A stretch of DNA of 64,000 bases, from sequence record PZ296772.1. One strand, written 5' to 3'. This stretch comes from a phage. Within the stretch, counting starts at the first letter, position 1, and each line of letters starts with the position of its first letter. The position numbers were made by a program, and so were the translations under genes. Positions 1-64,000 of the stretch are shown here, one piece after another. Below the pieces are notes generated by a model. It had not been told where the DNA came from. It did no database searches and saw nothing but the letters and a program-made list of their open reading frames with translations.

Positions 1-2
1 AT

Positions 3-839
3 ATGCCGTCTGAAATCTATACTAATCTGCCGCGAGCACTTATTAAAGCGTGTAAAGGTTATGGAAAATCAATGGCTGACGGAATATTCAGCGCGCTGAA
101 TAAACTTAACGTTCTGTCGATGATTAACTCTAACAACATCCTGCGTAATCTAGGACGTACTGATTTGTTCGGTCGTGAACAGTGTAAAATGCCTTTGAAA
201 TGGATTGTTGCCCATCTTAACGAGAACCAAACACGTTTTATGGCTGTAACAGCACGTTTACAAATGGGCCTAGATCGTCAGATGAACTTTAAAACTCATC
301 CACGTTATTCAGGTTCAACAAACTTTTATAAATGTGAGCTTCAAAAGGTTGGTGGCAAAACTGTCTTAGTAGTTCGTGTAACGTTTGAAGGACGTCGTCA
401 AGGATATTTTGACATAATCGGCTCTGGACTTAAACATTGTGGATTTATCGACGAAGTTGATATCAAGCGAGACGGCATTGGATACCGTATTGGGTATGTT
501 TGTACTCTTAAAGAAGAGATTTCAGGACCAGCACCAGGACTAAAAGACGTTAGATATAAAGACGAGCTCGTTGAAGAAATAAAAGAAGTTGAATATGATA
601 TCAACCAAGAAGATGCTCTTAAAGACCTTATTGATGAACTGAACCAAGACGTTATTCCGGTTCAGAAATTTGAATCAAAACATGCTGAGCAAATCAAATA
701 CTTTGAAGCTTTGATTAACGAACTTAATGTAACTATTCAACAGACTGATGATGAAATCTCACGATTAGCGGGCTTAAACGGTAAAAATAAAACAGAACGA
801 GCTAATCTTATTCAAGTAGTAAAACTTCTTAAGGAATGA
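3..839 (+). CDS. hypothetical early protein with C-terminal coiled-coil; true N-terminus may lie outside window
   Basis: 278-aa ORF from window edge; heptad-rich acidic C-terminus; no recognisable catalytic motif. Confidence 0.45.
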   Translation: MPSEIYTNLPRALIKACKGYGKSMADGIFSALNKLNVLSMINSNNILRNLGRTDLFGREQCKMPLKWIVAHLNENQTRFMAVTARLQMGLDRQMNFKTHPRYSGSTNFYKCELQKVGGKTVLVVRVTFEGRRQGYFDIIGSGLKHCGFIDEVDIKRDGIGYRIGYVCTLKEEISGPAPGLKDVRYKDELVEEIKEVEYDINQEDALKDLIDELNQDVIPVQKFESKHAEQIKYFEALINELNVTIQQTDDEISRLAGLNGKNKTERANLIQVVKLLKE

Positions 840-868
840 TGTACAACCAAGGATGGTTGGAGTATAAT
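840..868 (+). promoter_or_regulatory. sigma70-type early promoter
   Basis: tgtaca -35, 17-bp spacer caaccaaggatggttgg, tataat -10; 27 bp upstream of ORF 895. Confidence 0.6.
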
Positions 869-894
869 AAATTTTTCAACATGAGGAATATAAA

Positions 895-1854
895 ATGGCT
901 TTTATTACACGTAGAGAACTTATCAAAGAATTTACCTCGAACGCATATACTCCAGGACCTAATCCTATCCGTATGCCTGTAAAGACTCCTGAAGAGATTG
1001 AGGAAATCTGTTCATATTATGGGATTAATTCTCGTATGTTTACTCAATTTGAATGCGTTACTAACACACCCGTTAAAGAGTTCATTAAAAATGGTGAGTT
1101 CAGCCGTTTATTAGCCAAACAGAAACTTCGTAATTTTTGTATCGGCGGCTGCGGACAATATTTTGCTAAACAGTTCCGAAATAACCTTAACAATCTGATG
1201 GCCATTGCTTCTCGTATTCGTCCTCAAGCAATTAACATGAAACATTTGAAATATACTTACGATAAGTTAGAAATCATGGTTATCAGTGAGAATGAGTTCA
1301 CTCTTACATATAAACCTAAGAATGATAACGTTGCTCGTGTATTCCACCAAGCGCTAGAAGTGTTAGGCGATAATATCCATGAGATTAAAGCAATTTATTC
1401 TCGTGAGCTTAATATTATCGACCCTATCAAGAATAAGGGCCATATCGCTATCCAGGCTCGTGTATCTATTGGTAAAAAGGTTCCTGCGCCATGGTGGCAC
1501 AAAGACTCTGAATACTATCAAAATCTTAAAAAGGAAAATGCATTGTTTGAAGGCAATATTACAGCAACACCAGTCGGTAATGCAGAGGTTCTAGGCGCAT
1601 ATTCTCCAGCACAATCTGGTATGTTTAAAGGTTTGCCAAATGTGTGCAAACTGTCGGCAGTAAAACTAAATGTTTCTAATGACCTTCTTCCGGCAGAAGA
1701 TTATCATTACAACCAAATCAAGGCTACTGTAGACCAACTGTCCGTTGAACTTGACAAAGCACAAGCTAAGCTTCGTGATGCTCAAAGTGTTGTAACGAAT
1801 CTCCAGTTGCAGTATTCTAAACTTTTTAATGCAATGAATGCATTAAAATCATAA
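895..1854 (+). CDS. hypothetical early protein with C-terminal coiled-coil
   Basis: 319-aa ORF, own promoter and RBS, C-terminal heptad repeats. Confidence 0.55.
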   Translation: MAFITRRELIKEFTSNAYTPGPNPIRMPVKTPEEIEEICSYYGINSRMFTQFECVTNTPVKEFIKNGEFSRLLAKQKLRNFCIGGCGQYFAKQFRNNLNNLMAIASRIRPQAINMKHLKYTYDKLEIMVISENEFTLTYKPKNDNVARVFHQALEVLGDNIHEIKAIYSRELNIIDPIKNKGHIAIQARVSIGKKVPAPWWHKDSEYYQNLKKENALFEGNITATPVGNAEVLGAYSPAQSGMFKGLPNVCKLSAVKLNVSNDLLPAEDYHYNQIKATVDQLSVELDKAQAKLRDAQSVVTNLQLQYSKLFNAMNALKS

Positions 1855-1858
1855 AACG

Positions 1859-1888
1859 GTTTACAACCAAGGATGGTTGGAATATAAT
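1859..1888 (+). promoter_or_regulatory. sigma70-type early promoter
   Basis: gtttaca -35, same spacer ccaaggatggttgg, tataat -10. Confidence 0.6.
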
Positions 1889-1916
1889 GAATCTATCTTA
1901 ACGAGAGGAAAATATT

Positions 1917-2867
1917 ATGACACGTTCACATTACATTGAATACTTTGCCGGGCTTATCGCTAACGTTCATGCCCAGCGCGCTTCTGGTGCACTAGGATTT
2001 GATGTTCCACACCGAGATGTAGTAAGTGGTATTCTTCGTGATTTTGGTACATACACAGGTCAAGAAAATCATATCTGTAAAGATACTCAAAATGCATATT
2101 CTCATTCATTAGGGACACTGCTTCAATGGTTCAAACGTTCTCGTTTATTATCTTCTACTGTAGCTCGTGATAACATCAAAAACTTTATGAAGCCGAGCTT
2201 TATTAAATCTGTGACATCTAAAACCGATTTGGTTGAATTCACTATTGTTAATGATGTTAAAAAGACTCATTTGGCTGATTGGTTATCTACCATTCCTGAA
2301 ACTAAATTTGCTGATAAATTTGCTTGTGAATTCAATAACCAAGTGAATATGCTTTTTAAACATTCTCGTAAATTATTCACGGGCGGTGATGGTCGTACAA
2401 ATAAAGTTCATGTTAAAGATTGGGTTACTGCAGTATTCAAACCAACCGGTAATGGTAACGCATCATTATCAATTGATATCCAGGTTCCTTATTACTACTC
2501 ACGTAATCTCGGTACCATGAAAGCTGAAGAAATTAATAAGCATAACAAAACCGTTCGTTCGTTGTCTTATAAACTTATTACATTGTTAGAGACTATGGAT
2601 GTTGTTGAAACGTTCGACGAGTCCGAAGATAACGGTTCAATGTTATACAGTTCTCGCACCCGAATTAAGCTGAGGAACCCTAACGAGTATAAACTTAAGA
2701 CTATTAAAGAACCTAAAGTAGAAAAAGTTGACAACTTGAGCGAAGAACGTGAGTACCTCAAATCTCGTCTGAAAGAAGTCGAAGCCCAGATTAAAGAACA
2801 GACTAAATCGTTAAAAGCTCTGAATGCGAAAGCGGATGGTTTACGAAATGCCATTGAGGTGTTATAA
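1917..2867 (+). CDS. hypothetical early protein with C-terminal coiled-coil
   Basis: 316-aa ORF, RBS gagagg upstream, coiled-coil C-terminus. Confidence 0.55.
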   Translation: MTRSHYIEYFAGLIANVHAQRASGALGFDVPHRDVVSGILRDFGTYTGQENHICKDTQNAYSHSLGTLLQWFKRSRLLSSTVARDNIKNFMKPSFIKSVTSKTDLVEFTIVNDVKKTHLADWLSTIPETKFADKFACEFNNQVNMLFKHSRKLFTGGDGRTNKVHVKDWVTAVFKPTGNGNASLSIDIQVPYYYSRNLGTMKAEEINKHNKTVRSLSYKLITLLETMDVVETFDESEDNGSMLYSSRTRIKLRNPNEYKLKTIKEPKVEKVDNLSEEREYLKSRLKEVEAQIKEQTKSLKALNAKADGLRNAIEVL

Positions 2868-3172
2868 TGAATCTACGTCTTCTAGAGGATATTGATATGA
2901 GCACTAATCATGGCTTAGTTAAGTTTATTGATGATAGTTCAAAGATTGAATTTGTTCAGCGAGATAAAATCCTCGGTGAAGAAGAGTTCGTTCCTCCGGC
3001 ATGGAACGAAATAATGAAAATGGTTGAACGACGTGAAAATGCTGCCAAATCGGCAGCAAAACATCCATGCCCAGAATGTGGAACTATCCAGGTCCAACTG
3101 GTTAACTGGACCACTGATAACTTGAAATTGAAATGCCGTAAATGCTTCCACAAATTTGAGAGAACAATATAA
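2867..3172 (+). CDS. small zinc-ribbon protein
   Basis: 101 aa; CPECG...CRKC four-Cys ribbon at C-terminus; start overlaps upstream stop. Confidence 0.5.
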   Translation: MNLRLLEDIDMSTNHGLVKFIDDSSKIEFVQRDKILGEEEFVPPAWNEIMKMVERRENAAKSAAKHPCPECGTIQVQLVNWTTDNLKLKCRKCFHKFERTI

Positions 3173-3585
3173 TGAGATATAGCCTTCGTTGTTTTATCGC
3201 AGCTTTAGTTTTTGCCATTATTCCATTCATTTGGAACAGCCAGAATACTTACATGGAAACTAAAGTAATTCCTGTGGAGGTAGTGGAATTAATCTCAGGC
3301 CAATCTACAGGAAAATATTCTAAATTAGAATTTATTGCAGTCTATAAAGATGAGCAAGGACGAGTTTTTGACAGGCATGTATCACCATCGTTTTATACGC
3401 TTCTGAATAAAGGTGATACGATAGCTATAGAAATTCGTGAGATGGATATTCAGCAAAATACTCGAGATAACATCATTTGGTTCTTTGGTACAGTGCTGAT
3501 GTTTTCTATCGGTATCACAGGTTTTATTACATGTATTGTATTTGGCATTGCATATTTAATCGATGAAAGGAAAAATAATGTTTAA
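3172..3585 (+). CDS. hypothetical membrane protein
   Basis: 137 aa; hydrophobic N-terminal and C-terminal segments. Confidence 0.5.
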   Translation: MRYSLRCFIAALVFAIIPFIWNSQNTYMETKVIPVEVVELISGQSTGKYSKLEFIAVYKDEQGRVFDRHVSPSFYTLLNKGDTIAIEIREMDIQQNTRDNIIWFFGTVLMFSIGITGFITCIVFGIAYLIDERKNNV

Positions 3586-3841
3586 AGTGTACGGGTATGA
3601 CTCTACTATTCATAAATGCATTTATTGTGATAATGCGAAACGATTGCTGACTGTTAAGAAACAGCCATTCGAATTCATTAATGTTATGCCAGAAAAAGGT
3701 GTGTTCGATGATGAGAAAATTGCTGAGCTTCTGGTTAAGCTTGGACGTGAATCACAAGTCGGATTGACTATGCCACAGATATTTGCTCCTGATGGAAGTC
3801 ATATTGGTGGATTTGACCAACTGCGAGAATATTTTAAATGA
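3578..3841 (+). CDS. nrdC: thioredoxin/glutaredoxin NrdC
   Basis: MFKVYGYDS...KCIYCDNAK CxxC motif; near-identical to T4 NrdC from memory; RBS aagga before ATG 3578. Confidence 0.9.
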   Translation: MFKVYGYDSTIHKCIYCDNAKRLLTVKKQPFEFINVMPEKGVFDDEKIAELLVKLGRESQVGLTMPQIFAPDGSHIGGFDQLREYFK

Positions 3842-4134
3842 GTATTGATTTAACTTTCCCGGGCTCTTATGACCAGGGTAAATTAGAAGCTTTGTTATAT
3901 CAAGAAATGTGTTCTCGTGCTAAGAACGATATCCAATATGCTATCGATAATCCATGGGGTGAATTTCGTATATTAATGGGTAATCGAATCATAGGTGTTC
4001 AATGGCGATTCGTTGGTCTTGAACCTGAAGACTACGAAGAAAACGAGCACGGTGACTGGATTCCTGTTGGTGAATATCACTGGGAATACGGTGGTCCTGA
4101 TTTCGAAGTTTCCTGTGCCTGGGTAGAACAATAA
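3838..4134 (+). CDS. hypothetical protein
   Basis: 98-aa ORF translationally coupled to nrdC. Confidence 0.5.
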   Translation: MSIDLTFPGSYDQGKLEALLYQEMCSRAKNDIQYAIDNPWGEFRILMGNRIIGVQWRFVGLEPEDYEENEHGDWIPVGEYHWEYGGPDFEVSCAWVEQ

Positions 4135-4152
4135 ACTGCGAGAATATTTTAA

Positions 4153-4509
4153 ATGACATATTCATTAAATCTTAAAGATTTCCAAGATGCATACGAAGTT
4201 TGTGTATCAGAGCTTGGTCCTGAATCTCCATCTATTATTGAAGTTTTAAATGTGCTCCCTTCATCATTAGCGTATGAAGCCAAATCATGGGGATGGAATG
4301 ATACTATTGTTCGTGATGACTTGTATGTCCTGATGAATGACATGATGGTTAAAAAGGCAGAACCGGTTGCACCAATGGTTACCATTACCGTTGAAGAATA
4401 TAATCGCCTGCAAGCCATTGAAGAGCTTCTGTGGAACATTGAATGTGACCTGCCGTCAGGGCTAGAATCCTGGATTGATTATGAAGAGCTCAATAAACTC
4501 CGGGGTTAA
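4153..4509 (+). CDS. hypothetical protein
   Basis: 118-aa acidic ORF. Confidence 0.5.
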   Translation: MTYSLNLKDFQDAYEVCVSELGPESPSIIEVLNVLPSSLAYEAKSWGWNDTIVRDDLYVLMNDMMVKKAEPVAPMVTITVEEYNRLQAIEELLWNIECDLPSGLESWIDYEELNKLRG

Positions 4510-4637
4510 ACCGTGGTATTCTGCTCGATGGGAGACTGTCGAGCCAGACGTCGAAACGGTTTACAACGACGAAGAACCATGTTATGATGAACCTTCAATA
4601 AATGAATTAATTGATATGGAAATGGGAAGAGATTATT

Positions 4638-4808
4638 ATGCAAGTTAAATTATTGTACCGTTTATTAAAAAACGGCAAGCATGATTGGTATTTGCTTATT
4701 AAAACCGATCCGAATTTTTTCTCTGGACAACCATTTACAGTTCGTCCTACTAAACGTCAGCTTCGCAAAGCTAAACGTTCTCATCGTAACTTTTATAGAG
4801 AATATTGA
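4638..4808 (+). CDS. small basic protein with VRPTKRQ C-terminal motif
   Basis: 56 aa from ATG 4638 with ggaaga RBS; basic tail TVRPTKRQLRKAKR. Confidence 0.4.
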   Translation: MQVKLLYRLLKNGKHDWYLLIKTDPNFFSGQPFTVRPTKRQLRKAKRSHRNFYREY

Positions 4809-4809
4809 T

Positions 4810-5223
4810 ATGAATATTTCTGAAACTCGCGGTAAATGGTTCAAGATTGTTAAAGAAGACGAAGAACTACAAGACAAGTTTCCTGAATTAAAGAAAGGAA
4901 CAATCCTCAAGGTAATTGGTACTACTACCGAAGATGGTTATGGCGACCATGGCATTATCGAAGTGATGTTGAACACAGGTGAGAAACTTTGCATCTATGA
5001 CCGTGATACTTCTCTTTGGTGCTTCTGGGAATCCCATTCAATAGATGAACTCGAAGAAATTGACCAAGTAGTTTGTGATGGTGGACTTGGCGAATTCGAA
5101 GGTGAACGTATTTCTTATGCTTTAGCTAAATTAGCTGGTCAAGAAAATAATGACGGTTATGAAGGTAATCTGATGCAAGCCGCAGCGGAATACATTGAAT
5201 ATTTAGAAAGACGTTTAAGTTAA
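4810..5223 (+). CDS. hypothetical acidic protein
   Basis: 137 aa from ATG 4810 overlapping upstream stop. Confidence 0.5.
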   Translation: MNISETRGKWFKIVKEDEELQDKFPELKKGTILKVIGTTTEDGYGDHGIIEVMLNTGEKLCIYDRDTSLWCFWESHSIDELEEIDQVVCDGGLGEFEGERISYALAKLAGQENNDGYEGNLMQAAAEYIEYLERRLS

Positions 5224-5228
5224 TAAAT

Positions 5229-5253
5229 ACCCTTATCTATTTAAGGTAAGGGT
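5229..5253 (+). promoter_or_regulatory. stem-loop sequestering the gene 49 ribosome-binding site
   Basis: accctta / taagggt 7-bp inverted repeat ending 6 nt before ATG 5259; second arm contains the aaggg SD. Confidence 0.5.
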
Positions 5254-5258
5254 TTATC

Positions 5259-5732
5259 ATGTTATTATCAGGCGCAAAATATAAAGAAGAAAAACAAAAA
5301 TTTTATGATGCACAGAATGGTAAGTGTCCTATTTGCCACCGTGAATTAGACCCTGATGTTCAAGGTAACCATCTTGACCACGACCATGAATTAAACGGGC
5401 CAAAAGCTGGTAAGGTTCGTGGTTTACTATGTAACCTGTGCAATGCAGCAGAAGGTCAAATGAAGCATAAGTTCAACCGTTCTGGTCTTAAAGGTCAAAA
5501 CGTTGATTACCTCGAATGGCTTGAAGCTCTTCTTGCTTATTTGAAACAAGATTATTCTGATAATAATATCCATCCTAATTTTGTTCCAGACAAAACTAAA
5601 GAGTTCTCAAGACTAGGTAAAGAGGAAATGATGACTGAGATGCTTCAAAGAGGATTTGAATATAATGAATCTGATACTAAAACACAATTAATAGCTTCAT
5701 TCAAAAAGCAGCTTAGAAAGAGTTTAAAATGA
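5259..5732 (+). CDS. 49: endonuclease VII (Holliday junction resolvase)
   Basis: 157 aa; CPICH...CNLC zinc cluster and HLDHDH motif matching T4 gp49 from memory. Confidence 0.9.
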   Translation: MLLSGAKYKEEKQKFYDAQNGKCPICHRELDPDVQGNHLDHDHELNGPKAGKVRGLLCNLCNAAEGQMKHKFNRSGLKGQNVDYLEWLEALLAYLKQDYSDNNIHPNFVPDKTKEFSRLGKEEMMTEMLQRGFEYNESDTKTQLIASFKKQLRKSLK

Positions 5733-6271
5733 CGATTGAAAAAGAAATTGAAGGACTAATTCATAAAACTAATAAAGACCTTTTAAACGAGAATGCTAAT
5801 AAAGATTCTCGTGTTTTTCCAACTCAACGGGACCTTATGGCTGGTATTGTGTCTAAACACATTGCCAAAAATATGGTCCCGTCTTTTATTATGAAAGCGC
5901 ATGAAAGCGGAATTATCCATTTCCACGATATTGATTATTCCCCTGCTCTTCCATTTACTAATTGCTGTTTAGTAGATTTAAAAGGAATGCTTGAGAACGG
6001 ATTTAAGCTCGGTAATGCACAGATTGAAACTCCTAAATCAATCGGCGTTGCTACTGCAATTATGGCGCAAATTACTGCACAGGTTGCTTCCCACCAATAT
6101 GGCGGAACGACTTTTGCGAATGTAGATAAAGTACTTTCTCCTTATGTTAAACGCACCTATGCAAAACATATTGAGGATGCAGAAAAATGGCAAATCGCTG
6201 ATGCGTTGAATTATGCTCAATCTAAAACAGAAAAAGATGTATATGACGCGTTTCAGGCGTATGAGTTAATT
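5729..6271 (+). CDS. nrdD: anaerobic ribonucleotide reductase NrdD, exon 1 (3' boundary approximate)
   Basis: 181-aa N-terminal part; reading frame resumes about 1 kb downstream in another frame. Confidence 0.8.
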
Positions 6272-6477
6272 TAATTCAGGCTCATGTAAAACCGGTCTAA
6301 ACGGGGAACCTCTCTAGTAGACAATCCCGTGCTAAATGTTCTTTTGAACTAAATGCCTAACGACTAACCGTGATGAATGTAGCGGTGTAGAATAGAAGCT
6401 AATGCTATTCGAAACGGCCGGCATCGAAAGATGAAGATATAGTCTAATCTGCATGGCGACATGCAGCAGTCATCTTG

Positions 6478-6485
6478 TATAAATA
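6478..6485 (+). promoter_or_regulatory. T4-type late promoter TATAAATA inside intron
   Basis: exact tataaata 30 bp upstream of endonuclease ORF, preceded by ctgcat/atgcag hairpin. Confidence 0.55.
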
Positions 6486-6514
6486 AGATTATCTTATGAA
6501 TACGAGGTGAAACA

Positions 6515-7285
6515 ATGAAATGGATAAAAAGACGTTGTACTAAAATAAAAGATAAAGACGCATTTACATACTTAGTTAAGTTTTCTAATGGCGACATTTA
6601 TATCGGTTATAAAAAATTTAGAACAATTAAAAACAAGCCCACAAACTGGAAAACTTACACAACGTCATCTAAGTATATAAATGAACGCTTAAAAACTGAT
6701 ACACCTACTAAATGGATAATTTTAAAAACATTTGATAGTTATAAAGATGCATTAAAACATGAAGAAGAGGTCATACGTAAATATTTTTATAGCAAAAAAT
6801 GTTTAAATAAATCCATAGGCGGTAAAAAGTTTTATAAGCATCCGGATACTGAAGAACATATTCAAAAATTAAGAGATGCTCATAAGGGTAAAGTGTTATC
6901 CGAATCTCATAAAAACAATATAAAATCTTCTGTGGCTGAATATTATGCTAAAAACAGAAGATCTAAGGAACATGTGCAAAATAATATCAATAGTCGAAAA
7001 AGTAAAAAACAAGTATCGATAAAGCTTAAAAATAAAACTTTTAGAAGTTTTAAAAAAGCAGCGGAATATTTAAATTGCACTGAAAGTGAAGTCGAAACTC
7101 ATCCTCTTGTTTTGAGTATTAAGACTACTATTCATAAAGTTCCTGAATATGTGGTTGTTGACGGTATTAAGTATACGTCTTATATAGAAGCAGCTAAAGC
7201 GCTAAATTTTCATCCTAGCACTATAAAAGAACGTTGCATATCTATGGACTATCCAAATTTTGTTGTTTCATATAAACGGGCATGA
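6515..7285 (+). CDS. GIY-YIG homing endonuclease, I-TevII-like
   Basis: 256 aa; N-terminal FTYLVKF...DIYIGYKK GIY-YIG motif; lysine-rich DNA-binding C-terminus; lies wholly inside the intron. Confidence 0.8.
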   Translation: MKWIKRRCTKIKDKDAFTYLVKFSNGDIYIGYKKFRTIKNKPTNWKTYTTSSKYINERLKTDTPTKWIILKTFDSYKDALKHEEEVIRKYFYSKKCLNKSIGGKKFYKHPDTEEHIQKLRDAHKGKVLSESHKNNIKSSVAEYYAKNRRSKEHVQNNINSRKSKKQVSIKLKNKTFRSFKKAAEYLNCTESEVETHPLVLSIKTTIHKVPEYVVVDGIKYTSYIEAAKALNFHPSTIKERCISMDYPNFVVSYKRA

Positions 7286-7292
7286 ATTTGCG

Positions 7293-8591
7293 ACTCATGC
7301 TGAATATAATGATGAAGTAAATACACTTTTCAGCTCTAATGGTCAAACGCCTTTTGTAACAATTACATTTGGTACGGGAACTGACTGGACTGAACGAATG
7401 ATTCAGAAAGCAATTCTGAAAAATCGTATTAAAGGTCTTGGTCGTGATGGGATAACTCCTATTTTCCCTAAGCTTGTTATGTTCGTTGAAGAAGGTGTTA
7501 ATCTTTATAAAGATGATCCGAACTATGATATTAAGCAGCTTGCTTTAGAGTGTGCAAGCAAAAGGATGTATCCTGATATTATTTCAGCTAAGAACAATAA
7601 AGCTATCACTGGTTCATCTGTTCCTGTTTCTCCAATGGGTTGCCGTAGTTTCTTGAGCGTATGGAAAGATTCGACTGGTAATGAAATTCTTGATGGACGT
7701 AATAATCTTGGTGTTGTAACACTGAATCTTCCTCGCATCGCGTTAGATTCTTATATTGGAACACAGTTCAATGAACAGAAATTTATCGAATTGTTCAATG
7801 AACGAATGGATTTATGTTTTGAAGCTTTGATGTGTAGAATTAGTTCCTTAAAAGGAATTAAAGCTACTGTTGCTCCTATTCTTTACCAAGAAGGTGCATT
7901 CGGGGTTCGTCTTAAACCCGATGACGATATAATTGAGTTATTTAAAAACGGTAGAAGTTCAGTGTCTTTAGGATACATTGGTATTCACGAATTGAATATT
8001 CTTATCGGTCGTGATATTGGACAAGAAATTTTAACTAAAATGAATGCTCATCTTAAACAGTGGACTGAAAGAACTGGGTTTGCTTTTAGTTTGTATTCTA
8101 CTCCTGCTGAAAACCTTTGCTATCGCTTCTGTAAACTTGATACAGAAAAATATGGAAGTGTAAAGGATGTTACTGATAAAGGTTGGTACACTAACAGTTT
8201 CCATGTTTCAGTAGAAGAAAATGTTACTCCGTTTGAAAAGATTTCTCGTGAAGCGCCATATCATTTCATTGCGACAGGTGGTCACATTTCTTATGTTGAA
8301 CTTCCTGATATGAAAAATAACTTAAAAGGTCTTGAGGCTGTATGGGATTATGCCGCACAACATTTAGATTATTTTGGTGTTAATATGCCAGTAGATAAAT
8401 GTTTTACATGTGGAAGTACCCATGAAATGACTCCTACTGAAAACGGATTTGTTTGTTCTATTTGCGGAGAAACTGATCCTAAAAAGATGAATACCATAAG
8501 AAGAACATGTGGTTATTTGGGAAATCCGAACGAACGCGGATTTAATCTCGGTAAAAATAAAGAAATCATGCATAGGGTTAAACACCAATGA
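7293..8591 (+). CDS. nrdD: anaerobic ribonucleotide reductase NrdD, exon 2 (5' boundary approximate)
   Basis: C-terminal CxxC...CxxC zinc site and glycyl-radical motif RRTCGYLG. Confidence 0.85.
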   Translation, partial: THAEYNDEVNTLFSSNGQTPFVTITFGTGTDWTERMIQKAILKNRIKGLGRDGITPIFPKLVMFVEEGVNLYKDDPNYDIKQLALECASKRMYPDIISAKNNKAITGSSVPVSPMGCRSFLSVWKDSTGNEILDGRNNLGVVTLNLPRIALDSYIGTQFNEQKFIELFNERMDLCFEALMCRISSLKGIKATVAPILYQEGAFGVRLKPDDDIIELFKNGRSSVSLGYIGIHELNILIGRDIGQEILTKMNAHLKQWTERTGFAFSLYSTPAENLCYRFCKLDTEKYGSVKDVTDKGWYTNSFHVSVEENVTPFEKISREAPYHFIATGGHISYVELPDMKNNLKGLEAVWDYAAQHLDYFGVNMPVDKCFTCGSTHEMTPTENGFVCSICGETDPKKMNTIRRTCGYLGNPNERGFNLGKNKEIMHRVKHQ

Positions 8592-9058
8592 ATTATGATA
8601 GATTTTATCCCTGTGATTTTGTGAATGGCCCTGGATGCAGGGTCGTTCTTTTCGTCACAGGTTGTTTGCATAAATGCGAAGGGTGTTATAATAAATCAAC
8701 ATGGAATGCTAGAAATGGTATTCCATTCACTGGTGAAACACTGGAACAATTAATTGAATGTTTGAATAATGATTATACAGAAGGATTAACTATAACTGGG
8801 GGAGACCCTCTTTATCCTGATAACAGAGATGTGATTCATTGCATTGTTCAAACAGTAAAAAATCTTTATCCCAGTAAAAGCATTTGGTTGTGGACAGGAT
8901 ATAAGTTTGAAGATATTAAACAACTAGAAATGCTTAAATATGTTGATGTTATTATTGATGGGAAGTATGAGAAAAATCTTCCGACCAAAAAGCTGTGGCG
9001 AGGATCAGATAATCAGCGACTTTGGTCAAATACCGATGGGGTGTGGAAACATGATTAA
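8588..9058 (+). CDS. nrdG: anaerobic RNR activating enzyme NrdG (radical SAM)
   Basis: 156 aa; CLHKCEGC radical-SAM cysteine triad; start overlaps nrdD stop. Confidence 0.9.
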   Translation: MNYDRFYPCDFVNGPGCRVVLFVTGCLHKCEGCYNKSTWNARNGIPFTGETLEQLIECLNNDYTEGLTITGGDPLYPDNRDVIHCIVQTVKNLYPSKSIWLWTGYKFEDIKQLEMLKYVDVIIDGKYEKNLPTKKLWRGSDNQRLWSNTDGVWKHD

Positions 9059-9173
9059 ATTGAATTACATTATGGATACTATAAATGATATGATTTTTCA
9101 TTTTGGTCCAGAATTTTATTCCCAATATAGTTTAGTGCTTATCAATGCTTGGTTAATTAATTAAGGATAAAAT

Positions 9174-9389
9174 ATGTATAAATTTCGTAAAGGTTTAGCT
9201 GATTTTCTTACAACTGTAACATTCTTTCTGTTTATGGCAGTTGGAGCTATTTTTCTTATTCCTTTTACTGGTGTATTTTTCGTGATTAGTTTAATTTCTC
9301 CAGAAAAGGGCTTATCTTCTAATGAGTTCAATGAGCGTCTGGATAAAATTACTAACAAACTGAATTCTGTTCTTGATAAAAAGGCTTAA
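9174..9389 (+). CDS. hypothetical membrane protein
   Basis: 71 aa with long hydrophobic helix. Confidence 0.5.
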   Translation: MYKFRKGLADFLTTVTFFLFMAVGAIFLIPFTGVFFVISLISPEKGLSSNEFNERLDKITNKLNSVLDKKA

Positions 9390-9391
9390 TT

Positions 9392-9709
9392 ATGATTAGT
9401 TTTGAGCGGTACGTGGTAGAGAGTTGGAATGGGTTTGATATGTTCGGTAATGACTATTATTTTTACGAATGTAATCTAAATCCTAGTTTTTGGGCTGGAC
9501 GTGAACGAGATCTCGAAGAAATTAATGCTCGTGCCGAATTGTTAGGTGAACTGCCTACAGTTTATTTTACATTTGATGAATCCGGCTTCGTTATCCAGGT
9601 TTATTTTCCTGAAGAAAACTCGGGTGAGGATTCTGTTAATCCTCCTTATTGGGCTTACCAAGGAATTATTTCTCGTGGAACAAAACTCGAACTTAAAGAA
9701 CAAGATTGA
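9392..9709 (+). CDS. hypothetical protein
   Basis: 105-aa ORF with RBS. Confidence 0.5.
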   Translation: MISFERYVVESWNGFDMFGNDYYFYECNLNPSFWAGRERDLEEINARAELLGELPTVYFTFDESGFVIQVYFPEENSGEDSVNPPYWAYQGIISRGTKLELKEQD

Positions 9710-9998
9710 AATTTATGGCATCCCTGAAGAAGTTGGACGTTGTCCAGGATGTTATACTGTTACAAAACTTTTAAAGGAGCTCAATGTTCCTTATACATTT
9801 TATAAAGTCCTCACTAATAATGGTAAGATTGAATACGACCGTCCTTTAATCGTATCTCTTGCTAAACGTGCAGGATTCACTTCACTTAATATTCGTTATC
9901 CTGTCATATTTTTAAATGATAAGAAACAAAAGAATATTGCAGAGTTTAAAAAGTCCTTGATTTCATTAGGATACGACTCTGATATCATAGAAGATTGA
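9675..9998 (+). CDS. nrdH: glutaredoxin-like protein (NrdH-like); start codon uncertain, possibly GTG
   Basis: IEIYGIPEEVGRCPGCY CxxC motif; no in-frame ATG outside the overlap with the upstream gene; GTG 9675 has aagga 10 nt upstream. Confidence 0.6.
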   Translation: MEQNSNLKNKIEIYGIPEEVGRCPGCYTVTKLLKELNVPYTFYKVLTNNGKIEYDRPLIVSLAKRAGFTSLNIRYPVIFLNDKKQKNIAEFKKSLISLGYDSDIIED

Positions 9999-10022
9999 CC
10001 AGGTGCCGCCTGGTCTTCTTTA
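9998..10022 (+). terminator. rho-independent terminator
   Basis: accagg-tgccg-cctggt hairpin then tcttcttt. Confidence 0.55.
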
Positions 10023-10164
10023 TCCTATTTCTAATATAATCCATTGGAATCTTCACTTCACTATCTCCTTGTGCCCCTCTCAAATCAAAAATATTTTTCA
10101 TAAAACAGTTTACATCCTCGATAGATGTGTTAAGATTAAACCAACTGCTATAGAGGAAAACAAA

Positions 10165-10347
10165 ATGACAATTGAAGATAAAGAAATTAAGGTTGACCAG
10201 TACTATTCTGTCAACGGTAACGCAGTACAGATAACCGGAGTTTCAAGCCTGGATGTTTGGTACCGTTCAATCAAATATCCAGAAATTGGTGAAATGCTTT
10301 GTGACCGTAGTATCTTCTGTTCAATTGCGAAGGAAATTAAGCCATGA
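10165..10347 (+). CDS. hypothetical protein
   Basis: 60 aa; RBS agagga before ATG 10165. Confidence 0.45.
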   Translation: MTIEDKEIKVDQYYSVNGNAVQITGVSSLDVWYRSIKYPEIGEMLCDRSIFCSIAKEIKP

Positions 10348-10592
10348 TTAGTTTAGATTCAAAGAAGGTTGTTCTAACCCTTAAAGTTAATGACGAGCAT
10401 CCGGTATTCATTACCATTTCCGATTTGCATGTTGAAATTGCTAATGGCGTTCGTACTTATCAAGCAAATAAAACTCATTGGGACTATATCCCAATGTTGA
10501 CGCTTACTCAGCGTTTAGAATCAATCGGTCTTAAAGACCTTTCAGTAAGTGAAGTGAATTTTATCAAACGCATTGTATCAATCAACCTCTGA
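10344..10592 (+). CDS. hypothetical protein
   Basis: 82-aa ORF coupled to upstream gene. Confidence 0.5.
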   Translation: MISLDSKKVVLTLKVNDEHPVFITISDLHVEIANGVRTYQANKTHWDYIPMLTLTQRLESIGLKDLSVSEVNFIKRIVSINL

Positions 10593-10599
10593 GGTACTT

Positions 10600-10893
10600 A
10601 TGGGTAAAACATATCGTCGTAAAGATTTGAAAGTTCGCGATTACGACTATTTTGGTAAGCGTAAAGCTCCTGACGGTGTTAGCCACAAAGACATGGTTGA
10701 AAACATCTTCCGCTCAGATAAATGGAAACGTATGAAAGGTGTTGATTCTGAAGTCAAGAACGAAATGAATCGACAACTCCGCAAAGAAGTTCGTAAGTTG
10801 AAAAAAGATGTTTACAGTAAAGAAGATTATGATTATAATACTTCTCATACTGAAGCCAAACGTAAAGCTAACGAATGTTATCGTTACAGTTGA
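10600..10893 (+). CDS. hypothetical basic protein
   Basis: 97 aa, Lys/Arg rich; gagg RBS. Confidence 0.5.
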   Translation: MGKTYRRKDLKVRDYDYFGKRKAPDGVSHKDMVENIFRSDKWKRMKGVDSEVKNEMNRQLRKEVRKLKKDVYSKEDYDYNTSHTEAKRKANECYRYS

Positions 10894-10900
10894 GGAAATT

Positions 10901-11032
10901 ATGAATATCAAACGCTGGCTTTTTAAGCAAGGGTTCTACACTTTAAATTCTGCTCCAAAAGGCGATACAACTAAGTGGTCAGTAAATGACTGGATTAAAT
11001 TTATTGATGAAAACGGTAACTGGAAAATTTAA
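10901..11032 (+). CDS. hypothetical small protein
   Basis: 43 aa; gaggaaatt RBS. Confidence 0.4.
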   Translation: MNIKRWLFKQGFYTLNSAPKGDTTKWSVNDWIKFIDENGNWKI

Positions 11033-11233
11033 ATGAATCCTGAAAATATTGTGTCATGGCAACTTCGTGAAGAACGTGCAGAATTCTTTGCCAATATGAA
11101 ACTCAACGGCGTTGAGGATGAAGACTTCTTACGTTGGTTCTGGATTTACAAATACAAAGAATGCCAGCACGCTGTACTACTGACTTGTGCAGTTATGTAC
11201 GAAGGCTGGAAAGGCGCTAAAAAGTTCGGTTAA
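11033..11233 (+). CDS. hypothetical protein
   Basis: 66-aa ORF. Confidence 0.45.
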   Translation: MNPENIVSWQLREERAEFFANMKLNGVEDEDFLRWFWIYKYKECQHAVLLTCAVMYEGWKGAKKFG

Positions 11234-11235
11234 TA

Positions 11236-11274
11236 ATGTACAACGATAGGAAGACATGTTATTATCTTCCTATC
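11236..11274 (+). promoter_or_regulatory. early promoter with flanking stem-loop (PeSL-like cassette)
   Basis: tgtaca -35, tattat -10, bracketed by 10-bp inverted repeat gataggaaga / tcttcctatc. Confidence 0.6.
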
Positions 11275-11296
11275 GTCTTAAAATGAGGAAAATATC

Positions 11297-11536
11297 ATGG
11301 CCCAAGAATTAGATTTTATCAAATTCAAAAAACACCTCGACGTTAAAATTGGGGATTCAATTGTTAGGATTGAGTATGACATTTTAACAGATGCTATTAC
11401 TGTTAGTTGTGATGGAAATAGTTTCAGCTTCGATACAACCGAAAACAAATACCCAATCTATAAAGGCATCTTTGATATGGGTGTTGATATCACTCCACGT
11501 GATACAAATTACTTACTTTTCATGCTTAAAAAATAA
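11297..11536 (+). CDS. hypothetical protein
   Basis: 79 aa; gaggaaaat RBS. Confidence 0.5.
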   Translation: MAQELDFIKFKKHLDVKIGDSIVRIEYDILTDAITVSCDGNSFSFDTTENKYPIYKGIFDMGVDITPRDTNYLLFMLKK

Positions 11537-11601
11537 TATACAACTCTTGAGAGATGAGTATAATTCTCTAGTTGGATAATAAAATAACCGAGGAAAATAA
11601 T

Positions 11602-11934
11602 ATGTCTACTAAAATCAAAAACGTAGTTAATTCTTTCGCTTTCGATAAAGTTGTTGCTCTTCTGGAATCCGGCAATATTGTTACTCCTCAAGTTCTTGAC
11701 GCGTGGGAATTCCGTCTTTATGAAATCATGCAAAAACATGGCCAGAAAATTGGACGTAATTCTATTCGCGAAATTCTAGTACAATATATTCTTTCTGAAT
11801 TTGACGTTGCTGCATTTGGTGTTGAATCTAAAGCTTATCAGAAACATGAAATCTCTGAAAAGACTATCCGTCGTATGAAAAATCAACGTAAGAAAAAATT
11901 CGTTGACCTGAAAATTGTTAAGGCGGTAAAATGA
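11602..11934 (+). CDS. hypothetical protein
   Basis: 110 aa; gaggaaaat RBS; basic C-terminus. Confidence 0.5.
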   Translation: MSTKIKNVVNSFAFDKVVALLESGNIVTPQVLDAWEFRLYEIMQKHGQKIGRNSIREILVQYILSEFDVAAFGVESKAYQKHEISEKTIRRMKNQRKKKFVDLKIVKAVK

Positions 11935-12158
11935 GCGTATTAACAGAAACTTTGATTAATGACCTGCGTCTAGCTGGTTACGAAGTTGGTACAAATAGCC
12001 TAGGTCTTCCTCAGATTGAAGGTCCTGGATTTATTCTAGAATATGAATTCAAACAATGGTGGTTATATGCTACGGTTGACGATGCGTTGAATATTGATTT
12101 CGTTGACCAATTTGATTCGCTGGATGCTGCTCTTGAAGCAGCAAAGGAACTAGAATGA
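11931..12158 (+). CDS. hypothetical protein
   Basis: 75-aa acidic ORF, coupled. Confidence 0.5.
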   Translation: MSVLTETLINDLRLAGYEVGTNSLGLPQIEGPGFILEYEFKQWWLYATVDDALNIDFVDQFDSLDAALEAAKELE

Positions 12159-12424
12159 AATTAACTCGAATCAGTATAACTGAAGAAAAGCTTGGCGAAT
12201 TTTATGTTGACGAATACATGAAAGTCACGTATTTTCCATTCGTTAAAGGTGTTGGTTTTTGGGAAACTCATGTATCTCAATTAAACGAAGGCGACTATAA
12301 CGAAACACATGAGAACTTTTTAGATTTTCTTTATAATGCCGGTCTTACTGAGCTTTATATCGATATCCATGAGTTCAAACGTTTAATGGAAAAAGTGTTT
12401 CAGGCTTATTGTTTGCTCCGATAG
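12155..12424 (+). CDS. hypothetical protein
   Basis: 89-aa ORF, coupled. Confidence 0.5.
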   Translation: MKLTRISITEEKLGEFYVDEYMKVTYFPFVKGVGFWETHVSQLNEGDYNETHENFLDFLYNAGLTELYIDIHEFKRLMEKVFQAYCLLR

Positions 12425-12431
12425 TATCTCG

Positions 12432-12475
12432 TGCTTTAAGATAGGTCTCTAAATATTATGATATAATAGACCTAT
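12432..12475 (+). promoter_or_regulatory. promoter region upstream of gene 55: MotA-box-like tgcttta plus -10 flanked by inverted repeat
   Basis: tgcttta at 12432-12438; tataat 12462-12467 bracketed by ataggtct / agacctat. Confidence 0.5.
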
Positions 12476-12496
12476 GAATTGAGCCAAGAGGTACTT

Positions 12497-13054
12497 ATGA
12501 CTGAACAAAAACCTAAAAATAACTATGTGAATAATAAAGAGCTTCTCGCCGCTATAATCGAGTGGAAAAAGGAGCTCTTAAATAATAAAGACCCAAACAA
12601 AATTATTCGTCAGAATGATACCATCGGTTTAGCAATTATGCTTATCGCCGAAGGCCTGTCCAAACGTTTCAACTTTTCAGGATATACCCAGTCTTGGAAG
12701 CAGGAGATGATTGCAGATGGGATTGAAGCCTCTATTAAGGGACTTCATAATTTCGACGAAACTAAGTACAATAACCCACATGCATACATAACTCGAGCTT
12801 GTTTTAATGCTTTTGTCCAACGTATCAAAAAAGAACGTAAGGAAGTTGCAAAGAAATATAGTTACTTCGTTCATAATGTCTACGACAGTCATGACGATGA
12901 TATGGTAGCGTTGGTAGATGAAACGTTTATTCAAGACATCTACGATAAAATGACGCATTATGAAGAATCCGCTTATAAAGCTCCTGGGGCTGAAAAGAAG
13001 GAAGTTGTTAGCGATTCGCCTAGTTTGGATTTTTTATATGAGGATGACAATTGA
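12497..13054 (+). CDS. 55: late-transcription sigma factor gp55
   Basis: [13 protein letters not shown]...[39 protein letters not shown] matches T4 gp55 from memory; aagagg RBS before ATG 12497. Confidence 0.9.
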
Positions 13055-13253
13055 CATCTCTAACTACTTAGAAGAACCTTTTGACGAAGCAATCCCTTAT
13101 TTGGTAAAACTGTTGGGTCGTGAATTTAAAATTAATTTTGACATCGACCCTTTGAACCCACATGACGTGTCATTTTCGATAAATGGGACTCCGGTTGAGT
13201 ATGAGTTCTGTATTGAAGAGGATGGACGTTTTTATTTTAATTTAATGAGATAA
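13038..13253 (+). CDS. hypothetical protein
   Basis: about 70-aa ORF overlapping end of gene 55. Confidence 0.4.
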
Positions 13254-13254
13254 T

Positions 13255-13578
13255 ATGACTACCGAGATTATTGAAAATAAAGAAGCAGAAGATGCAGTAG
13301 CTAAAATGCTACAAGAAATCCAAAAGAAAAATGAAGCTGAAGCACGTAAAAAATCCGAAAAGATTCTTAAAAAGAATCGTTTTGAACTAAACCGTCTTTA
13401 TGCTCATGCTCAAGAAGCAGCAATTCAAAACAACTTCGAAGCTTACGAATATGCTATTAAGAAATCTCGGGATATTCTACGACAACCATATAATGACAAG
13501 TTAATTAAAATCCAGTGGGTTACTACTCGTCAGGCTATTGAGGACATCATTAATGGCGCTAGTTCAAACAAAGTTTAA
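13255..13578 (+). CDS. hypothetical coiled-coil protein
   Basis: 107 aa, Lys/Glu-rich helical. Confidence 0.5.
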   Translation: MTTEIIENKEAEDAVAKMLQEIQKKNEAEARKKSEKILKKNRFELNRLYAHAQEAAIQNNFEAYEYAIKKSRDILRQPYNDKLIKIQWVTTRQAIEDIINGASSNKV

Positions 13579-13759
13579 ACGATTGAAGCTGAACGCAGGG
13601 TTCACCCTTAAATTGGGAGGTCCTCTTTGTGTTAAAATCTCTGAAAAGGAATATCACGACAGTTCTATTACAGAAATTTGTCCACCTATTGTAAAGGCAG
13701 ACCCAAAACAACTCGTGTGGGTTGATTCATTTCAAGTTAAGAAATGGTGGAAACGATGA
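13553..13759 (+). CDS. hypothetical protein
   Basis: 68-aa ORF from ATG 13553. Confidence 0.4.
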   Translation: MALVQTKFKRLKLNAGFTLKLGGPLCVKISEKEYHDSSITEICPPIVKADPKQLVWVDSFQVKKWWKR

Positions 13760-13798
13760 GAGAAATCGATTTAGGCATTTTCTGAGAGGTGATTATGC

Positions 13799-13972
13799 AT
13801 GACGAACATCCCGACTTCTGAAAATTTCGATAAAATCCGTAAAGGCAAAGCAGAAAGAATGAGACGTTTTAAAGAGTCTTATGATAAAGCTAAAGCCGAA
13901 GGAACTATTACGTACAAGCCCATTCGATTTAAAAGTTCAAATGAGCCTCTGTACGGTGTACTATGTGGATAG
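13799..13972 (+). CDS. hypothetical small protein (below ORF-track cutoff)
   Basis: 57-aa ORF MTNIPTSENFDKIRKGKAERMRRF...; ends at terminator hairpin. Confidence 0.35.
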   Translation: MTNIPTSENFDKIRKGKAERMRRFKESYDKAKAEGTITYKPIRFKSSNEPLYGVLCG

Positions 13973-13996
13973 GAACTCTTCGGAGTTCCTTTTTTG
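13971..13996 (+). terminator. rho-independent terminator
   Basis: aggaactc-ttcg-gagttcct hairpin plus tttttt. Confidence 0.7.
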
Positions 13997-14018
13997 CTTT
14001 ATAAACGGATGATAGAAT
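13993..14018 (+). promoter_or_regulatory. MotA-dependent middle promoter for gene 47
   Basis: MotA box tttgcttta, 11-bp gap, -10 tagaat; 24 bp before ATG. Confidence 0.6.
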
Positions 14019-14041
14019 GAATTAACTAATGAGGAAATAAT

Positions 14042-15061
14042 ATGAAAATTTTGCACTTAGGCGACTTCCATATCGGAGTCAAACAAGACGACCCATGGGT
14101 TCAAGATATTCAACGTGATGGTATTCGTCAAGCAATTGAATACTCTAAGAAACACGGGATTAAAACTTGGATTCAGTACGGCGATTGGTTTGACGTCCGT
14201 AAAGCAATAACACATCGTACAATGGAATTCAATCGTGAAATCGTTGATATGATTTCTAAAGCAGGCATTCACGTTCATGTCACGATAGGAAACCATGACA
14301 TGGCGTTTAAGAATACAATAACACCTAACACTGTTTCTGAATTGTTAACTCAATTTGAAAACTTTACTATTTACGAGCGTCCGACTACTGTAGATTTTGA
14401 CGGATGTCTGATTGATATCGTTCCATGGATGTGTGAAGAAAATACAGGTGAAATCTTAGAGCACATCAAGACTTCTTCCGCAGCGTATTGTGTTGGGCAC
14501 TGGGAACTGAACGGCTTTTATTTCTATAAAGGAATGAAGTCTCATGGGCTTGAACCTGATTTCTTAAAGACCTATAAACAAGTCTGGTCCGGCCACTTCC
14601 ACACAATCTCTGAAGCTGCTAACGTCAAATATATTGGGACACCATGGACCCTTACTGCAGGCGATGAGAACGACCCACGCGGATTCTGGGTATTTGACAC
14701 TGATGTTGAACGTATGGAATTTATTCCTAATGAAACAACATGGCATCGACGAATCACTTATCCGTTTAAAGGCAAAATCAATTATTCTGATTATACTAAT
14801 CTAGCCGTACGTGTTATAGTATCAGAAATTGATTCAGAGTTGACTAAGTTTGAATCTGAACTTGAAAAAGTAGTTCACTCTCTTCGTATGGTTTCTAAAG
14901 TTGATAACAGTGTTGAATCTGATGATGACCAGGAAATCGAGATTAAATCACTTCAAGATATCATTAAAGAATATATTGACGCGATTCCAGATATCTCAGA
15001 CGAAGACAGAGAAGCGCTGGTCAAATATTCCAACGAACTTTATATTGAGGCAACACAATGA
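14042..15061 (+). CDS. 47: recombination nuclease subunit gp47 (Mre11/SbcD-like)
   Basis: 339 aa; phosphoesterase motifs LGDFH, GDWFD, GNHD, GHFH. Confidence 0.9.
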   Translation: MKILHLGDFHIGVKQDDPWVQDIQRDGIRQAIEYSKKHGIKTWIQYGDWFDVRKAITHRTMEFNREIVDMISKAGIHVHVTIGNHDMAFKNTITPNTVSELLTQFENFTIYERPTTVDFDGCLIDIVPWMCEENTGEILEHIKTSSAAYCVGHWELNGFYFYKGMKSHGLEPDFLKTYKQVWSGHFHTISEAANVKYIGTPWTLTAGDENDPRGFWVFDTDVERMEFIPNETTWHRRITYPFKGKINYSDYTNLAVRVIVSEIDSELTKFESELEKVVHSLRMVSKVDNSVESDDDQEIEIKSLQDIIKEYIDAIPDISDEDREALVKYSNELYIEATQ

Positions 15062-15315
15062 CTTTAGATGAATTTAACAATGCTGGGCTCGGGCTTGAAG
15101 TTGAAATAGACGTTAAAGATGATGATGGATTCGAGAACACCATCAAGTATTGGATTGAGCCATTACGCGTTGAAGGCAATGAAGTTAAAGCAGTTCATGT
15201 CTGCACCGACTGGGCTATTGAATTTAGCTTTAATATAATGGACAACGATACTCCCGGCTCTATTCTTAAAATGGCTGAAGCGTGTATCGAGGATGCGTAT
15301 AATGACGAAGACTGA
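15058..15315 (+). CDS. hypothetical acidic protein
   Basis: 85-aa ORF coupled to gene 47. Confidence 0.5.
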   Translation: MTLDEFNNAGLGLEVEIDVKDDDGFENTIKYWIEPLRVEGNEVKAVHVCTDWAIEFSFNIMDNDTPGSILKMAEACIEDAYNDED

Positions 15316-15541
15316 TTATAAAATCCATCGTCATGAATTTAGTATTGGTGACGGTTATATTGGTATCGTTGAATGGACTGAGAATTACGAGGAATCAACT
15401 CCTCGTTTCTTTGGAACAATGTATGTTACCTGTGAGTACGCACCAGGTGTTGTTATGTATGCAGAACTAGATGAATATTTTGCTGATAGAGATGACATGT
15501 TAAAATATGTAGAGGACTTCATTCGAAGAGAATACATATGA
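15293..15541 (+). CDS. hypothetical protein
   Basis: 82-aa ORF; ends overlapping gene 46 start. Confidence 0.5.
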   Translation: MRIMTKTDYKIHRHEFSIGDGYIGIVEWTENYEESTPRFFGTMYVTCEYAPGVVMYAELDEYFADRDDMLKYVEDFIRREYI

Positions 15542-17226
15542 AATCATTTAAATTAAATCGTGTTCGTTATCAAAACATCATGTCGGTAGGTGGGAATCCT
15601 ATTGATATCCAATTAGATAAAGTCCAAAAGACATTAATCACCGGTAAAAACGGCGGTGGTAAATCTACGATGTTAGAAGCCATTACTTTCGGACTTTTCG
15701 GTAAACCATTTCGTGATGTTAAGAAAGGACAAATCATTAACAGCACGAATAAGAAAGAGCTCTTAGTTGAGCTTTGGATGGAATTCGATGATAAAAAATA
15801 CTTCATTAAACGCGGCCAAAAGCCCAATATTTTCGAAATCTCCGTTGACGGTGTTCGTCTTGATGAATCTGCCAGCAGTCGGGACTTCCAAGAAGAATTT
15901 GAACGTAGCATCGGAATGTCATACGCGTCTTTTAAACAAATCGTTGTGCTTGGGACGGCAGGGTATACCCCTTTCATGGCTCTTAGCACCCCTGCTCGTA
16001 GAAAACTTGTCGAAGACCTTTTAGAAGTCGGCACACTCGCTGAAATGGATAAAATCAATAAGTCTCAAGTTCGAGAACTTAATTCCCAGGGACAAGTTCT
16101 AGATGCCAAGAAAGATGGTATTATCCAACAAATTAAGATTTATAACGAGAATATTGAACGTCAAAAGAAATTATCTGGTGATAATGTAGCGCGTCTACAG
16201 AATATGTATGACGATCTAGCCAAAGAAGCTCGTTCATTAAAAGCAGAAATCGAAGAAGCTAATGAGCGACTACTTAATATCGTTCTTGATGAAGACCCTA
16301 CTGAGGCATTCAACAAGATCGGACAAGAAGCATTCTTGATTAAATCTAAAATTGACTCATATAACAAAGTTATTAAGATGTATCATGATGGCGGTACATG
16401 TCCTACTTGTGCATCACAGTTGCACCAGGGTGATCCTATTGTCTCTAAGATTACCGATAAGCTTCACGAATGTAATCACTCATTCGAGCAACTTACATGT
16501 CACAGAGATAATCTGAGTGTCCTAGTGGACGAATATAGAGCTAATGTTAAGACTAAACAGGACCTTGCATCTGATATTCGTACCAAGAAACAAGCAATGA
16601 TTGCCACTATTGATAAAGCTAAGAAAGTTAAAGCTGCAATAGAGCAAGCCTCAGCAGAATTTATCGACCATGCTGATGAGATAGCTTTGCTTCAAAAAGA
16701 ACTTGATAAAATCATTAAAACAAAATCAGACATCGTTCTTGAAAAATACCATCGTGGTATTATCACAGATATGTTAAAAGATTCTGGTATTAAAGGTGCT
16801 ATCATTAAAAAATATGTGCCTTTGTTCAACAAGCAGATTAACCATTATCTTAAAATCATGGAAGCTGATTACGTGTTTTCTATTGACGAAGAATTCAATG
16901 AATCTATAAAATCACGTGGTCGTGAAGACTTTAGTTATGCTTCATTTAGTCAAGGTGAAAAGGCCCGTATCGATATCGCACTGTTGTTTACATGGCGAGA
17001 TATTGCTGAAAAGGTCTCTGGTGTTAAAATCAACACTCTGATTCTTGATGAGGTTTTTGATGGTGCTGTCGATTCTGAGGCTGTTAAGGCTATAGATACC
17101 ATCCTTGGTAGTTTACAAAATACTAATGTGTTCATTATCTCTCATCGAGATCATGACCCTCAACGTTATGGACAACATCTTCAAATGAGCAAAGTTGGAC
17201 GATTTACTGTAATGACTGTTTCATAA
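15538..17226 (+). CDS. 46: recombination nuclease subunit gp46 (Rad50/SbcC-like ATPase)
   Basis: 562 aa; Walker A GKNGGGKST, zinc hook CPTC, signature SFSQGEKARID, Walker B LILDEVFDG. Confidence 0.92.
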   Translation: MKSFKLNRVRYQNIMSVGGNPIDIQLDKVQKTLITGKNGGGKSTMLEAITFGLFGKPFRDVKKGQIINSTNKKELLVELWMEFDDKKYFIKRGQKPNIFEISVDGVRLDESASSRDFQEEFERSIGMSYASFKQIVVLGTAGYTPFMALSTPARRKLVEDLLEVGTLAEMDKINKSQVRELNSQGQVLDAKKDGIIQQIKIYNENIERQKKLSGDNVARLQNMYDDLAKEARSLKAEIEEANERLLNIVLDEDPTEAFNKIGQEAFLIKSKIDSYNKVIKMYHDGGTCPTCASQLHQGDPIVSKITDKLHECNHSFEQLTCHRDNLSVLVDEYRANVKTKQDLASDIRTKKQAMIATIDKAKKVKAAIEQASAEFIDHADEIALLQKELDKIIKTKSDIVLEKYHRGIITDMLKDSGIKGAIIKKYVPLFNKQINHYLKIMEADYVFSIDEEFNESIKSRGREDFSYASFSQGEKARIDIALLFTWRDIAEKVSGVKINTLILDEVFDGAVDSEAVKAIDTILGSLQNTNVFIISHRDHDPQRYGQHLQMSKVGRFTVMTVS

Positions 17227-17227
17227 A

Positions 17228-17262
17228 CGCTTTAACACGATGTGGTTATAATGACCACATCA
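17228..17262 (+). promoter_or_regulatory. candidate middle promoter with -10 embedded in perfect inverted repeat
   Basis: cgcttta MotA-box-like, 12-bp gap, tataat; atgtggt / accacat arms flank the -10. Confidence 0.45.
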
Positions 17263-17280
17263 AATTAAATGGAGAACAAC

Positions 17281-17469
17281 ATGGAGTATTCAACTGGCCA
17301 ACATCTTCTCGTTGTCCCTGAAATTAAAAAATATGTTTTGACCAATACGTTTTCAGGTGAAGAACATATTGTTACTGAACAAATGCTCAAATCTGCTTTT
17401 AAAGATGAGTATAATAAAATAATGTCTAATCGCAATTCCGCCTGGACAGTTACCGACTTCTACGAATAA
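17281..17469 (+). CDS. hypothetical protein
   Basis: 62 aa; ggag RBS 6 nt before ATG 17281. Confidence 0.5.
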   Translation: MEYSTGQHLLVVPEIKKYVLTNTFSGEEHIVTEQMLKSAFKDEYNKIMSNRNSAWTVTDFYE

Positions 17470-17481
17470 GAGAGAAATAAT

Positions 17482-17898
17482 ATGTTTACTACTGCTAAAG
17501 GTTTCACTGCTGCTGATCTGAAAGTTACTTCTATCCGTACTGACGTTAACCCACATAACCATAATCGTGTTCGTAAAGCATGGGTCCTGCATTGTGATGA
17601 CGCAAGTGCTAAAAAACTTCAATCTTTGCCACAAGAAACTCGTTTTATGATTTATGGTTTTATTGATAACGATGTATCTGATATGTGGATTCATCTGATG
17701 CGTAAGCACTATAAAGATTCTATTGAAGCTGGCGGAAAAATCGTTCTTGATAAAGACGGTTCTGAGCGTCTGGAAGATTTATATTGTGTTGATGCAGACG
17801 AACAACTAATTGCAGCTGGCGAAATTGTTGCTTCTAAAATTCCAGAATATATTGAATCATTGCCTGAAGCTATTAAAAAGCAGATGGTTGCTGCATAA
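17482..17898 (+). CDS. rpbA: RNA polymerase-binding protein RpbA (positional assignment)
   Basis: 138-aa ORF in the conserved slot between 46 and 45. Confidence 0.6.
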   Translation: MFTTAKGFTAADLKVTSIRTDVNPHNHNRVRKAWVLHCDDASAKKLQSLPQETRFMIYGFIDNDVSDMWIHLMRKHYKDSIEAGGKIVLDKDGSERLEDLYCVDADEQLIAAGEIVASKIPEYIESLPEAIKKQMVAA

Positions 17899-17940
17899 TA
17901 AATTTGTTATAAACTTTGAATTGTCTTGAAAGGAAATAAA

Positions 17941-18627
17941 ATGAAACTGTCTAAAGATACTATTGCTATTCTGAAAAACTTTGCCTCTATTAACTCCGGT
18001 ATTCTGCTGAGTCAAGGTAAATTTATTATGACTCGTGCAGTTAATGGCACTACTTATGCGGAAGCAAATATCTCTGATGAAATTGATTTTGACGTAGCAC
18101 TTTATGATTTGAATAGCTTCTTAAGCATTTTGAGTCTAGTGTCTGATGATGCTGAAATTTCAATGCACACTGATGGTAATATTAAAATTGCAGATACACG
18201 TTCCACAGTTTATTGGCCTGCCGCTGACAAGAGCACTATTGTTTTTCCTAATAAGCCAATTCAATTCCCAGTGGCTTCTGTGATTACTGAAATTAAAGCC
18301 GAAGACCTTCAACAATTGCTTCGAGTTTCACGTGGTCTTCAGATTGATACAATTGCTATTACAAATAAAGATGGTAAAATTGTTATCAATGGCTATAATA
18401 AAGTTGAAGATTCAGGACTAACTCGTCCTAAGTATTCTTTGACTCTTACCGATTATGATGGTTCTAACAACTTTAACTTCGTAATCAATATGGCTAATAT
18501 GAAAATCCAGCCAGGTAACTATAAAGTAATGCTGTGGGGAGCCGGTGATAAAGTTGCAGCCAAGTTTGAAAGCTCTCAAGTAAGTTATATTATTGCGATG
18601 GAAGCCGATTCTACCCACGACTTCTAA
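17941..18627 (+). CDS. 45: sliding clamp gp45
   Basis: MKLSKDT...FIMTRAVNGTTYAEANISD...ADSTHDF matches T4 gp45 from memory. Confidence 0.93.
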   Translation: MKLSKDTIAILKNFASINSGILLSQGKFIMTRAVNGTTYAEANISDEIDFDVALYDLNSFLSILSLVSDDAEISMHTDGNIKIADTRSTVYWPAADKSTIVFPNKPIQFPVASVITEIKAEDLQQLLRVSRGLQIDTIAITNKDGKIVINGYNKVEDSGLTRPKYSLTLTDYDGSNNFNFVINMANMKIQPGNYKVMLWGAGDKVAAKFESSQVSYIIAMEADSTHDF

Positions 18628-18702
18628 GTCAAAGCTTTACGTTTAATGTAGTACGATTATGGAGGAGAAATCCTCCAGTTTAATGATAATGAGGAAAATT
18701 AC

Positions 18703-19665
18703 ATGATTACTATCAATTCCAAAGAACACATTCTAGAACAGAAATATCGTCCTTCTTCCATTGACGAATGTATTCTGCCTGCGTATGACCATGAAACATT
18801 CAAGTCTTTAGTATCTAAAGGAAAACTTCCTCATATTATTTTGCACTCTCCTTCTCCTGGTACAGGTAAAACAACTGTAGCAAAAGCATTATGTAATGAT
18901 ATCAATGCCGAAATGATGTTCGTCAACGGTTCTGATTGTAAGATTGATTTTGTGCGTGGCCCGTTAACTGCATTCGCTCGTTCAGTCTCAATGGAAGGCA
19001 AGCCTAAAGTTATTGTTATTGATGAATTCGACCGTAGTGGTCTCGCCGAATCACAACGTCACCTTCGTACGTTTATGGAAGAATTCTCTAGTAACTGCTC
19101 TATTGTTATTACTGCTAACAACATCGATGGAATTATTGAACCATTACGTAGTCGTTGTCGAGTTATCGAATTCGGACGTCCAACCGAAGAAGATAAAATC
19201 TCGATGATGAAGAAAATGATTCATCGTATGGTTGAAATCTGTAAGAATGAAAATATCGAAATCGCTGATATGAAAGTTGTTGCAGCTCTGGTTAAAAAGA
19301 ACTTCCCGGACTTTCGTCGTACAATTGGTCAATTAGACCAGTACTCGTCTAAAGGTGTTCTTGATGCAGGTATTCTGTCTATCGTAACTAATGACCGTGG
19401 CACAGTCTCTGACGTTATCGAAGCAATGAAGAATAAAGATATCAAACAGCTTCGTGCATTAGCTCCAAAATATGCTGCAGATTATTCATGGTTCATCGAT
19501 AAATTAGTTTCAGAATGTTATGACCAAGTTGCACCTGGTAAAAGTATTATTTCGCTTTACGAAATTGCAGGCGAAAATAATAAGTTTCATGGACTAGCAA
19601 GTAATATTGAATTACATGTTATGTATATGCTTCTTCAACTGACCTGCGAACTGACTTGGAAATAA
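18703..19665 (+). CDS. 44: clamp loader large subunit gp44 (AAA+)
   Basis: Walker [15 protein letters not shown] Walker B; 320 aa. Confidence 0.93.
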
Positions 19666-19666
19666 T

Positions 19667-20230
19667 ATGAACTTATTTGATGATGACGTCCAGCTTAACG
19701 AGCACCAAATTGCATGGAAGTCTAATGACGCTGATGCGATCCAAAAATGTGCTGATATGTTTAAAGAAAAACCTGAGAATGAATTCTTTAAAATCATTAA
19801 TGCTATTAATGAAAAGAAACCTATGTCAATTGCTCAGGTCGACTACTCAAAATTTATGGTTGAGAACTCATTATCCCAGTTCCCAGAATGTATGCCAGCT
19901 GTTTACATGATGAACTTAGTCGGTTCTGAATTAAGTGATGAAGCGCACTTCAACTATATGATGGCGGCAATTCCGCGTGGTCGACGATTCTCTAAATGGG
20001 CTAAACTAGTAGAAGACACTTCAGAGTTACTAGTTATCAAACTGTTGATGAAACATTACACAATCAACATGAATGATGCTACCGAGTATAAGCGGCTCCT
20101 TGAAAAAAATAACAAGTTGCCAATAGTCCTTAAAGAACTGAAGGCCATGGTCACTGATGAATTTCTCAAAGAAGTTACCAAAAACGTGAAAGAACAAAAA
20201 CAATTTAAAAAATTAGCATTGGAATGGTAA
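19667..20230 (+). CDS. 62: clamp loader small subunit gp62
   Basis: 187-aa ORF immediately after 44; conserved T4 order. Confidence 0.85.
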
Positions 20231-20232
20231 AA

Positions 20233-20601
20233 ATGATTGAAATTAAATTGAAGAACCCCGAAGATTTTCTGAAAGTCAAAGAGACTTTGACCCGTATGGG
20301 CATCGCTAATAACAAGGATAAAGTTCTTTATCAGTCCTGTCATATCCTCCAAAAGCAAGGTAAGTACTATATCGTCCACTTTAAAGAAATGTTGCGTATG
20401 GATGGACGTCAGGTTGATATCGACGGTGAAGACTATCAGCGACGTGATTCGATTGCCCAGTTGCTTGAAGACTGGGGATTGATTATTATTGAAGACTCTG
20501 CTCGTGAAGATCTATTTAGTCTGACTAATAACTTCCGAGTTATCTCTTTTAAACAGAAAGATGACTGGACTTTGAAAGCAAAATATACAATTGGTAATTA
20601 A
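20233..20601 (+). CDS. regA: translational repressor RegA
   Basis: MIEIKLKNPEDFLKVKETLTRMGIANNKDKVLYQSCHILQK matches T4 RegA from memory. Confidence 0.92.
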   Translation: MIEIKLKNPEDFLKVKETLTRMGIANNKDKVLYQSCHILQKQGKYYIVHFKEMLRMDGRQVDIDGEDYQRRDSIAQLLEDWGLIIIEDSAREDLFSLTNNFRVISFKQKDDWTLKAKYTIGN

Positions 20602-20606
20602 AGCAA

Positions 20607-20622
20607 TGGGACTTCGGTCCCA
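20607..20622 (+). promoter_or_regulatory. stem-loop between regA and gene 43, candidate gp43 translational operator or processing site
   Basis: tgggac-ttcg-gtccca hairpin; tataat at 20630 downstream; no U-tract. Confidence 0.45.
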
Positions 20623-20682
20623 TTTGGAGTATAATAAGTTCATCAACAAACAAAAGACAATAACTCGTCTAAAGGAAATTAA

Positions 20683-23394
20683 ATGAAAGAATTTTACTTA
20701 ACGGTTGAACAGATTGGTGATTCAATTTTTGAACGTTACATCGATTCTAATGGCCGTGAACGTACTCGTGAAGTAGAATATAAACCATCACTGTTTGCTC
20801 ATTGTCCAGAAAGTCAGGCTACGAAATATTTCGATATCTACGGTAAGCCGTGTACTCGTAAGTTGTTCGCTAATATGCGTGATGCCTCCCAATGGATTAA
20901 ACGCATGGAAGATATCGGACTTGAAGCACTTGGCATGGACGATTTCAAATTGGCGTATTTGTCTGACACTTATAACTATGAAATCAAATACGACCATACA
21001 AAAATTCGTGTGGCTAACTTCGACATCGAAGTAACATCTCCGGATGGGTTCCCTGAGCCGTCACAAGCAAAACATCCAATTGATGCTATCACCCATTATG
21101 ACTCAATTGATGACAGGTTTTATGTATTTGACCTTTTGAATTCTCCATACGGTAATGTGGAAGAATGGTCTATCGAAATTGCGGCTAAGCTTCAAGAACA
21201 AGGTGGTGATGAAGTTCCATCCGAAATTATCGATAAAATCATTTATATGCCGTTCGATAACGAAAAAGAATTGTTGATGGAATATCTCAACTTCTGGCAA
21301 CAGAAAACTCCTGTCATTTTGACTGGATGGAACGTTGAGTCATTTGATATTCCATATGTGTATAACCGAATCAAGAATATTTTTGGCGAATCAACTGCGA
21401 AACGTTTATCACCACATCGTAAAACTCGTGTTAAAGTTATCGAAAACATGTATGGTTCTCGTGAAATCATTACATTGTTCGGTATCTCTGTTCTTGATTA
21501 CATTGACCTTTACAAAAAATTCTCTTTTACCAATCAACCGTCATATTCTCTGGATTACATTTCAGAATTTGAATTGAACGTTGGTAAACTGAAATACGAC
21601 GGCCCTATTTCTAAGCTTCGTGAAAGCAATCACCAACGATATATTTCTTATAACATTATCGACGTGTATCGTGTATTGCAAATTGATGCTAAGCGTCAGT
21701 TCATCAACTTGAGCTTGGACATGGGTTATTATGCTAAAATTCAGATTCAATCCGTGTTCAGTCCAATTAAAACTTGGGACGCTATTATTTTTAATAGCCT
21801 TAAAGAACAAAACAAGGTGATTCCACAAGGTCGTTCGCATCCAGTTCAACCTTACCCAGGTGCTTTTGTTAAGGAACCTATTCCAAATCGATACAAATAT
21901 GTTATGAGCTTCGACCTCACATCTCTGTATCCAAGTATTATTCGCCAAGTGAATATTAGTCCGGAAACAATAGCAGGAACGTTTAAAGTAGCTCCATTGC
22001 ATGATTATATTAACGCTGTTGCTGAACGTCCTTCTGATGTGTACAGTTGTTCTCCTAACGGCATGATGTATTATAAAGACCGTGATGGTGTAGTTCCAAC
22101 TGAAATCACTAAGGTCTTTAATCAACGTAAAGAACATAAAGGTTACATGCTTGCAGCTCAACGTAATGGTGAAATAATTAAAGAGGCATTGCATAATCCT
22201 AATTTTTCTGATGACGAACCGTTAGATGTTGATTATCGTTTCGACTTCAGCGATGAGATTAAAGAAAAGATTAAAAAGTTGTCTGCTAAATCTCTTAATG
22301 AAATGTTGTTTAGAGCTCAACGTACTGAAGTTGCAGGTATGACTGCACAAATTAACCGTAAATTGCTTATCAACTCACTTTATGGTGCACTTGGCAACGT
22401 TTGGTTCCGTTATTACGATTTGCGTAATGCTACTGCAATCACAACATTCGGGCAAATGGCTTTACAGTGGATTGAACGTAAAGTCAATGAATATCTGAAT
22501 GAAGTTTGTGGTACAGAAGGCGAAGCTTTCGTTCTATATGGTGATACAGACTCCATTTACGTATCTGCAGATAAAATTATTGATAAGGTTGGTGAATCTA
22601 AATTCCGTGATACCAACCATTGGGTAGACTTCTTAGATAAGTTCGCTCGTGAACGTATGGAACCTGCTATTGATAGAGGTTTCCGTGAAATGTGCGAATA
22701 CATGAATAATAAGCAACATTTGATGTTCATGGACCGAGAAGCTATCGCTGGACCTCCGCTTGGTTCTAAAGGTATTGGCGGATTTTGGACTGGTAAGAAA
22801 CGTTATGCATTAAACGTGTGGGATATGGAAGGCACTCGTTACGCTGAGCCTAAACTCAAAATCATGGGTCTAGAGACTCAGAAATCTTCGACTCCTAAAG
22901 CAGTACAGAAAGCTCTTAAGGAATGTATTCGTCGTATGCTTCAGGAAGGTGAAGAATCATTACAAGAATATTTTAAAGAGTTTGAAAAAGAATTCCGTCA
23001 ATTGAATTATATTAGCATCGCGTCGGTATCTTCTGCGAATAACATCGCTAAATATGATGTTGGTGGATTCCCTGGTCCCAAATGCCCGTTCCATATTCGT
23101 GGAATTCTGACGTATAACCGGGCTATCAAAGGTAATATCGATGCACCACAAGTTGTAGAAGGTGAAAAAGTATATGTTCTGCCTTTACGTGAAGGAAACC
23201 CATTCGGTGATAAATGTATCGCATGGCCTTCTGGTACTGAAATCACAGATTTAATTAAAGACGACGTACTTCATTGGATGGACTACACTGTTCTCCTTGA
23301 GAAGACATTTATTAAACCACTTGAAGGATTCACATCAGCAGCGAAACTCGATTACGAGAAGAAAGCATCTCTGTTCGATATGTTCGATTTTTGA
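20683..23394 (+). CDS. 43: DNA polymerase gp43 (family B)
   Basis: 903 aa; exonuclease FDIE and polymerase YGDTDS motifs; N-terminus MKEFYLTVEQIGDSIFERYIDSNGRERTREVEYKPSLFAHCPE recalled as RB69 gp43. Confidence 0.95.
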   Translation: MKEFYLTVEQIGDSIFERYIDSNGRERTREVEYKPSLFAHCPESQATKYFDIYGKPCTRKLFANMRDASQWIKRMEDIGLEALGMDDFKLAYLSDTYNYEIKYDHTKIRVANFDIEVTSPDGFPEPSQAKHPIDAITHYDSIDDRFYVFDLLNSPYGNVEEWSIEIAAKLQEQGGDEVPSEIIDKIIYMPFDNEKELLMEYLNFWQQKTPVILTGWNVESFDIPYVYNRIKNIFGESTAKRLSPHRKTRVKVIENMYGSREIITLFGISVLDYIDLYKKFSFTNQPSYSLDYISEFELNVGKLKYDGPISKLRESNHQRYISYNIIDVYRVLQIDAKRQFINLSLDMGYYAKIQIQSVFSPIKTWDAIIFNSLKEQNKVIPQGRSHPVQPYPGAFVKEPIPNRYKYVMSFDLTSLYPSIIRQVNISPETIAGTFKVAPLHDYINAVAERPSDVYSCSPNGMMYYKDRDGVVPTEITKVFNQRKEHKGYMLAAQRNGEIIKEALHNPNFSDDEPLDVDYRFDFSDEIKEKIKKLSAKSLNEMLFRAQRTEVAGMTAQINRKLLINSLYGALGNVWFRYYDLRNATAITTFGQMALQWIERKVNEYLNEVCGTEGEAFVLYGDTDSIYVSADKIIDKVGESKFRDTNHWVDFLDKFARERMEPAIDRGFREMCEYMNNKQHLMFMDREAIAGPPLGSKGIGGFWTGKKRYALNVWDMEGTRYAEPKLKIMGLETQKSSTPKAVQKALKECIRRMLQEGEESLQEYFKEFEKEFRQLNYISIASVSSANNIAKYDVGGFPGPKCPFHIRGILTYNRAIKGNIDAPQVVEGEKVYVLPLREGNPFGDKCIAWPSGTEITDLIKDDVLHWMDYTVLLEKTFIKPLEGFTSAAKLDYEKKASLFDMFDF

Positions 23395-23434
23395 TATAAT
23401 ACCATGGACGGTAAACTAATTAAATGAGAGAAAT

Positions 23435-24070
23435 ATGAAAACTACTCCTATTACTATCGCTATTGACGCAATCATAAAACAAGCTTCTTCTTTGGCCGCT
23501 ATGGCCAAAGTAATTAGTCAAAACCCTGCTCGTTATAATGCTATTCTAGAAACTCTTCGACGCCCGGGACTTAGTAATTATGAAAGCCGAGTAATTATTA
23601 CAGGTGTTGGTAAGAATGCTAATATTGCAACTAAAGCTTCTGAGACATTTGCTTCACTCGGTATCCCGAGTATGTACTTGAACACCGGGCACTATTCTCA
23701 CGGTGATGCAGGATTTATTGCGCCTAATGATGTATTAGTTCACATCAGTCGTTCTGGTAAGACTGAAGAAATGATAGGTGTTGCTAAACATCTTCGTATG
23801 ATTCGTCCTCAGGTTAAACAGATTCTGTTACATTGTAACCCTGACATTCCACAAGAATACGAAGCTCTTTTTGATTATACGTTCTGTACCGGTATCGCGG
23901 TAGAAGTTGACGAGAACTCTTTAGCTCCGACAATGTCAACCACATTGTTGTTAGCGCTTATCGATACGTTCGCTATCAACCTTTCGTCTGAGCGTGGATT
24001 TACCTCTAATGACTTCCTTAAGTTCCACCCTGGTGGTGCACTAGGTGCCATGTTACGAGGCGAACAATGA
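23435..24070 (+). CDS. SIS-domain sugar-phosphate isomerase, KdsD/GutQ-type arabinose-5-phosphate isomerase-like
   Basis: 211 aa; GVGKNANIA phosphosugar-binding loop, HGDAGFI, LAPTMSTT signature, HPGGALG. Confidence 0.75.
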   Translation: MKTTPITIAIDAIIKQASSLAAMAKVISQNPARYNAILETLRRPGLSNYESRVIITGVGKNANIATKASETFASLGIPSMYLNTGHYSHGDAGFIAPNDVLVHISRSGKTEEMIGVAKHLRMIRPQVKQILLHCNPDIPQEYEALFDYTFCTGIAVEVDENSLAPTMSTTLLLALIDTFAINLSSERGFTSNDFLKFHPGGALGAMLRGEQ

Positions 24071-24210
24071 AAGCAATAACAATAGGACTTTTACTATTGA
24101 TGCTTGTCATGACTATCTACTGGAGCTTAACGGCTCCAGTAATGATTCCAACACTTGTAATTGGATGGATTATGATTGGTCTACAGGCAAAGTATGAATG
24201 CTTTAACTAG
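24067..24210 (+). CDS. small hydrophobic membrane peptide (below ORF-track cutoff)
   Basis: 47 aa MKAITIGLLLLMLVMTIYWSL...; ATGA overlap with upstream stop. Confidence 0.35.
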   Translation: MKAITIGLLLLMLVMTIYWSLTAPVMIPTLVIGWIMIGLQAKYECFN

Positions 24211-24251
24211 AATAGTGTACAATACATCTACTTACCAATGAGGACCACAAC

Positions 24252-25937
24252 ATGAAAAAAGCTGTTATTCTTGGTGCTGGACTGGCAACTCGTTTGTATC
24301 CAATAACGCATCATATTCCAAAAGTTCTTGTGAACTATAAACAAGACACTATTCTGAGCAATTTGTATACAATTTATTCTGACCTTGGCGCAGATGAAAT
24401 TATTGTAGTAGTTCATTCAAAATTTGCTGAAACTGTTCGAGCTTATTGTGAGCAAGAAGGGTTCAATGTGACTATTCGTACAGTTGATGAAGCGTATGGT
24501 TCTGCTTATGCTCTTGCTAAATTACACAAAGATTTAGACGGCCATAATGTAATTGTTAACTGGTGTGATATTATTCCTGATTTTGGTTCATGGTCTTGGA
24601 ATGTTAACGCAATCTATGTTAAGGGTGACGAATGTCGGTATAATTTCGACGGTGAAAATATCACTAACGTAGGTTCAACAGGTGGTAATGTTGTAGGAAT
24701 TTATCAGTTCAAAGACTGGGAATTCTATATGGGTTCTACTGATGAGGAAATTCATGAATACTGCAAAGGACGCGATTTCGTAGAATTCCTTTACAGCGGC
24801 GCATTCAATAAATCAGAGCTTATGAATCTAATTGATTTAGGTGATATGCCTAAACTTGAAAAAGCTCATGAAGTTCGTGAACTTAATCGTAGTTTTAATG
24901 CAGTTGAAATTGGTGAAGAAACTGTAACTAAATTCGCATTAACCGAACAGGGTCGAGCTCTTCAGAAAGATGAGATTTCATGGTATCTTAAAGTGAAATC
25001 AGATTCAGTTCCTCAGTTAGTTTCTGTAAATGAAAATAACTTTGAAATGGAACGTATTAAAGGTAAGCCGGCATTTGAATATATTAAATCCAAATCAAGT
25101 CTTGCTCGTCCACAAATTGTTGATGCAATTTTAGATGCACTAAAATTCAGCACAGACACGTATTTTGTAAGTCCTGAAACTGTTCGTCGTGATTTCACTA
25201 AAGAATTCTATACGAAAGTTATTGATCGTTGTGAAAGCATTCAGCCATTGATTGATTCATTTGGTAAAATCACACACGTGAACTACACTAAGATTGGACG
25301 TCTGAAGCCAATGCTGAAACAAGCTTTAGAACACCTTATTCGTTATCATAACCGTTCTCAGGGACAGTACTCTGTTATTCATGGTGACCCGAACTTCAGT
25401 AATACTATGATTACTGATAACGGCGAAGTCAAGTTTATCGACCCTCGTGGATATTTTGGCGAAACCAAGATTTACGGGCCAAAATTGTATGATGAAGCTA
25501 AAGTGCTTTATGCTGTTTCAGGTTATGATGAATTCAATGCTAATCCGACCTGGGGACAGTTTACTATTGATGAAACAACTTGTAATGTGACTATTAACAT
25601 CAATCCATTAATTTACAAATATGGAAAGATGAGTTCGTTTAACGAGTATCATCATTTGGCTGTAGCAATTATCTGGATTGCATTAGGTGGTTATTTCAAG
25701 AATAATCCACTTAAAGCGGTAGCCGCATATTATAAAGGTATGGAACTTCTGACTAAGCAATTACGTAACATGGGCCGTGTACTTCAAGATGGCTCTATTA
25801 GTTATGACGTAGCAGAACCTGTAACGGCTACTCTGATTACAAAAAATCCTGGTAAATGGGTACTAACTGATAAAGAAACTGGTGTTTCCTATCGTCCAAT
25901 CGGTGGCGATATCACTCATCAATGGGAACGAATCTAA
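24252..25937 (+). CDS. bifunctional sugar-1-phosphate nucleotidyltransferase / sugar kinase
   Basis: N-terminal LGAGLATRLYPIT resembles RmlA/GlmU GxGTRL pyrophosphorylase loop; C-terminal HGDPNFSNTMI...IDPRG resembles APH/choline-kinase-type catalytic loop. Confidence 0.7.
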   Translation: MKKAVILGAGLATRLYPITHHIPKVLVNYKQDTILSNLYTIYSDLGADEIIVVVHSKFAETVRAYCEQEGFNVTIRTVDEAYGSAYALAKLHKDLDGHNVIVNWCDIIPDFGSWSWNVNAIYVKGDECRYNFDGENITNVGSTGGNVVGIYQFKDWEFYMGSTDEEIHEYCKGRDFVEFLYSGAFNKSELMNLIDLGDMPKLEKAHEVRELNRSFNAVEIGEETVTKFALTEQGRALQKDEISWYLKVKSDSVPQLVSVNENNFEMERIKGKPAFEYIKSKSSLARPQIVDAILDALKFSTDTYFVSPETVRRDFTKEFYTKVIDRCESIQPLIDSFGKITHVNYTKIGRLKPMLKQALEHLIRYHNRSQGQYSVIHGDPNFSNTMITDNGEVKFIDPRGYFGETKIYGPKLYDEAKVLYAVSGYDEFNANPTWGQFTIDETTCNVTININPLIYKYGKMSSFNEYHHLAVAIIWIALGGYFKNNPLKAVAAYYKGMELLTKQLRNMGRVLQDGSISYDVAEPVTATLITKNPGKWVLTDKETGVSYRPIGGDITHQWERI

Positions 25938-26323
25938 TGCATCGTGTAGAAAACATGCTTAATCTTTGTTTTGATGTCGACGATTGTATAACAGAGTGGA
26001 ATAACAATCGTGATTACGTGAACTTCAAGCCAGACGTCGAAATGGTGACTGCCATTAATGCCCTGTATGATGCAGGGCATACCATAACGCTTTACACTGC
26101 TCGTGGTATGAAGTCAGTAGGTCCTGGACGTATAGCAATTGACATTCTACCGAGTCTGATTCAGAACTTGGAAAACATTGGTTTGAAGTACCATAATTTG
26201 CTAACACATAAACCAGTATATGATTGGATTATCGACGACAAAGCTATGCGTCCTGACGAATTCAAAGCTCTTATGAATAAAGGCGAATTCGAAACATTTA
26301 AATCATATAAACCGAACCTATAA
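25937..26323 (+). CDS. HAD-superfamily phosphatase (KdsC-like size)
   Basis: FDVDDCIT motif I, TLYTARG motif II, IIDDKA motif IV; about 128 aa. Confidence 0.65.
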   Translation: MHRVENMLNLCFDVDDCITEWNNNRDYVNFKPDVEMVTAINALYDAGHTITLYTARGMKSVGPGRIAIDILPSLIQNLENIGLKYHNLLTHKPVYDWIIDDKAMRPDEFKALMNKGEFETFKSYKPNL

Positions 26324-26371
26324 TAATTTAAGTAAGACCTGCAAAAAAACCATCGCATCAATTAACGTGAG

Positions 26372-27541
26372 ATGCAAAAAATGAATACTTTTAAAATCGG
26401 AACGAATTTTGATTTAGCTCTTCTTGATAAAATCGTAGAGCTCAATAAAACTTATCCTAATAGCTTGATAAACGAAGTGTACGGCTCTACAAGAGAAATG
26501 GCTTTTGTAGCAGCCAGACCTGATTTTAGGCTTCCTGACGTTGACAAAAAGATGTTAGAAGATTACGTTAAACGTTGTAACGAATTAGGTATTTGCTTTA
26601 ACTATACACTCAACACGATAAATCCTGGTTCAAAAAGAGAACTAGTTGAGTGGAAGAAGAAAGCTATTCAGGATTATGTTCAGTATCTTTGGTCAATAGG
26701 CGTATGGCGTATTACTATCGCTAACCCTGTTGTTATGGAAATTGTTCGTGAAGTAAATAAAGACATTGAGATTGAAGTTTCAACAATTCTACATGTTGAT
26801 GCTGTAACTCAAATCAAATACTTGCATGACCAATATAATATCAAAAAGGTCTGCTGTGGAATTCATAAGAACCGTTCAGTTTCTTTCCTGAAGCGTGCAG
26901 CAGAGTTTTGCAATAAGAACAATATAATATTTGAAGTTCTTGTAAATGAGTTCTGTTCTAATGCTGGTAAAGGGTATACAACACATTGTAGCTATCGTGA
27001 CTCTTGCTATATTTTCCATAGTACTGATGTTACAGCTGATGATGCTAAATCCTTAAATGGATATCCAATGCAGCACTGTATTAAAGCTCGTGATACAGAC
27101 CCATTTAACTGGTTGAGAACTCGTTTTGTTCGTCCTCAAGATTTGAAACTTTATAATGATATTGGTATCACTCAATTCAAAGTTTCAGGACGTACAGGTA
27201 GCACAGACTACATTTTGAAAGTTCTTGAAGCATACGCTTCTGAAAAGTTTGAAGGTAATTTGTTAGAACTGTGGAAGCCTTTAGAGACTATTTTCACTCT
27301 TGAAAACGAAACCGAGTTTTCACATACAGTAAATATTGAAACCTCTTTGTTAGATGGCTTTTTAGAAAAAAGGTGGTTCAGACATCCAGATTTCGATTGT
27401 GCTAATGAAATCTGTGGGACGACGTGTACATATTGTGAAAGATATTATAAACGTCAGTTATCTAAAAACGGGTTAGCAGAAAACTCTATATCTATTATTG
27501 ATATAACTAACTCTGATGACGCTTTGAGGTACCCGGAATGA
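26372..27541 (+). CDS. Cys-rich protein of unknown function in the modification island
   Basis: 389 aa; cysteine-dense segment NEFCSNAGKGYTTHCSYRDSCYIF loosely reminiscent of peptidase U32-type cysteine motifs; terminal C-x-C-x5-C-T-Y-C. Confidence 0.5.
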   Translation: MQKMNTFKIGTNFDLALLDKIVELNKTYPNSLINEVYGSTREMAFVAARPDFRLPDVDKKMLEDYVKRCNELGICFNYTLNTINPGSKRELVEWKKKAIQDYVQYLWSIGVWRITIANPVVMEIVREVNKDIEIEVSTILHVDAVTQIKYLHDQYNIKKVCCGIHKNRSVSFLKRAAEFCNKNNIIFEVLVNEFCSNAGKGYTTHCSYRDSCYIFHSTDVTADDAKSLNGYPMQHCIKARDTDPFNWLRTRFVRPQDLKLYNDIGITQFKVSGRTGSTDYILKVLEAYASEKFEGNLLELWKPLETIFTLENETEFSHTVNIETSLLDGFLEKRWFRHPDFDCANEICGTTCTYCERYYKRQLSKNGLAENSISIIDITNSDDALRYPE

Positions 27542-27777
27542 TTTCTAGAAAAACTTTTAATCACCAACTTAATGAAGAGATTTTGACTACGAAACTGAAC
27601 ACTAACGAACAAATTCTTAAAAAGGCCCTTATGGGCCTGTTTGAAACCAAAGCGGCTAAAGTGATTAAAGAACCTGTTCAATTGGAATACTACGCTGATG
27701 CATTTCTTCACAGTGTTCTTGGAAGTATCGATGCTGAAGCTTTACGGTATACCAACATTGCCAAGAAATTCAAATAA
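27538..27777 (+). CDS. hypothetical protein
   Basis: 79-aa ORF coupled to upstream gene. Confidence 0.45.
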   Translation: MISRKTFNHQLNEEILTTKLNTNEQILKKALMGLFETKAAKVIKEPVQLEYYADAFLHSVLGSIDAEALRYTNIAKKFK

Positions 27778-27819
27778 GCTTTACGAATCGAGTATATAAT
27801 AAATTGTATTGAGGTAAAC

Positions 27820-28536
27820 ATGGGAAAACATAACACAATGAAATATATCAAAGCCGCAGATTTTCAAGCCGCATTTAAAGCAGTCAATCGTGAAATTTTA
27901 GAAAACCCAGAATTCGTAACTGATTCTCGTATTGGACGTTGTAATGAAATTGGGTCTATGACAGTAGTTGTTGACACTCCATCATCATTCAAAATGACCG
28001 ACCCACGTATTAACCGCATCTCTTATGAATATGCTGAAGACTTCTGGAAGTTTATGATTTCTGGTGGTACTGACGCAGAAGAAGCGTTTAAGGCATACCC
28101 TAATGTCGCTAAATTTATTTCTAAACCCAAATCAGACGCTTTGCCGGCGAACTTCAACACTTTCTATGGTCCTCGCATTGCGGCCCAATTACCAGCTCTT
28201 CTAAAAGAACTTAAAGAGAAGCCTAACTCTCGAAGAGTTGTGTTCCAAATTCTAGAAAGTTCTGATCAGGCTTTGCTTGATTCGGACGAAACGCTTGAAT
28301 ATCCATGTACTGACTCAGTGACTTATTATATTCGTGATGGTAAGCTTTATACCCACTGTCATATGCGTTCTCAGAACTGTGCTGTTGTTATGCAGTTGGA
28401 TTTTTATCTCCAAGGAAAATTACTTCATTATATCGCTAACGAATGCGGTGTAGAAGTAGGTGATTATACTCATACCATGGTAAGTGCCCATGTGTTTGAA
28501 CGTGATTTTGATTATGTTAAAGGATTCCTTGACTAA
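27820..28536 (+). CDS. 42: thymidylate-synthase-fold dCMP hydroxymethylase homologue (diverged gp42)
   Basis: 238 aa; PNSRRVV...YPCTDSVTYYIRDGKLYTHCHMRSQ aligns by eye with T4 gp42 PDSRR...MCTNTVQYLIRDKK...NMRSND. Confidence 0.65.
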   Translation: MGKHNTMKYIKAADFQAAFKAVNREILENPEFVTDSRIGRCNEIGSMTVVVDTPSSFKMTDPRINRISYEYAEDFWKFMISGGTDAEEAFKAYPNVAKFISKPKSDALPANFNTFYGPRIAAQLPALLKELKEKPNSRRVVFQILESSDQALLDSDETLEYPCTDSVTYYIRDGKLYTHCHMRSQNCAVVMQLDFYLQGKLLHYIANECGVEVGDYTHTMVSAHVFERDFDYVKGFLD

Positions 28537-29435
28537 TGGCTATTTTCCGCGTACCTATCTTGAGTATGCGGTCTTATGAAACTGGACAGTATGCTATCCT
28601 TAAGGATGGCAACTTCCAACTTCATTTGCACCGTGCTAATCCAGGTGATGTGATTACATATCCACGTAATGCATCTGATATTAAAGAATGTGAACGTCTT
28701 TTCCCGGAATTTAAGTTTGTTCCATTATGGTATAAAGATAACGCGTATAACACTCGTAAATATTTCTGGTCTGAAAATGAATTTGTGGTTGATTCATTAA
28801 TTGCTTATTATGATTGTGATTTTCTAATCACAGATATCACTGGATATGATGGCGCTTTTGACGTAGAATTCAATTTCAATATCACTGCAGACCCTAATAA
28901 ACCACGTTTTTATATTGATGAATTCTTAAAAACCGACATGTTGTCTGTTAATCGTTCAATCCAAACAACTGTGTTGAATAAACGTCAAAAGGAAGTGCTG
29001 GTTAACGCTGGTGCCGATGGTAATAAGATTATCGTAACGCAGAAAGTTATACGTCCTTCCGTCATGCAGCGTCTTGTAGGTGATTTGGCTCCTATTCATC
29101 TAGATGGTATTTTTCATCCATTTCGAATTAGTGACCCATGCTATCGTTTTGAACAAGTTGTTGAATGCGCAATTCAATTAGGTCAACCGCTTTATATAAC
29201 TGATCCAAATAATAGTTTCGACAGAAATAAGTATCCTGAAGAAGCGCTGATTCGAATTTTTAATCCAACTAAAACTGAGTACTATCAAATTCTTAAAGGA
29301 CGTCCGAAGATTCAATATTTCGAAAATCCTGAAGAAGTATTCCATCCAGGTCTTGGTGAGTTCATCTACTTTAATGCTTTAATTTCTTCACCGTATAATA
29401 TACCTAAATACGAAGATGTCGTAATCGAGGAATAA
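28536..29435 (+). CDS. hypothetical protein occupying the T4 beta-glucosyltransferase position
   Basis: 299-aa ORF coupled to the gp42 homologue; no motif recognised. Confidence 0.5.
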   Translation: MAIFRVPILSMRSYETGQYAILKDGNFQLHLHRANPGDVITYPRNASDIKECERLFPEFKFVPLWYKDNAYNTRKYFWSENEFVVDSLIAYYDCDFLITDITGYDGAFDVEFNFNITADPNKPRFYIDEFLKTDMLSVNRSIQTTVLNKRQKEVLVNAGADGNKIIVTQKVIRPSVMQRLVGDLAPIHLDGIFHPFRISDPCYRFEQVVECAIQLGQPLYITDPNNSFDRNKYPEEALIRIFNPTKTEYYQILKGRPKIQYFENPEEVFHPGLGEFIYFNALISSPYNIPKYEDVVIEE

Positions 29436-29436
29436 A

Positions 29437-29985
29437 ATGGCTAAAATTATTTTAGTAGATGGCCCGGATAATGCCGGTAAAACAACTTTCATTAATGACG
29501 TAATGGAAATTAGTGAAAGATATGTAAAGATTGATTTCCCTAAACGAACAATTGATGGACGTTTCGATGTTAAGTCTCGAAATGAAGTTGGCTGTTTCGA
29601 AACGATGTTGAATTATTTAGACCCTACTAAGATTTATCTGTTAGACCGTGGATATATTAGTAACTGGGTTTATGGACGTATTCGACAAGATGCGGACTCA
29701 GTTCTTGACGTTTATGAACAGGATTATGTTCGTCTTTGCCAAAACCATGATGTGTTCACAATTATTTTAACACGTAACGAAATGACTGAAAGTTTTGAAG
29801 ACGACCTTATTACTTTGTCTTCATTAGGTTTTAATACAGTCATTTCATATTTTGAAGAGTTTGCAATTCATAACAAAATCCAAACGTATCAATTACTTAA
29901 TCATGATGGTGCTAACAAAGTTATAGGATTTAATGCAAGCGAACGTAATAATTTGATTACAGAAATCATCAAATGGGCTCGTTAA
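29437..29985 (+). CDS. P-loop nucleotide kinase-like protein
   Basis: Walker A VDGPDNAGKTT and LLDRGY (DRY-type) motif as in dNMP/thymidylate kinases. Confidence 0.6.
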   Translation: MAKIILVDGPDNAGKTTFINDVMEISERYVKIDFPKRTIDGRFDVKSRNEVGCFETMLNYLDPTKIYLLDRGYISNWVYGRIRQDADSVLDVYEQDYVRLCQNHDVFTIILTRNEMTESFEDDLITLSSLGFNTVISYFEEFAIHNKIQTYQLLNHDGANKVIGFNASERNNLITEIIKWAR

Positions 29986-30004
29986 GAGCCATTTAAAGTT
30001 TTAA

Positions 30005-30029
30005 ATGCTGTATAACCCTTAGTATATAA
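30005..30029 (+). promoter_or_regulatory. candidate middle promoter for uvsX
   Basis: tgctgta MotA-box-like, 12-bp gap, tataat. Confidence 0.4.
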
Positions 30030-30083
30030 TCATCTTATCTTTTAAACATGAGTAAAATATAATGATGCCTATGGAAAAATACA

Positions 30084-31256
30084 ATGTCTGATTTAAAATC
30101 TCGTCTGATTAAAGCTTCTACTTCTAAAATGACTGCAGACTTGACTAAGTCTAAGCTGTTTAATAATCGTGATGAAGTCCCTACTCGTATTCCGATGTTG
30201 AATATTGCACTAGGTGGTGCTCTGAATGCAGGATTGCAATCAGGCTTGACTATTTTTGCTGCTCCTTCTAAACACTTTAAAACGTTGTTTGGGCTGACTA
30301 TGGTTGCAGCGTATATGAAGAAATATAAAGATGCAATCTGTTTGTTTTATGACTCGGAATTCGGTGCTTCAGAATCTTATTTTCGTTCAATGGGTGTCGA
30401 TTTAGACCGTGTAGTTCATACACCAATTCAGTCTGTCGAACAACTTAAAGTCGATATGACTAATCAGCTTGACGCTATTGAACGCGGTGATAAAGTTATT
30501 ATCTTTATCGATTCAATCGGTAATACTGCATCTAAGAAAGAAACCGAAGATGCGTTGAACGAGAAAGTTGTAGGTGATATGTCTCGTGCTAAGGCACTTA
30601 AATCTCTTTTCCGTATTGTGACCCCGTATCTGACTATTAAAGATATTCCGTGTGTTGCAATTAACCATACCGCAATGGAAATTGGCGGATTGTATCCTAA
30701 AGAGATTATGGGCGGTGGTACAGGTATTCTTTATTCTGCCAACACAGTATTTTTTATCTCTAAACGTCAGGTTAAAGAAGGTACAGAATTGACCGGTTAT
30801 GACTTCACGTTGAAAGCAGAAAAATCTCGCACCGTTAAAGAAAAATCTACTTTCCCAATCACGGTTAATTTTGATGGTGGTATCGACCCATTCAGTGGCT
30901 TGCTAGAAATGGCAACTGAAATCGGTTTTGTGGTTAAGCCTAAAGCCGGGTGGTATGCTCGTGAATTCCTTGACGAAGAAACAGGTGAAATGATTCGTGA
31001 AGAAAAATCATGGCGTGCTAAAGCTACTGATTGTGTAGAATTCTGGGGACCTTTGTTTAAACACAAACCTTTCCGAGATGCAATTGAAACCAAATATAAA
31101 CTAGGTGCTATCTCTTCTATTAAAGAAGTTGATGACGCTGTTAACGACCTTATTAATTGCAAAGCAACAACTAAGGTTCCAGTTAAAACTTCTGATGCTC
31201 CATCTGCAGCAGATATAGAAAACGACCTTGACGAAATGGAAGATTTCGATGAATAA
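30084..31256 (+). CDS. uvsX: RecA-like recombinase UvsX
   Basis: MSDLKSRLIKASTSK...GWYAREFLDEETGEMIREEKSWRAK matches T4 UvsX from memory. Confidence 0.93.
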   Translation: MSDLKSRLIKASTSKMTADLTKSKLFNNRDEVPTRIPMLNIALGGALNAGLQSGLTIFAAPSKHFKTLFGLTMVAAYMKKYKDAICLFYDSEFGASESYFRSMGVDLDRVVHTPIQSVEQLKVDMTNQLDAIERGDKVIIFIDSIGNTASKKETEDALNEKVVGDMSRAKALKSLFRIVTPYLTIKDIPCVAINHTAMEIGGLYPKEIMGGGTGILYSANTVFFISKRQVKEGTELTGYDFTLKAEKSRTVKEKSTFPITVNFDGGIDPFSGLLEMATEIGFVVKPKAGWYAREFLDEETGEMIREEKSWRAKATDCVEFWGPLFKHKPFRDAIETKYKLGAISSIKEVDDAVNDLINCKATTKVPVKTSDAPSAADIENDLDEMEDFDE

Positions 31257-31590
31257 TCTCGATGATTTAAATCTAGAAATCGTTGATGAATCCCCTTCTT
31301 TGGAAGGGGAGGACATTCGCAAAGAACGAGTGTTTAATGAATCTCTTAAAATTATCCGTTCAGCAATGGAAAATGTCATTCAAGAGATTCTGATTACACT
31401 TGAAGACGGTTCACATCATATAGTCTATATTACAAAACTAGACTGGGTTGATGGTAAAATCGTAATGGACTTTGCAGTTCTTGACCAGGACAGAAAAGCA
31501 GAACTTGCACCACATGTTGAAAAATGTGTTACAATGCAAGTACAACAAGCTTTTAATGAACGAACCAAGAAAAAATTTAAATTCTTTTAA
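31249..31590 (+). CDS. 40: gp40-position protein (head vertex assembly chaperone; positional assignment)
   Basis: 113-aa ORF between uvsX and 41; start 31228 or 31249. Confidence 0.55.
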   Translation: MNNLDDLNLEIVDESPSLEGEDIRKERVFNESLKIIRSAMENVIQEILITLEDGSHHIVYITKLDWVDGKIVMDFAVLDQDRKAELAPHVEKCVTMQVQQAFNERTKKKFKFF

Positions 31591-31599
31591 GGAGTTATC

Positions 31600-33042
31600 G
31601 TGGTAGAAATTATTTTGTCTCATCTCGTATATGACCAGGCTTATTTTTCTAAGGTCTGGCCTTATATGGATTCTGAGTATTTTGAGCGTGGACCGGCAAA
31701 AAATGTCTTTAAAATTATAAAGAGCCACGTTAACGAATATAATGCAATGCCATCCATCAATGCATTAAAGGTGGCTTTAGATAACAGTTCTTTAACTGAA
31801 GCCGAATATAAAGGAACTTCAGACCTAATTGAAAAATTGGCTGATACTCCTGAAGACCACGAATGGTTGGTTAAAGAAACTGAGAAATATGTCCAGCAAA
31901 AAGCGATGTATAATGCTACATCCAAAATCATTGAGATTCAGTCTAATGCTGAACTACCTCCAGAACAACGTAACAAGAAAATGCCTGACGTAGGAGCTAT
32001 TCCTGATATTATGCGTCAAGCACTTTCAATTTCGTTCGATAGTTATGTTGGACATGACTGGATGGAAGACTACGAAGCACGCTGGCTTTCTTATCTGAAC
32101 AAAGCACGTAAGGTCCCGTTCAAATTAAACATTCTGAATAAAATCACTAAAGGTGGTGCTGAAACCGGTACACTAAACGTTTTAATGGCTGGTGTTAACG
32201 TTGGTAAATCTTTAGGCCTTTGTTCACTTGCTGCAGATTATCTTCAAACAGGTCATAATGTTCTTTATATTTCCATGGAAATGGCTGAAGAAGTTTGTGC
32301 TAAGCGTATAGATGCAAACATGCTTGACGTATCGCTCGATGATATCGATGATGGTAATGTATCTTATGCTGAATATAAAGCCAAGATGGAAAAATGGCGT
32401 TCAAAATCCACATTAGGACGTTTAGTAGTTAAACAGTATCCTACCGGTGGAGCTAATGCTAATACATTTCGTGCATTGCTTAATGAGTTAAAACTTAAGA
32501 AGAACTTTGTGCCATCCGTAATCATGGTTGATTACTTAGGTATTTGTGGGTCTTGTCGTATCAGAGTTTACACTGAAAATAGCTACACATTAGTTAAAGC
32601 TATCGCAGAAGAACTTCGTGCATTAGCAGTAGAATCTGAAACAGTTTTATGGACTGCAGCTCAAGTAGGACGTGCAGCATGGGATGCTTCGGATATGAAC
32701 ATGAGCGATATTGCAGAATCAGCAGGTTTACCAGCAACGGCAGATTTCATGTTGGCCGTAATTGAAACCGAAGAACTTGCACAAGCTGAACAACAACTTA
32801 TCAAACAAATCAAATCACGATATGGTGATAAGAATAAATGGAATAAATTCCTGATGGGTGTACGTAAAGGCAACCAAAAATGGATTGAGATTGAGCAAGA
32901 AGGCATGAACACACCTAACACAGTAAATGAAAACGCAGGTGCTCAGATGCGTCAGGCAGAGGTGAATCGTACGGAACGCGTAGGTAAAGCCAAAGCAACA
33001 CGGGCTGACCTAGATAGCTTAGCCAATGAGTTAAAATTTTAA
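31600..33042 (+). CDS. 41: replicative DNA helicase gp41 (DnaB-like)
   Basis: 480 aa; Walker A GVNVGKSLG; GTG start with aaggag RBS. Confidence 0.92.
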   Translation: MVEIILSHLVYDQAYFSKVWPYMDSEYFERGPAKNVFKIIKSHVNEYNAMPSINALKVALDNSSLTEAEYKGTSDLIEKLADTPEDHEWLVKETEKYVQQKAMYNATSKIIEIQSNAELPPEQRNKKMPDVGAIPDIMRQALSISFDSYVGHDWMEDYEARWLSYLNKARKVPFKLNILNKITKGGAETGTLNVLMAGVNVGKSLGLCSLAADYLQTGHNVLYISMEMAEEVCAKRIDANMLDVSLDDIDDGNVSYAEYKAKMEKWRSKSTLGRLVVKQYPTGGANANTFRALLNELKLKKNFVPSVIMVDYLGICGSCRIRVYTENSYTLVKAIAEELRALAVESETVLWTAAQVGRAAWDASDMNMSDIAESAGLPATADFMLAVIETEELAQAEQQLIKQIKSRYGDKNKWNKFLMGVRKGNQKWIEIEQEGMNTPNTVNENAGAQMRQAEVNRTERVGKAKATRADLDSLANELKF

Positions 33043-33049
33043 TAAAAAA

Positions 33050-33072
33050 GGAGACTTCGGTCTCCTTTCGGG
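33050..33072 (+). terminator. rho-independent terminator followed by early promoter
   Basis: ggagac-ttcg-gtctcc hairpin, tttcgggg; gtttaca at 33073. Confidence 0.7.
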
Positions 33073-33131
33073 GTTTACATCTTCCTCTAGGCATGATATG
33101 ATGAACTTACACCAACCAAGAGGAAAACATT

Positions 33132-33506
33132 ATGAATATGTCTCAAGCAATTTTTACTGCAATCACCGAAAACAAAACTGTTGAAGTAGTTTCTCCGCTG
33201 GCAACCTACGTTATTCTTGCTCCTAAAACTATTGTATCTCGTATGGAAAACACGGGCAAACGTATCGTACAAATAGTTGGAGCTGGAAATCAAAAACTTG
33301 ATTATCTACGAACCATCAAAGCTTATGAACATTTCCAACTCGAAAAAGGTTCTCCTATCCAGGTAGAACTCGTAAATGGTGATATCGTTCGAGCAATGTT
33401 CCATCATTTCTATGCATTGAATGACCCATCTAAAGCGGTTCGTTTAATTGCATACGACGCAAACCAAAACGAAATCAACGCAGATATATCTAAATTACAT
33501 TTTTAA
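33132..33506 (+). CDS. hypothetical protein
   Basis: 124 aa; gaggaaaacatt RBS. Confidence 0.5.
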   Translation: MNMSQAIFTAITENKTVEVVSPLATYVILAPKTIVSRMENTGKRIVQIVGAGNQKLDYLRTIKAYEHFQLEKGSPIQVELVNGDIVRAMFHHFYALNDPSKAVRLIAYDANQNEINADISKLHF

Positions 33507-33557
33507 GTTTACTTCTCCAGTAGTTGTGTTATTATAGACCCTATCAACTACTGGAGA
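33507..33557 (+). promoter_or_regulatory. early promoter with flanking stem-loop (PeSL-like cassette)
   Basis: gtttac -35, tattat -10, flanked by perfect 13-bp inverted repeat tctccagtagttg / caactactggaga. Confidence 0.65.
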
Positions 33558-33562
33558 ACAAA

Positions 33563-33880
33563 ATGAAAACCATCGATTGTAAAGCAGAATTTAAGATTTT
33601 TTATCACGGTTCAAGTAGTTCAGCTAACATCAAAAACATGCTTTGTCCTCCTGAAGAAACAGGAGTTCTGTCTGAAACAGGACGTAAGAAAAACTTGGAT
33701 CGTGTATTCTTTACTGAAGATATCGGTTTAGCAAAGATTTATGCAGGACGAGCAGCACGCTCTTATGGAGGTGAACCACGTCTCTATCGAGTAATTTCTC
33801 CGGTAGATGTAGTTCAAATGAATGATACTAAAGGCGCTACAGTTTATCACGCTGAATGGGCATTTTGCGAGGAAATATGA
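33563..33880 (+). CDS. hypothetical protein
   Basis: 105 aa from ATG 33563 with ggag RBS. Confidence 0.5.
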   Translation: MKTIDCKAEFKIFYHGSSSSANIKNMLCPPEETGVLSETGRKKNLDRVFFTEDIGLAKIYAGRAARSYGGEPRLYRVISPVDVVQMNDTKGATVYHAEWAFCEEI

Positions 33881-34068
33881 GCAAATTAACTAAAGTTACT
33901 TTTATTGGCTGGTTTAAAAGCGGTGAGATGTTCACTAAAGATATCATGTTATCAGGCGACCGTGAAGAAATCGAGTGGGTTGCGGTACAACTTGCTGAAG
34001 TGAACAACGCATTAGTTAAAGCATTTGTTAATGACGAGAAAGTTTTTGAAGCTGATTTCAGAGGATAA
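33877..34068 (+). CDS. hypothetical protein
   Basis: 63 aa; gagg RBS. Confidence 0.45.
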   Translation: MSKLTKVTFIGWFKSGEMFTKDIMLSGDREEIEWVAVQLAEVNNALVKAFVNDEKVFEADFRG

Positions 34069-34282
34069 TATGTATTCAACTGTGTTTAAACCATCAACAT
34101 ACGAATTTGCATCAACTACACAATGGAAAGCTCTTATTCTGGAAGGATGGGAACTAATGATGGACTGTGAAGCATCTGAAAAGTTTCCACACGGCAAAGT
34201 GGACTTCGTTAAATTTGCTGTACGTCCGACTAAACGACAGATTCGTCAAGAAAAACGCAAATTTCGCAAAAGTTTAAAATAA
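34069..34282 (+). CDS. small basic protein with VRPTKRQ C-terminal motif (paralogue of 4638-4808)
   Basis: 70 aa; C-terminus AVRPTKRQIRQEKRKFRK. Confidence 0.45.
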
Positions 34283-34342
34283 CTGTTTACAAGCACCACA
34301 TACTGTGTTACTATCTTTCTATCAACTACAGAGGAAATTGAA

Positions 34343-34711
34343 ATGAAAAAATTAATCGCTTTAGCAATGGTATTTGGATTAACCGGATGTGGTGCCCATG
34401 GCTTTATTCCTAATAACGTTGGCCAACTGATTTACAATCCGAATGTTAAACAATATGAACAACCTAAAGTTGAAGTGGAAGACCCGGTTACTGTAGGTAA
34501 TCGAATGATTCAAGCTGATGCTCATGCTCAACGTTATCGTGATTCTGATACTGTAGCTATGTCAAAAGAACAACGTGTTAAAGAACATTGCTTACAGGCT
34601 ACTGAAATCGCATTCATTCGCTATGTTGAAACAACTGGTAAAGAGCCTACCCAGAAACAAATCGCAAATAACTACGTCCAGTGTATTGAACGTTTAAACA
34701 AATTTAATTAA
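34343..34711 (+). CDS. predicted lipoprotein
   Basis: signal peptide MKKLIALAMVFGLTGC with lipobox LTGC. Confidence 0.6.
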   Translation: MKKLIALAMVFGLTGCGAHGFIPNNVGQLIYNPNVKQYEQPKVEVEDPVTVGNRMIQADAHAQRYRDSDTVAMSKEQRVKEHCLQATEIAFIRYVETTGKEPTQKQIANNYVQCIERLNKFN

Positions 34712-34772
34712 TTGGTTTACACCAAAGTTAAAATAAGATACTATAAACATAACAAATCAAGAGGAAATTAAC

Positions 34773-35021
34773 ATGGAATTATTCGTGGCTAGTTCAGTAG
34801 CAGTTTTAATCGCAGGTATTGGTTCAATCATCATTTACATGTTGCCTTGGGTAATCGCACTTATTCGTGGCACAAAAAGCACAACAGCAATCTTCTTTGT
34901 ATCTTTACTCTTTAACTGGACGATGGTTGGTTGGATTGGAACTTTAATTTGGTCTATCGTTGCCGAAAAGAAATCTGCTCAGCAGCCTCAACAAGTAATT
35001 ATTATTCGCGAAAAAGAATAA
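34773..35021 (+). CDS. small inner-membrane protein (two predicted TM helices)
   Basis: 82 aa, hydrophobic; T4 Imm-like size and topology. Confidence 0.5.
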   Translation: MELFVASSVAVLIAGIGSIIIYMLPWVIALIRGTKSTTAIFFVSLLFNWTMVGWIGTLIWSIVAEKKSAQQPQQVIIIREKE

Positions 35022-35084
35022 ACTTGTTTACATTATAGATGGACTATAGTATAGTAGTCCTATCAAATCAACTAAGGAGTTAAA

Positions 35085-35378
35085 ATGAAAAAGTTATCAT
35101 TGGCAGCAATCTTACTCGCAGTATCATGTGCACCAGCTCCAGTTACGGCAGGTTATGATAAAGACCTCTGTGAGTGGTCAATGACTGCAAATCAAGAAGA
35201 TGTTGAACAACAAATCTTCTCTGATATCATGAACATCACTAAACGAGACCGTCCTAATATGGTTAATAAAGTTGTTGAACAACTTAAGTCTGGTGGTATC
35301 ATGCAGTACAATTATGTTTTGTATTGTGACCCTAATTTCGATAACAAAGATATCGTAACCGAAATCACAGGTGAATAA
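35085..35378 (+). CDS. predicted lipoprotein or secreted protein
   Basis: MKKLSLAAILLAVSCAP signal peptide with lipobox-like AVSC. Confidence 0.55.
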   Translation: MKKLSLAAILLAVSCAPAPVTAGYDKDLCEWSMTANQEDVEQQIFSDIMNITKRDRPNMVNKVVEQLKSGGIMQYNYVLYCDPNFDNKDIVTEITGE

Positions 35379-35379
35379 T

Positions 35380-36030
35380 ATGATTTATTACATGCACAAA
35401 AACGCGCCATTTAAATATGGTAAATTTCCTAATGCACAATGTTATAATATAACGCCGAATGAAAATAATAACGGTTATCATATTGGTGTAATTTTTGTAA
35501 TTGTTAAAGATAACGAAATCGTTGCCTGGGCTGATTTTAAAGGTACAACGTATGATGTTAATCCGGTGCCTTTCACATATTATAATATAATGGATTTGGC
35601 ATATGATTATAATTGGTTTAATCATGACGCGTTGGCTCATATTGAAGGTGTAGGATTTGACATCTCTTATTCTAGTTATTCATTATGTCCTATGAGCCGA
35701 GCTCACGGTAAAGATGCATCATATCTTTCATTTCGGAAACGTGTAAACTTCAAACGTAGTACAGAGTATGTCGGTGGACTCTTTGTTAAAGATAATAAAA
35801 TAACCCGTATTAGTTATCCTTTAAGTGTAGGTCAAAAAGATGTTGATGTTGATTTAGACTTAACCGAAAATAACATTAATCATATTGCTTCCGTGTATTT
35901 TGATATCGATGAAAAAATTGTAGTGTGTGGATACGAATTACCGCCTGAAGAAAAGGCTGAAACAATTGAAGTCGAATTAGAAATTTCTGTTGATGACCAA
36001 ATATTTAATGCATTTATGAATCGAGGTTAA
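35380..36030 (+). CDS. hypothetical protein
   Basis: 216-aa ORF; aggtg RBS. Confidence 0.5.
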   Translation: MIYYMHKNAPFKYGKFPNAQCYNITPNENNNGYHIGVIFVIVKDNEIVAWADFKGTTYDVNPVPFTYYNIMDLAYDYNWFNHDALAHIEGVGFDISYSSYSLCPMSRAHGKDASYLSFRKRVNFKRSTEYVGGLFVKDNKITRISYPLSVGQKDVDVDLDLTENNINHIASVYFDIDEKIVVCGYELPPEEKAETIEVELEISVDDQIFNAFMNRG

Positions 36031-36031
36031 A

Positions 36032-36229
36032 ATGACTACTGCAATTTGCACTGGTTCTAAAATTAGTGTTTTTACAAGTTTTGAAGATTACGAAGTTGTT
36101 TCAAAACACCAATGCCATATTAGCGTAAAAGCTAATGATGGTGTAATTTGGAATATTCCGCAGTATGAAGGCACTACATATGAAGTCACAGATATAAATG
36201 GTGACAAAGCAATCTTTGTAATTGATTAA
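36032..36229 (+). CDS. hypothetical protein
   Basis: 65-aa ORF coupled. Confidence 0.45.
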   Translation: MTTAICTGSKISVFTSFEDYEVVSKHQCHISVKANDGVIWNIPQYEGTTYEVTDINGDKAIFVID

Positions 36230-36248
36230 ATATACTCAGGAGGTACCT

Positions 36249-36716
36249 ATGGGTATTATTAACACTGCAATAGATTCTGTTTACGCATATAAGTTTATTC
36301 GACTAATGCAAAAACCTTTTACCGAATGGAAAGCATACGAAGCCAAAATCATCGATGAACGTGGAAGTGTTCTTAAACGTCCTTCTACTCCCGAAGAGAA
36401 AGCAGCGTATACACCTTTTCATGCTTCAGTTCGTTCAATGAAGCGAATGATGAGCACTGTTCCGGGTCTTAATGGAATGGCCTCAATGATGTCTGCCTGG
36501 AGTGCTGTAGCTTCACGCTATAACATTACGGAAGAACAACAGAAAGAAATATTTAAAGAACTCCCTTTATTTGAGGATATGGTTGCTGGTGATTCAGGTG
36601 GCAGCCCTCAAGCTATTGCATCAGGAACAACTACAGGTGCAGTCGTAAATAAAGGTCCAGAACAAATTCCTTCCAAGAAAAGAAAGCGAATTAAAGTAAA
36701 TATTAATAAGTTGTGA
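36249..36716 (+). CDS. hypothetical protein
   Basis: 155 aa; aggagg RBS. Confidence 0.5.
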   Translation: MGIINTAIDSVYAYKFIRLMQKPFTEWKAYEAKIIDERGSVLKRPSTPEEKAAYTPFHASVRSMKRMMSTVPGLNGMASMMSAWSAVASRYNITEEQQKEIFKELPLFEDMVAGDSGGSPQAIASGTTTGAVVNKGPEQIPSKKRKRIKVNINKL

Positions 36717-36755
36717 TATGATGGCCTTATTAATTTAAGGCCTCTGGAGAATACT

Positions 36756-37778
36756 ATGGCTGAATGGATAGATAATGAATTTGCGTATCGTGCGTTTTCT
36801 CACCTACCTCGTTTTAGACAAATCAATAATTCAAGCACATTTAAATTAACATTTCGTTGTCCAGTTTGTGGCGACTCCCAGACAGATGCAATGAAAGCTC
36901 GTGGATGGTATTATGGCGGTACTCCTGGTAATGTACATTGCTATAATTGTCAATACCACAATACAATTTCCGGATACTTAAAAGAATATGACGAAGAGCT
37001 TTATCGCGAATATCTAATGGAAGTTCGTAAAGAAAAAGCTAGAATGGAACCAAAGATTGAAAAGGTTCCTGAAGCTAAGCCGGAGCCAGAGAAAAAGACT
37101 ATAAATTCTTTGCCGTCTTGTTCTCGTCTGGACAAGCTGCCTGAAGAGCATCCTATTGTGAAATATGTTAAGTCTCGATGCATTCCTAAAGAATCATGGA
37201 ACAGATTATGGTTCACATTAGAATGGCCTAAATTGGTCAACAAGATTCAACCTGGTACGTATAAGAAAGAGATTCCCGAACCACGTTTAGTGATTCCTAT
37301 TTTTAATAAAGACGGGAAGGCTGAGTCATTCCAAGGACGTGCACTTCGTAAAGATGCTCCTCAGAAATATATCACTATTAAAGCGTTTGAGTCTGCAACA
37401 AAAATTTATGGTGTTGAACGTGTTAAGGAAGGGGACGTCTGGGTAATGGAAGGCCCTATTGATAGTTTATTCATACCCAATGCAATCGCTATTACAGGCG
37501 GCTCAATAGATTTAGATGTGGTACCATTTAAAGAACGTCGGGTATGGGTAATGGATAATGAACCTAGGCATCCGGATACTATAGCTCGCATGAAGCGATT
37601 AGTTGATGCAGGCGAACGTGTCATGTTCTGGGACCGAGCTCCATGGAGATCAAAGGATGTGAATGATATGGTAATGAAAGAAAATGCAACACCACAAGAA
37701 ATTTTAGAATATATGAAACAGAATATTTCAAGTGGGTTGCATGCTAAAATGAGATTATCTCGTTATTCGAAGATTTAA
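36756..37778 (+). CDS. 61: DNA primase gp61
   Basis: zinc ribbon CPVCGDS...CYNC; Toprim region; matches T4 gp61 from memory. Confidence 0.92.
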   Translation: MAEWIDNEFAYRAFSHLPRFRQINNSSTFKLTFRCPVCGDSQTDAMKARGWYYGGTPGNVHCYNCQYHNTISGYLKEYDEELYREYLMEVRKEKARMEPKIEKVPEAKPEPEKKTINSLPSCSRLDKLPEEHPIVKYVKSRCIPKESWNRLWFTLEWPKLVNKIQPGTYKKEIPEPRLVIPIFNKDGKAESFQGRALRKDAPQKYITIKAFESATKIYGVERVKEGDVWVMEGPIDSLFIPNAIAITGGSIDLDVVPFKERRVWVMDNEPRHPDTIARMKRLVDAGERVMFWDRAPWRSKDVNDMVMKENATPQEILEYMKQNISSGLHAKMRLSRYSKI

Positions 37779-37972
37779 ACAAGCCCTATAATAGCAAAGG
37801 CCAAATCAACTACAGTATCCAATGGAACAGAAGGAACTATAATACCATGGGCAACTAACAATGGCGCAATCCCGAAGTTCCATGAAATAATGCCACCTAC
37901 AACTATTGCAGCGATAGCAGTTTTCTTTTTATTGCCTTTAATAGCGTTGATTAACGATGGAAGTTTAAACAT
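37775..37972 (-). CDS. small membrane protein encoded antisense to the early gene array
   Basis: 65 aa, two hydrophobic helices; perfect RBS aaggag 7 nt upstream on - strand; sits in the 61-56 gap. Confidence 0.5.
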   Translation of the reverse strand: MFKLPSLINAIKGNKKKTAIAAIVVGGIISWNFGIAPLLVAHGIIVPSVPLDTVVDLAFAIIGLV

Positions 37973-38060
37973 AATATCTCCTTAGTTACCTATTATTTAT
38001 TACGCTTTATAAAATTAATGTTAGAATTAACTCTCTTATACTGAATTGAAAGGAAAAATT

Positions 38061-38582
38061 ATGGCACACTTTAACGAATGTTCACAACTTATTTCTGGTG
38101 TTGATAAAGCAGAAGAAGCTTATTTTAATGCTCTGATTCACGAAGATAAAGACCCACTGCAGGTAATGCTTGATATGCAGAAATCTTTACAGGTTCGTTT
38201 GGCAAATGATAAGCCTGAACATAACAAACATCCTGATGAATTGGCTACTGCCGGTGATGTTGTTGATTGGCTGCGTAATCAGAAAGATTATATTGATGAT
38301 GAATTCCGTGAACTGCTGACTTCACTTGGCGGTATGAGCAATGGTGAAAAAGCCGCTAGCTCTGTATGGAAGCCGTGGAAAGCACAACATGCTGAATATC
38401 GTAATCGTCGTATCGATGAACTGTCTCCTGAAGACCAGCTTGAAATTAAATTCGAGATGATTGACATCCTCCACTTTGTTCTGAATATGTTCCAAGGTCT
38501 GGGTCTTTCTGCTGAAGAAATCTTTAAACTTTACTACTTGAAAAACCAACACAACTTTGAACGCCAGGATAACGGTTACTAA
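38061..38582 (+). CDS. 56: dCTPase-dUTPase gp56
   Basis: MAHFNEC...DPLQVMLDMQ...LTSLGGMSNGEKA matches T4 gp56 from memory. Confidence 0.9.
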   Translation: MAHFNECSQLISGVDKAEEAYFNALIHEDKDPLQVMLDMQKSLQVRLANDKPEHNKHPDELATAGDVVDWLRNQKDYIDDEFRELLTSLGGMSNGEKAASSVWKPWKAQHAEYRNRRIDELSPEDQLEIKFEMIDILHFVLNMFQGLGLSAEEIFKLYYLKNQHNFERQDNGY

Positions 38583-38588
38583 TTAAGT

Positions 38589-38596
38589 TATAAATA
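38589..38596 (+). promoter_or_regulatory. T4-type late promoter TATAAATA for soc
   Basis: exact tataaata about 32 bp upstream of soc ATG. Confidence 0.65.
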
Positions 38597-38627
38597 CACC
38601 TGTAATTAAACAACAAAGGAGTTAATT

Positions 38628-38864
38628 ATGGGTGGTTACGTTAATATCAAAACCTTTACGCATCCTGCCGGTGAAGGCAAAGAAGTTAAAGGTATGGAAG
38701 TTTCTGTACCGTTTGAGATTTATTCAAACGAACATCGGATTGCAGATTCTCATTACCAAATCTTTCCATCAGAAAAGGCAGCATATTCTACTGTAGTTTC
38801 TGATGCGGCTGATTGGAAAACTAAGAATGCCGCAATGTTTACCCCTACACCAGTAAGTGGTTAA
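38628..38864 (+). CDS. soc: small outer capsid protein Soc
   Basis: GYVNIKTF...HYQIFPSEKAAYSTV matches T4 Soc from memory. Confidence 0.88.
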   Translation: MGGYVNIKTFTHPAGEGKEVKGMEVSVPFEIYSNEHRIADSHYQIFPSEKAAYSTVVSDAADWKTKNAAMFTPTPVSG

Positions 38865-38873
38865 ATAATTTAA

Positions 38874-38898
38874 GGAATCCTTCGGGATTCCTTTTTTG
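38874..38898 (+). terminator. rho-independent terminator
   Basis: ggaatcc-ttcg-ggattcc hairpin plus ttttttg. Confidence 0.75.
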
Positions 38899-38963
38899 TT
38901 TCTACAGTTTACAACCACTAAAAACTGTGTTAAGATATTTTTACTTACTCAAGAGGAGAACAA

Positions 38964-39192
38964 TATGTTAAATCGTTGGATTAAACCTAATAACACATTA
39001 GGTGCTTTGATTGCTCAAGAAGTTTCATTGAAATACGGCCTTGGATATTATGATGATGTAGTCGTACACTCGTTCATGATGGATGGTGAAAACGTCAAAT
39101 TTAATGCCGAAATCCGTTGGGATGACGGTGGTGTTCGTTTTGTTCGAGGAACAATTAATGCTTACGATGCTGAAGAAGTTGTTTGCTGTTAA
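38964..39192 (+). CDS. hypothetical protein
   Basis: 76 aa; gaggag RBS. Confidence 0.5.
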
Positions 39193-39205
39193 ACCAGGCG
39201 AAGGT

Positions 39206-39406
39206 ATGATGCCGATTCCTGATACACACGAAAAAAGTTGGGAATACATTGGTGATGGAATGATGGAAGAAGTTGTTCGTCCAAAAACAAAACAGGTTAA
39301 TGCTTCAAGCTCTTCCGATTATAATCATTCATACGTATCGTCTTGGCCTGGTGATTCTGGGTCAAGTTATTCTGATTGTGGTTCAAGCTCAGGGAGCTGC
39401 GAATGA
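39206..39406 (+). CDS. hypothetical Ser-rich protein
   Basis: 66 aa; gaagg RBS. Confidence 0.4.
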   Translation: MMPIPDTHEKSWEYIGDGMMEEVVRPKTKQVNASSSSDYNHSYVSSWPGDSGSSYSDCGSSSGSCE

Positions 39407-39582
39407 ACAGAATAGTAAAATGGTTTAAAAGCTTGAATGATGGTGTCGGTCCGGAAGATTGGCTGGATGTTCTTGAAGAGAATATGGCTAAAGAATTCCA
39501 GAAACACGAAGAGAAGCTCGTCGAAGATGAAGGCGAACGTATTGTAAAACTTTATATGGGTGAACCATCGAGGAAATTATAA
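39402..39582 (+). CDS. hypothetical protein
   Basis: 59 aa; ATGA overlap. Confidence 0.4.
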
Positions 39583-40046
39583 TGGATGCTATGTTATTTA
39601 AAATGTATTTGCTTGAAGCCAAGTCGTTTAAACATATACCAGTAGAAGATAAGACTCCACTAGAAATAGCTATTCTCATTAACAAAAGTCTAAATAATCC
39701 GCAATATATCGTAGAAGAATTCTGCAAATTGCAGATTCCTAAAGGTTACAAAATTCGTGTAGAGCGAGTTGGAGCTATTACTCATTCTAAAAATTCTCCG
39801 TTTAGTCTTGAAGAAGGCATAAAGGACTTAGGTTATGAATCTACGGAAAATGCAGTTTATGTGAATCCTGAAAAGCGTTTAGACTTGTTTGAAAAGCGAG
39901 ACCATAAGTATTTTGCCAAAAAATACTTTATTACATCATTAGCAGATTTAATCCATTTGCAACGAGCTATTTGGAAATTTTTTAAGACAAAAGGTGTAGT
40001 ACTAGAAACATTCTCTGAACCTGCTAGTTTTTATCTCGGTGAATAA
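39582..40046 (+). CDS. hypothetical protein
   Basis: 154-aa ORF. Confidence 0.5.
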   Translation: MDAMLFKMYLLEAKSFKHIPVEDKTPLEIAILINKSLNNPQYIVEEFCKLQIPKGYKIRVERVGAITHSKNSPFSLEEGIKDLGYESTENAVYVNPEKRLDLFEKRDHKYFAKKYFITSLADLIHLQRAIWKFFKTKGVVLETFSEPASFYLGE

Positions 40047-40047
40047 T

Positions 40048-40227
40048 ATGGACTTGATGAGTATGTTTGATGAGCCTGAAGTTGAGGCTCCTAAAGTGCA
40101 TCGTAGTGAACTTGTTGATGAACTAGATAGTATTATACAACGACACGGCTTTAGTTTACCTGTTGAAGCCCTGAAAGACCTTGCCTCTTATTATGACGAC
40201 CCTCCACCATGGAGTCCTTGGAAATGA
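40048..40227 (+). CDS. hypothetical acidic protein
   Basis: 59 aa. Confidence 0.4.
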   Translation: MDLMSMFDEPEVEAPKVHRSELVDELDSIIQRHGFSLPVEALKDLASYYDDPPPWSPWK

Positions 40228-40388
40228 AAGAGAAATTTAAAGAGAAATTCTTACTAGAAATCAAGGAAAAAGACTTTGAGACATGGTATCGAATGGTGAA
40301 AGGGTTGACATTGCTTTTTAAAGCATCCTTATTCATGTTAGAACAACCTGGTCCTGATGGACCTTTAGTAGGAAAGCTTAAAAAGTAG
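40224..40388 (+). CDS. hypothetical small protein (below ORF-track cutoff)
   Basis: 54 aa MKEKFKEKFLLEIKEKDFETWYRMVKGL... Confidence 0.3.
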   Translation: MKEKFKEKFLLEIKEKDFETWYRMVKGLTLLFKASLFMLEQPGPDGPLVGKLKK

Positions 40389-40443
40389 TTTACATTCCCT
40401 CCTCTCGTGTTATGATAGGCTTATCTTTAAATGGAGGTCTATC

Positions 40444-41025
40444 ATGACATGTCAATCTGAACTTCAAGAACATGAATACCTAACAAATCTGATTGATAGC
40501 AAATTCACCCGCCAAGAACAAAACATTCTCTGGGCCTGCACCGATTCTAAGGAAGACCCGGATTTCCACTATGAATTAGACCATCTTGTTCGTAAGCATA
40601 TGACTTCTACAGTGCCAGTAGAACTCTACCGTGGTGTAACTCCAGAAGAAGTAGAACGTCTTTCCCTTCTTTCTGTGGGATGCCATTGGTCTCCTGGACG
40701 AGTAACATCGTTCACAACTGATTTCAGTACAGCTCGTCAATTCTCCGGGAGATGGGAATATCAGACGTACACTATTCTTAGTCTCAGGAATGCTCCATTC
40801 ATTTTTGATTACTACCAAAACATGGTTAACATTGTACTTGCCGGAAAGAACCCTAAGCATGTTATGGAAGAAACGCGTGTTGACGTCCTAGATATGATTG
40901 AATCTGAACAAGAATACATGGTCTCAGGTATCTCTAGATTTGAGATTGTGGAAATTGAAGAGTTAGAGTATGACCCTTTGCCTCGAGTATACAAAATCAT
41001 TCACTTAAAGATGTTGAATTTTTAG
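40444..41025 (+). CDS. ADP-ribosyltransferase, ModA/ModB family (R-S-EXE)
   Basis: 193 aa; YRG arginine, VTSFTTDFS STS-like, ESEQEY EXE motif; paralogue of the next gene. Confidence 0.6.
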   Translation: MTCQSELQEHEYLTNLIDSKFTRQEQNILWACTDSKEDPDFHYELDHLVRKHMTSTVPVELYRGVTPEEVERLSLLSVGCHWSPGRVTSFTTDFSTARQFSGRWEYQTYTILSLRNAPFIFDYYQNMVNIVLAGKNPKHVMEETRVDVLDMIESEQEYMVSGISRFEIVEIEELEYDPLPRVYKIIHLKMLNF

Positions 41026-41082
41026 TGTACAAACTCTACCTACGATGATACTATACTTTTATCAACCAGAGGAGAAACCTAA

Positions 41083-41691
41083 ATGTTTATGCCGTATAAC
41101 GAGTGTGAAATTGAAGAAATGGTTCGTCGTGCTCAAAACCCCGAATATCAAGATGTATTGCAGTACGAAATTGATAGTCAATTCAGCGACATTGAACAAA
41201 GTGTACTGTGGCAGTGTATGGAAAACAAGCCAGACTGTATTCAACAGGAGTTAAGTTCAATCGTTCGTAGAAATTGGACGTCTTCTGTTCCTGAGACAAT
41301 GTATCGTGGAATCTCTAAGAAAACTATGGCCACACTCGATGATAAAGGCATTGGTAGTATTATTAAATTTGACAGAGTAATGAGCTTTAGTCCAGTGTTT
41401 GGTGTAGCACGTAACTTCGCTTCATATAATTTTTATGGAACATTTAATATGTTCTGCGTCAAAGATGCACCATTTGCTTTCAACTTCCGTGAACATATGC
41501 TTAATATGATTCTGGCTGCACCATCTTGTGAGTTCAATGGAGCTTTCCCTGAAGCGACAAGACGGTCTAATGCTAGACTTATATCTGACGAATGTGAATT
41601 TATGCTCCCTATAGGGACTACACTGCGTGTAGATTCTATTATTCAAGATGGACGTTATACAATCTGGAATCTGTCTATTGTTGGTTACTGA
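41083..41691 (+). CDS. ADP-ribosyltransferase, ModA/ModB family (R-S-EXE)
   Basis: 202 aa; MYRG, VMSFSPVFG, SDECEF motifs. Confidence 0.6.
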   Translation: MFMPYNECEIEEMVRRAQNPEYQDVLQYEIDSQFSDIEQSVLWQCMENKPDCIQQELSSIVRRNWTSSVPETMYRGISKKTMATLDDKGIGSIIKFDRVMSFSPVFGVARNFASYNFYGTFNMFCVKDAPFAFNFREHMLNMILAAPSCEFNGAFPEATRRSNARLISDECEFMLPIGTTLRVDSIIQDGRYTIWNLSIVGY

Positions 41692-41843
41692 CTGGATTGG
41701 AATAACCGGATGGAACTCAGAACCATTATAACACATAAAAAATTAAAGCATTTTACGAAAAAAGTGTGTACACTACCTGAGGGCATGATATTATAGACCT
41801 ATCAGCTAAATGACCTAACGTCCGTAAGACAGAGGAAAATATT

Positions 41844-42590
41844 ATGTTATCAAATAATAAAATTAACAAAATCAATCGTCGTCTTGACCACACCAGAGCT
41901 TCTGCGAAGAGACGCTCTAAGGATTTTAACTTAGATTTTAATTACCTTAAAAACATTCTTGATCAAAAGGTCTGCGCTTACTCAGGTGAATCTTTCAATA
42001 ACTCTGTTGAAGGTGAGAAATTATCCTTAGAACGTTTTAATAATGATATAGGCTACATTAAAGGTAATGTTATCCCAGTTAAGAAAAAATATAACACGGC
42101 TCGTTCTGATTTAACATTAGAAGAACTTATTGAGAAACGTGATGCCATTGCAAGACGTATTGCTAATCCTTCTGCCCGTAAAGTAGAGAAACTTAATCTT
42201 GACGAGAAGAAATGGGCCCAAATTAAAAAGGTTTATGGTACTATTTTAAAAATCCGAGCAAAACGTGAAAACCGTGTTAAGCATATGGCGAACATGATGA
42301 AAAATCAACCTTTATCTAACGAATCTAAACTTAGAATTGTTGCTTTGAAAGCACGCATTAATGGCTCACATCAAGCAGAAGGCCATGAACTTACTAAACT
42401 CAACGTTCTTCTTAAAGGCTCTGACTGGAAAACTAAAACTAAATTAACTGACGCCGAATCGCTTTTCGATACATATGATAAAGTTATCCAAGGTCTGCAA
42501 CGTTTTGAAAAGATCGGTTTCATTGGTAAATTAAAATTGAAACGTGGCCTACCACTTAGCGCATCATTATTCCAACTGATTAAAGGTTAA
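41844..42590 (+). CDS. hypothetical basic protein (Srd position; degenerate HNH-like N-terminus possible)
   Basis: 248 aa; RLDHTRA...CAYSGESF...NNDIGYIKGNV segment; lies between the ART pair and dda. Confidence 0.45.
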   Translation: MLSNNKINKINRRLDHTRASAKRRSKDFNLDFNYLKNILDQKVCAYSGESFNNSVEGEKLSLERFNNDIGYIKGNVIPVKKKYNTARSDLTLEELIEKRDAIARRIANPSARKVEKLNLDEKKWAQIKKVYGTILKIRAKRENRVKHMANMMKNQPLSNESKLRIVALKARINGSHQAEGHELTKLNVLLKGSDWKTKTKLTDAESLFDTYDKVIQGLQRFEKIGFIGKLKLKRGLPLSASLFQLIKG

Positions 42591-42592
42591 TT

Positions 42593-42904
42593 ATGGTTTA
42601 TGTATATGCAATAGTTTATCGAGATATGGAAGGATTTACTGTCCCGGTTCCACTTGATGAGCATCGTCCTGCAGTATTTTTTAGAAAGGATATTGCAGAT
42701 AAAGTTTTCGATACTTTGAAAACACAGTATAAAACAGATTTAAAAATGGGAGTTCTAAGAATGGTCGAAACTCCGCGTAAGTTCTGGTTTAATAAGCTTG
42801 AAATGAAACACGTTAAACTAGATGCGGAGACGCAAAAATTGTATCAACGAATCCTGGACACAGGCCGTATTGTTAGTATTCCAATTGCAGGGACTTTACG
42901 ATGA
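42593..42904 (+). CDS. hypothetical protein
   Basis: 103-aa ORF coupled to dda. Confidence 0.5.
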   Translation: MVYVYAIVYRDMEGFTVPVPLDEHRPAVFFRKDIADKVFDTLKTQYKTDLKMGVLRMVETPRKFWFNKLEMKHVKLDAETQKLYQRILDTGRIVSIPIAGTLR

Positions 42905-44214
42905 CATTTGATGATTTGACTGAAGGCCAGAAAAACGCCTTCAACGTTGTTATGGAAGCTATTAAAGAAAAGAAACATCATGTAACTATTAATGGACCTG
43001 CTGGTACAGGTAAAACAACCCTTACTAGATTCATCGTTGAAGCCCTTATTTCTTCTGGAGAATCAGGTATTATTTTAGCAGCCCCTACACATGCTGCTAA
43101 AAAGGTTCTAAGCAAACTTGCGGGTCAAGAAGCATCGACTATTCATAGCATTCTTAAAATCAACCCAACTACATACGAAGAAAACGTATTATTTGAACAG
43201 AAAAAGGTTCCAGACTTAGCCTTGTGTCGTGTACTGTTATTTGATGAAGCGTCAATGTGCGACCGTTCTCTGTTTAAAATAATGTTAGCTAGTATCCCTA
43301 AATGGTGTACAGTAATTGGAATCGGCGACCGATGCCAGATTCGTCCGGTAGACCCAGGCGAATCAACTGCGTATCTAAGTCCTTTCTTCACTCACAAAGA
43401 CTTCGTGCAATGCAACCTTACAGAAGTTAAACGTAGCAATGCACCAATTATTGATGTTGCGACTGATATTCGTAACGGCAAATGGATTTACGATAAAGTA
43501 GTTGATGGGCACGGTGTTCACGGATATACAGACCTTAAATCGTATATGATGAACTATTTTAACGTCGTTAAAACTCCTGAAGACCTTTTCGAAAATCGAA
43601 TGATGGCATTCACAAATAAGTCGGTGGACAAGTTAAATTCAATTATTCGCCGAAAACTTCTTGAAACAGAAAAACCATTTATTAAAGACGAAGTCATTGT
43701 TCTACAAGAGCCGTTTACTAAGACATATAAGCTAGATGGTAAAAATATGACCGAAATGCTTTTCAATAACGGTCAATTCGTTCGTATTCGAGATGCTGTA
43801 GAAACGTCTACATTCGTTAAAGCACGTGGTGTTTCAGGCGAATATATGATACGATACTGGAATCTTACAGTAGAAACGTATGGGGATGATGAAGAATACA
43901 TCCGCGAAGATATAAAGGTTATTTCTTCTGAAGAAGAGCTTTATAAATTCAATTTGTTTTTGGCTAAGACCGCAGAAACATACAAATTTTGGAATAAAGG
44001 TGGTAAAGCTCCATGGAGCGAATTCTGGGATGCTAAACGTATGTTCACTAAGGTGAAGGCACTACCAGTATCAACCTTCCATAAGGCCCAGGGTATGTCT
44101 GTTGACACGGCCTTTGTTTATACACCGTGTATCCATTACGCCGATTCAGAATTAGCTAAACAGTTATTGTATGTCGGCACAACTCGTGGTCGGTTTGACG
44201 TCCATTTTATTTGA
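42901..44214 (+). CDS. dda: SF1 DNA helicase Dda
   Basis: Walker A GPAGTGKTT; MTFDDLTEGQKNAFN matches T4 Dda from memory. Confidence 0.92.
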   Translation: MTFDDLTEGQKNAFNVVMEAIKEKKHHVTINGPAGTGKTTLTRFIVEALISSGESGIILAAPTHAAKKVLSKLAGQEASTIHSILKINPTTYEENVLFEQKKVPDLALCRVLLFDEASMCDRSLFKIMLASIPKWCTVIGIGDRCQIRPVDPGESTAYLSPFFTHKDFVQCNLTEVKRSNAPIIDVATDIRNGKWIYDKVVDGHGVHGYTDLKSYMMNYFNVVKTPEDLFENRMMAFTNKSVDKLNSIIRRKLLETEKPFIKDEVIVLQEPFTKTYKLDGKNMTEMLFNNGQFVRIRDAVETSTFVKARGVSGEYMIRYWNLTVETYGDDEEYIREDIKVISSEEELYKFNLFLAKTAETYKFWNKGGKAPWSEFWDAKRMFTKVKALPVSTFHKAQGMSVDTAFVYTPCIHYADSELAKQLLYVGTTRGRFDVHFI

Positions 44215-44223
44215 GAGAAAATT

Positions 44224-44901
44224 ATGAGCACTGATGTTATTATAGATTTTGAAACATTCGGCAATACATCAAAAGCGGCTGTTATTGACCTTGCGGTTAT
44301 TGCATATAATTCCGACCCTGAAGTTGTTGAATCATTTGAAGAACTTGTTCAACGAGGTAAGCGAATTAAATTTAATTTAGCTTCTCAGAAAGGGAAGCGA
44401 GTTTTCGCTAAATCCACTATGAAATGGTGGAAAGAACAATCGGCTGAAGCACGTAAAAACTTGGCTCCGTCTGAAGACGATGTCACTACGCTTGAAGGCA
44501 TTAAAATCTTTTTAGACTATTGCCGAGCTAATAAAGTTGACCAATGGAAATCACAGATGTGGTGTCGTGGTATGAGCTTTGACTTCCCGATATTGGTCGA
44601 TTTGATTCGTGACCTCTATCGTGATGAAGGTGTTCCTGAACCAGAGATTGATACTGATAAATTAGAACCGGTTAAATTCTGGGCTCAACGTGATATTCGT
44701 ACGGCAATCGAAGCTTACTCGTTGACACGAGGATTAAGTATGTGTCCATTACCGATGGGTACGCTAAAAGGATTCGTTGCCCATGATAGTATTCATGATT
44801 GTGCTAAAGATATTTTGATGTTAAAATATGCTCAGCGTTATGCGCTTGGTCTTGAAGATGTCCCTGAGAATCCTGACCCGTTAAGTGTAAAACAGCGATA
44901 A
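44224..44901 (+). CDS. dexA: exonuclease A (DnaQ-like 3'-5' exonuclease)
   Basis: 225 aa; N-terminal IIDFETFG exo motif; conserved position after dda. Confidence 0.8.
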   Translation: MSTDVIIDFETFGNTSKAAVIDLAVIAYNSDPEVVESFEELVQRGKRIKFNLASQKGKRVFAKSTMKWWKEQSAEARKNLAPSEDDVTTLEGIKIFLDYCRANKVDQWKSQMWCRGMSFDFPILVDLIRDLYRDEGVPEPEIDTDKLEPVKFWAQRDIRTAIEAYSLTRGLSMCPLPMGTLKGFVAHDSIHDCAKDILMLKYAQRYALGLEDVPENPDPLSVKQR

Positions 44902-44906
44902 AATCA

Positions 44907-44936
44907 GTTTACAACCAAGGACGGTTGGAGTATAAT
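44907..44936 (+). promoter_or_regulatory. sigma70-type early promoter (conserved-spacer family)
   Basis: gtttaca, spacer ccaaggacggttgg, tataat. Confidence 0.6.
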
Positions 44937-44966
44937 CTTTCTATCTTAACCAAACGGGAAACAATT

Positions 44967-45461
44967 ATGAATATCAATACTACGTCTACTTACATCCTGA
45001 AAGACGAAAAACAAATCAACTGGTACGGTGCTTCAGTGCGAGCTTATGAAAAGTTTTGTGAAATTTTAGGTGCCACTCAAGGTAATAGTTTCACTATTGT
45101 TAACTTCATTAAACAAGTTGAAGGCCCTTGGTTATTCTTAGAAATTAAAAATTCATACGGTACAATTTCTACTACTGCCATCCCAAGCACCGACTTTGAA
45201 CTGTTGATTGAAGAAGCACCTGTTAAAGATGGTCTCCACTTTGATATGGATATCGTTTGTATGTACGGTACTCTGATTAAGCCTATTGAGCCTACTGATT
45301 TATTGTGTAAATATGTTTCAATTCGACGCCCATTCGATGGTCCAGTAAATGGATGGGTAACTGACCAGTGGATTGAAGATGGGGTTGAACTTCTGAACGT
45401 TGTTCATGCCGGTGATTTTAGTGTGGTTCCACGTAGTGCAGTAGTTAATATTCTAAATTAA
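44967..45461 (+). CDS. paralogous family protein 1 (conserved C-terminal DQWxEDG domain)
   Basis: 164 aa; C-terminus GWVTDQWIEDGVELLNVVHAGDFSVVP. Confidence 0.55.
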   Translation: MNINTTSTYILKDEKQINWYGASVRAYEKFCEILGATQGNSFTIVNFIKQVEGPWLFLEIKNSYGTISTTAIPSTDFELLIEEAPVKDGLHFDMDIVCMYGTLIKPIEPTDLLCKYVSIRRPFDGPVNGWVTDQWIEDGVELLNVVHAGDFSVVPRSAVVNILN

Positions 45462-45463
45462 TG

Positions 45464-45493
45464 TTGTACATCCAAGGATGGATGGAGTATAAT
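45464..45493 (+). promoter_or_regulatory. sigma70-type early promoter (conserved-spacer family)
   Basis: ttgtaca, spacer tccaaggatggatgg, tataat. Confidence 0.6.
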
Positions 45494-45522
45494 GAATTCA
45501 ATTTAACAAAGAGAGAAAAATT

Positions 45523-45978
45523 ATGATTACTATTGGTGAAATTAAGCGTGTATCAACTGCATCCCGGTCTAAAGCCGCAGGTCGTCTGGTTGAAGTGGTA
45601 GGACTTCGCACAAATGGCATGGGACGCATTAAAGAAGTTAAAGTTCGAATCATTCCTAGTTTTGGACGTCAGGATACTCAGCACGCTTACGTAAGTCCTA
45701 AATTCTTGGAAACTCCTGTGAGCGCTCATTTTGCTTCTACTGAACCTAATGCACAGTTCAAATGGGCCTTGTGTAAAGGTGTTGAATTCCAGACTGATAA
45801 AGAATTTGACTTCATCGATGAATACGGTTATCCAAGCAAAACTGATACTATGTGTGGCTTCATTAGTGACCAATGGGTTGAAGATGGTGAAAAGTTATAC
45901 AATATCGTATTCTTAGGTGACTTCCGAGTTGTTAAAGAATCTGAAATCACTCGTTATGTGTCTCCTCGTAAAGCTTAA
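45523..45978 (+). CDS. paralogous family protein 2 (conserved C-terminal DQWxEDG domain)
   Basis: 151 aa; C-terminus GFISDQWVEDGEKLYNIVFLGDFRVV. Confidence 0.55.
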   Translation: MITIGEIKRVSTASRSKAAGRLVEVVGLRTNGMGRIKEVKVRIIPSFGRQDTQHAYVSPKFLETPVSAHFASTEPNAQFKWALCKGVEFQTDKEFDFIDEYGYPSKTDTMCGFISDQWVEDGEKLYNIVFLGDFRVVKESEITRYVSPRKA

Positions 45979-45987
45979 GGAATTATT

Positions 45988-46407
45988 ATGAATATTGTAA
46001 ATCTCTCTACAGGTGATTACGTATATGTATCTGTTGCTTCTCGCTCTAAAGTTGCCGGGAAGTTGGTTGAAGTTCTTTCTGTGAGTGATCCGGTTTTTGG
46101 TCGTAACCAAGTTAAAGTTCGTGACGCCGATGGTAACATTGGTTACGTTAAAAGCCAATTTATTGAACCAGAAGAAAAAGCGTTCAAATGGAAACTGGGC
46201 AGATCAGTTTTAGTTGTAAAAGACTACGAGTTCACCATTGCCGCTGCGACAGATGGAACACCGTGGACAACGAATCAAGTTGCTGGTTTTATTTCGGACC
46301 AATGGGTAGAAGATGGTGTTAAGCTTTATAACATTGTTTTCGCTGGGCAGTTCATGGTAGTTCCTGAGTTCCAAATCAAAAAATATTGTCCAGCATCTTT
46401 TGCATAA
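45988..46407 (+). CDS. paralogous family protein 3 (conserved C-terminal DQWxEDG domain)
   Basis: 139 aa; C-terminus GFISDQWVEDGVKLYNIVFAGQFMVVP; N-terminus resembles protein 2. Confidence 0.55.
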   Translation: MNIVNLSTGDYVYVSVASRSKVAGKLVEVLSVSDPVFGRNQVKVRDADGNIGYVKSQFIEPEEKAFKWKLGRSVLVVKDYEFTIAAATDGTPWTTNQVAGFISDQWVEDGVKLYNIVFAGQFMVVPEFQIKKYCPASFA

Positions 46408-46411
46408 AGTT

Positions 46412-46460
46412 GTTTACTTCTCCTCCGGTTTTGATATTATAACCATATCAACCAGAGGAG
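46412..46460 (+). promoter_or_regulatory. early promoter with flanking imperfect stem-loop (PeSL-like)
   Basis: gtttac -35, tattat -10, arms tcctccggtt / aaccagagga. Confidence 0.55.
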
Positions 46461-46466
46461 AATAAT

Positions 46467-46991
46467 ATGTTAGTTTACCGCGTAGAACGTAGTTTTTGTA
46501 CTCAACGTGAATCATTACCAGGAATTGCTATCGAAGATGGTAAAGCCGTCAGAATTTGGGAAACCTCTTGGAATAAAGAACCTCGCTCACCATACGGTTG
46601 GTCAGGCACCGACAACTCTGAAGAAACATGGGAGTTCCTTGATAAACATGGAATACTCTCAGGTAACTTCTACCATCATGGCGACAACTATAATGTCCCT
46701 AATCGTCCTACAGTAAATGAAGACAAACTCCTTGAACAAAATATCTTAAGATACCATAGAATTGAGCACACATTTGAATTGAACGAAGATTGGGCTCAAG
46801 GGTTCTATTTTGGATTTGAAAGTGTTGACGCGGTTTATGCATGGTTTGATGACCAGGTGGATGTTGAACTCTTGAAAGCTAAAGGATACTACATCGCTGT
46901 CTATGAAGCACCCGATTTCATCCTCGGAAGTTGTCAATTAATGTTTAGACGTTCATTGGCAGAACAAGTTGATTTTATTTTGCTAAAATGA
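46467..46991 (+). CDS. hypothetical protein
   Basis: 174 aa; gaggag RBS. Confidence 0.5.
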   Translation: MLVYRVERSFCTQRESLPGIAIEDGKAVRIWETSWNKEPRSPYGWSGTDNSEETWEFLDKHGILSGNFYHHGDNYNVPNRPTVNEDKLLEQNILRYHRIEHTFELNEDWAQGFYFGFESVDAVYAWFDDQVDVELLKAKGYYIAVYEAPDFILGSCQLMFRRSLAEQVDFILLK

Positions 46992-47025
46992 TGTACAACA
47001 ACTATGGTCTATGATACTATAGACC
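46992..47025 (+). promoter_or_regulatory. early promoter with stem-loop (PeSL-like)
   Basis: tgtacaa -35; -10 gatact in loop of ggtctat / atagacc inverted repeat. Confidence 0.55.
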
Positions 47026-47048
47026 TATCAAAACAAGAGGAGAATATT

Positions 47049-47276
47049 ATGAAACGTCAAATCATTAAAAACGTAACTACTGATTCAAACATCGATGAGT
47101 TTGAAGATGTTCTGTTTAATCCTGATTTAGTTGTTGTACAGAAAAACTGGACCGAATTTTTATGCTACACCGAAGTGGTTTACGTTTACGAAAAACTCGG
47201 CGATGAAATGCCTATCTATGGTATCTTCCGTGAAATCACTGAAAATGGTACAACTTATTGGAAGGAAACTTACTAA
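47049..47276 (+). CDS. hypothetical protein
   Basis: 75 aa from ATG 47049 with agagga RBS; the longer track ORF would start inside the promoter. Confidence 0.5.
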
Positions 47277-47686
47277 TGGCTAATAAATTCCGCGTTAACT
47301 CATGGTACCAATTTATAGATAAACGTGCCCAAGAAGAGTTTATTAAAGACCACACTGATAATGGGATTTATGCACGACGTCTTGGCATGGAACCATTTAA
47401 AGTATTAGATGTTGACCATCTCGGACGTCCTACTAAAATTTTAACATCTACTGGCACGGTTGGATACGCAACAGGCGGTGATATCCTTGATGAAAACTTT
47501 ATCTGGCTCTCCACGAATGAAGCAGAGTTCTTTGACGAAGTTGAAAATCCATATCAAGCGTCCGAAGAGCAAGATTCTGGTGAACTTGGCGAATTGTCTG
47601 AATTTCCTGTGATGACGATTACTATCGAAAATAATGACCAGGCATGGTCTTTGTATCAAATGTTGAAAGCACATTTTAAGGAATAA
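47276..47686 (+). CDS. hypothetical protein
   Basis: 136-aa ORF coupled. Confidence 0.5.
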
Positions 47687-47688
47687 TA

Positions 47689-47868
47689 ATGCCATTATAC
47701 GACTATAAATGCCAATCTAAAGATTGTGGCCATGAATATGAAAAAATTAAAAGAATTTCTGAACGAGAAAACGATGTTTGCCCTGAATGTCATCGTTTGT
47801 CTACTCGTCGGGTTTCTGCTCCTAAACATGTGAACGGTGGTTTTTACGACTTACTTAAGAAGGGTTAA
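47689..47868 (+). CDS. FmdB-family-like zinc-ribbon protein (below ORF-track cutoff)
   Basis: 59 aa MPLYDYKCQSKDCGHEYEK...CPECHR: two CxxC pairs in the characteristic arrangement. Confidence 0.5.
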   Translation: MPLYDYKCQSKDCGHEYEKIKRISERENDVCPECHRLSTRRVSAPKHVNGGFYDLLKKG

Positions 47869-47870
47869 TT

Positions 47871-48296
47871 ATGGCTTTTAAAGGTTTTGAAGTTGGTAAG
47901 AAATATCGTATTATCAAAGGACAGGAAGATAATTTCTTGAGAATTCTTAATACGACTGGTAAACGTCTTAATACTAATCTGCATACTACTTTATTGACCA
48001 AAGATTTTATTGTGGAAGAGATGATTGGTTACGGCGTTTCGGTTATTGCCGTAGAAGCCGTAGGCGATTATGGGCGAACTATTCATAGTATGCAAGGTGA
48101 TATTCTGCTTTATGGTGCAGAATTTAAATTCTTTGAAGAAGTTCCGGAACCAGATACAGCTGTCGATTTCAAAAAAGGCTCTATAGAATTTGTTGATGGT
48201 TCGGTGATCGTATCAGGCGATGTGGTCATTACAGTTAAAAGTGAACAAGGGCGTTTGGCTGCAATTGATACACTTCAGAAAATTAAATTTAAATAA
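47871..48296 (+). CDS. hypothetical protein
   Basis: 141-aa ORF ending at a terminator. Confidence 0.5.
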   Translation: MAFKGFEVGKKYRIIKGQEDNFLRILNTTGKRLNTNLHTTLLTKDFIVEEMIGYGVSVIAVEAVGDYGRTIHSMQGDILLYGAEFKFFEEVPEPDTAVDFKKGSIEFVDGSVIVSGDVVITVKSEQGRLAAIDTLQKIKFK

Positions 48297-48297
48297 G

Positions 48298-48317
48298 GGC
48301 TTCGGCCCTTTTTGCTT
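48298..48317 (+). terminator. rho-independent terminator
   Basis: gggc-ttcg-gccc hairpin plus tttttg. Confidence 0.7.
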
Positions 48318-48337
48318 TAGATTTCGGATGATAGAAT
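48313..48337 (+). promoter_or_regulatory. MotA-dependent middle promoter for gene 39
   Basis: tttgcttta MotA box, 12-bp gap, tagaat; near-identical to the block upstream of gene 47. Confidence 0.6.
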
Positions 48338-48359
48338 ACCTTCATAACGAGGAGACAAC

Positions 48360-50177
48360 ATGATTAAAAATGAAATTAAGGTATTGTCAGATGTAGAACA
48401 TATTAAGAAACGTAGTGGTATGTATATTGGTTCTTCGGCCAAAGAAGCACATGAGCGTTTTTTGTTTGGTAAATATCAACAAGTTGAATATGTTCCTGGT
48501 CTGGTTAAATTAATCGATGAGATTATTGACAACTCGGTCGATGAAGCTATTCGTACATCATTTAAGTTTGCAAATAAAATTGATGTGCAAATTAAAAATA
48601 ATCAAGTTTCGGTGGAAGATAACGGACGTGGTATTCCTCAAGGTTTAGTTACAGACCAAACAGGTGAACAAATTCCTGGGCCTGTAGCAGCCTGGACTAT
48701 TCCAAAGGCCGGTGGTAACTTTGGTGATGACTCTGAACGCAAGACTGGTGGTATGAACGGTGTCGGGAGTAGTTTAACTAATATCTTCTCTACGTTGTTT
48801 ACAGGCATTACGTCAGATGGCGAAAATGAAATCACTGTTAACTGTTCAAACGGAATGGAAAACAAATCATGGTCTTCTAAGAAATCTAAAGGTAAAGGCA
48901 CTAAAGTAATCTTCACTCCTGATTTCTCTTCATTTGAAGAGCATAATTTATCTCAAATTTATTTAGATATTACTTTAGACCGACTTCAAACATTAGCAGT
49001 CGTTTATCCTGATATCAAGTTCACATTTAATGGTAAAAAGGTTGATGGTAATTTTAAACGATTTGCTAAACAATTTGGTGAAGATAACATCATTCAAGAA
49101 AATGATAAAGTCTCTATAGCATTCACAACATCACCAGATGGCTTCCGTCATTTAACTTATGTGAATAACATCCATACTAAAAATGGCGGACATCATGTTG
49201 AATGTGTAATGGATGATATCTGCGAACATCTTTTGCCGGGTATTAAAAAGAAATATAAAGGTATTGAAGTCACTAAAGCTCGTGTTAAAGAATGCCTCAC
49301 AATGTTGATGTTTATTAGAGACATGAGCAACGTGCGTTTTGATTCTCAGACTAAAGAACGTTTAACGTCGACGTATGGTGATATTCGTAATCATATCCAA
49401 TTAGATGCTAAGAAAATTGCTCAGGCACTTCTTAAAAACGAAGCCTTGATTATGCCTATTGTTGAAGCAGCATTAGCTCGTAAATTGGCGGCAGAAAAGG
49501 CTGCAGAAACTAAAGCAGCTAAAAAGGCAACTAAAGCTAAAGTTCATAAGCATATTAAAGCTAACCAATGTGGTAAAGATGCAGATACGACATTGTTCTT
49601 AACAGAAGGTGATTCGGCAATTGGTTATCTCATTGATGTTCGTGACCGTGAACTACACGGTGGATTCCCATTACGTGGTAAGGTGATGAATAGCTGGGGT
49701 ATGTCATATGCTGATATGATGAAGAACAAAGAGCTCTTTGATATCTGTGCTATCACAGGTCTTATTCTTGGTGAAAAGGCAGAGAATACGAACTATCGTA
49801 ATATTGCAATTATGACTGATGCCGATCATGACGGTCTTGGAAGTATTTATCCGGCTTTGCTTGCTTTCTTTAGTAATTGGCCTGAATTGTTTGAACAAGG
49901 ACGTATTCGCTTTGTTAAAACGCCTGTAATTATTGCACAAATTGGCAAAACTCAAAAATGGTTTTATACTGTAGCTGAGTATGAAGAAGTTAAAGATACA
50001 CTGCCTAAGCATAGTATTCGATACATCAAGGGATTAGGCTCCCTTGAAAAGTCAGAATATCGTGAAATGATTCAGAACCCAGTGTACGACGTAGTTAAAC
50101 TTCCTGAAAATTGGAAAGAACTATTTGAAATGCTCATGGGTGATGATTCAGAACTTCGTAAAGAATGGATGTCCTAA
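48360..50177 (+). CDS. 39: DNA topoisomerase II large subunit (gp39 fused with gp60-equivalent region)
   Basis: 605 aa continuous; GHKL ATPase motif EDNGRGIP and Toprim LTEGDSA. Confidence 0.9.
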   Translation: MIKNEIKVLSDVEHIKKRSGMYIGSSAKEAHERFLFGKYQQVEYVPGLVKLIDEIIDNSVDEAIRTSFKFANKIDVQIKNNQVSVEDNGRGIPQGLVTDQTGEQIPGPVAAWTIPKAGGNFGDDSERKTGGMNGVGSSLTNIFSTLFTGITSDGENEITVNCSNGMENKSWSSKKSKGKGTKVIFTPDFSSFEEHNLSQIYLDITLDRLQTLAVVYPDIKFTFNGKKVDGNFKRFAKQFGEDNIIQENDKVSIAFTTSPDGFRHLTYVNNIHTKNGGHHVECVMDDICEHLLPGIKKKYKGIEVTKARVKECLTMLMFIRDMSNVRFDSQTKERLTSTYGDIRNHIQLDAKKIAQALLKNEALIMPIVEAALARKLAAEKAAETKAAKKATKAKVHKHIKANQCGKDADTTLFLTEGDSAIGYLIDVRDRELHGGFPLRGKVMNSWGMSYADMMKNKELFDICAITGLILGEKAENTNYRNIAIMTDADHDGLGSIYPALLAFFSNWPELFEQGRIRFVKTPVIIAQIGKTQKWFYTVAEYEEVKDTLPKHSIRYIKGLGSLEKSEYREMIQNPVYDVVKLPENWKELFEMLMGDDSELRKEWMS

Positions 50178-50200
50178 GCTCCTTCGGGAGCTTCATTTTA
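50177..50200 (+). terminator. stem-loop / weak terminator
   Basis: agctcc-ttcg-ggagct hairpin then tcatttta. Confidence 0.5.
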
Positions 50201-50219
50201 ATTTTAATAAGGCTTAATT

Positions 50220-51320
50220 ATGAAAGTTATGTTTATCCCATCTCGTGCAGTCCCATTTAATCCTGACCGTGTACAAGGTGGACTTGAAGCAGTACATTTA
50301 AATGTGTTGAAATATCTTGTGTCCATCGGTGCTGATATTGATTATATCGGCTTTGATAATGACACGTTTGGTGACTGGAAAGTTACACACCATCCTGTTG
50401 GTCATCTGACTAAATTCAGTCTAGGTATGAGTTATACTATGGCTCGTAAGATTGTTGAACTAGCCGGCATCCATGAATACGATTTTGTTGTTACTATGGA
50501 ACCGACTAAACTAACCGTCCAAGCAATTAAAGACGCAGGTCTCTCTAAAGTTCATAAGAATTTTATGGCTACGCCATTTGAACCGGTGTCTCGTGGTATT
50601 GTTCAAATTTGGGATCAGACTATCCAGATTCACAAGAACGGTGGGAAGAGCTATGCTCCTACTAAAGCCTTCCGTGAATTTGAACGTAAATATTGTCATA
50701 TGACTTCAGCTCTTACTGACAAAATTGATTATGACTACTGGCGTGAAAATCCATTATTTGAACCTGATGACTACCCGGTTATTTGTTTGAATGAAAAACC
50801 TGAAGTTCTTCCGGCAACTGATTTGATTATTAGTGCTCAACGTTATGACACTAAGATGCGTCGCACTGATGTTGCTCTTGAAGCAATTAAAGCACTAGGC
50901 GAAAATGGTATTGGTTATTGTCCAAGCAAATGGGCACCACCAGCTAAATATCCTGTTATTATTGATGCTCCACACAGTGAAATCATGGAACGTCTTAAAA
51001 CAGCTAAAGCACTTATTAATACATGTCCTGACACAGGTACGGTAGAGAATAGTTCTATTGAAGCCATCTCTAAAGGTGTCCCTGTAATCCAGTTAGTTTT
51101 TAAGGATTATCCTCATGCGACATTCGAATACGACCCAGATACTGTGCGTGTAGAAATTGATTCCTCTACTCCTAAGAAAGAAGTAGTTGCGCTTTACACA
51201 AAAGCTGTATTAGAATTCACTGACACATACAAAGCTCGAGTTAAACGTGCTGAAGCAGTATGGAAGAAGTATAATCGAGATGCAGTTGTTGCGATGTGGG
51301 ATAAAATCTTCACAGCGTAA
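50220..51320 (+). CDS. GT-B fold glycosyltransferase (GT4-like), candidate DNA hydroxymethylcytosine pentosyltransferase
   Basis: 366 aa; N-terminal MKVMFIPSRAVPFNPDRVQGGLEAVHLNVLKYL and C-terminal GTVENSSIEAISKGVPVI resemble GT1/GT4 donor-binding motifs. Confidence 0.6.
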   Translation: MKVMFIPSRAVPFNPDRVQGGLEAVHLNVLKYLVSIGADIDYIGFDNDTFGDWKVTHHPVGHLTKFSLGMSYTMARKIVELAGIHEYDFVVTMEPTKLTVQAIKDAGLSKVHKNFMATPFEPVSRGIVQIWDQTIQIHKNGGKSYAPTKAFREFERKYCHMTSALTDKIDYDYWRENPLFEPDDYPVICLNEKPEVLPATDLIISAQRYDTKMRRTDVALEAIKALGENGIGYCPSKWAPPAKYPVIIDAPHSEIMERLKTAKALINTCPDTGTVENSSIEAISKGVPVIQLVFKDYPHATFEYDPDTVRVEIDSSTPKKEVVALYTKAVLEFTDTYKARVKRAEAVWKKYNRDAVVAMWDKIFTA

Positions 51321-51336
51321 ATCCTGAATAGCCTGA

Positions 51337-51386
51337 GGCACTATTACACATAAGATGATAAATTATATGGTCTTTAGTAATAGTGC
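51337..51386 (+). promoter_or_regulatory. long stem-loop between glycosyltransferase gene and rIIA-proximal ORF
   Basis: 11-bp perfect inverted repeat ggcactattac / gtaatagtgcc with 26-nt AT-rich loop. Confidence 0.5.
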
Positions 51387-51412
51387 CCTAGGAATCTACT
51401 GAAGAGAATATT

Positions 51413-51613
51413 ATGAGAACATATAACGTGGACTTGGAACTTTTTGATAAAGCGGTGCTCCGGGAATTCCGGCTTATCCAAAGATTTTTTGATATCGAGT
51501 CAGCAGAGTCATTTAAAGAACGCTTTAAAGAAATTCGATATAAAATACAAACCGATACAGCTACTAAAGAAGAACTTCTTGAAGTAGCAGAAATTTTTAA
51601 ACGTAACTTGTGA
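51413..51613 (+). CDS. hypothetical protein (rIIA.1 position)
   Basis: 66-aa ORF just upstream of rIIA. Confidence 0.5.
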   Translation: MRTYNVDLELFDKAVLREFRLIQRFFDIESAESFKERFKEIRYKIQTDTATKEELLEVAEIFKRNL

Positions 51614-51625
51614 TGAGAGAAAAAT

Positions 51626-53839
51626 ATGATTATTGAAACAGCTAAAGAAACGATTATTGGTTCAGGCGGTAAGAGCACAGCATTCACTATTCAAGGCAAT
51701 AGCAAAGTTTATAAGATTTTGTCTAATGACCTTTATACAAACAAAGAATTGGCTTGTGTACGTGAATTAATCACAAACTGTATCGATGGACAAATTCTTA
51801 ATGGTTGCACTGATAAGTTTATTGTTCAGGCTCCAGGTCGTTTAGACCCACGTTTTGTAGTTCGAGACTTTGGTCCTGGCATGAGCGATTTCACCATTAG
51901 AGGTAATGACGAAGAGCCAGGAATCTATAACTCATATTTTGCTTCAACTAAAACATCGAGTAACGATTTCATTGGCGGATTCGGACTCGGCTCTAAAGCT
52001 CCACTAGCATATACCGATACGTTTAACCTTACGTCTTATCACAACGGTGAAGTTCGTGGTTACGTAATCTACCAAGATGACAGTGGTCCACAGATTAAGC
52101 CGACCTTTGTAGATAAGATGGGCCCTGATGACCGTACGGGTGTAGAAGTAGTTGTGCCGGTTAACCCAGAAGATTTTGAAAAGTTCGCATCTGAAATTGC
52201 ATATGTTATGCGTCCTCTAGGTGATATTGCAGAAGTTCGCGGTGTTAAAGATATTAAATACTTTCCTGAATTTGACGATGTATATTTGGCTAAGGAAGCT
52301 CCATGGGGTGAACGTGGTAATATCATGGCTGTTTATGGTGGTATTGTATATCCAATCGGAAGTGTTATTAAAGAACAAACATGGATGATGACGCGATGCA
52401 CTACAGCTTATATTAAATTCCCTATGGGTGAACTAGATGTAGCCCCGTCTCGTGAAGCATTGTCATTTGATAAACGTACAGTAGCAAATATCCATAAACG
52501 CGTTGCAGAAATTGATGCAAAATTATTTGCTGAAGATTCTAAGAAATGGATTGATTGTGAATATCCACGTCATGTATTCCGTGAAATCGATTCTCTTGGT
52601 TACTCTGCTCGTAAATACATGGAAAAAGCTGGTTCTAATATTGAATCACTGAAATATTCTAAAGAACAGCTAACTTATTCTGAGTTGTACAAACGTTTTA
52701 AAATGGGACCCGAATGGTGCAACCTTGGTGTTGTATATGATATCGTTTCAGACCCACGACTTCGTCGTATTCGTGAAAGCGGAAGCTCGTCTGCAACTAT
52801 TTCAATTAATAGCCTGCTAGGTATTAGTCGTAAGCATATTGATATTGTTATTGACGATGTGAAAGGCCGCGTACCAATGATGCGTGCTCTGAACGATGCT
52901 TTGACTTCCACAGATGCATCAACACTCGTTGATAAGGTTCCTTCCGGATATGGTAGTAGCGTATTATTCATTAACCCGGAAGATGAAGTTGCAATGAAAC
53001 TTCTGGAACGATTAAAGGTTATTTTCGCTGGTGATAGCCTTAAATTTTATAAGACCTCTGAAATTCTTGCATTAGTTAAACCGTGGATTGAAGTTAAAGA
53101 ACGTTCATCGCAGCCTCGTCCTAAATCCCCAAGTGCTCATCGGTTCTTTAAGAACGAAAAAGATGTTTGGGTATCAGAAGACCTTTTTATTCCGGCCAGT
53201 AAAGCTGATGAGATTCAAGGTTATGTTGTAATTCGTAATCGTTCTAATGCTGAATGTCTTGATGCAGATAAAGGTTGGTTGAACTATGATTCAAATTTCT
53301 TGACCCGTATTGCTGATTTGTCAGGTATTAAAGAGTTCACTGTAGTTCGCCCACAGATTGCTAAGAAAGTTCGTAAACTTGGTGAAGTAGAATGTTTGTT
53401 CGAAAAATCAATTAATGACTATGTTATGCTAATTGATAAAGTGGATTATGATGAGTATGTATCACCAAGTCGTAGAGCACAGCCTTATTTGAATCATATT
53501 ACTCGTAATGAAGAGCTTAATTTCCTTAGTAAATATTTTAGCTCTAAGAACAAAGAAATCAGTAAAGACTTTGCAAAACTCTCAACAGTAAATAATCGCT
53601 GGGGATGGAATCGATTCGCAGGTGCTGATAACAAAGACCTGAACAGGAAGTTAGAATTGTGTGCTAAAATTTTCGATAAGCTTAAAGATAATGCTTACGA
53701 TAATGATGATAAAATGGTTATTGAATTCGAAACCAATTATCATATTGTGTCAGAATACATGGGACGACGTGGTACTCTTTCCAAAGAACAGGTCGCTCAA
53801 ATCGTTAAATTCATGAAGGCCGTGGAAGCGGCCAAATAA
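51626..53839 (+). CDS. rIIA: rIIA membrane-associated protein
   Basis: 737 aa; VRELITNCIDG...PGRLDPRFVVRDFGPGMSDF...GGFGLGSKA matches T4 rIIA from memory. Confidence 0.93.
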   Translation: MIIETAKETIIGSGGKSTAFTIQGNSKVYKILSNDLYTNKELACVRELITNCIDGQILNGCTDKFIVQAPGRLDPRFVVRDFGPGMSDFTIRGNDEEPGIYNSYFASTKTSSNDFIGGFGLGSKAPLAYTDTFNLTSYHNGEVRGYVIYQDDSGPQIKPTFVDKMGPDDRTGVEVVVPVNPEDFEKFASEIAYVMRPLGDIAEVRGVKDIKYFPEFDDVYLAKEAPWGERGNIMAVYGGIVYPIGSVIKEQTWMMTRCTTAYIKFPMGELDVAPSREALSFDKRTVANIHKRVAEIDAKLFAEDSKKWIDCEYPRHVFREIDSLGYSARKYMEKAGSNIESLKYSKEQLTYSELYKRFKMGPEWCNLGVVYDIVSDPRLRRIRESGSSSATISINSLLGISRKHIDIVIDDVKGRVPMMRALNDALTSTDASTLVDKVPSGYGSSVLFINPEDEVAMKLLERLKVIFAGDSLKFYKTSEILALVKPWIEVKERSSQPRPKSPSAHRFFKNEKDVWVSEDLFIPASKADEIQGYVVIRNRSNAECLDADKGWLNYDSNFLTRIADLSGIKEFTVVRPQIAKKVRKLGEVECLFEKSINDYVMLIDKVDYDEYVSPSRRAQPYLNHITRNEELNFLSKYFSSKNKEISKDFAKLSTVNNRWGWNRFAGADNKDLNRKLELCAKIFDKLKDNAYDNDDKMVIEFETNYHIVSEYMGRRGTLSKEQVAQIVKFMKAVEAAK

Positions 53840-53848
53840 GGAAACATT

Positions 53849-54784
53849 ATGTACAATATCAAATGCTTGTCCCAAGAAGAACAGTTAGAAGCTTACGGTC
53901 TGGTTGAATCAGGCAAATGGACTCGTAAAGAAATTGCCGATTACTTCGACATTTCAACAGATACTCTTCGTAAGATTGTTAAGAATTTTAAAGCTGAAGA
54001 GAAAGCAGCTGAATTTGAAGACGAAGAACAGGCCCCAGAAAATAATGAACCTATTATTACAGGTCATCGTCCAGAAATCGTATGGAACGCGTCATCTAAA
54101 TTTATTTCAATCATTGAAGGACGCGTAGCATACAATGCGACCCCATCAAGTCATGCAAATTTTGAAGAAATTAAAGCTAATTTGGTCGCAGGAAACCTTA
54201 GTAAAGCTGTCGAACTTATTAACATCAAGAAAGCTATTAGTAAGTTTGTTGACGGTAATGTTACTATTGAAGGTGGTAGTTTATTTTATCAAGGTATAGA
54301 GATTCGTTCAGGGCTGGTTAATCGTATTATTGATTCCATGGAAAAAGGCGAAGACTTTAAATTCTACCTGCCGTTCCTTGAAAACCTGTTAGAAAACCCA
54401 AGCGAAAAAGCTGTACAACGTTTATTCGACTTCTTGGTTGCAAACGATATTGAAATCACTAAAGATGGGCATTTCTATGCGTGGAAAGTAGTTCGTAAAG
54501 ACTATTTAGATTGCTATAGTGGCACATTTGATAACTCGCCTGGTAAAGTTGTTTCAATGCCTCGTACTCGTGTTAACGATGATGATACACAAACTTGTTC
54601 CCGTGGTCTACATGTTTGTGCTAAATCATATATTCGTTACTTTGGTTCTAGCTCAGATAAAGTTGTTAAGGTTAAAGTTCATCCGCGTGATGTTGTGTCC
54701 ATCCCAGTTGACTATGGCGATGCTAAGATGCGTACTTGTCGTTATGAAGTAATTTCAGACGTTACTGAATTATTTGCAGAATAA
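53849..54784 (+). CDS. rIIB: rIIB protein
   Basis: MYNIKCL...DDDTQTCSRGLHVCAKSYIR...VKVKVHPRDVVSIP matches T4 rIIB from memory. Confidence 0.93.
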   Translation: MYNIKCLSQEEQLEAYGLVESGKWTRKEIADYFDISTDTLRKIVKNFKAEEKAAEFEDEEQAPENNEPIITGHRPEIVWNASSKFISIIEGRVAYNATPSSHANFEEIKANLVAGNLSKAVELINIKKAISKFVDGNVTIEGGSLFYQGIEIRSGLVNRIIDSMEKGEDFKFYLPFLENLLENPSEKAVQRLFDFLVANDIEITKDGHFYAWKVVRKDYLDCYSGTFDNSPGKVVSMPRTRVNDDDTQTCSRGLHVCAKSYIRYFGSSSDKVVKVKVHPRDVVSIPVDYGDAKMRTCRYEVISDVTELFAE

Positions 54785-54789
54785 TAATT

Positions 54790-54815
54790 GGGGACTTCGG
54801 TCCCCTTTTTTTCTT
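54790..54815 (+). terminator. rho-independent terminator
   Basis: ggggac-ttcg-gtcccc hairpin plus tttttttc. Confidence 0.75.
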
Positions 54816-54826
54816 TAGGGGTAATT

Positions 54827-55114
54827 ATGATTCATCCATTTGACGTATCAGAATCCAAAATTGCTAATCTTCGCGGTCATCATAAGTGTAAATCAGTTTA
54901 TTGTGCTAAATTGGTAAAACATCCTGGTGATGCACACTACGGCTGGTTAGAATGCGACGAAGTTGTTATTGAAATCCCACCGGTAGATGCTAACTATCTT
55001 GAAGAAGGAGACCGCATTTATTTTGGCGAACTACACATCAGAGGTATCTATGGTAAAGACGAACTTGGGACTGTTGAGACTGAAGAATCTTCCGACATTT
55101 ATCCTGTCGAATGA
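54827..55114 (+). CDS. hypothetical protein
   Basis: 95 aa from ATG 54827; the longer track ORF would start inside the terminator. Confidence 0.5.
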   Translation: MIHPFDVSESKIANLRGHHKCKSVYCAKLVKHPGDAHYGWLECDEVVIEIPPVDANYLEEGDRIYFGELHIRGIYGKDELGTVETEESSDIYPVE

Positions 55115-55130
55115 GTTTTTGACTAGTGAA

Positions 55131-55607
55131 ATGAAGGTGAAGATTGCTGACACTGCTCGGTATTCCCTGAGCCAAAATCCTGACCAAAACAAAGAAGATG
55201 TAGTTCGTCGTTGTAAGGTTGCAGTCTTTGCAGAGTATGTGGTAGCAAATTGGCTAGATGGATATGTTAATAAAGGTATTGAAGACGTAGAAGACCCGTA
55301 CACGTATGCATGGGACGTGTTAGCTCATCCTAAATACTGCGGGTTGCGTGTCGAAGTCAAGACGCACCAGGTAGATTCTAAATGGATTTCGGTTACCACA
55401 GGATACAGTGGTGATTATCCGGGTGGTAATGGAATCAATATAGGGCCCTTCTTGAACCATCGAGTCGCAGATTGCATTATTATATTAGATGTCAAAGAAA
55501 CCTCACCTGACGTCTTCTCTTATTCTATAAAGTTCGTGGGAGACCATGAAGACCTAAAGAAAATCGTCCGCAAGAGCAACTACAACGGGTGGTATCTTCA
55601 TCTTTAA
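55131..55607 (+). CDS. hypothetical protein (start uncertain)
   Basis: about 159 aa from ATG 55131; ORF frame extends upstream into the previous gene. Confidence 0.45.
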   Translation: MKVKIADTARYSLSQNPDQNKEDVVRRCKVAVFAEYVVANWLDGYVNKGIEDVEDPYTYAWDVLAHPKYCGLRVEVKTHQVDSKWISVTTGYSGDYPGGNGINIGPFLNHRVADCIIILDVKETSPDVFSYSIKFVGDHEDLKKIVRKSNYNGWYLHL

Positions 55608-55618
55608 TTTCATAAAAG

Positions 55619-55656
55619 TGTTTACAACTAAGTAGGACTATGTTATAGTAGTCCTA
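55619..55656 (+). promoter_or_regulatory. early promoter with stem-loop (PeSL-like)
   Basis: gtttaca -35; perfect 8-bp inverted repeat taggacta / tagtccta around the -10 region. Confidence 0.6.
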
Positions 55657-55675
55657 TCTAAAAGAGGATAACATC

Positions 55676-55939
55676 ATGAAATTTAAATTTTTCTACGCAA
55701 AACATAAAGTAACAGGCGAATTTGTTTCGATGTACAACACTGCAGATGACGAAGGGATGGTTTATACCCATTTGGGACTATCTCATTGGGACTCAGACAT
55801 GCCTTATATGTCATCTGAAGCCGAAATAACTCGTCTGGTTAATGGACATATGAACGACCATTTTAATGTCATTCTTTCTAAAGACCTTAAAGATGTTATC
55901 AACAAAGGATATATGGAACTCGCGGAAGTTGAGATATGA
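55676..55939 (+). CDS. hypothetical protein
   Basis: 87 aa; agagga RBS. Confidence 0.5.
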   Translation: MKFKFFYAKHKVTGEFVSMYNTADDEGMVYTHLGLSHWDSDMPYMSSEAEITRLVNGHMNDHFNVILSKDLKDVINKGYMELAEVEI

Positions 55940-56131
55940 GCTCTAAAATGTGGATCGGAATATGGTTGCTTAGTATCCCTATGATTTGTATAATATTTTC
56001 AATTGCATTGAGGTACTTATGAAAAATGCACTTCTTATTGTACTAAGAACAATTTGTGATACTGGTTTTTACATCGCATGTTCGTTCACTGGAACATGGT
56101 TGGCTTTAACATATTTTAATGTAATTTAATT

Positions 56132-56168
56132 GTTTACAACACAGTAGGATTATGGTATAGTAGTCCTA
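56132..56168 (+). promoter_or_regulatory. early promoter with stem-loop (PeSL-like)
   Basis: gtttaca -35; taggatta / tagtccta arms (one mismatch). Confidence 0.55.
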
Positions 56169-56189
56169 TCAAAACACGAGGAACACAAA

Positions 56190-56390
56190 ATGGCTAAGCT
56201 TTTTAAAGATGTTGAAATTGGTGAAAAATTTGTCCTGAATAATGGCCAGCAGCTTATTCGTGTAGCTTCTATAGCCGGACAAACTCATAACTGCATCACC
56301 CCAACGTGTTGGTCCCGATTCTTTATTGAGGATGATACCGAATGTTTAACTGTTGAAGAGCTTTTTGAACGTTCTGATATGGCCGAATAA
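56190..56390 (+). CDS. hypothetical protein
   Basis: 66 aa; gagg RBS. Confidence 0.5.
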   Translation: MAKLFKDVEIGEKFVLNNGQQLIRVASIAGQTHNCITPTCWSRFFIEDDTECLTVEELFERSDMAE

Positions 56391-56393
56391 AAT

Positions 56394-56429
56394 TGTACAA
56401 ACTCTTGAGAGCAGAGTATAATGCTCTCA
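56394..56429 (+). promoter_or_regulatory. early promoter with stem-loop (PeSL-like)
   Basis: ttgtaca -35, tataat -10 bracketed by tgagagc / gctctca. Confidence 0.6.
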
Positions 56430-56466
56430 CGGATTACAAAAACATTAATCAATTGAGGAAATTAGC

Positions 56467-56913
56467 ATGTCTAAATATTTAACTCGTAAAGACCTTCTGG
56501 CAGTTGGCGGTGAAGTTGTTGCAGTAGTTCGTAATGGCGAATACGGTTCCGAAGTTTCTAAAGAGTTTCGTTCTCGTGAAGGTTTTTACTTCTTTGTTAA
56601 AGGTTCATCTGATTGGCGACAAGTAGCAGCACGATTTTTTGTAGGACGTCAACGTTCTAAACAAGGGTTGGATGCAATTCTTTCTCACATTCGTCAAGGC
56701 CGTTCGCAACTAGCCCGTACCATGGGCACTAACAATATTGAATATGACGTAATCTTTGTTGCAGCTAAGAACATGAAACCACTGACTACCGGTTATGGTA
56801 AAGGACAATTGGCTCTGGCATTCACTCGCAATCATACATCAGAATATCAAACACTCACTGAAATGAACCGTCTTCTGGCAGATAATTTCAAATTCATTCT
56901 GCAGAGTTACTAA
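56467..56913 (+). CDS. ndd: nucleoid disruption protein Ndd
   Basis: [29 protein letters not shown]...[18 protein letters not shown] matches T4 Ndd from memory. Confidence 0.88.
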
Positions 56914-56965
56914 TTTATATAGGCCTAGCTTAATAGGCCCTTTAATTTATTTGTGAGGTAATAAA

Positions 56966-57112
56966 ATGGTAGCATGGATTATTGCATTGTTGTGTTGGTC
57001 GTTTTTATTCGTTAATACTTTAGTTACAGGCGAAACAACAGTATTTCAACAGGCCGTATCACAAGGTACCTTAGCGGTCTTAGCTCTTTTTAACGTGTTA
57101 AAAGGCGAGTAA
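56966..57112 (+). CDS. small hydrophobic membrane peptide (Ac/Stp region; below ORF-track cutoff)
   Basis: 48 aa MVAWIIALLCWSFLFVNTLV... Confidence 0.35.
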   Translation: MVAWIIALLCWSFLFVNTLVTGETTVFQQAVSQGTLAVLALFNVLKGE

Positions 57113-57253
57113 TGATTAAGAAAATCTTAGCAGGAGCCTTCGGGCTCTTGTTGTTGCTTACTGTTCTGTACTACGGTGTGATGTTTGGACTAATCCAAGT
57201 AGTGCTTTTCATTTCAGATGTTATAATGGTTATTCGTTCATTAATATGGTGAA
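57113..57253 (+). CDS. small hydrophobic membrane peptide (below ORF-track cutoff)
   Basis: 46 aa MIKKILAGAFGLLLLLTVLYYGV... Confidence 0.35.
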
Positions 57254-57256
57254 AAT

Positions 57257-58582
57257 ATGCAATTGAATTCTCGTAATCTAAAAAGTATTATTGATAACGA
57301 AGCCTTAGCATATGCGATGTACACCGTTGAAAACCGTGCAATCCCAAACATGATTGATGGATTTAAGCCGGTTCAACGTTTTGTGGTTCATCGTGCGTTA
57401 GATTTGGCTCGTGGTAATAAAGAAAAATTTCATAAACTTGCGTCAATTGCAGGCGGTGTTGCTGATTTAGGTTATCATCATGGCGAATCTTCTGCACAAG
57501 ATGCAGGTGCATTGATGGCTAATACGTGGAATAACAACTATCCACTGTTAGACGGCCAAGGCAACTTTGGTTCTAGAACAGTCCAAAAAGCTGCAGCATC
57601 TCGTTATATTTTTGCTCGTGTAAGTAAAAATTTCTATAATGTCTATAAAGATACTGAATATGCTCCAGCACATGAAGATAAAGAACACGTTCCACCAAAA
57701 TTCTATCTTCCTATTATTCCGACAGTTCTTTTGAATGGCGTCTCTGGTATTGCAACCGGTTACGCAACAAATATTCTGCCTCATAGTTTTAAATCAGTCA
57801 AAAAGGCCGTATTACAAGCTCTTCAAGGTAAAAATGTCACTAAACCAAAAGTTGAATTCCCGGAATTCCGTGGTGAAGTGCATGAAGTTGATGGACGTTA
57901 TGAGATTCACGGAACATATAAGTTCACATCTCGCACTCAAATGCAGATAACTGAAATCCCATATAAATTCGACCGTGAAACGTATGTGAGTAAGGTTCTT
58001 GACCCGTTGGAAGACAAAGGTCTAATCTCATGGGAAGATGATTGCGGTGAACACGGCTTTGGGTTTAAGGTGAAGTTCCGTAAAGAGTACTCGCTTCCTG
58101 ATGATGAAGAGCTACGTCATGAAAAAATCATGAAAGATTTTAGTCTCATCGAACGTCGTTCACAAAACATCACAGTGATTAATGAAAAGGGTAAATTAGC
58201 GGTCTACGATAACGTAGTGGACTTAATCAAAGATTTTGTTGAAGTCCGTAAGACTTACGTTCAGAAACGTATTGATAACAAAATCCTTGAATCTGAAAAA
58301 GCATTTAAACTTGCTTTTGCTAAGGCACACTTCATCAAAAAAGTTATCAGTGGCGAAATTGTGATTCAGGGCAAGACTCGTAAAGCTTTGACTGAAGAGC
58401 TAGCACAAATCGAAATGTATAAAGAACATGTTGATAAACTGGTAGGTCTTAACATCTTCCATATCACTTCCGATGAAGCACGTAAACTAGCAGAAGAAGC
58501 TAAAGCTAAGAAAGAAGAAAATGAGTATTGGAAGTCTACTGATGTTGTGACAGAGTACACTAAAGACTTGGAGGCACTTTGA
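57257..58582 (+). CDS. 52: DNA topoisomerase II medium subunit gp52 (GyrA-like)
   Basis: 441 aa; MIDGFKPVQRFVVH...LASIAGG...HHGE cleavage-religation domain motifs. Confidence 0.9.
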   Translation: MQLNSRNLKSIIDNEALAYAMYTVENRAIPNMIDGFKPVQRFVVHRALDLARGNKEKFHKLASIAGGVADLGYHHGESSAQDAGALMANTWNNNYPLLDGQGNFGSRTVQKAAASRYIFARVSKNFYNVYKDTEYAPAHEDKEHVPPKFYLPIIPTVLLNGVSGIATGYATNILPHSFKSVKKAVLQALQGKNVTKPKVEFPEFRGEVHEVDGRYEIHGTYKFTSRTQMQITEIPYKFDRETYVSKVLDPLEDKGLISWEDDCGEHGFGFKVKFRKEYSLPDDEELRHEKIMKDFSLIERRSQNITVINEKGKLAVYDNVVDLIKDFVEVRKTYVQKRIDNKILESEKAFKLAFAKAHFIKKVISGEIVIQGKTRKALTEELAQIEMYKEHVDKLVGLNIFHITSDEARKLAEEAKAKKEENEYWKSTDVVTEYTKDLEAL

Positions 58583-58658
58583 GTGCCCTAGCCTTAGGAT
58601 TTCTCGGTGCAATAGCTGCACTAGTGATTTGGCTGTATTGGTTGGACAATCATGATTA

Positions 58659-58680
58659 GGGAGCTTCGGCTCCCTTTTGT
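58659..58680 (+). terminator. rho-independent terminator
   Basis: gggagc-ttcg-gctccc hairpin plus ttttgtg. Confidence 0.7.
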
Positions 58681-58699
58681 GCATTTTTCTCACAAAACA

Positions 58700-58746
58700 G
58701 TTTACATGTGCTTCAAACATGATATTATAGACCTATCAAAACAAAA
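58700..58746 (+). promoter_or_regulatory. early/middle hybrid promoter (duplicated cassette, copy 1)
   Basis: gtttaca, tgcttca MotA-box-like, tattat, agacctatcaaaacaaa leader. Confidence 0.55.
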
Positions 58747-58767
58747 CAACCAAATTGGAGAAATAAA

Positions 58768-58983
58768 ATGTCTAAAATGAAATTAACCCAAAACACAACT
58801 ACTCGTTTCGGTAAAGTCAAACCTGGTATGAATGCTCTCCGTAAAGCACTTGTTGAAGAATTAAATTTCTTAGAAGTTGAAATCAATTCTTTAGTGGTTC
58901 GCGGTTCAAATGGTCATCATTTAGAAAAGCTTCGTTCTAAAAAGGCAAAACTTATTAGCCTTATTAAAGAAATGAGTTTGTAA
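58768..58983 (+). CDS. hypothetical basic protein
   Basis: 71 aa starting MSK; ttggagaaataaaATG leader shared with motA. Confidence 0.5.
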   Translation: MSKMKLTQNTTTRFGKVKPGMNALRKALVEELNFLEVEINSLVVRGSNGHHLEKLRSKKAKLISLIKEMSL

Positions 58984-59020
58984 ATTTTACCAGGGCTTTT
59001 GAAAAAGAGCCCAAAATAAA

Positions 59021-59066
59021 GTTTACTTTTGCTTCAAACATGATATTATAGACCTATCAAAACAAA
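59021..59066 (+). promoter_or_regulatory. early/middle hybrid promoter for motA (duplicated cassette, copy 2)
   Basis: gtttac, tttgcttca, tattat, agacctatcaaaacaaa; preceded by gggct/agccc hairpin. Confidence 0.55.
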
Positions 59067-59086
59067 TACTAATTTGGAGAAATAAA

Positions 59087-59719
59087 ATGTCTAAAGTTAC
59101 TTACATCATCAAAGCTTCTGAAAACGCTCTGAATGAAAAAACTGCTGCAATAATGGTTTATATCATTAAGAACAACTTCACCACTGCTGCCAATGTCCGT
59201 GAAGCTCTGGAAGCAGAATACAACGCATCAGTTGTTAACTCTAACATTGGTGTATTGATTAAGAAAGGTTTAGTCGAAAAATCCGGTGACGGACTTGTAG
59301 CAACAGGCGAAGCAATGGATATTATCCAAAAAGCTGCAGACCTCTTTGCCCAAGAAAATGCTCCAGAACTTCTTCAGAAACGTAACACTAGAAAAGCACG
59401 TGGAGTTACTCCTGAAATGCATGAATTAGCAAACTTTGTTTTTGAAAATATTAAAGATAAAGTTGAAGTTAAAGAAATTGGTGAAAACCGTAGTAACTTA
59501 GAAGTTCGATTCGCTAAACGAGTTCTAGGCATTCGCCAAATTGAAATTCGACGAGATGGCGCTCTTAGAATCTTTGCATACAACATGTCAGAAACTGAAT
59601 CAAAGCTGTTTACTTCTCTTGAAAATGATGTTAAGATTAAGATCGGTGGTAAATATACTTACATTGACTTCCCTAATGTGTCCAAAGAAATCATTACCCT
59701 TGTAACTAACGTACTGTGA
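59087..59719 (+). CDS. motA: middle transcription activator MotA
   Basis: MSKVTYIIKAS...NSNIGVLIKKGLVEKSGDGL matches T4 MotA from memory; 210 aa. Confidence 0.9.
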   Translation: MSKVTYIIKASENALNEKTAAIMVYIIKNNFTTAANVREALEAEYNASVVNSNIGVLIKKGLVEKSGDGLVATGEAMDIIQKAADLFAQENAPELLQKRNTRKARGVTPEMHELANFVFENIKDKVEVKEIGENRSNLEVRFAKRVLGIRQIEIRRDGALRIFAYNMSETESKLFTSLENDVKIKIGGKYTYIDFPNVSKEIITLVTNVL

Positions 59720-59729
59720 GGAATACATA

Positions 59730-60059
59730 ATGAATAAGCTGAATATTATTAATGAACTTCGTAAATGTGCAGAACCTACTCAGGAAGGATGGGATATTTG
59801 GTACCATGGGGCTTATTTAGGGACAATTGTAAAGATTAAAGCAGGCCAATATACGGTTATTCGTGAAAATAATGACGCGCCATTTGGCCTTCGTAAAAAC
59901 TACATGGCAGCGATCAGTTCATTTGTTGATGCGGCTTACGAAATCTATAAAGAAGATTATAAAGAATATCAGCAGTCACAACCGGTTATTCGTTCGATTG
60001 GTGTAAATAAACAAGCACAAAAATCTATTTGGCAACGTATTAAGGAATGGTTTAAATGA
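59730..60059 (+). CDS. hypothetical protein
   Basis: 109-aa ORF. Confidence 0.5.
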
Positions 60060-60517
60060 AATCATTTAAAGAACGTTTAGAGCTATTAGATTTGGCCTTG
60101 TCTCGTGAGACTCCTGAAAGTCTAGCAGAAAAATTCCAGTCCTACGGTTATAATTATTCTGCTGATGATATAATGAATGAAGTTCCTGAAATCTGTTGGC
60201 AAACGTGCTATTGGAACAATGACCAAAAAGTTCAACGTGTTATAGTATGTGCAGCTAATAGGTTTAAATTGAAGAGCGGTGGAACTCTGGTTATTCCTGG
60301 AGTTCGTCATTACTCTAAAGATATGGCTGAAGTACTTGATATAGTTGGTCCTCAATTAGTCTCGCAACAAGTTTGTGGTGACGACCAAGGTTTTATTGAC
60401 CAATACTCTAATTACTGGACGCGTGAAGAAGCAATGATTATTGCAACGTATGCTGGACAGGTACGTATTGAACGTGGCGGAAGTGAGAAAGAACTTTATT
60501 CAGAGGACCTTTATTAA
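60056..60517 (+). CDS. hypothetical protein
   Basis: 153-aa ORF coupled. Confidence 0.5.
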
Positions 60518-60798
60518 TGAATATTAAACAACTCCAGAAAGATGCTATTGAATCACGTATCCAAGATATCAAACGTCTTAATCATATGATGGAAGAAAAC
60601 TATGGTATGTATGCTAATCAGCCTGGCTGGGATGCTTTAGATCATCCTTATTTGGTCAATCTATGTAAAGGTGATACATTAGCAATTATTCGTGAAGGGT
60701 TAAAACCTTTCTTGCGTGACATGTATATTAAAATGAACGAAGAAATTATTAGCTCGTTGCAATATCAGTTAAGGAAATTAGATGATGAGAATAATTGA
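60517..60798 (+). CDS. hypothetical protein
   Basis: 93-aa ORF coupled. Confidence 0.5.
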   Translation: MNIKQLQKDAIESRIQDIKRLNHMMEENYGMYANQPGWDALDHPYLVNLCKGDTLAIIREGLKPFLRDMYIKMNEEIISSLQYQLRKLDDENN

Positions 60799-61009
60799 TT
60801 CTAAAGCAGATTATTTTAATTCTGTTAATGATAAGAATAAAGCTTTAATTCGCCACTTTATTACTGAGATGGGTTATACTGACTCTAAAGATTTGAAAGA
60901 ACACATTATCGAATGTTCTGTGGCTAAAAAGTTTTCTTTTACCGATAAATGTTTAAATGAGGTTATAAATCATTATGAACAATCTTGTAGCAAAACACGA
61001 TTTCAATAA
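60782..61009 (+). CDS. hypothetical protein
   Basis: 75-aa ORF overlapping upstream gene end. Confidence 0.45.
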   Translation: MMRIIDSKADYFNSVNDKNKALIRHFITEMGYTDSKDLKEHIIECSVAKKFSFTDKCLNEVINHYEQSCSKTRFQ

Positions 61010-61083
61010 GGCTTCTGTCCATAAGGACAAGAAGAAATCAGAACTTCAATCTAAACGCAAACAAAAACATAAGGGTAAAGACT

Positions 61084-61383
61084 ATGCTTACTAAAATCAA
61101 AGAAAATCCTGCCACTGAACTTGTTATTCGTTGTGAAGAACTCGCAGAGCTTTATCAGGTTAACCGAGAAGTGTATCGTAGTGTTGTCGCAGATATGGCA
61201 GACGAAGTATGTTCTCATATTCCTTTTAGTGTGGATTTCAATCACATGAAGCCTGGTGAAATCACTATCGTCTTTGGTTCTGACTATACTGAAGAACGGG
61301 CTCTTAATGTCCTAGAATATGAAATGTCATTCTTCGACATACAGGACTATATTGATAGTTATAAGGAACGATATGAGCCATAA
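61084..61383 (+). CDS. hypothetical acidic protein
   Basis: 99-aa ORF. Confidence 0.5.
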   Translation: MLTKIKENPATELVIRCEELAELYQVNREVYRSVVADMADEVCSHIPFSVDFNHMKPGEITIVFGSDYTEERALNVLEYEMSFFDIQDYIDSYKERYEP

Positions 61384-61534
61384 TCTTCAGAACGTAGTAG
61401 AGGCAGAACGTGAGCGTGAGGCTTTAGTCTATAATGAACTATTAGTTCAGTTCTTGGCTTTACACTCGTACGAACAGGAAGACTATATCAATTACGTTAA
61501 AAGCGTAGAAAAAGCCGTTTACAATCAACACTGA
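61373..61534 (+). CDS. hypothetical small protein
   Basis: 53 aa from ATG 61373 with aagga RBS. Confidence 0.4.
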   Translation: MSHNLQNVVEAEREREALVYNELLVQFLALHSYEQEDYINYVKSVEKAVYNQH

Positions 61535-61580
61535 TAATGGTACTATACTCCTATCAATTAAGTGGAATGAATAAAACGTT

Positions 61581-61853
61581 ATGAATAAAGACATTGAAAT
61601 CGTACGTGAAATTATTACTATTGCTTCTATTTTGATTAAATTCTCTAGGGAAGATATTGTTGAAGACCGAGCAAATTTCATCGGATTCTTGAATGAGATT
61701 GGAATTAAAAAAGATGGTCGGCAGCTAAATCAGAATTCGTTCAGAAAACTAATTACAAATTTAACTGCCGAAGAAAAGAAAACACTGATTAGTGAATTCA
61801 ATGAAGGTTTTGAAAATATTTATCGCCATTTGACGATGTATTCTAACAACTAA
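61581..61853 (+). CDS. asiA: anti-sigma70 factor AsiA
   Basis: VREIITIASILIKFSREDIVEDRANFIGFLNEIG...NQNSFRKL matches T4 AsiA from memory; 90 aa. Confidence 0.92.
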   Translation: MNKDIEIVREIITIASILIKFSREDIVEDRANFIGFLNEIGIKKDGRQLNQNSFRKLITNLTAEEKKTLISEFNEGFENIYRHLTMYSNN

Positions 61854-62513
61854 TTATTTAGCCCGCCCTAATATCCTTGCTGCTTGGTTGCATATTGCAG
61901 CCAAGCGTTCTTCATTTAACACATCCGACCCCTTATACCAATACATAGAAACAGTTCCCGCATATATGTTATCCAAATTGAAGTAAGGACAACTATACAT
62001 ATACGCCAGTTCCGGAGTTTTTGATTTGGTAGGTAAGAAAGCAAAATCTGTTTTAGAAGTAAAGTGAAGTCCACTTAAATGGACCGAATATTCTGCTGTC
62101 GTTTTATCAACAGGAAATCCTCCCATAGATTTTTCAGTTACTGTGCTAGGTAACTTACCTTCATACGCAATAAGGTCGACGAAATAATTTAGATTTTTAG
62201 GTCTGAAAGAATACACCGAACTAAAATCCGCCCTTGATGTGACGTGGACTATTTGTAGTTGTTCTAAAGCCGCAGATTCAAATCGTGTATTTCTTTCTTT
62301 TTGAATTACTTCTGTGTAAGTATCATATTTCGACCTCACGTAATAATCCATAAAAATATTCCCTTTGTACCATATTAGTGCCATTAGGAACAAAAGAACT
62401 ACAACAGCAACTCTTGAAATAAGAATATTTCCAGAGGCGTTATCTTTGAAAATGCGGTCTAGCAACCCAAATAAAATATCACTAGGCGAAAATGATACTT
62501 TTGGTGCTGCCAT
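61854..62513 (-). CDS. t: holin T
   Basis: MAAPKVSFSPSDILFGLLDRIFKDNA...SCPYFNLDNIYAGT matches T4 holin from memory; SD ggaggt before ATG 62513. Confidence 0.9.
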   Translation of the reverse strand: MAAPKVSFSPSDILFGLLDRIFKDNASGNILISRVAVVVLLFLMALIWYKGNIFMDYYVRSKYDTYTEVIQKERNTRFESAALEQLQIVHVTSRADFSSVYSFRPKNLNYFVDLIAYEGKLPSTVTEKSMGGFPVDKTTAEYSVHLSGLHFTSKTDFAFLPTKSKTPELAYMYSCPYFNLDNIYAGTVSMYWYKGSDVLNEERLAAICNQAARILGRAK

Positions 62514-62531
62514 ATTACCTCCCATTTATCA

Positions 62532-62539
62532 ATATTTAT
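62532..62539 (-). promoter_or_regulatory. T4-type late promoter TATAAATA for t
   Basis: tataaata on - strand about 20 bp upstream of t start. Confidence 0.6.
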
Positions 62540-62558
62540 AATTGAGAGGTATTATCGT

Positions 62559-63338
62559 TTAAATCCAGGAGCCGTAGATTGTGCCTGTAGCACCCCATGA
62601 CGGTGAACTTCCGAATACTGCTCTGCCAGGAGCACCACCGCCAGATCTAGATAAGTGATTACCCCATCCATCTCCACCCCGAGCGCCAGCATCACCGCCA
62701 TTGCCTCCGCCGAACTGGGAAGTGTAACCAGCACCGCCCGGGGCGTCATAACTAGCATTACCACCCGGCCAATTAACGCCACCTCCGCCGATGCCAAATG
62801 GTCTACCACCACCGCCACCTGCTGTAGCATTTGGAGCCCAGCTATTCTGTAATGACACTGCACCGCCACCGCCACCGCCTGATGCAATAACGCCATAGTT
62901 CCAAATACGAAGTCTTCCGCCGATATCATTTTGGATTACATCGCCGCCATTTGTGCCTGGGTTTCCGTTTACAGTGCCGTTACCACCTCGTCCCCACATA
63001 TGAACTCCACCATGAATATTCAAAGTAACATATTCATTCGGTGTATCGCCATACATAAAGAATAATGGAACATCTTTACTATATGATACTAAATTTCCGG
63101 TGATATTAAACACTATAGGAGCGCCGCCAGCTTCAAAGCAACGGTCACGGAACCATTGCCCGTTAAAGTTATGGTCTGCACCAAGTGTATGAATTATTTC
63201 TCTTGAACGGCCCGCGAATTGGGACATCCATGAAGGGTTTCCTAAACGAAGTTCCCTTGAAGCAGCCGTCATCCATCTTTGTCCCGTTTCAGCAACGGCT
63301 GAAGTCCCAATCCAACCAGGGATTCCTACTACTGCCAT
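62559..63338 (-). CDS. 38: long tail fibre adhesin gp38 (T2-type, glycine-rich)
   Basis: 259 aa with several poly-Gly blocks ([35 protein letters not shown]) separating variable segments. Confidence 0.8.
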
Positions 63339-63349
63339 ATAAACCTCCA

Positions 63350-63363
63350 GGGCCCGAAGGCCC
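63350..63363 (+). promoter_or_regulatory. GC-rich palindromic hairpin between 37 and 38; with the following T-run a possible + strand terminator
   Basis: gggcc-cgaa-ggccc then ttttattatttt on + strand. Confidence 0.45.
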
Positions 63364-63368
63364 TTTTA

Positions 63369-64000
63369 TTATTTTATCAATGATTTAATTAATGCTTTCA
63401 ATTCGGTAATTTCAGATTTCAATTCCTTGATTTCATCTGTATGCTCGTTTATTGCAGCTGTATTTAAACCAATAATACCGTTATAGTTCAAACGAAGCAG
63501 TCCGGTCTCTTTATCTTCAGAAACAAGTTCAGGTAATACTTCTTGAACTTCCTGAGCAATTAAACCTGCGGACGGTTTAACTTCGTCTGTAACAGAGTTT
63601 TTAAGCAGATAAGTATAACCGCCCAATAGTTTAGATTTCTCTTGAGCGTTCTTAATAAGCTTAATTTCCGACTTACAACGAATATCAGAACGAATATAAA
63701 CGTCGTTAACATCAATGTTATCACGAACATACATACCTGCATTACAGTGGAAGTTAACATCACCGAATGTCTGAGCTAAACCAGGTCTAAAACTAAACAC
63801 ACCTTGGCCGTTTGCATATGCGTTGAAAATACCGTCTGCTTCCCAAAGCAAACCGGTATCGTTATCTCCAAGTACAATACACGGCCCGCCCCATGCAGGG
63901 TCACCACCACCAGCTGATACTCTACTGCTCTTAAGTAAGCTTGGAGCATAAAAAGTACCGTTATGGTGAAATTCATAGATAGCTTGTGGGTCAGAACCAT
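63369..64000 (-). CDS. 37: long tail fibre distal subunit gp37, C-terminal part with intramolecular chaperone (S74-like) domain; continues beyond window
   Basis: frame stays open to the window edge; DIRCKSEIKLI...GLIAQEVQEVLPELV...ELKSEITELK resembles tail-fibre auto-processing chaperone domains. Confidence 0.75.
   Translation of the reverse strand, partial: GSDPQAIYEFHHNGTFYAPSLLKSSRVSAGGGDPAWGGPCIVLGDNDTGLLWEADGIFNAYANGQGVFSFRPGLAQTFGDVNFHCNAGMYVRDNIDVNDVYIRSDIRCKSEIKLIKNAQEKSKLLGGYTYLLKNSVTDEVKPSAGLIAQEVQEVLPELVSEDKETGLLRLNYNGIIGLNTAAINEHTDEIKELKSEITELKALIKSLIK

What the first reader, a model, noticed from the sequence alone, without database searches (positions are those of the whole stretch)
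23435..29985. Seven-gene nucleotide-pentose biosynthesis and hmC module replacing the T4 imm/42/beta-gt block
Between DNA polymerase (43) and uvsX, where T4 carries imm, 42 and beta-glucosyltransferase, sits a tightly packed co-directional operon. Its genes are a KdsD/GutQ-type SIS isomerase with the LAPTMSTT signature (ribulose-5-P to arabinose-5-P), a fusion of an RmlA-like nucleotidyltransferase domain with an APH/choline-kinase-like sugar kinase domain, a small HAD phosphatase, a Cys-rich 389-aa protein, a diverged dCMP hydroxymethylase, a 299-aa unknown protein and a P-loop nucleotide kinase. The chemistry is coherent for a route Ru5P to Ara5P to free arabinose to Ara-1-P to NDP-arabinose, made alongside hm-dCMP. 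No alpha-gt or beta-gt homologue was recognised anywhere in the window. This points to pentosylation (arabinosylation-type) of hydroxymethylcytosine instead of glucosylation. Arabinosyl-hmC has been reported for RB69, but to my knowledge this enzyme set has not been biochemically assigned step by step.
Basis: partly seen in the sequence, partly recalled or inferred. Interest (0 to 1): 0.9.

Follow-up and report, generated by a model that had tools for sequence, protein, structure and literature searches.

The report
Phage arabinosyl-hydroxycytosine DNA modification cluster
This is the already published gene cluster that RB69-like phages use to replace cytosine with arabinose-decorated 5-hydroxycytosine (not hydroxymethylcytosine). 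One member, an iron-sulfur 'U32' protein, has no function in the papers I could read and may be an oxygen-independent back-up hydroxylase.

Summary
The window is a Mosigvirus (RB69-like) phage. Region 23435-29985 is 99.7% identical to phage PTK, and its proteins are 96-99.7% identical to those of phage HY126. The ORFs are real, but there are nine, not seven.

- The thymidylate-synthase homologue is not a dCMP hydroxymethylase. It is 98.7% identical to PDB 9IQC and carries the D169N signature of the O2/flavin-dependent 5-hydroxy-dCMP synthases.
- The base is 5-O-arabinosyl-5-hydroxycytosine.
- The '299-aa unknown' is a GT-B glycosyltransferase. A second one sits at 50220-51320.
- As relayed from HY126 work, sugar activation runs through arabinose-1,5-bisphosphate, not free arabinose.

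All of this was published in 2018-2026, so the finding is already known.

The residual lead is the Cys-rich protein, a Peptidase_U32 family member still labelled 'sugar or heterocycle reductase'. Three of the four UbiU Fe-S cysteines align with invariant cysteines. A chorismate mutase sits next to it in 13 of 15 T4-like relatives. In uncultured phages it forms kinase-GT-U32 modules with no thymidylate-synthase homologue nearby. I propose it is a prephenate-dependent, O2-independent cytosine-5 hydroxylase. This is untested.

The parts
23435..24070 (+). Single-domain SIS arabinose-5-phosphate isomerase (RB69 gp55 type), Ru5P to Ara5P; no CBS pair
   Evidence: Pfam SIS 9.6e-10. NCBIfam KpsF/GutQ 8.9e-32 and KdsD 3.9e-30, both below the full-length cut-offs because the protein is 211 aa. 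Best PDB hits are 3etn, 5uqi and 2xhz. 98.6% identical to HY126.
24067..24210 (+). 47-aa hydrophobic small ORF (RB69 gp54 type), function unknown
   Evidence: Translation is a two-segment hydrophobic peptide. Its start overlaps the SIS stop by 4 nt. Conserved at 47-66% in other genera. Annotated in Bas47.
24252..25937 (+). Bifunctional sugar-1-P nucleotidyltransferase (N-terminus) plus APH/choline-kinase-like sugar kinase (C-terminus); AfhE / RB69 gp52:53 type
   Evidence: Pfam NTP_transferase 8.5e-10. Kinase families score only weakly, E 0.002-0.03. PDB 1jyk 2e-5. 96.4% identical to HY126. Activities of HY126 AfhE are relayed in PMC13326640.
25922..26323 (+). Small HAD-type phosphatase (AfhF / RB69 gp51 type), Ara-1,5-P2 to Ara-1-P
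   Evidence: NCBIfam TIGR01689 capsule biosynthesis phosphatase 2e-13; no Pfam hit. 98.4% identical to HY126. Function relayed.
26372..27541 (+). Peptidase_U32 family Fe-S-type protein (RB69 gp50 type); no function given in the papers I could read; proposed here as a prephenate-dependent pyrimidine C5 hydroxylase
   Evidence: Pfam PF01136 7.4e-11. hhalign against E. coli UbiU/UbiV/RlhA/TrhP gives 96% probability. AF2 pLDDT 90.9 with top PDB hit 5d88. Ten invariant cysteines. Context evidence.
27538..27777 (+). 79-aa small ORF (RB69 gp49 type), start overlaps the U32 stop; function unknown; not a chorismate mutase
   Evidence: Homologous to the small ORFs that follow U32 in Yersinia TG1 (43%, 8e-13) and Serratia 92A1 (31%, 4e-12). 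No similarity to the phage CM_2 proteins. Frameshifted in the HY126 record.
27820..28536 (+). Thymidylate-synthase-fold 5-hydroxy-dCMP synthase (RB69 gp48 type), O2- and flavin-dependent
   Evidence: 98.7% identical to PDB 9iqc/9ir2/9iqu. Cys146 retained, with L143E, N177D and D169N. 25% identical to T4 gp42. Experiments on RB69 gp48 are in PMC13326640.
28536..29435 (+). GT-B fold glycosyltransferase, putative first (base-proximal) arabinosyltransferase (RB69 gp46:47 type)
   Evidence: No Pfam, NCBIfam or PDB sequence hit. AF2 pLDDT 94.7. Foldseek hits MshA 3c4q, UDP-GlcNAc 2-epimerases and 9ir0. Activity has not been shown in the papers I could read.
29437..29985 (+). P-loop thymidylate-kinase-like nucleotide kinase (RB69 gp45 type); substrate unknown
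   Evidence: Weak AAA_14, TK and dTMP-kinase hits. Structural hits to thymidylate kinases are reported. Fused to GT1 homologues in uncultured phages.
50220..51320 (+). Second GT-B arabinosyltransferase (RB69 gp3 type), outside the reported interval, between topoisomerase gene 39 and rIIA
   Evidence: E 6.7e-250 to PDB 9iqz/9ir0, 'phage HY126 glycosyltransferase with UDP'. 99.9% DNA identity to the Bas47 'putative hmC-arabinosyltransferase'.

Best explanation
The block is the Mosigvirus version of the published arabinosyl-5-hydroxycytosine pathway (RB69 gp45-gp55, HY126 Afh genes).

Nucleotide branch:
- The TS-fold enzyme hydroxylates dCMP at C5, using O2 and a flavin, to give 5-hydroxy-dCMP.
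- The phage dNMP kinase, host enzymes and the phage dCTPase (38046-38582) then let 5-hydroxy-dCTP replace dCTP in replication.

Sugar branch:
- The SIS isomerase diverts ribulose-5-P to arabinose-5-P.
- The kinase domain of the 561-aa fusion makes arabinose-1,5-bisphosphate.
- The HAD phosphatase removes the 5-phosphate.
- The nucleotidyltransferase domain makes UDP-arabinofuranose.

Transfer: the GT-B enzyme at 28536-29435 puts the first arabinose on the C5 hydroxyl, and the GT-B enzyme at 50220-51320 adds the second.

How firm each step is:
- Shown by others on near-identical proteins: the hydroxylase, and the AfhE/AfhF activities (the latter known to me only as relayed).
- Inferred: the isomerase step, which glycosyltransferase acts first and on what substrate, and the roles of the P-loop kinase, the U32 protein and the two small ORFs.
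For: - Identity of the locus: 99.7% to phage PTK and 99.3% to Bas47. The proteins are 96.4-99.7% identical to HY126.
- TS homologue: 98.7% identical to 9IQC, with the D169N, N177D and L143E changes. RB69 gp48 makes 5hodC in vivo, takes up 18O from 18O2 and binds a flavin.
- DNA chemistry: mono- and di-arabosyl-5-hydroxycytosine in RB69. NicPhage carries 5-ara-dC and 5-ara-ara-dC and is 97.6% identical over this region.
- Isomerase family assignment; nucleotidyltransferase; phosphatase; AfhE/AfhF activities relayed.
- GT-B fold of the 299-aa protein. The second glycosyltransferase is near-identical to 9IQZ/9IR0.
Against: - I could not read the two primary papers, He 2026 and Mahler 2025. The bisphosphate route and the enzyme names come second-hand from PMC13326640. 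Table 1 of that paper still labels the steps as going through free arabinose.
- No glycosyltransferase activity on 5hoC-DNA was seen for the DLP3 enzymes tested singly. The substrate of the first transfer is therefore open.
- JS98-type coliphages carry the cluster without the SIS and U32 genes, so not every gene here is required.
- The C-terminal kinase domain reaches only sub-threshold Pfam scores.
Confidence: 0.9

Rival explanations
1. A diverged gp42-type dCMP hydroxymethylase makes hm-dCMP, and arabinose is attached to hmC after a route Ru5P to Ara5P to free arabinose to Ara-1-P to NDP-arabinose.
For: - Thomas et al. 2018 reported ara-hmC for RB69.
- The protein has the TS fold with the dCMP-selecting N177D and L143E changes shared with gp42.
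- Table 1 of PMC13326640 labels the phosphatase and kinase steps via free arabinose.
Against: - D169N signature, and 98.7% identity to the HY126 enzyme whose crystal structure holds a flavin.
- 18O2 labelling and a 5hodC standard.
- NMR/MS show an ether link at C5.
- The 2018 assignment is now described as tentative.
- HY126 AfhE phosphorylates Ara5P directly.
Confidence: 0.03
2. The U32 protein is an accessory redox enzyme. It would be a 'sugar or heterocycle reductase' or a supplier of reduced flavin to the TS-like hydroxylase, or an epimerase-like sugar enzyme, and not a hydroxylase itself.
For: - It is labelled 'sugar or heterocycle reductase' in PMC13326640 Table 1.
- The Mosigvirus cluster is described as holding a predicted 'epimerase' in PMC13390438, without saying which gene is meant.
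- The TS-like enzyme needs reduced flavin.
- U32 is absent from Acinetobacter, Rhizobium and JS98-type clusters that still have the hydroxylase. This shows it is dispensable.
Against: - In 36 of 37 uncultured-phage loci the U32 homologue has no TS-family gene within 10 kb. The one exception is ThyA-like, with D169 and N177 kept.
- It often lies directly after a kinase and a GT1 homologue.
- A chorismate mutase gene or domain accompanies it in three different architectures.
- All characterised U32 members are tied to O2-independent, prephenate-dependent hydroxylation.
Confidence: 0.3
3. The sugar genes make a heptose or Kdo-type sugar rather than arabinose. In this reading the SIS protein is GmhA-like, and the HAD protein is a heptose-bisphosphate or Kdo-8-P phosphatase.
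For: - Several GenBank records label the HAD gene 'phosphoheptose isomerase'.
- Some uncultured-phage loci add a DAHP/Kdo8P-synthase-family gene and a KdsC-like phosphatase.
Against: - The SIS protein scores as KpsF/GutQ/KdsD and hits API structures. No GmhA model is listed.
- Arabinose was identified chemically in RB69 and NicPhage DNA.
- The viral DAHP-family proteins score far better as DAH7P synthase than as Kdo8P synthase, 237 against 63 bits. None is present in this window.
Confidence: 0.02

Closest known systems
RB69 gp45-gp55 plus gp3, HY126 Afh genes (arabinosyl-5-hydroxycytosine pathway of Mosigvirus and other Straboviridae; Thomas 2018, Mahler 2025, He 2026, Lee 2026)
   Same: Same genes in the same order between gene 43 and uvsX. 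The proteins are 96-99.7% identical to HY126. The TS homologue and the second glycosyltransferase are near-identical to the deposited HY126 structures.
   Different: Nothing substantive. Here the 561-aa and 299-aa genes are intact, whereas the old RB69 record splits them through sequencing errors. The 79-aa ORF is intact, whereas the HY126 record has it frameshifted.
T4 gp42 / alpha-gt / beta-gt glucosyl-hydroxymethylcytosine system
   Same: Same genomic slot and the same logic. A TS-fold enzyme changes dCMP before replication, a dCTPase removes dCTP, and GT-B enzymes add sugar.
   Different: - Hydroxyl instead of hydroxymethyl, and flavin/O2 instead of methylene-THF/water.
- Only 25% identity to gp42, with D169N.
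- The sugar donor is made by the phage, where T4 uses host UDP-glucose.
E. coli RlhA (ho5C2501 in 23S rRNA), TrhP (ho5U34 in tRNA) and UbiU/UbiV: U32-family Fe-S proteins of O2-independent, prephenate-dependent hydroxylation
   Same: - Pfam Peptidase_U32 above threshold, and hhalign 96%.
- Invariant phage C206, C212 and C236 align with UbiU Fe-S ligands C169, C176 and C232.
- RlhA makes the same base change, cytosine C5-OH.
- Chorismate mutase is linked to U32 in related phages.
   Different: - No significant pairwise similarity.
- The segment holding UbiU C193 is absent.
- The phage protein has an extra invariant C-terminal CX4CX3CX2C cluster.
- The substrate would be a deoxynucleotide or DNA, not RNA or a quinone.
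- No activity has been shown.
KdsD/GutQ/KpsF arabinose-5-phosphate isomerases
   Same: SIS domain with best hits to API structures and models.
   Different: 211 aa with only the SIS domain. The CBS pair of KdsD/GutQ is missing, as in the single-domain Bacteroides enzyme 3etn.

Membership tests
[quoted passage not shown] | TS fold with the catalytic Cys (E. coli ThyA C146) | tested here: met
   Pfam Thymidylat_synt 2.4e-15. C146 is invariant in the alignment.
[quoted passage not shown] | D169N signature together with N177D (dCMP preference) and L143E | tested here: met
   The window has RSQN where ThyA has RSCD and T4 gp42 has RSND. It has QLDF where ThyA has PFNI, and LEYPC where ThyA has ALAPC. 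The signature is stated in PMC13326640.
[quoted passage not shown] | Makes 5-hydroxy-dCMP with oxygen from O2 and a flavin cofactor | not testable with these tools
   Shown for RB69 gp48, and relayed for the HY126 enzyme. The window protein is 98.7% identical to 9IQC.
T4 gp42-type dCMP hydroxymethylase | Asp retained at ThyA position 169, and close similarity to gp42 | tested here: not met
   Asn at position 169. 25% identity to gp42. gp42 structures are not among the 60 best PDB matches shown.
KdsD/GutQ/KpsF arabinose-5-phosphate isomerase | SIS domain of the API subfamily rather than GmhA or another SIS family | tested here: met
   TIGR00393 8.9e-32, KdsD 3.9e-30, GutQ 2.6e-22; no GmhA model listed. 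PDB hits 3etn, 5uqi, 2xhz.
KdsD/GutQ/KpsF arabinose-5-phosphate isomerase | C-terminal tandem CBS domains | tested here: not met
   211 aa. Matches cover only profile positions 47-202 of 328. Scores fall below the full-length cut-offs. This resembles the single-domain enzyme 3etn.
AfhE-type bifunctional Ara5P 1-kinase / UDP-arabinose pyrophosphorylase | N-terminal sugar-1-P nucleotidyltransferase domain | tested here: met
   PF00483 8.5e-10 and PF12804 7.1e-7; 1jyk 2e-5.
AfhE-type bifunctional Ara5P 1-kinase / UDP-arabinose pyrophosphorylase | C-terminal protein-kinase-like (APH/choline kinase) sugar kinase domain | tested here: inconclusive
   Only sub-threshold hits: Fructosamin_kin 0.0034, EcKL 0.007, APH 0.034. 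Structural hits 3ham and 6hwl are reported by others. 96.4% identical to the HY126 protein.
GT-B glycosyltransferase (DNA arabinosyltransferase 1) | Two Rossmann-like domains of the GT-B fold | tested here: met
   AF2 pLDDT 94.7, pTM 0.89. Foldseek probability 1.00 to MshA 3c4q (TMq 0.60-0.62), GT4 enzymes and 9ir0.
GT-B glycosyltransferase (DNA arabinosyltransferase 1) | Transfers arabinose from UDP-Araf to 5-hydroxycytosine | not testable with these tools
   Not shown in the papers I could read. The DLP3 orthologue alone was inactive on 5hoC-DNA.
Peptidase_U32 Fe-S hydroxylase family (RlhA/TrhP/UbiU/UbiV) | U32 domain | tested here: met
   PF01136 42.2 bits against a cut-off of 22.4. hhalign 96.2%, E 2e-9 over 209 columns. 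Top PDB fold hit is 5d88.
Peptidase_U32 Fe-S hydroxylase family (RlhA/TrhP/UbiU/UbiV) | Four conserved Cys that bind a 4Fe-4S cluster (UbiU C169, C176, C193, C232) | tested here: inconclusive
   Three align with invariant phage C206, C212 and C236. The C193 segment is missing, and invariant C195 could substitute. Metal binding was not tested.
Peptidase_U32 Fe-S hydroxylase family (RlhA/TrhP/UbiU/UbiV) | Dependence on prephenate | tested here: inconclusive
   The evidence is genomic only. A CM_2 chorismate mutase lies between U32 and TS in 13 of 15 T4-like loci and in 54 phage records. DAH7PS-CM fusions lie next to U32 in uncultured phages. No CM gene is present in this window.

The most novel reading that the evidence does not exclude
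The U32 protein (26372-27541) is a prephenate-dependent, O2-independent pyrimidine C5 hydroxylase. It would give these gut phages an anaerobic route to 5-hydroxycytosine alongside the O2-requiring TS-like enzyme. E. coli pairs its own enzymes the same way (TrhO with TrhP, UbiI/H/F with UbiU/V).

In many uncultured DnaE-type phages the kinase-GT1-U32 module has no TS homologue nearby. There, U32 would be the only hydroxylase.

A linked reading concerns the glycosyltransferase. GT1-kinase fusion ORFs suggest that the first sugar is added to the mononucleotide, and that the P-loop kinase then phosphorylates the glycosylated dNMP.
Probability: 0.4. Interest if true: 0.75.

Novelty: already known. 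Interest (0 to 1): 0.3.

Why it matters
The finding as written matters little.

What could matter is the leftover gene. If the U32 protein is an oxygen-independent cytosine hydroxylase:
- It would be the first U32 enzyme acting on DNA precursors.
- It would explain how phages of gut bacteria keep their DNA fully hypermodified without oxygen. This phage also carries the anaerobic reductase NrdD/NrdG.
- It would offer a compact system for finally reconstituting prephenate-dependent hydroxylation in vitro, which is still missing for RlhA, TrhP and UbiU/V.
- It would flag a wide set of uncultured phages as carriers of glycosylated hydroxy-pyrimidines.

Tried and rejected
- **79-aa ORF as chorismate mutase.** I tested whether 27538-27777 is a diverged chorismate mutase like the gene in that slot in Erwinia phage Virsaitis27. 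Rejected: no CM_2 hit and no similarity. It belongs to a separate small-ORF family that precedes CM in Yersinia and Serratia phages.
- **PDB sequence searches.** These found nothing for the 299-aa protein or the U32 protein. A U32 profile gave only a spurious hit.
- **Fold search against afdb50.** The library was not available.
- **Host oxygen lifestyle.** U32 is absent from all 57 Acinetobacter and 20 Rhizobium phage records that carry the TS homologue. It is also absent from about 40 Escherichia records such as JS98. The correlation is suggestive, not clean.
- **MAFFT alignment of U32 with the E. coli paralogues.** Too weak on its own, so I replaced it with hhalign.
- **Consensus promoter and terminator scan.** It gave no more sites than shuffles.
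- **Primary papers.** He 2026 and Mahler 2025 could not be read. Full-text searches linking U32, prephenate or chorismate mutase to this pathway found nothing.
- **The single TS-family gene near a non-T4 U32 (L035).** It is ThyA-like, with D169 and N177 kept, and is not a 5hodCMP synthase.

Full report
**What is there.** The interval holds nine co-directional ORFs on the + strand between DNA polymerase (20683-23394) and uvsX (30084-31256).

| Coordinates | Size | What it is |
|---|---|---|
| 23435-24070 | 211 aa | SIS protein |
| 24067-24210 | 47 aa | small ORF |
| 24252-25937 | 561 aa | nucleotidyltransferase-kinase fusion |
| 25922-26323 | 133 aa | HAD-type phosphatase |
| 26372-27541 | 389 aa | U32 protein |
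| 27538-27777 | 79 aa | small ORF |
| 27820-28536 | 238 aa | TS-fold protein |
| 28536-29435 | 299 aa | GT-B protein |
| 29437-29985 | 182 aa | P-loop protein |

Four junctions overlap by 1-16 nt, one leaves a 1-nt gap, and the remaining three gaps are 41-48 nt. G+C content is flat across the region. T4 has imm.1, imm, 42, beta-gt and segA in the same slot.

**Whose genome it is.** The 6.5-kb interval is 99.7% identical to Escherichia phage PTK and 99.3% to Bas47 AlbertHofmann, a Mosigvirus. One hundred and fifty-two phage records cover at least 80% of it. Protein by protein it is 96.4-99.7% identical to phage HY126. Bas47 already annotates these genes as UDP-arabinose biosynthesis enzymes.

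**What the literature already says.** Thomas et al. 2018 found arabinose in RB69 DNA. They proposed ara-hmC, ORF003c as the transferase, and ORF055c plus ORF53_52c as UDP-arabinose enzymes.

Lee et al. 2026 (PMC13326640) revised the chemistry. RB69 DNA carries mono- and di-arabinosylated 5-hydroxycytosine, with the sugar ether-linked at C5. The TS homologue gp48 makes 5-hydroxy-dCMP in vivo, takes its oxygen from 18O2 and binds a flavin. They cite He et al. 2026 for a flavin-bound crystal structure of the HY126 enzyme and for two activities. AfhE is both an Ara5P 1-kinase and a UDP-arabinose pyrophosphorylase, and AfhF is a phosphatase acting on Ara-1,5-bisphosphate. A further Mosigvirus, NicPhage, is 97.6% identical here and was shown by HPLC/MS to carry 5-ara-dC and 5-ara-ara-dC. 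I could not open He 2026 or Mahler 2025.

**My own checks of each gene.**
- *SIS protein.* It scores as KpsF/GutQ (8.9e-32) and KdsD (3.9e-30). Its best solved relatives are arabinose-5-P isomerases 3etn, 5uqi and 2xhz. No GmhA model appears. It is a bare SIS domain without the CBS pair.
- *561-aa protein.* It has a clear N-terminal nucleotidyltransferase domain and only sub-threshold kinase-family hits at the C-terminus.
- *133-aa protein.* It matches the EcbF/BcbF capsule phosphatase subfamily.
- *TS-fold protein.* It is 98.7% identical to PDB 9IQC/9IR2/9IQU and 25% identical to T4 gp42. It keeps Cys146 and has L143E, N177D and D169N. Lee et al. give D169N as the predictor of 5hodCMP synthases.
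- *299-aa protein.* It has no sequence-family hit, but it folds with pLDDT 94.7 into a GT-B fold that matches MshA, GT4 enzymes and the HY126 glycosyltransferase 9IR0.
- *Second GT-B enzyme.* It lies at 50220-51320 between gene 39 and rIIA and matches 9IQZ/9IR0 at E 6.7e-250.
- *imm and dCTPase.* Both lie further downstream in the window.

- The base is 5-hydroxycytosine, not hydroxymethylcytosine.
- The pathway intermediate, on the relayed HY126 data, is the bisphosphate, not free arabinose.
- Glycosyltransferases are present in the window.
- The enzyme set has now been biochemically assigned.

The finding is already known.

**The leftover: the U32 protein.**

*What is known about the family.* The 389-aa protein is a Peptidase_U32 family member. 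Lee et al. list it only as 'sugar or heterocycle reductase'. The characterised members of the family are RlhA (5-hydroxycytidine 2501 in 23S rRNA), TrhP (5-hydroxyuridine 34 in tRNA) and UbiU/UbiV. All are Fe-S proteins tied to O2-independent hydroxylation that needs prephenate, which is the oxygen donor for UbiU/V.

*Sequence and fold.* A profile comparison of 39 phage-type U32 sequences with the four E. coli paralogues gives 96% probability. Invariant phage C206, C212 and C236 line up with UbiU Fe-S ligands C169, C176 and C232. The fourth ligand's segment is absent, but invariant C195 lies nearby. An extra invariant CX4CX3CX2C cluster sits at 343-355. The model (pLDDT 90.9) has the U32 protein 5d88 as its best match.

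*Context in T4-like relatives.* In 13 of 15 T4-like loci outside this species, and in 54 phage records, a Pfam-significant type II chorismate mutase lies between U32 and the TS gene. It stays downstream of U32 when the cluster order differs, as in Thanatos and Klebsiella BM7. This window lacks that gene. Its 79-aa ORF belongs to a different small family.

*Context in uncultured phages.* I examined 37 U32 loci from uncultured, mostly DnaE-type phages, on contigs up to 466 kb, with 37-55% identity to the window protein. Genes found within 10 kb of U32 were:

| Neighbour | Loci out of 37 |
|---|---|
| P-loop kinase homologue | 28 |
| GT1 homologue | 16 |
| NTase-kinase | 16 |
| SIS protein | 10 |
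| Chorismate mutase gene or domain | 10 |
| DAH7P-synthase-like gene | 7 |
| TS-family gene | 1 |

The DAH7P-synthase-like gene is fused to chorismate mutase in L050. The single TS-family gene is ThyA-like. Six loci have the bare order kinase-GT1-U32. Some of the 37 loci are near-duplicates and some are cut by contig ends.

*Other circumstantial points.* Among cultured phages, U32 occurs only in ara-5hoC Straboviridae of Enterobacterales and Shewanella. It is absent from all Acinetobacter and Rhizobium phages that carry the TS homologue, but also from JS98-type coliphages. The window also encodes the anaerobic ribonucleotide reductase NrdD/NrdG.

*Inference.* I infer that U32 is a prephenate-dependent, O2-independent C5 hydroxylase that backs up, or in other phages replaces, the O2-dependent TS-like enzyme. 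This rests on inference from family precedent and gene context. No activity has been shown, and the unread papers may address it.

**A second lead.** Stop-to-stop ORFs of 562-606 aa in loci L042, L051/L065 and L057 join a GT1 domain to a P-loop kinase domain. Lee et al. state that they cannot tell whether the first arabinose is added to the mononucleotide or to DNA. They also report that single DLP3 glycosyltransferases were inactive on 5hoC-DNA. Together these point to glycosylation of 5hodCMP followed by a dedicated kinase. This is speculative.

**Scores.** The finding as given is already known and partly mis-assigned, so overall interest is low (0.3). The most novel reading not excluded is the U32 hydroxylase. 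I put it at about 0.4 probability and 0.75 interest if true.

Noticed in passing
window 5729-8591: nrdD (anaerobic ribonucleotide reductase) is interrupted. Exon-like ORFs at 5729-6274 and 7260-8591 flank a group I intron core (Rfam RF00028, 73 bits, 6235-6466) and a GIY-YIG/NUMOD1 homing endonuclease ORF (6515-7285). Bas47 has an uninterrupted nrdD. The intron was missed by the whole-window Rfam scan and found only with permissive filters.
   Followed up: partly
window 8588-9058: nrdG (radical-SAM activase of NrdD) directly follows nrdD. The phage is therefore equipped for anaerobic dNTP synthesis, which bears on the O2 requirement of its TS-like hydroxylase.
   Followed up: partly
window 50220-51320: A second GT-B arabinosyltransferase (RB69 gp3 type) lies between topoisomerase gene 39 and rIIA. 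It is near-identical to PDB 9IQZ/9IR0, has no Pfam hit, and lies outside the reported interval.
   Followed up: yes
window 38046-38582 and 34773-35021: A dCTPase (gp56 type) and imm are both present downstream. imm has been displaced, not lost, relative to T4.
   Followed up: partly
window 24067-24210: A 47-aa strongly hydrophobic ORF sits between the isomerase and the NTase-kinase gene. It is conserved at 47-66% in other genera. Its function is unknown, and it may have nothing to do with the pathway.
   Followed up: partly
L070 (HY126) 5661-5783 vs window 27538-27777: The gp49-type small ORF is cut to 40 aa in the HY126 record by two single-base insertions. Either it is dispensable or that record has sequencing errors.
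   Followed up: no
L007 6158-6502; L008 6486-6731; L009 6507-6764: Type II chorismate mutase genes lie immediately downstream of U32 in T4-like phages of Erwinia/Serratia, Klebsiella and Shewanella. In Yersinia, Proteus, Providencia and Serratia 92A1 phages a small ORF sits between the two genes. The Erwinia 114-aa version carries an N-terminus resembling the small gp49-type ORF, as if the two genes had fused.
   Followed up: partly
L050 8332-9387; L004 9145-9891: Uncultured large phages carry a DAH7P-synthase-like gene next to U32. In L050 it is fused to a chorismate mutase domain and followed by a KdsC-like phosphatase.
   Followed up: partly
L042 2591-4408; L051 and L065 5237-7054; L057 5318-7003: Single ORFs join a GT1-type glycosyltransferase domain to a thymidylate-kinase-like P-loop domain.
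   Followed up: partly
window 27778-27800 and 26297-26324: GCTTTA, then 11 nt, then TATAAT lies in the 42-nt gap before the TS gene and resembles a T4 MotA-type middle promoter (consensus recalled from memory). TTTAAA-16-TATAAT lies before the U32 gene. The scan as a whole found no more sites than shuffles.
   Followed up: no

What the first reader, a model, noticed from the sequence alone, without database searches (positions are those of the whole stretch)
24252..25937. Kinase-nucleotidyltransferase fusion suggests a salvage-type sugar activation route inside a phage
A single 561-aa polypeptide joins an N-terminal RmlA/GlmU-like pyrophosphorylase loop (LGAGLATRLYPIT) to a C-terminal APH-like kinase catalytic loop (HGDPNFSN...IDPRG). 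This architecture is analogous to the fucokinase/GDP-fucose pyrophosphorylase and arabinokinase/pyrophosphorylase fusions in eukaryotic and bacterial salvage pathways, and is unusual for a phage. Together with the adjacent HAD phosphatase it implies a route through free sugar to sugar-1-phosphate to NDP-sugar.
Basis: inference. Interest (0 to 1): 0.75.

Follow-up and report, generated by a model that had tools for sequence, protein, structure and literature searches.

The report
Known phage UDP-arabinose synthesis enzyme (AfhE)

Summary
The ORF at 24252-25937 (+) is a genuine 561-aa fusion of a sugar-1-phosphate nucleotidyltransferase and an APH/choline-kinase-fold kinase. An arabinose-5-phosphate isomerase lies upstream and a small HAD phosphatase overlaps its 3' end.

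The window is a Mosigvirus (RB69-like T-even phage). The protein is identical to Bas47 QXV75156.1 and 556/561 identical to RB69 ORF53_52c. This gene was resequenced and expressed in 2018. Its HY126 orthologue, AfhE, is described in 2026 as a D-arabinose-5-phosphate kinase plus UDP-D-arabinose pyrophosphorylase, working with the phosphatase AfhF.

Three points do not hold:
- The route is de novo from ribulose-5-P. As reported, it runs Ara5P, then Ara-1,5-bisphosphate, then Ara-1-P, then UDP-arabinofuranose, like the ADP/GDP-heptose pathway. It is not free-sugar salvage.
- The kinase is not the GHMP type found in fucokinase fusions.
- The gene is common: 364 phage genomes encode it full length.

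Verdict: already known, low interest.

The neighbouring U32 "peptidase" (26372-27541) remains unassigned. It may be a prephenate-dependent, oxygen-independent cytosine hydroxylase.

The parts
23435..24070 (+). Arabinose-5-phosphate isomerase: a SIS domain without CBS domains, homologous to RB69 gp55. Proposed to convert D-ribulose-5-P to D-arabinose-5-P.
   Evidence: Pfam SIS at E=9.6e-10. NCBIfam KpsF/GutQ TIGR00393 at E=8.9e-32 and KdsD at E=3.9e-30, both below the full-length cutoffs because the protein is short. phrog_5670 at E=2.6e-116. Role as stated in PMC13326640.
24252..25937 (+). The finding: a 561-aa bifunctional protein, orthologue of HY126 AfhE, RB69 ORF53_52c and Bas47 bas47_0151.
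   Evidence: ORF. Identical to QXV75156.1. 215/218 plus 341/343 identical to RB69p053 and RB69p052. phrog_4098 at E=9e-295.
24252..24875 (+). N-terminal domain (about residues 1-208): sugar-1-phosphate nucleotidyltransferase. Proposed reaction: Araf-1-P + UTP gives UDP-Araf + PPi.
   Evidence: PF00483 at 39.1 bits. Family profile against PDB: HddC 6jq8/5xhw at E=2e-13 and LicC 1jyk at E=1.7e-11. Foldseek to RmlA, MurU, LicC and HddC at about E=1e-8. G10, R14, K24, D106, D195, D198 and K201 are invariant.
24876..25772 (+). Kinase domain (about residues 209-507): APH/choline-kinase fold, an anomeric (C1) kinase. Proposed reaction: Ara5P + ATP gives Ara-1,5-bisphosphate.
25773..25934 (+). C-terminal tail of about 54 residues, mostly beta strands. 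Present in the T4-like phage members and absent from the more distant homologues. Function unknown.
   Evidence: Alignment A1. pLDDT 72-84. No Pfam family.
25922..26323 (+). Small HAD-superfamily phosphatase, orthologue of AfhF and RB69 gp51. Reported reaction: Ara-1,5-bisphosphate gives Ara-1-P. Its start overlaps the fusion's end by 16 nt.
   Evidence: TIGR01689 at E=2e-13. PDB 9iqw 126/129 identical and 1xpj at E=1.9e-10. phrog_1238. Role.
26372..27541 (+). U32-family Fe-S protein, homologous to RB69 gp50. It is not assigned a role in the published pathway. My hypothesis: a prephenate-dependent, O2-independent pyrimidine C5 hydroxylase.
   Evidence: PF01136 at E=7.4e-11. Ten invariant cysteines. 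A CM_2 chorismate mutase lies immediately downstream in phages LC53 and KLB31. Precedent from TrhP and RlhA in PMC6599085.
27538..27777 (+). 79-aa ORF found only in Mosigviruses. It occupies the slot that a chorismate mutase holds in other genera. Function unknown.
   Evidence: All homologues are Mosigvirus sequences at 80% identity or more and carry no Pfam domain. hhalign against the phage chorismate mutases gives probability 0.1%.
27820..28536 (+). Thymidylate-synthase homologue, the flavin- and O2-dependent 5-hydroxy-dCMP synthase (RB69 gp48).
   Evidence: PF00303 at E=2.4e-15. PDB 9iqc/9ir2 235/238 identical. Function from PMC13326640.
28536..29435 (+). Putative first DNA arabinosyltransferase, corresponding to RB69 gp46:47.
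   Evidence: Same position as RB69p046 and RB69p047. phrog_3891. No Pfam or PDB sequence hit. Role proposed in PMC13326640.
29437..29985 (+). Thymidylate-kinase-like nucleotide kinase (RB69 gp45).
   Evidence: Synteny with RB69p045, annotated thymidylate kinase. Table 1 of PMC13326640.
50220..51320 (+). Second arabinosyltransferase, homologous to RB69p003/ORF003c. It lies between the topoisomerase gene 39 and rIIA.
   Evidence: 357/366 identical to RB69p003. phrog_8302. Role proposed in PMC6024577 and PMC13326640.

Best explanation
The gene encodes the AfhE-type bifunctional enzyme of the phage DNA arabinosylation pathway. The proposed sequence of steps is:
1. The upstream SIS isomerase converts host D-ribulose-5-P to D-arabinose-5-P.
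2. The C-terminal APH-fold kinase domain uses ATP to phosphorylate the anomeric hydroxyl, giving arabinofuranose-1,5-bisphosphate.
3. The overlapping downstream HAD phosphatase removes the 5-phosphate.
4. The N-terminal nucleotidyltransferase domain condenses arabinofuranose-1-P with UTP to give UDP-D-arabinofuranose.
5. Phage glycosyltransferases (28536-29435 and 50220-51320) transfer the arabinose onto 5-hydroxycytosine, which the ThyA-like hydroxylase (27820-28536) makes at the nucleotide level.

Shown here: domain identities, conserved catalytic residues, gene context, and orthology to proteins discussed in the literature. Taken from the literature: substrates, order of steps and UDP specificity. 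Inferred: that this window's enzyme behaves like the HY126 enzyme.
For: Orthology:
- The protein is identical to Bas47 QXV75156.1, annotated 'putative enzyme involved in UDP-arabinose biosynthesis'.
- It is 556/561 identical to RB69 ORF53_52c.
- The neighbouring HAD and ThyA-like proteins are 126/129 and 235/238 identical to PDB 9iqw and 9iqc. I take these to be the HY126 structures mentioned.

Function in the literature:
- It states that AfhF is a Mg-dependent phosphatase acting on Araf-1,5-P2.
- UDP-Araf, not UDP-Arap, supports in vitro arabinosylation.

Domains.

Pathway coupling:
- HAD-SIS-NT-kinase four-domain fusions exist.
- A phosphatase and a ThyA homologue lie immediately downstream of the fusion in Acinetobacter AM101 and Tenacibaculum PTm5, and, judged by ORF size and position, in Escherichia JS10. 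In PTm5 the phosphatase is annotated as a histidine phosphatase instead of a HAD.
- The same cassette occurs on a 350-kb jumbo-phage contig.

Essentiality: the Thanatos homologue TH1_060 is required for phage propagation.
Against: - I could not read the primary biochemical paper (He et al., Nat Chem Biol 2026). The substrate order rests on a secondary account.
- Table 1 of that same secondary source still lists the free-sugar order.
- Purified Thanatos TH1_060 made no NDP-sugar from xylose-1-P with any of five NTPs. That study instead reported UDP-xylose formation by the glycosyltransferase-like TH1_063.
- No enzymatic test is possible with these tools.
Confidence: 0.82

Rival explanations
1. 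Free-sugar route. The HAD phosphatase dephosphorylates Ara5P to free D-arabinose, the kinase phosphorylates free arabinose at C1, and the transferase then makes the NDP-sugar.
For: - The same four enzymes would suffice.
- Table 1 of PMC13326640 still annotates the HAD as 'dephosphorylates Araf5p to Ara' and the kinase domain as 'phosphorylates Ara to Araf1p'.
- The structural relatives of the kinase domain that act on sugars (NahK, glucosamine kinase, maltokinase, MtnK) all use non-phosphorylated sugars.
Against: - The text of the same paper, citing enzymology on HY126, describes AfhE as an arabinose-5-phosphate kinase and AfhF as acting on the 1,5-bisphosphate.
- By inference, a free pentose intermediate could leak away or be diverted by host enzymes.
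- The isomerase / kinase / bisphosphate phosphatase / transferase order has an exact precedent in heptose activation. The best solved-structure relative of the N-terminal domain is HddC from that pathway.
Confidence: 0.12
2. The fusion is not the pentose pyrophosphorylase. The GT-like protein activates the sugar and the fusion has another role, for example as a glycosyltransferase or in activating a different small molecule, as the choline enzyme LicCA does.
For: - In Shewanella phage Thanatos, TH1_060 showed no activity with xylose-1-P and NTPs, while TH1_063 gave UDP-xylose.
- The best sequence match in PDB to this protein alone is LicC, the choline-phosphate cytidylyltransferase.
Against: - Xylose-1-P is not the proposed substrate, so the negative result is uninformative.
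- AfhE is reported to have both activities on arabinose phosphates.
- The fusion always travels with an Ara5P isomerase and a phosphatase, and is fused to both in some viruses.
- Choline has no role in this module.
Confidence: 0.04

Closest known systems
AfhE of Escherichia phage HY126; RB69 ORF53_52c (gp52:53); Bas47 bas47_0151; DLP3 gp82; Thanatos TH1_060
   Same: Same protein family and the same 561-aa architecture. Same neighbours: Ara5P isomerase, HAD phosphatase, ThyA-like 5hodCMP synthase and a glycosyltransferase. The window protein is identical to the Bas47 protein and 99% identical to the RB69 one.
   Different: Nothing substantive. The RB69 GenBank record splits the gene through one extra C at about window position 24906. 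Thomas et al. 2018 showed this to be a sequencing error.
ADP-/GDP-heptose pathway: GmhA (SIS isomerase), HldE or HddA (kinase), GmhB (HAD bisphosphate phosphatase), HldE C-terminal domain or HddC (nucleotidyltransferase)
   Same: The chemical logic and enzyme order are the same: isomerase, anomeric kinase acting on a sugar phosphate, bisphosphate phosphatase, nucleotidyltransferase. HldE is also a kinase-transferase fusion. HddC is the best solved-structure relative of the N-terminal domain (E=2e-13).
   Different: To my knowledge, the heptose kinases have PfkB (HldE) or GHMP (HddA) folds, not the APH fold. HldE has the opposite domain order and a cytidylyltransferase-type transferase. The sugar is a heptose and the nucleotide is ADP or GDP.
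AmgK + MurU (MurNAc/GlcNAc recycling in Pseudomonas)
   Same: MurU is among the structural matches to the N-terminal half. To my knowledge, AmgK is an APH-family anomeric sugar kinase and the product is a UDP-sugar.
   Different: These are separate proteins acting on a free sugar, which is true salvage. No isomerase or phosphatase is involved.
LicA + LicC, and the LicCA fusion of Treponema (choline kinase plus CTP:phosphocholine cytidylyltransferase)
   Different: The substrate is choline, not a sugar. The product is a CDP-alcohol. There is no phosphatase step.
Fucokinase/GDP-fucose pyrophosphorylase (Bacteroides FKP), the Leishmania arabino/fucokinase-pyrophosphorylase, and plant arabinokinase plus USP
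   Same: Kinase and pyrophosphorylase activities are combined to make an NDP-sugar by way of a sugar-1-phosphate.
   Different: To my knowledge, those kinases have the GHMP fold, they act on free sugars taken up or recycled, and they make GDP-sugars. No GHMP domain was detected here.

Membership tests
AfhE / RB69 ORF53_52c family (phrog_4098) | Full-length sequence homology to named members | tested here: met
   Identical to Bas47 QXV75156.1. 556/561 identical to RB69. phrog_4098 at E=9e-295 over positions 1-559 of 559.
AfhE / RB69 ORF53_52c family (phrog_4098) | N-terminal nucleotidyltransferase plus C-terminal protein-kinase-like domain, with catalytic residues intact | tested here: met
AfhE / RB69 ORF53_52c family (phrog_4098) | Gene context: Ara5P isomerase, AfhF-type phosphatase, 5hodCMP synthase and a glycosyltransferase | tested here: met
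AfhE / RB69 ORF53_52c family (phrog_4098) | Ara5P 1-kinase and UDP-Araf pyrophosphorylase activities | not testable with these tools
   Known only through PMC13326640 citing He et al. 2026. The primary paper is not held.
Pfam NTP_transferase (PF00483) | Score above the gathering threshold | tested here: met
   39.1 bits against a cutoff of 21.2.
Pfam APH (PF01636) / choline-kinase fold | Score above the gathering threshold | tested here: not met
   15.3 bits against a cutoff of 23.2 for this protein. Homologues P0051 and P0082 do pass.
Pfam APH (PF01636) / choline-kinase fold | Bilobal kinase fold with the beta-3 Lys, alpha-C Glu, HxDxxxxN catalytic loop and the Mg-binding Asp | tested here: met
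GHMP-kinase sugar kinase/pyrophosphorylase fusions (FKP type) | GHMP kinase domain | tested here: not met
   No GHMP family appears in the Pfam scans, even at E<=10 on the C-terminal half. The fold is APH-like.
HldE-type heptose kinase/adenylyltransferase | PfkB kinase domain plus a cytidylyltransferase-like domain | tested here: not met
   Neither family was detected. The resemblance is in pathway logic only.

The most novel reading that the evidence does not exclude
Nothing new remains for the fusion itself. The most novel reading left open by my evidence concerns its unassigned neighbour in the same module, the U32 'peptidase' at 26372-27541.

The reading: it is a prephenate-dependent, O2-independent pyrimidine C5 hydroxylase. 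It would give phages of facultatively anaerobic hosts a second, anaerobic route to 5-hydroxycytosine, alongside the O2/flavin ThyA-like enzyme. This would mirror the TrhP/TrhO dual pathway for tRNA.

Support:
- Ten invariant cysteines.
- 79-87% identity across phages whose fusion proteins are only 54-72% identical.
- A genuine CM_2 chorismate mutase translationally overlapping it in phages LC53 and KLB31.
- No Acinetobacter among the ten largest host-name groups for the U32 gene, and none in the module of the one Acinetobacter phage I inspected, although 57 Acinetobacter phages carry the fusion.
- The U32 precedent for pyrimidine C5 hydroxylation.

Caveat: I do not know whether He et al. 2026 or Mahler et al. 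2025 already address this gene.
Probability: 0.35. Interest if true: 0.7.

Novelty: already known. Interest (0 to 1): 0.15.

Why it matters
The enzyme supplies the activated sugar for arabinosyl-5-hydroxycytosine. This DNA hypermodification replaces all cytosine in RB69-like phages and shapes how they evade, or become sensitive to, restriction enzymes, CRISPR and type IV systems.

That significance is already established in the literature (Thomas 2018, Mahler 2025, He 2026, Lee 2026). Re-finding the gene in another Mosigvirus adds an annotation, not a discovery.

The residual value lies in the open questions nearby: the role of the U32 Fe-S protein, and the spread of the same four activities as single-chain fusions in giant viruses.

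Tried and rejected
- Primary papers. He et al. 2026 (Nat Chem Biol) and Mahler et al. 2025 (Cell Host Microbe) are not held. I relied on Lee et al. 2026, Thomas et al. 2018 and the Thanatos paper instead.
- Solved structure of the fusion. None was found. Sequence hits were only distant nucleotidyltransferases, and no Foldseek hit covered the full length (best TM-score relative to the query 0.30).
- HY126 sequence. The phage exists in the NCBI taxonomy, but I could not retrieve its AfhE sequence. Closeness to the window is inferred from PDB entries 9iqw and 9iqc. The tool does not give their organism.
- Two Python attempts to align the RB69 locus failed because the locus file was not exposed. 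I used DNA alignment instead.
- I could not separate the bisphosphate route from the free-sugar route computationally.
- I tested whether the window's 79-aa ORF (27538-27777) is a diverged chorismate mutase. The result was negative.
- Rejected: GHMP-type (FKP-like) and HldE-type family membership (see the membership test).

Full report
**What is there**

The window is a T4-like phage replication region: genes 45, 44, 62, regA, 43, uvsX and 41. It is 99.7% identical to Escherichia phage PTK and 99.3% identical to the BASEL phage Bas47 (AlbertHofmann). Both belong to Mosigvirus, the genus of RB69.

[quoted passage not shown] The finding is the second of them, an ATG-started ORF at 24252-25937 encoding 561 aa.

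**Domain check**

- **N-terminal half.** Residues 3-107 pass the Pfam NTP_transferase threshold, at 39.1 bits against a cutoff of 21.2.
- **C-terminal half by sequence.** It gives only sub-threshold hits, all within the protein-kinase-like clan. APH itself scores 15.3 bits against a cutoff of 23.2. More distant family members do pass APH.
- **Conservation.** I aligned 33 homologues that go down to 29% identity. The catalytic set of both halves is invariant: G10, R14 and K24, plus D106, D195, D198 and K201, in the transferase half. In the kinase half it is K227, E241, H377-G-D379, N384 and D397.
- **Structure.** AlphaFold models are confident, with mean pLDDT 92.8 for the full length and 88.9 for the C-terminal half.
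  - The N-terminal half matches RmlA, MurU, LicC and HddC by Foldseek at about E=1e-8. The family profile matches HddC at E=2e-13.

**Already in the literature**

- The protein is residue-for-residue identical to Bas47 QXV75156.1, annotated "putative enzyme involved in UDP-arabinose biosynthesis".
- It is 215/218 plus 341/343 identical to RB69ORF053c and RB69ORF052c.
- The RB69 record splits the gene through one extra C at about window position 24906. Thomas et al. 2018 (PMC6024577) resequenced this region. They found a single 561-residue ORF53_52c, expressed it as a band consistent with the predicted 63.9 kDa, and proposed a role in UDP-arabinose formation.
- Lee et al. 2026 (PMC13326640) report that RB69 DNA carries mono- and di-arabinosylated 5-hydroxycytosine, not hydroxymethylcytosine.
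- Citing He et al. [quoted passage not shown] They state that the HAD protein AfhF dephosphorylates arabinofuranose-1,5-bisphosphate to the 1-phosphate.
- UDP-arabinofuranose, not the pyranose, supports in vitro arabinosylation.
- I could not retrieve He et al. or Mahler et al..
- PDB entries 9iqw and 9iqc/9ir2 are 126/129 and 235/238 identical to the window's HAD and ThyA-like proteins. I take these to be the HY126 structures mentioned. If so, HY126 is a near-identical Mosigvirus, and the window's fusion is the AfhE orthologue by inference.
- Independently, the 54%-identical Thanatos homologue TH1_060 is essential for phage propagation.

**Mechanism**

1. Ribulose-5-P is converted to Ara5P by the SIS isomerase at 23435-24070 (KpsF/GutQ family, E=9e-32).
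2. Ara5P is phosphorylated at C1 by the kinase domain, giving Ara-1,5-bisphosphate.
3. The HAD phosphatase at 25922-26323, which overlaps the fusion's end by 16 nt, removes the 5-phosphate to give Ara-1-P.
4. The N-terminal domain condenses Ara-1-P with UTP to give UDP-Araf.
5. Glycosyltransferases at 28536-29435 and 50220-51320 transfer the arabinose to 5-hydroxycytosine. The second is 98% identical to RB69p003.

Domain identities, conservation and context are shown here. Substrates and step order come from the literature.

The logic copies the ADP/GDP-heptose pathway (GmhA, then HldE or HddA, then GmhB, then HldE or HddC). The transferase of that pathway, HddC, is the closest solved relative of the N-terminal domain.

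**Independent support that the four activities belong together**

- Distant homologues (30-35% identity) exist as single chains carrying HAD, SIS, transferase and kinase. One sits among MutS7-HNH, Rpb2 and Rpb10 genes, which is a giant-virus context.
- A 350-kb jumbo-phage contig carries SIS, GT2, the fusion, a HAD and a ThyA homologue in a row.
- Acinetobacter AM101, Escherichia JS10 and Tenacibaculum PTm5 keep a phosphatase-sized ORF and a ThyA-homologue-sized ORF just downstream of the fusion. These are annotated as such in AM101 and PTm5 and judged by size and position in JS10. PTm5's phosphatase is annotated as a histidine phosphatase instead of a HAD.

The fusion, D-arabinose and the NDP-sugar product are right. 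Three points are not.

- **"Salvage through free sugar".** The adjacent isomerase contradicts salvage, and the reported bisphosphate order contradicts a free-sugar intermediate. Table 1 of Lee et al. still carries the free-sugar annotation, and I could not read the primary data. I therefore keep that rival at about 0.12.
- **The FKP/arabinokinase analogy.** It is functional only. To my knowledge those enzymes use GHMP kinases, and none was detected here.
- **"Unusual for a phage".** 369 phage records encode the protein, 364 of them full length. It also has its own PHROG family.

**Side observation**

The U32 "peptidase" at 26372-27541 has no role in the published pathway. Lee et al. list it only as "sugar or heterocycle reductase".

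- It is 79-87% identical across phages whose fusion proteins are only 54-72% identical.
- It has ten invariant cysteines, including a C-terminal CX4CX3CX2C cluster.
- In Serratia phage LC53 and Klebsiella phage KLB31, a genuine Pfam CM_2 chorismate mutase directly follows it, with overlapping stop and start codons.
- The cellular U32 proteins TrhP and RlhA are prephenate-dependent and perform C5 hydroxylation of U and C. TrhP was shown to be O2-independent. TrhP is paired with an O2-dependent alternative, TrhO (PMC6599085).
- The phage ThyA-like hydroxylase uses O2.
- No Acinetobacter (strictly aerobic host) appears among the ten largest host-name groups for the U32 gene, and phage AM101's module lacks it. 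Yet 57 Acinetobacter phages carry the fusion.
- I therefore suggest it provides an anaerobic, prephenate-dependent route to 5-hydroxycytosine.
- In this window, the slot after the U32 gene holds a Mosigvirus-only 79-aa ORF with no detectable relation to chorismate mutase. The host's own mutases would have to supply prephenate.
- No paper in the searchable library makes this link. Whether He et al. or Mahler et al. do is unknown to me.

**Verdict**

The feature is already known and the interest is low.

Noticed in passing
window 26372-27541 (+): The U32 'peptidase' (RB69 gp50 homologue) is unassigned in the published pathway. It has ten invariant cysteines and is more conserved across phage genera than the fusion. 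In phages LC53 and KLB31 a true CM_2 chorismate mutase directly follows it. It is not among the top-listed Acinetobacter phages. It may be a prephenate-dependent, O2-independent cytosine C5 hydroxylase.
   Followed up: partly
window 27538-27777 (+): A 79-aa ORF overlaps the U32 stop codon and occupies the slot that a chorismate mutase holds in other genera. Its family is confined to Mosigviruses, some copies are truncated to 47-58 aa, and it has no detectable homology to chorismate mutase.
   Followed up: yes
L002 8001-10781 (P0084); also P0088, P0089, P0091, P0092; L008 (P0118): Proteins of 890-955 aa carry HAD, usually SIS, nucleotidyltransferase and kinase in one chain. They are 30-35% identical to the window protein over the shared part. 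One lies among MutS7-HNH, Rpb2 and Rpb10 genes, a giant-virus-like context, and one comes from a eukaryote transcriptome set. The whole ribulose-5-P to NDP-pentose route appears to be fused into one polypeptide outside phages.
   Followed up: partly
window 25773-25934 (residues 508-561 of the fusion): A C-terminal tail of about 54 residues, mostly beta strands, is conserved in the T4-like phage members (motif TKxPxKWxLxDxETG...QWE). It is absent from the more distant homologues. It has no family match and its function is unknown.
   Followed up: partly
window about 24906; L005 (RB69 NC_004928 about 29116): The RB69 reference record still carries one extra C that splits this gene into RB69p053 and RB69p052. 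It also splits the first arabinosyltransferase into RB69p046 and RB69p047. The window has both genes intact.
   Followed up: yes
L012 6571-7275 (Tenacibaculum phage PTm5): In this distant phage, the gene after the fusion is annotated as a histidine phosphatase rather than a HAD, and a ThyA homologue follows it. This looks like a non-orthologous replacement of the phosphatase step.
   Followed up: no
L015 7145-7891 (80-kb phage-like contig): A 54%-identical U32 homologue lies next to a DAHP_synth_1-family gene (DAHP or KDO8P synthase), an epimerase, UDG-like genes and DNA polymerase III alpha. This could be another link between phage U32 proteins and shikimate or arabinose-5-P metabolism.
   Followed up: no
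literature, Thanatos TH1_063 (homologue of window 28536-29435): The Thanatos study reports UDP-xylose formation from xylose-1-P and UTP by the glycosyltransferase-like TH1_063. Lee et al. regard that protein as the first arabinosyltransferase. The two assignments have not been reconciled.
   Followed up: no

Follow-up and report, generated by a model that had tools for sequence, protein, structure and literature searches.

A U32-family protein in the DNA-modification operon of an RB69-like phage as a proposed oxygen-independent cytosine hydroxylase

In this study we propose that a 389-amino-acid protein encoded in the DNA-modification operon of a Mosigvirus, an RB69-like coliphage, is an O2-independent, prephenate-dependent C5-hydroxylase of dCMP or cytosine and the anaerobic counterpart of the ThyA-like enzyme gp48. 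We hold this reading with moderate confidence, and no biochemical or genetic test of it has been made. The gene lies in a stretch of 64,000 nucleotides of phage DNA (PZ296772.1), which we call the window. By profile comparison and structural modelling the protein clearly belongs to the U32 family. All U32 proteins whose role is defined, namely RlhA, TrhP and UbiU/V, support O2-independent, prephenate-requiring hydroxylation (PMC10990095, PMC5727448, PMC6747719). For the phage protein, both the hydroxylase chemistry and the substrate are inferred.

According to the mechanism that we suggest, the protein would be a single-chain Fe-S enzyme with a TIM barrel, a variant catalytic cysteine cluster and a second, four-cysteine site at the C-terminus. 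It would convert dCMP to 5-hydroxy-dCMP, or possibly act on cytosine already within DNA. In Mosigvirus/RB69-type phages it would work beside the ThyA-like 5-hydroxy-dCMP synthase encoded two genes downstream, as the anaerobic member of the pair, and the products of both enzymes would feed one route through the dNMP kinase and DNA polymerase to the arabosyltransferases. The window phage would obtain its prephenate from host PheA/TyrA, while many relatives may rely on their own chorismate mutase or on a DAHP-synthase-chorismate-mutase fusion encoded beside the U32 gene. For many uncultured phages of anaerobes, which have no ThyA-like enzyme in the loci examined, U32 may be the only base hydroxylase. 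A broader claim is that the phage U32 clade is the first O2-independent, prephenate-dependent hydroxylase acting on DNA or a DNA precursor, that with chorismate mutase or the DAHP-synthase-chorismate-mutase fusion it forms a self-sufficient anaerobic module for making hydroxyl handles, and that this module duplicates the ThyA-like route in RB69-like coliphages and is the sole route to glycosylated, perhaps methoxylated, 5-hydroxypyrimidine DNA in many uncultured phages of anaerobes. We consider the chances for and against this broader claim to be evenly balanced.

Among coliphages, those with arabinosyl-5-hydroxycytosine in their DNA (Mosigvirus, Winklervirus and relatives) are common as therapeutic agents and as models, and many restriction and CRISPR systems fail against the modification. 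In the published pathway an O2-requiring enzyme is needed, yet these phages inhabit the gut and have genes for an anaerobic ribonucleotide reductase. If our proposal is true, an O2-independent hydroxylase would close this oxygen gap, hypermodified DNA would be possible across the whole oxygen range, and a virus could build protected DNA inside the oxygen-free gut. The U32 family would gain its first substrate that is small, soluble and possibly at the nucleotide level. It would also gain a tractable system for in vitro reconstitution of prephenate-dependent hydroxylation, as no U32 protein, UbiU/V, TrhP and RlhA included, has so far been reconstituted in vitro as a hydroxylase (PMC10990095). 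Furthermore, the presence of shikimate-pathway genes in phages would be explained, and U32 would serve as a marker gene by which uncultured phages of anaerobes with 5-hydroxypyrimidine DNA could be recognised.

Family, fold and conserved cysteines

The open reading frame was confirmed from ATG to stop with a length of 389 amino acids (Table 1). Translation probably begins at the second ATG (26381), which we prefer since it is preceded by a GAG 9 nt upstream and since the homologues and the HY126 annotation begin with MNTFK. Through the annotation of Shf125875 the protein can be equated with RB69 ORF050c, or RB69p050. Lee et al. 2026 labelled RB69p050 a 'sugar or heterocycle reductase' without an experimental test, and in the Basel collection the U32 gene is annotated as a 'putative enzyme involved in UDP-arabinose biosynthesis'. 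Full-text searches, with incomplete coverage of key recent work, found no paper that connects U32, chorismate mutase or prephenate with phage or hydroxycytosine, and a phage Tn-seq preprint contains no essentiality data for the gene.

The initial annotation, made from the letters of the sequence, had found no clear family assignable, which proves to be wrong, and had mentioned a tentative resemblance to U32 proteins, which is correct and stronger than was stated. The match of Pfam PF01136 (Peptidase_U32) to residues 97-289 reaches 42.2 bits (E=7.4e-11), where the gathering cutoff is 22.4, and precomputed matches to PF01136 are present on nearly all of the 120 homologues listed. The match to PHROG 5757 reaches 887 bits. 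An AF2 model of the protein has a pLDDT of 90.3 and a pTM of 0.90, and the Foldseek comparison that had been proposed as a check returned the U32 structure 5d88 as the best match in the PDB (E=1.4e-7, TM 0.66 normalised to the target), the remaining PDB matches being generic TIM barrels only. This structure (Mk0906) is the sole solved U32 structure and shows a TIM-barrel fold. A single-sequence phmmer search against PDB sequences gave nothing meaningful, so profile and fold methods are required for the family placement. When the protein was compared with characterised members by hhalign, it matched E. coli RlhA with E=3.7e-5 over 204 columns and TrhP only weakly (probability 7.5%). Its score with the NCBIfam equivalog model for UbiU (NF047963) is far below the cutoff, 18.4 bits vs 440. 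Pfam found PF01136 only, and neither DUF3656 nor the further domains that RlhA and TrhP have at their C-termini were detected in the phage protein. With PF01136 alone and 389 residues vs 653, the phage protein is not an RlhA orthologue.

The protein was also described initially as rich in cysteine, and this is borne out by its 13 cysteines (3.3%), the third highest content in the window, where the mean over 68 ORFs is 1.26%. In an alignment of 121 sequences that extends to ~48% identity, C161, C195, C206, C212, C236, C343, C348, C352 and C355 are invariant, E193 is likewise invariant, and C180 is kept in 118/121. Judged from this alignment, the conservation of the cysteines is not chance. The codon of C161 lies at 26852-26854, upstream of the central cysteine segment, which begins with EFCSNAGKGYTTHCSYRDSCYIF (residues 193-215). 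This segment had been noted as faintly recalling Fe-S motifs of the U32 type, and it does contain the equivalents of C169 and C176 of RlhA and UbiU. E193, C206 and C212 align with RlhA E161, C169 and C176, and C206 and C212 also align with UbiU C169 and C176. In RlhA these three residues are essential, as are C580 and C611 (PMC5727448), and C169 and C176 of UbiU are Fe-S ligands defined by mutagenesis (PMC6747719). Compared with the canonical U32 [4Fe-4S] motif CX6CX15CX3/4C (Pelosi et al. 2019), Cys1 and Cys2 are aligned in the phage protein with the spacing CX5C, and Cys3 and Cys4 are unaligned. The other invariant cysteines, C161, C195 and C236, could complete such a cluster. Binding of Fe-S by the phage protein is an inference from these correspondences.

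The C-terminal cluster CANEICGTTCTYC (C343-x4-C348-x3-C352-x2-C355) had been noted as 'CxC...CTYC'. The cluster is present, and the first spacing is CX4C rather than CxC, a minor slip. MAFFT aligns C343, C352 and C355 with RlhA C580, C611 and C614; however, the scoring of cysteine against cysteine alone may drive this match. A radical SAM enzyme was considered for the CxxxCxYC spacing of C348-x3-C352-x2-C355 and was rejected, as there is no Radical_SAM Pfam match at E<=1, the motif is C-terminal to the barrel, and there is a fourth invariant cysteine, C343. This fourth cysteine and the position of the motif suggest a fully ligated auxiliary site.

Gene neighbourhood and distribution

Table 1. 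Coordinates of the U32 gene, its predicted domains and sites, and the modification genes in the window
Feature	Coordinates	Strand	Basis or remark
U32-family Fe-S protein (predicted), RB69 ORF050c / RB69p050 homologue	26372..27541	+	ORF, PF01136, PHROG 5757, AF2
U32 domain, TIM-barrel core, residues 97-289	26660..27238	+	Pfam envelope; hhalign to E. coli RlhA
Central Cys segment, residues 193-236 (E193, C195, C206, C212, C236), presumed catalytic-domain [4Fe-4S] site	26948..27079	+	Alignment to RlhA/UbiU
C-terminal CX4CX3CX2C cluster (C343, C348, C352, C355), presumed second metal site	27398..27436	+	121/121 invariant
Arabinose-5-phosphate isomerase (API, SIS domain)	23435..24070	+	Pfam/annotation
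Bifunctional NTP-transferase/kinase for UDP-arabinose (RB69 gp52:53 / AfhE homologue)	24252..25937	+	Pfam NTP_transferase and weak kinase-family matches
HAD-like phosphatase (RB69 gp51 / AfhF homologue)	25922..26323	+	
gp49 homologue, 79 aa	27538..27777	+	Start overlaps U32 stop (ATGA)
ThyA-family 5-hydroxy-dCMP synthase (RB69 gp48 homologue), flavin-/O2-dependent	27820..28536	+	Pfam Thymidylat_synt 56.9 bits
Predicted base-proximal arabinosyltransferase (RB69 gp46:47 homologue)	28536..29435	+	U32 neighbour conserved across phage lineages
Thymidylate-kinase-like nucleotide kinase (RB69 gp45 homologue)	29437..29985	+	
dCTPase/dCDPase (gp56-like), removes unmodified dCTP	38061..38582	+	tblastn with Bas47 protein, 97.7% identity
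Second DNA arabinosyltransferase (RB69 gp3 homologue)	50220..51320	+	tblastn with Bas47 protein, 99.7% identity

The location inside a DNA-modification operon, which had been suggested for the gene, is confirmed by its neighbours on the + strand from the API isomerase to the TMK-like kinase (Table 1). The role of the NTP-transferase/kinase (AfhE) in UDP-arabinose is taken from PMC13326640. The ThyA-like protein of the window bears the D169N signature. For RB69 gp48 the 5-hydroxy-dCMP synthase function has been demonstrated, and 18O2 labelling established that its oxygen comes from O2 (PMC13326640). In RB69, all C is replaced. The small gp49 sits in the slot that related phages use for chorismate mutase. 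The idea that gp49 is a degenerate chorismate mutase was rejected, as it matches neither Pfam nor the phage chorismate-mutase HMM and some phages have both genes. Chorismate mutase is absent from the window phage. A scan of the operon for sigma-70 promoters and terminators was uninformative, since the sites were no more numerous than in shuffled sequence.

In relatives, chorismate mutase (Pfam CM_2, 38-86 bits vs a GA of 27) is linked to U32 in three different, unrelated arrangements. In 51 records of T-even-like phages a small chorismate mutase separates U32 from the ThyA-like gene; a chorismate mutase of 107 aa overlaps the U32 stop in jumbo-phage contigs; and a fusion of DAHP synthase with chorismate mutase is found one or two genes upstream of U32. 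The product of chorismate mutase is prephenate, which is the oxygen donor of U32 hydroxylases. The linkage itself is observed. The use of prephenate by the phage protein is inferred, and adjacency of genes, even in three arrangements, lends it indirect support only.

Divergent loci from viral or MAG sequences (n=48) place U32 next to predicted glycosyltransferase, dNMP-kinase-like and dCTPase-like genes. Of the 24 non-redundant loci, 18 have a gp46:47-like base-proximal glycosyltransferase, with a median of 3 bp between it and U32, and a TAGT-family glycosyltransferase lies directly downstream of U32 in two loci (L004 and L027). The D169N ThyA-like hydroxylase is absent from the 48 loci (816 kb in total, mostly +-10 kb around U32 only) and from one fully reconstructed viral contig of 43,970 bp with U32. 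Its absence from a whole sequence is established in this contig only, and elsewhere it holds within +-10 kb. The contig carries a TMK-like kinase, dUTPase/DCD, three glycosyltransferases including a TAGT, and GLF. The sole ThyA-family match in the divergent loci (L021) is a canonical D169/N177 thymidylate synthase and not of the hydroxylase type.

A total of 222 phage records contain U32, with Enterobacterales and Shewanella as the hosts seen. There was no tally for Acinetobacter or Rhizobium among these records, where at most a few could be hidden, whereas 57 Acinetobacter and 20 Rhizobium phage records have the ThyA-like enzyme. The Acinetobacter DLP1 cluster is collinear, minus exactly the U32 cassette. 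In Dhakaviruses such as JS98, which infect E. coli, the ThyA-like pathway is present without U32, so the gene is not universally required. Searches of species-representative genomes gave 11 U32 matches, mostly MAGs from anaerobic lineages. The initial annotation had considered a metal-dependent step in base or sugar modification conceivable. The chorismate mutase linkage, the adjacency of the glycosyltransferase, the replacement of the ThyA-like enzyme in divergent phages and the host distribution support the part of this idea that concerns O2-independent hydroxylation in base modification. The sugar branch is the less likely one.

Alternative substrates and activities

A sugar substrate is not excluded, since U32 co-occurs with sugar-activation genes, NTP-transferase/kinase in 11 and API in 7 of the 24 divergent loci. 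The enzyme might then hydroxylate, reduce or epimerise a pentose or nucleotide-sugar precursor, which would agree with the Basel-collection annotation and the label of Lee et al.; its gene has the sugar-activation genes on one side and the base genes on the other, and TIM barrels are common among sugar enzymes. We nevertheless regard this as quite unlikely. Type-B loci combine U32 with sugar genes of the GLF/TAGT type in the absence of API or NTP-transferase, and the constant neighbour of U32 is a glycosyltransferase, not the sugar genes. In addition, Acinetobacter phages, whose collinear cluster has no U32, make tri-arabinosyl-5hoC, and a sugar enzyme would offer no reason for the linkage to chorismate mutase. 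According to PMC13326640 (citing He et al.), UDP-arabinofuranose synthesis is explained by API, AfhE and AfhF without U32.

The constant neighbours of U32, a DNA-base glycosyltransferase with dNMP-kinase-like and dCTPase-like genes and not tRNA genes, speak against a hydroxylase of some other nucleic-acid target, such as RNA (ho5U34 in phage or host tRNA, ho5C in rRNA) or another base or position in DNA or nucleotides, as in a conversion of dUMP to 5-hydroxy-dUMP. This alternative is unlikely in our opinion. In its favour, the characterised nucleic-acid U32 enzymes have RNA substrates and the closest of them by hhalign is RlhA. Genes for dCMP deaminase and dUTPase/DCD are also found near U32 in some loci, and in the 'type D' context U32 is paired with an NMP-kinase-methyltransferase fusion. 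However, the C-terminal domains of RlhA and TrhP, DUF3656 among them, are missing from the phage protein, TrhP, TrhO and RlhA are already present in E. coli, and it is cytosine C5 that is known to be modified in these phages. A genuine, collagenase-like peptidase, as the historical MEROPS/Pfam name and the 'peptidase' annotation of many phage records and most GenBank entries would have it, is hardly credible. Collagenolytic activity has been reported for some U32 proteins (PMC5727448), but no catalytic mechanism of proteolysis is known for the family, the invariant residues of the phage protein are cysteines of the Fe-S type, the gene lies within nucleotide and DNA-modification operons in every lineage examined, and it is linked to chorismate mutase.

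Comparison with known systems

The preferred reading, C5-hydroxylation of dCMP or cytosine, has its closest parallel in RlhA (YdcP), the U32-family 5-hydroxycytidine-2501 synthase of E. coli 23S rRNA (PMC5727448). In both proteins the U32 domain contains the essential Glu together with Cys1 and Cys2 of the cluster, the essential C-terminal cysteine cluster of RlhA resembles the invariant one of the phage protein, and the chemistry of RlhA, prephenate- and Fe-S-dependent hydroxylation of cytosine at C5, is that proposed here. The two differ in length and in DUF3656, which only RlhA has, and overall identity is ~19%. Moreover, Cys3 and Cys4 of the canonical motif (C192 and C196 in RlhA) have no aligned counterpart in the phage protein, and the first spacing is CX6C in RlhA vs CX5C. 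RlhA acts on a ribosome-assembly intermediate, whereas the phage enzyme would presumably act on a deoxynucleotide or DNA. TrhP (YegQ) likewise hydroxylates a pyrimidine at C5, in the prephenate-dependent formation of tRNA ho5U34, but its substrate is tRNA, its C-terminal domain is different and its profile match is weak. TrhP has an O2-dependent alternative, TrhO, in parallel to the proposed pair of U32 and gp48.

A similar division of labour is seen in ubiquinone synthesis. UbiU-UbiV are U32 Fe-S proteins that use prephenate as the oxygen donor for O2-independent hydroxylation, and they serve as the anaerobic backup of the flavin- and O2-dependent UbiI/H/F, as we suggest for the phage protein with regard to gp48. 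Unlike the phage protein, which is a single chain with two cysteine clusters, UbiU-UbiV form a heterodimer in which each subunit has one cluster, and their substrates are lipids rather than the nucleotides proposed here. The phage TET/JBP dioxygenase-TAGT systems follow the same logic in that an oxidising enzyme makes a hydroxyl handle on cytosine, which a glycosyltransferase then decorates. The TET enzymes depend on Fe(II)/2-oxoglutarate and O2 and act on 5mC in DNA, whereas no TET is present in the U32 loci and the oxidant there would be O2-independent.

The ThyA-family 5-hydroxy-dCMP synthases (RB69 gp48, DLP3 gp80 and the HY126 enzyme) share with the phage U32 protein the operon, the downstream kinase and glycosyltransferases, and the proposed product 5hodCMP. 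Their fold is unrelated and they depend on flavin and O2. They are present in phages of strict aerobes that have no U32 and absent from the examined loci of the divergent phages that bear it. The RB69-like phage also carries nrdD and nrdG, the genes of its anaerobic ribonucleotide reductase.

Family, fold and cysteines of the U32 ORF

The reading frame at 26372-27541 (plus strand), which the initial annotation had presented as a Cys-rich protein of 389 aa, is present as described, and its cysteine content (3.3%, compared with 1.26% across the ORFs of the window) bears out that label; translation more probably starts at the second ATG (26381). The annotation had found no clear family and only a faint U32 resemblance. 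A family can be assigned, since the protein scores 42.2 bits against Pfam Peptidase_U32 (cutoff 22.4), and the resemblance extends to the fold: an AF2 model based on 30 homologues (pLDDT 90.3, pTM 0.90) is closest in the PDB to 5d88, the sole solved U32 structure, followed by generic TIM barrels. No NCBIfam equivalog was reached, the UbiU model giving 18 bits against 440. The cysteine-dense central segment is found at residues 193-215, but the C-terminal cluster reads C343-x4-C348-x3-C352-x2-C355 and contains no CxC. In an alignment of 121 homologues (identity floor about 48%), nine cysteines are invariant (C161, C195, C206, C212, C236, C343, C348, C352 and C355) and C180 is near-invariant.

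Among four E. coli paralogues, the 23S rRNA ho5C2501 synthase RlhA matches the family profile best (hhalign E=3.7e-5, 204 columns), and the tRNA hydroxylase TrhP reaches a probability of just 7.5%. Phage E193, C206 and C212 align with RlhA E161, C169 and C176, and the two cysteines also align with UbiU C169 and C176. RlhA depends absolutely on both cysteines to form ho5C2501, and its E161A mutant restores very little (PMC5727448); in UbiU they are among the four [4Fe-4S] ligand cysteines assigned by paired Cys-to-Ala mutants, and C176 is important in vivo (PMC6747719). The canonical Cys3 and Cys4 (CX15CX3/4C) have no aligned counterparts in the phage protein, suggesting that the phage clade has a variant site, for which C161, C195 and C236 are other candidate ligands. 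The invariant C-terminal four-cysteine cluster resembles the C-terminal cysteines of RlhA, where C580 and C611 are indispensable (PMC5727448), but is absent from UbiU, UbiV and TrhP.

The operon and the published pathway

The window belongs to a Mosigvirus, an RB69-like T-even phage with 99.7% identity to phage PTK and 99.3% to Bas47 'AlbertHofmann' (over 6 kb), and its U32 ORF is homologous to RB69 ORF050c (RB69p050). The operon runs API isomerase, NTP-transferase/kinase, HAD phosphatase, U32, gp49, ThyA-like enzyme, glycosyltransferase (GT) and TMK-like kinase. A Pfam search with gp49 gave no match; the gene is kept in Mosigvirus and in certain relatives that have chorismate mutase (CM) as well, and it could encode an accessory factor. 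The phage also carries a dCTPase gene and, for anaerobic ribonucleotide reduction, nrdD and nrdG; nrdD is interrupted here and uninterrupted in Bas47. Between the HAD phosphatase and U32, the Winklervirus phages Virsaitis27 and LC53 carry a gene for a Seg-like homing endonuclease (L052:5352-5990, L072:3078-3716).

RB69 DNA contains arabosylated 5-hydroxycytosine, and its 5-hydroxy-dCMP is made by the FMN-binding ThyA homologue gp48, with oxygen taken from O2 as shown by 18O2 labelling (PMC13326640). In the window, gp48 is encoded at 27820-28536 and has the D169N change that is diagnostic of this enzyme type. The same paper recognizes that other known pyrimidine hydroxylation pathways are without homologues of this synthase, and its discussion draws no tie to RB69p050 (PMC13326640). 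Both the gene and the U32 fold of its product were already known, but in the literature covered, which left out two relevant papers, we found no functional assignment, linkage to CM or DAHP synthase, or displacement of the ThyA-like enzyme.

Features in the window and in loci around U32 homologues (L numbers)
Feature	Location	Remarks
gp49	window 27538-27777	79 aa; ATGA overlap with U32, translationally coupled
dCTPase	window 38061-38582	
nrdD	window 5729-8588	exons 5729-6265 and 7305-8588, split by insertion
Group I intron in nrdD insertion	window 6235-6466 (RNA match)	Rfam RF00028, 73 bits (GA 50)
GIY-YIG/NUMOD homing-endonuclease ORF in nrdD insertion	window 6515-7285	
nrdG	window 8588-9058	directly after nrdD
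TET-associated GT (TAGT) family gene	L004:11098-11997; L027:11086-11976	directly downstream of U32; phages without TET/JBP gene
DAHP-synthase-CM fusion	L036:8332-9384; L031:8411-9430; L078:6931-7965	Pfam DAHP_synth_1 + CM_2; uncultured phage or MAG contigs
GP88/kinase-methyltransferase context	L084:3044-7137; also L083, L081, L082, L075	
'cl4'	L044:9280-9939; also L028, L029, L031, L034, L036, L037, L040, L042, L078, L080	
JS98 cluster (L085)	NC_010105.1 22069-26243	NTP-transferase/kinase, HAD, TMK-like, ThyA-like, GT

Neighbours of U32 in related and divergent loci

The survey took in 47 loci on viral contigs, two metagenome contigs and 11 genome-collection loci. In all 17 T-even-like loci U32 is accompanied by the ThyA-like gene, but the 48 divergent loci, together 816 kb, yielded no protein of the 5hodCMP-synthase type. 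Their sole ThyA-family match lies in L021 and has the D169/N177 residues of a canonical thymidylate synthase, which excluded it as a hydroxylase. U32 is most consistently flanked by a gp46:47-like GT, which occurs in 18 of the 24 non-redundant divergent loci, a median of 3 bp away; this is the predicted base-proximal glycosyltransferase of Lee et al. (PMC13326640). Phage contigs of 40-60 kb that form one group show the order dCTPase-like, TMK-like kinase, GT and U32, followed by DNA polymerase or TAGT-type GTs, dUTPase/DCD and UDP-galactopyranose mutase. One such contig was reconstructed whole (43,970 bp), and Pfam scans of its ORFs (those of at least 90 aa over 92% of its length, the main ones in the final 3.5 kb) detected no thymidylate-synthase, ThyX or TET family member. 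U32 is the only candidate for the hydroxyl-handle step in this phage group. Further GTs and UDP-galactopyranose mutase accompany the TAGT gene in L004 and L027, which suggests a multi-sugar, galactofuranose-containing 5-hydroxypyrimidine modification.

A fourth conserved context consists, in order, of GP88 (Pfam), a fusion of guanylate kinase and SAM methyltransferase (425-443 aa), an unassigned ~270-aa protein and U32. It comes from the genome of a single isolate, Phocaeicola faecalis, and from MAGs of further, mostly uncultured lineages (BRC1, Tannerella, Woesearchaeota, Bacillota), and hints at nucleotide hydroxylation followed by O-methylation. L075 encodes another, distant U32 paralogue as well (13227-14357). 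In at least nine divergent loci, an unknown protein of 200-220 aa without a significant Pfam match ('cl4') lies immediately upstream of U32 or inside the module, the position of the T-even HAD phosphatase.

An annotated CM gene sits between U32 and the ThyA-like gene in Erwinia phage Virsaitis27, and the same slot across T-even-like loci holds a protein of 79-132 aa (Pfam CM_2 38-46 bits, GA 27) whose start overlaps the U32 stop. By tblastn, 51 of 50,697 phage records carry this CM; among the matches listed, all 40, including LC53, 92A1 and Thanatos, are T-even-like phages of Enterobacterales or Shewanella with CM beside the U32/ThyA-like genes. Jumbo-phage contigs (219-294 kb) have a 107-aa CM_2 protein (55 bits) whose gene overlaps the stop codon of U32, a separate arrangement, and another group of loci has a DAHP-synthase-CM fusion 1-2 genes upstream of U32. 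Both arrangements recur on MAG contigs, and the fusion, a phage-borne shikimate-pathway enzyme, seems devoted to supplying prephenate. Genetics shows that RlhA and UbiU/V need prephenate, the product of CM (PMC5727448; PMC10990095), and labelling identifies it as the oxygen donor of UbiU/V (PMC10990095). The window phage has no CM, so host PheA/TyrA would be its prephenate source.

Proposed function and host distribution

The best-supported reading is that U32 is an O2-independent, prephenate-dependent C5-hydroxylase of dCMP or of cytosine in DNA, although metal binding, cosubstrate, chemistry and substrate are all inferred. The U32/gp48 pair would parallel UbiU/V and UbiI/H/F, or TrhP and TrhO. 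In air U32 would duplicate gp48, and without O2 it would be needed, because the phages break down dCTP with dCTPase and substitute all of their cytosine. If so, a U32 O2-independent hydroxylase has been recruited to viral DNA hypermodification. A true peptidase, the name borne by PHROG 5757, which the protein matches at 887 bits, is a weaker explanation. So is a sugar enzyme, a role touched on by the untested label 'sugar or heterocycle reductase' that RB69p050 received, with the fold match 5d88, in its only mention, a table entry (PMC13326640). Hydroxylation of RNA or of another base is likewise weaker. For the proposed C5-hydroxylase, the lack of RNA-binding extensions and the kinase-like and dCTPase-like genes next to U32 favour a nucleotide-level substrate. 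A DNA-level reaction is not excluded, because the TAGT adjacency recalls TET systems.

U32 occurs in 222 phage records, with Enterobacterales or Shewanella hosts for every one of the matches listed, and the ThyA-like enzyme in 374, including 57 Acinetobacter and 20 Rhizobium phages. Neither Acinetobacter nor Rhizobium appears in the U32 host-genus tallies (222 records, ten genera named); the other twelve records span seven unnamed genera, so at most a few Acinetobacter or Rhizobium phages could be hidden there. Members of Acinetobacter and Rhizobium are aerobic, those of Enterobacterales and Shewanella facultatively anaerobic. The Acinetobacter DLP1 cluster shares the gene order of the window operon except that it passes from the HAD phosphatase straight to the ThyA-like gene, without U32. 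Among 185,579 species-representative genomes the U32 clade occurs at only 11 loci, mostly in MAGs from anaerobic lineages. An exception to the host pattern is the Dhakaviruses, such as JS98 of E. coli, which have the ThyA-like pathway without U32. The JS98 cluster has neither U32 nor arabinose-5-phosphate isomerase, and JS98 is a natural 'minus U32' comparator in the same host species.
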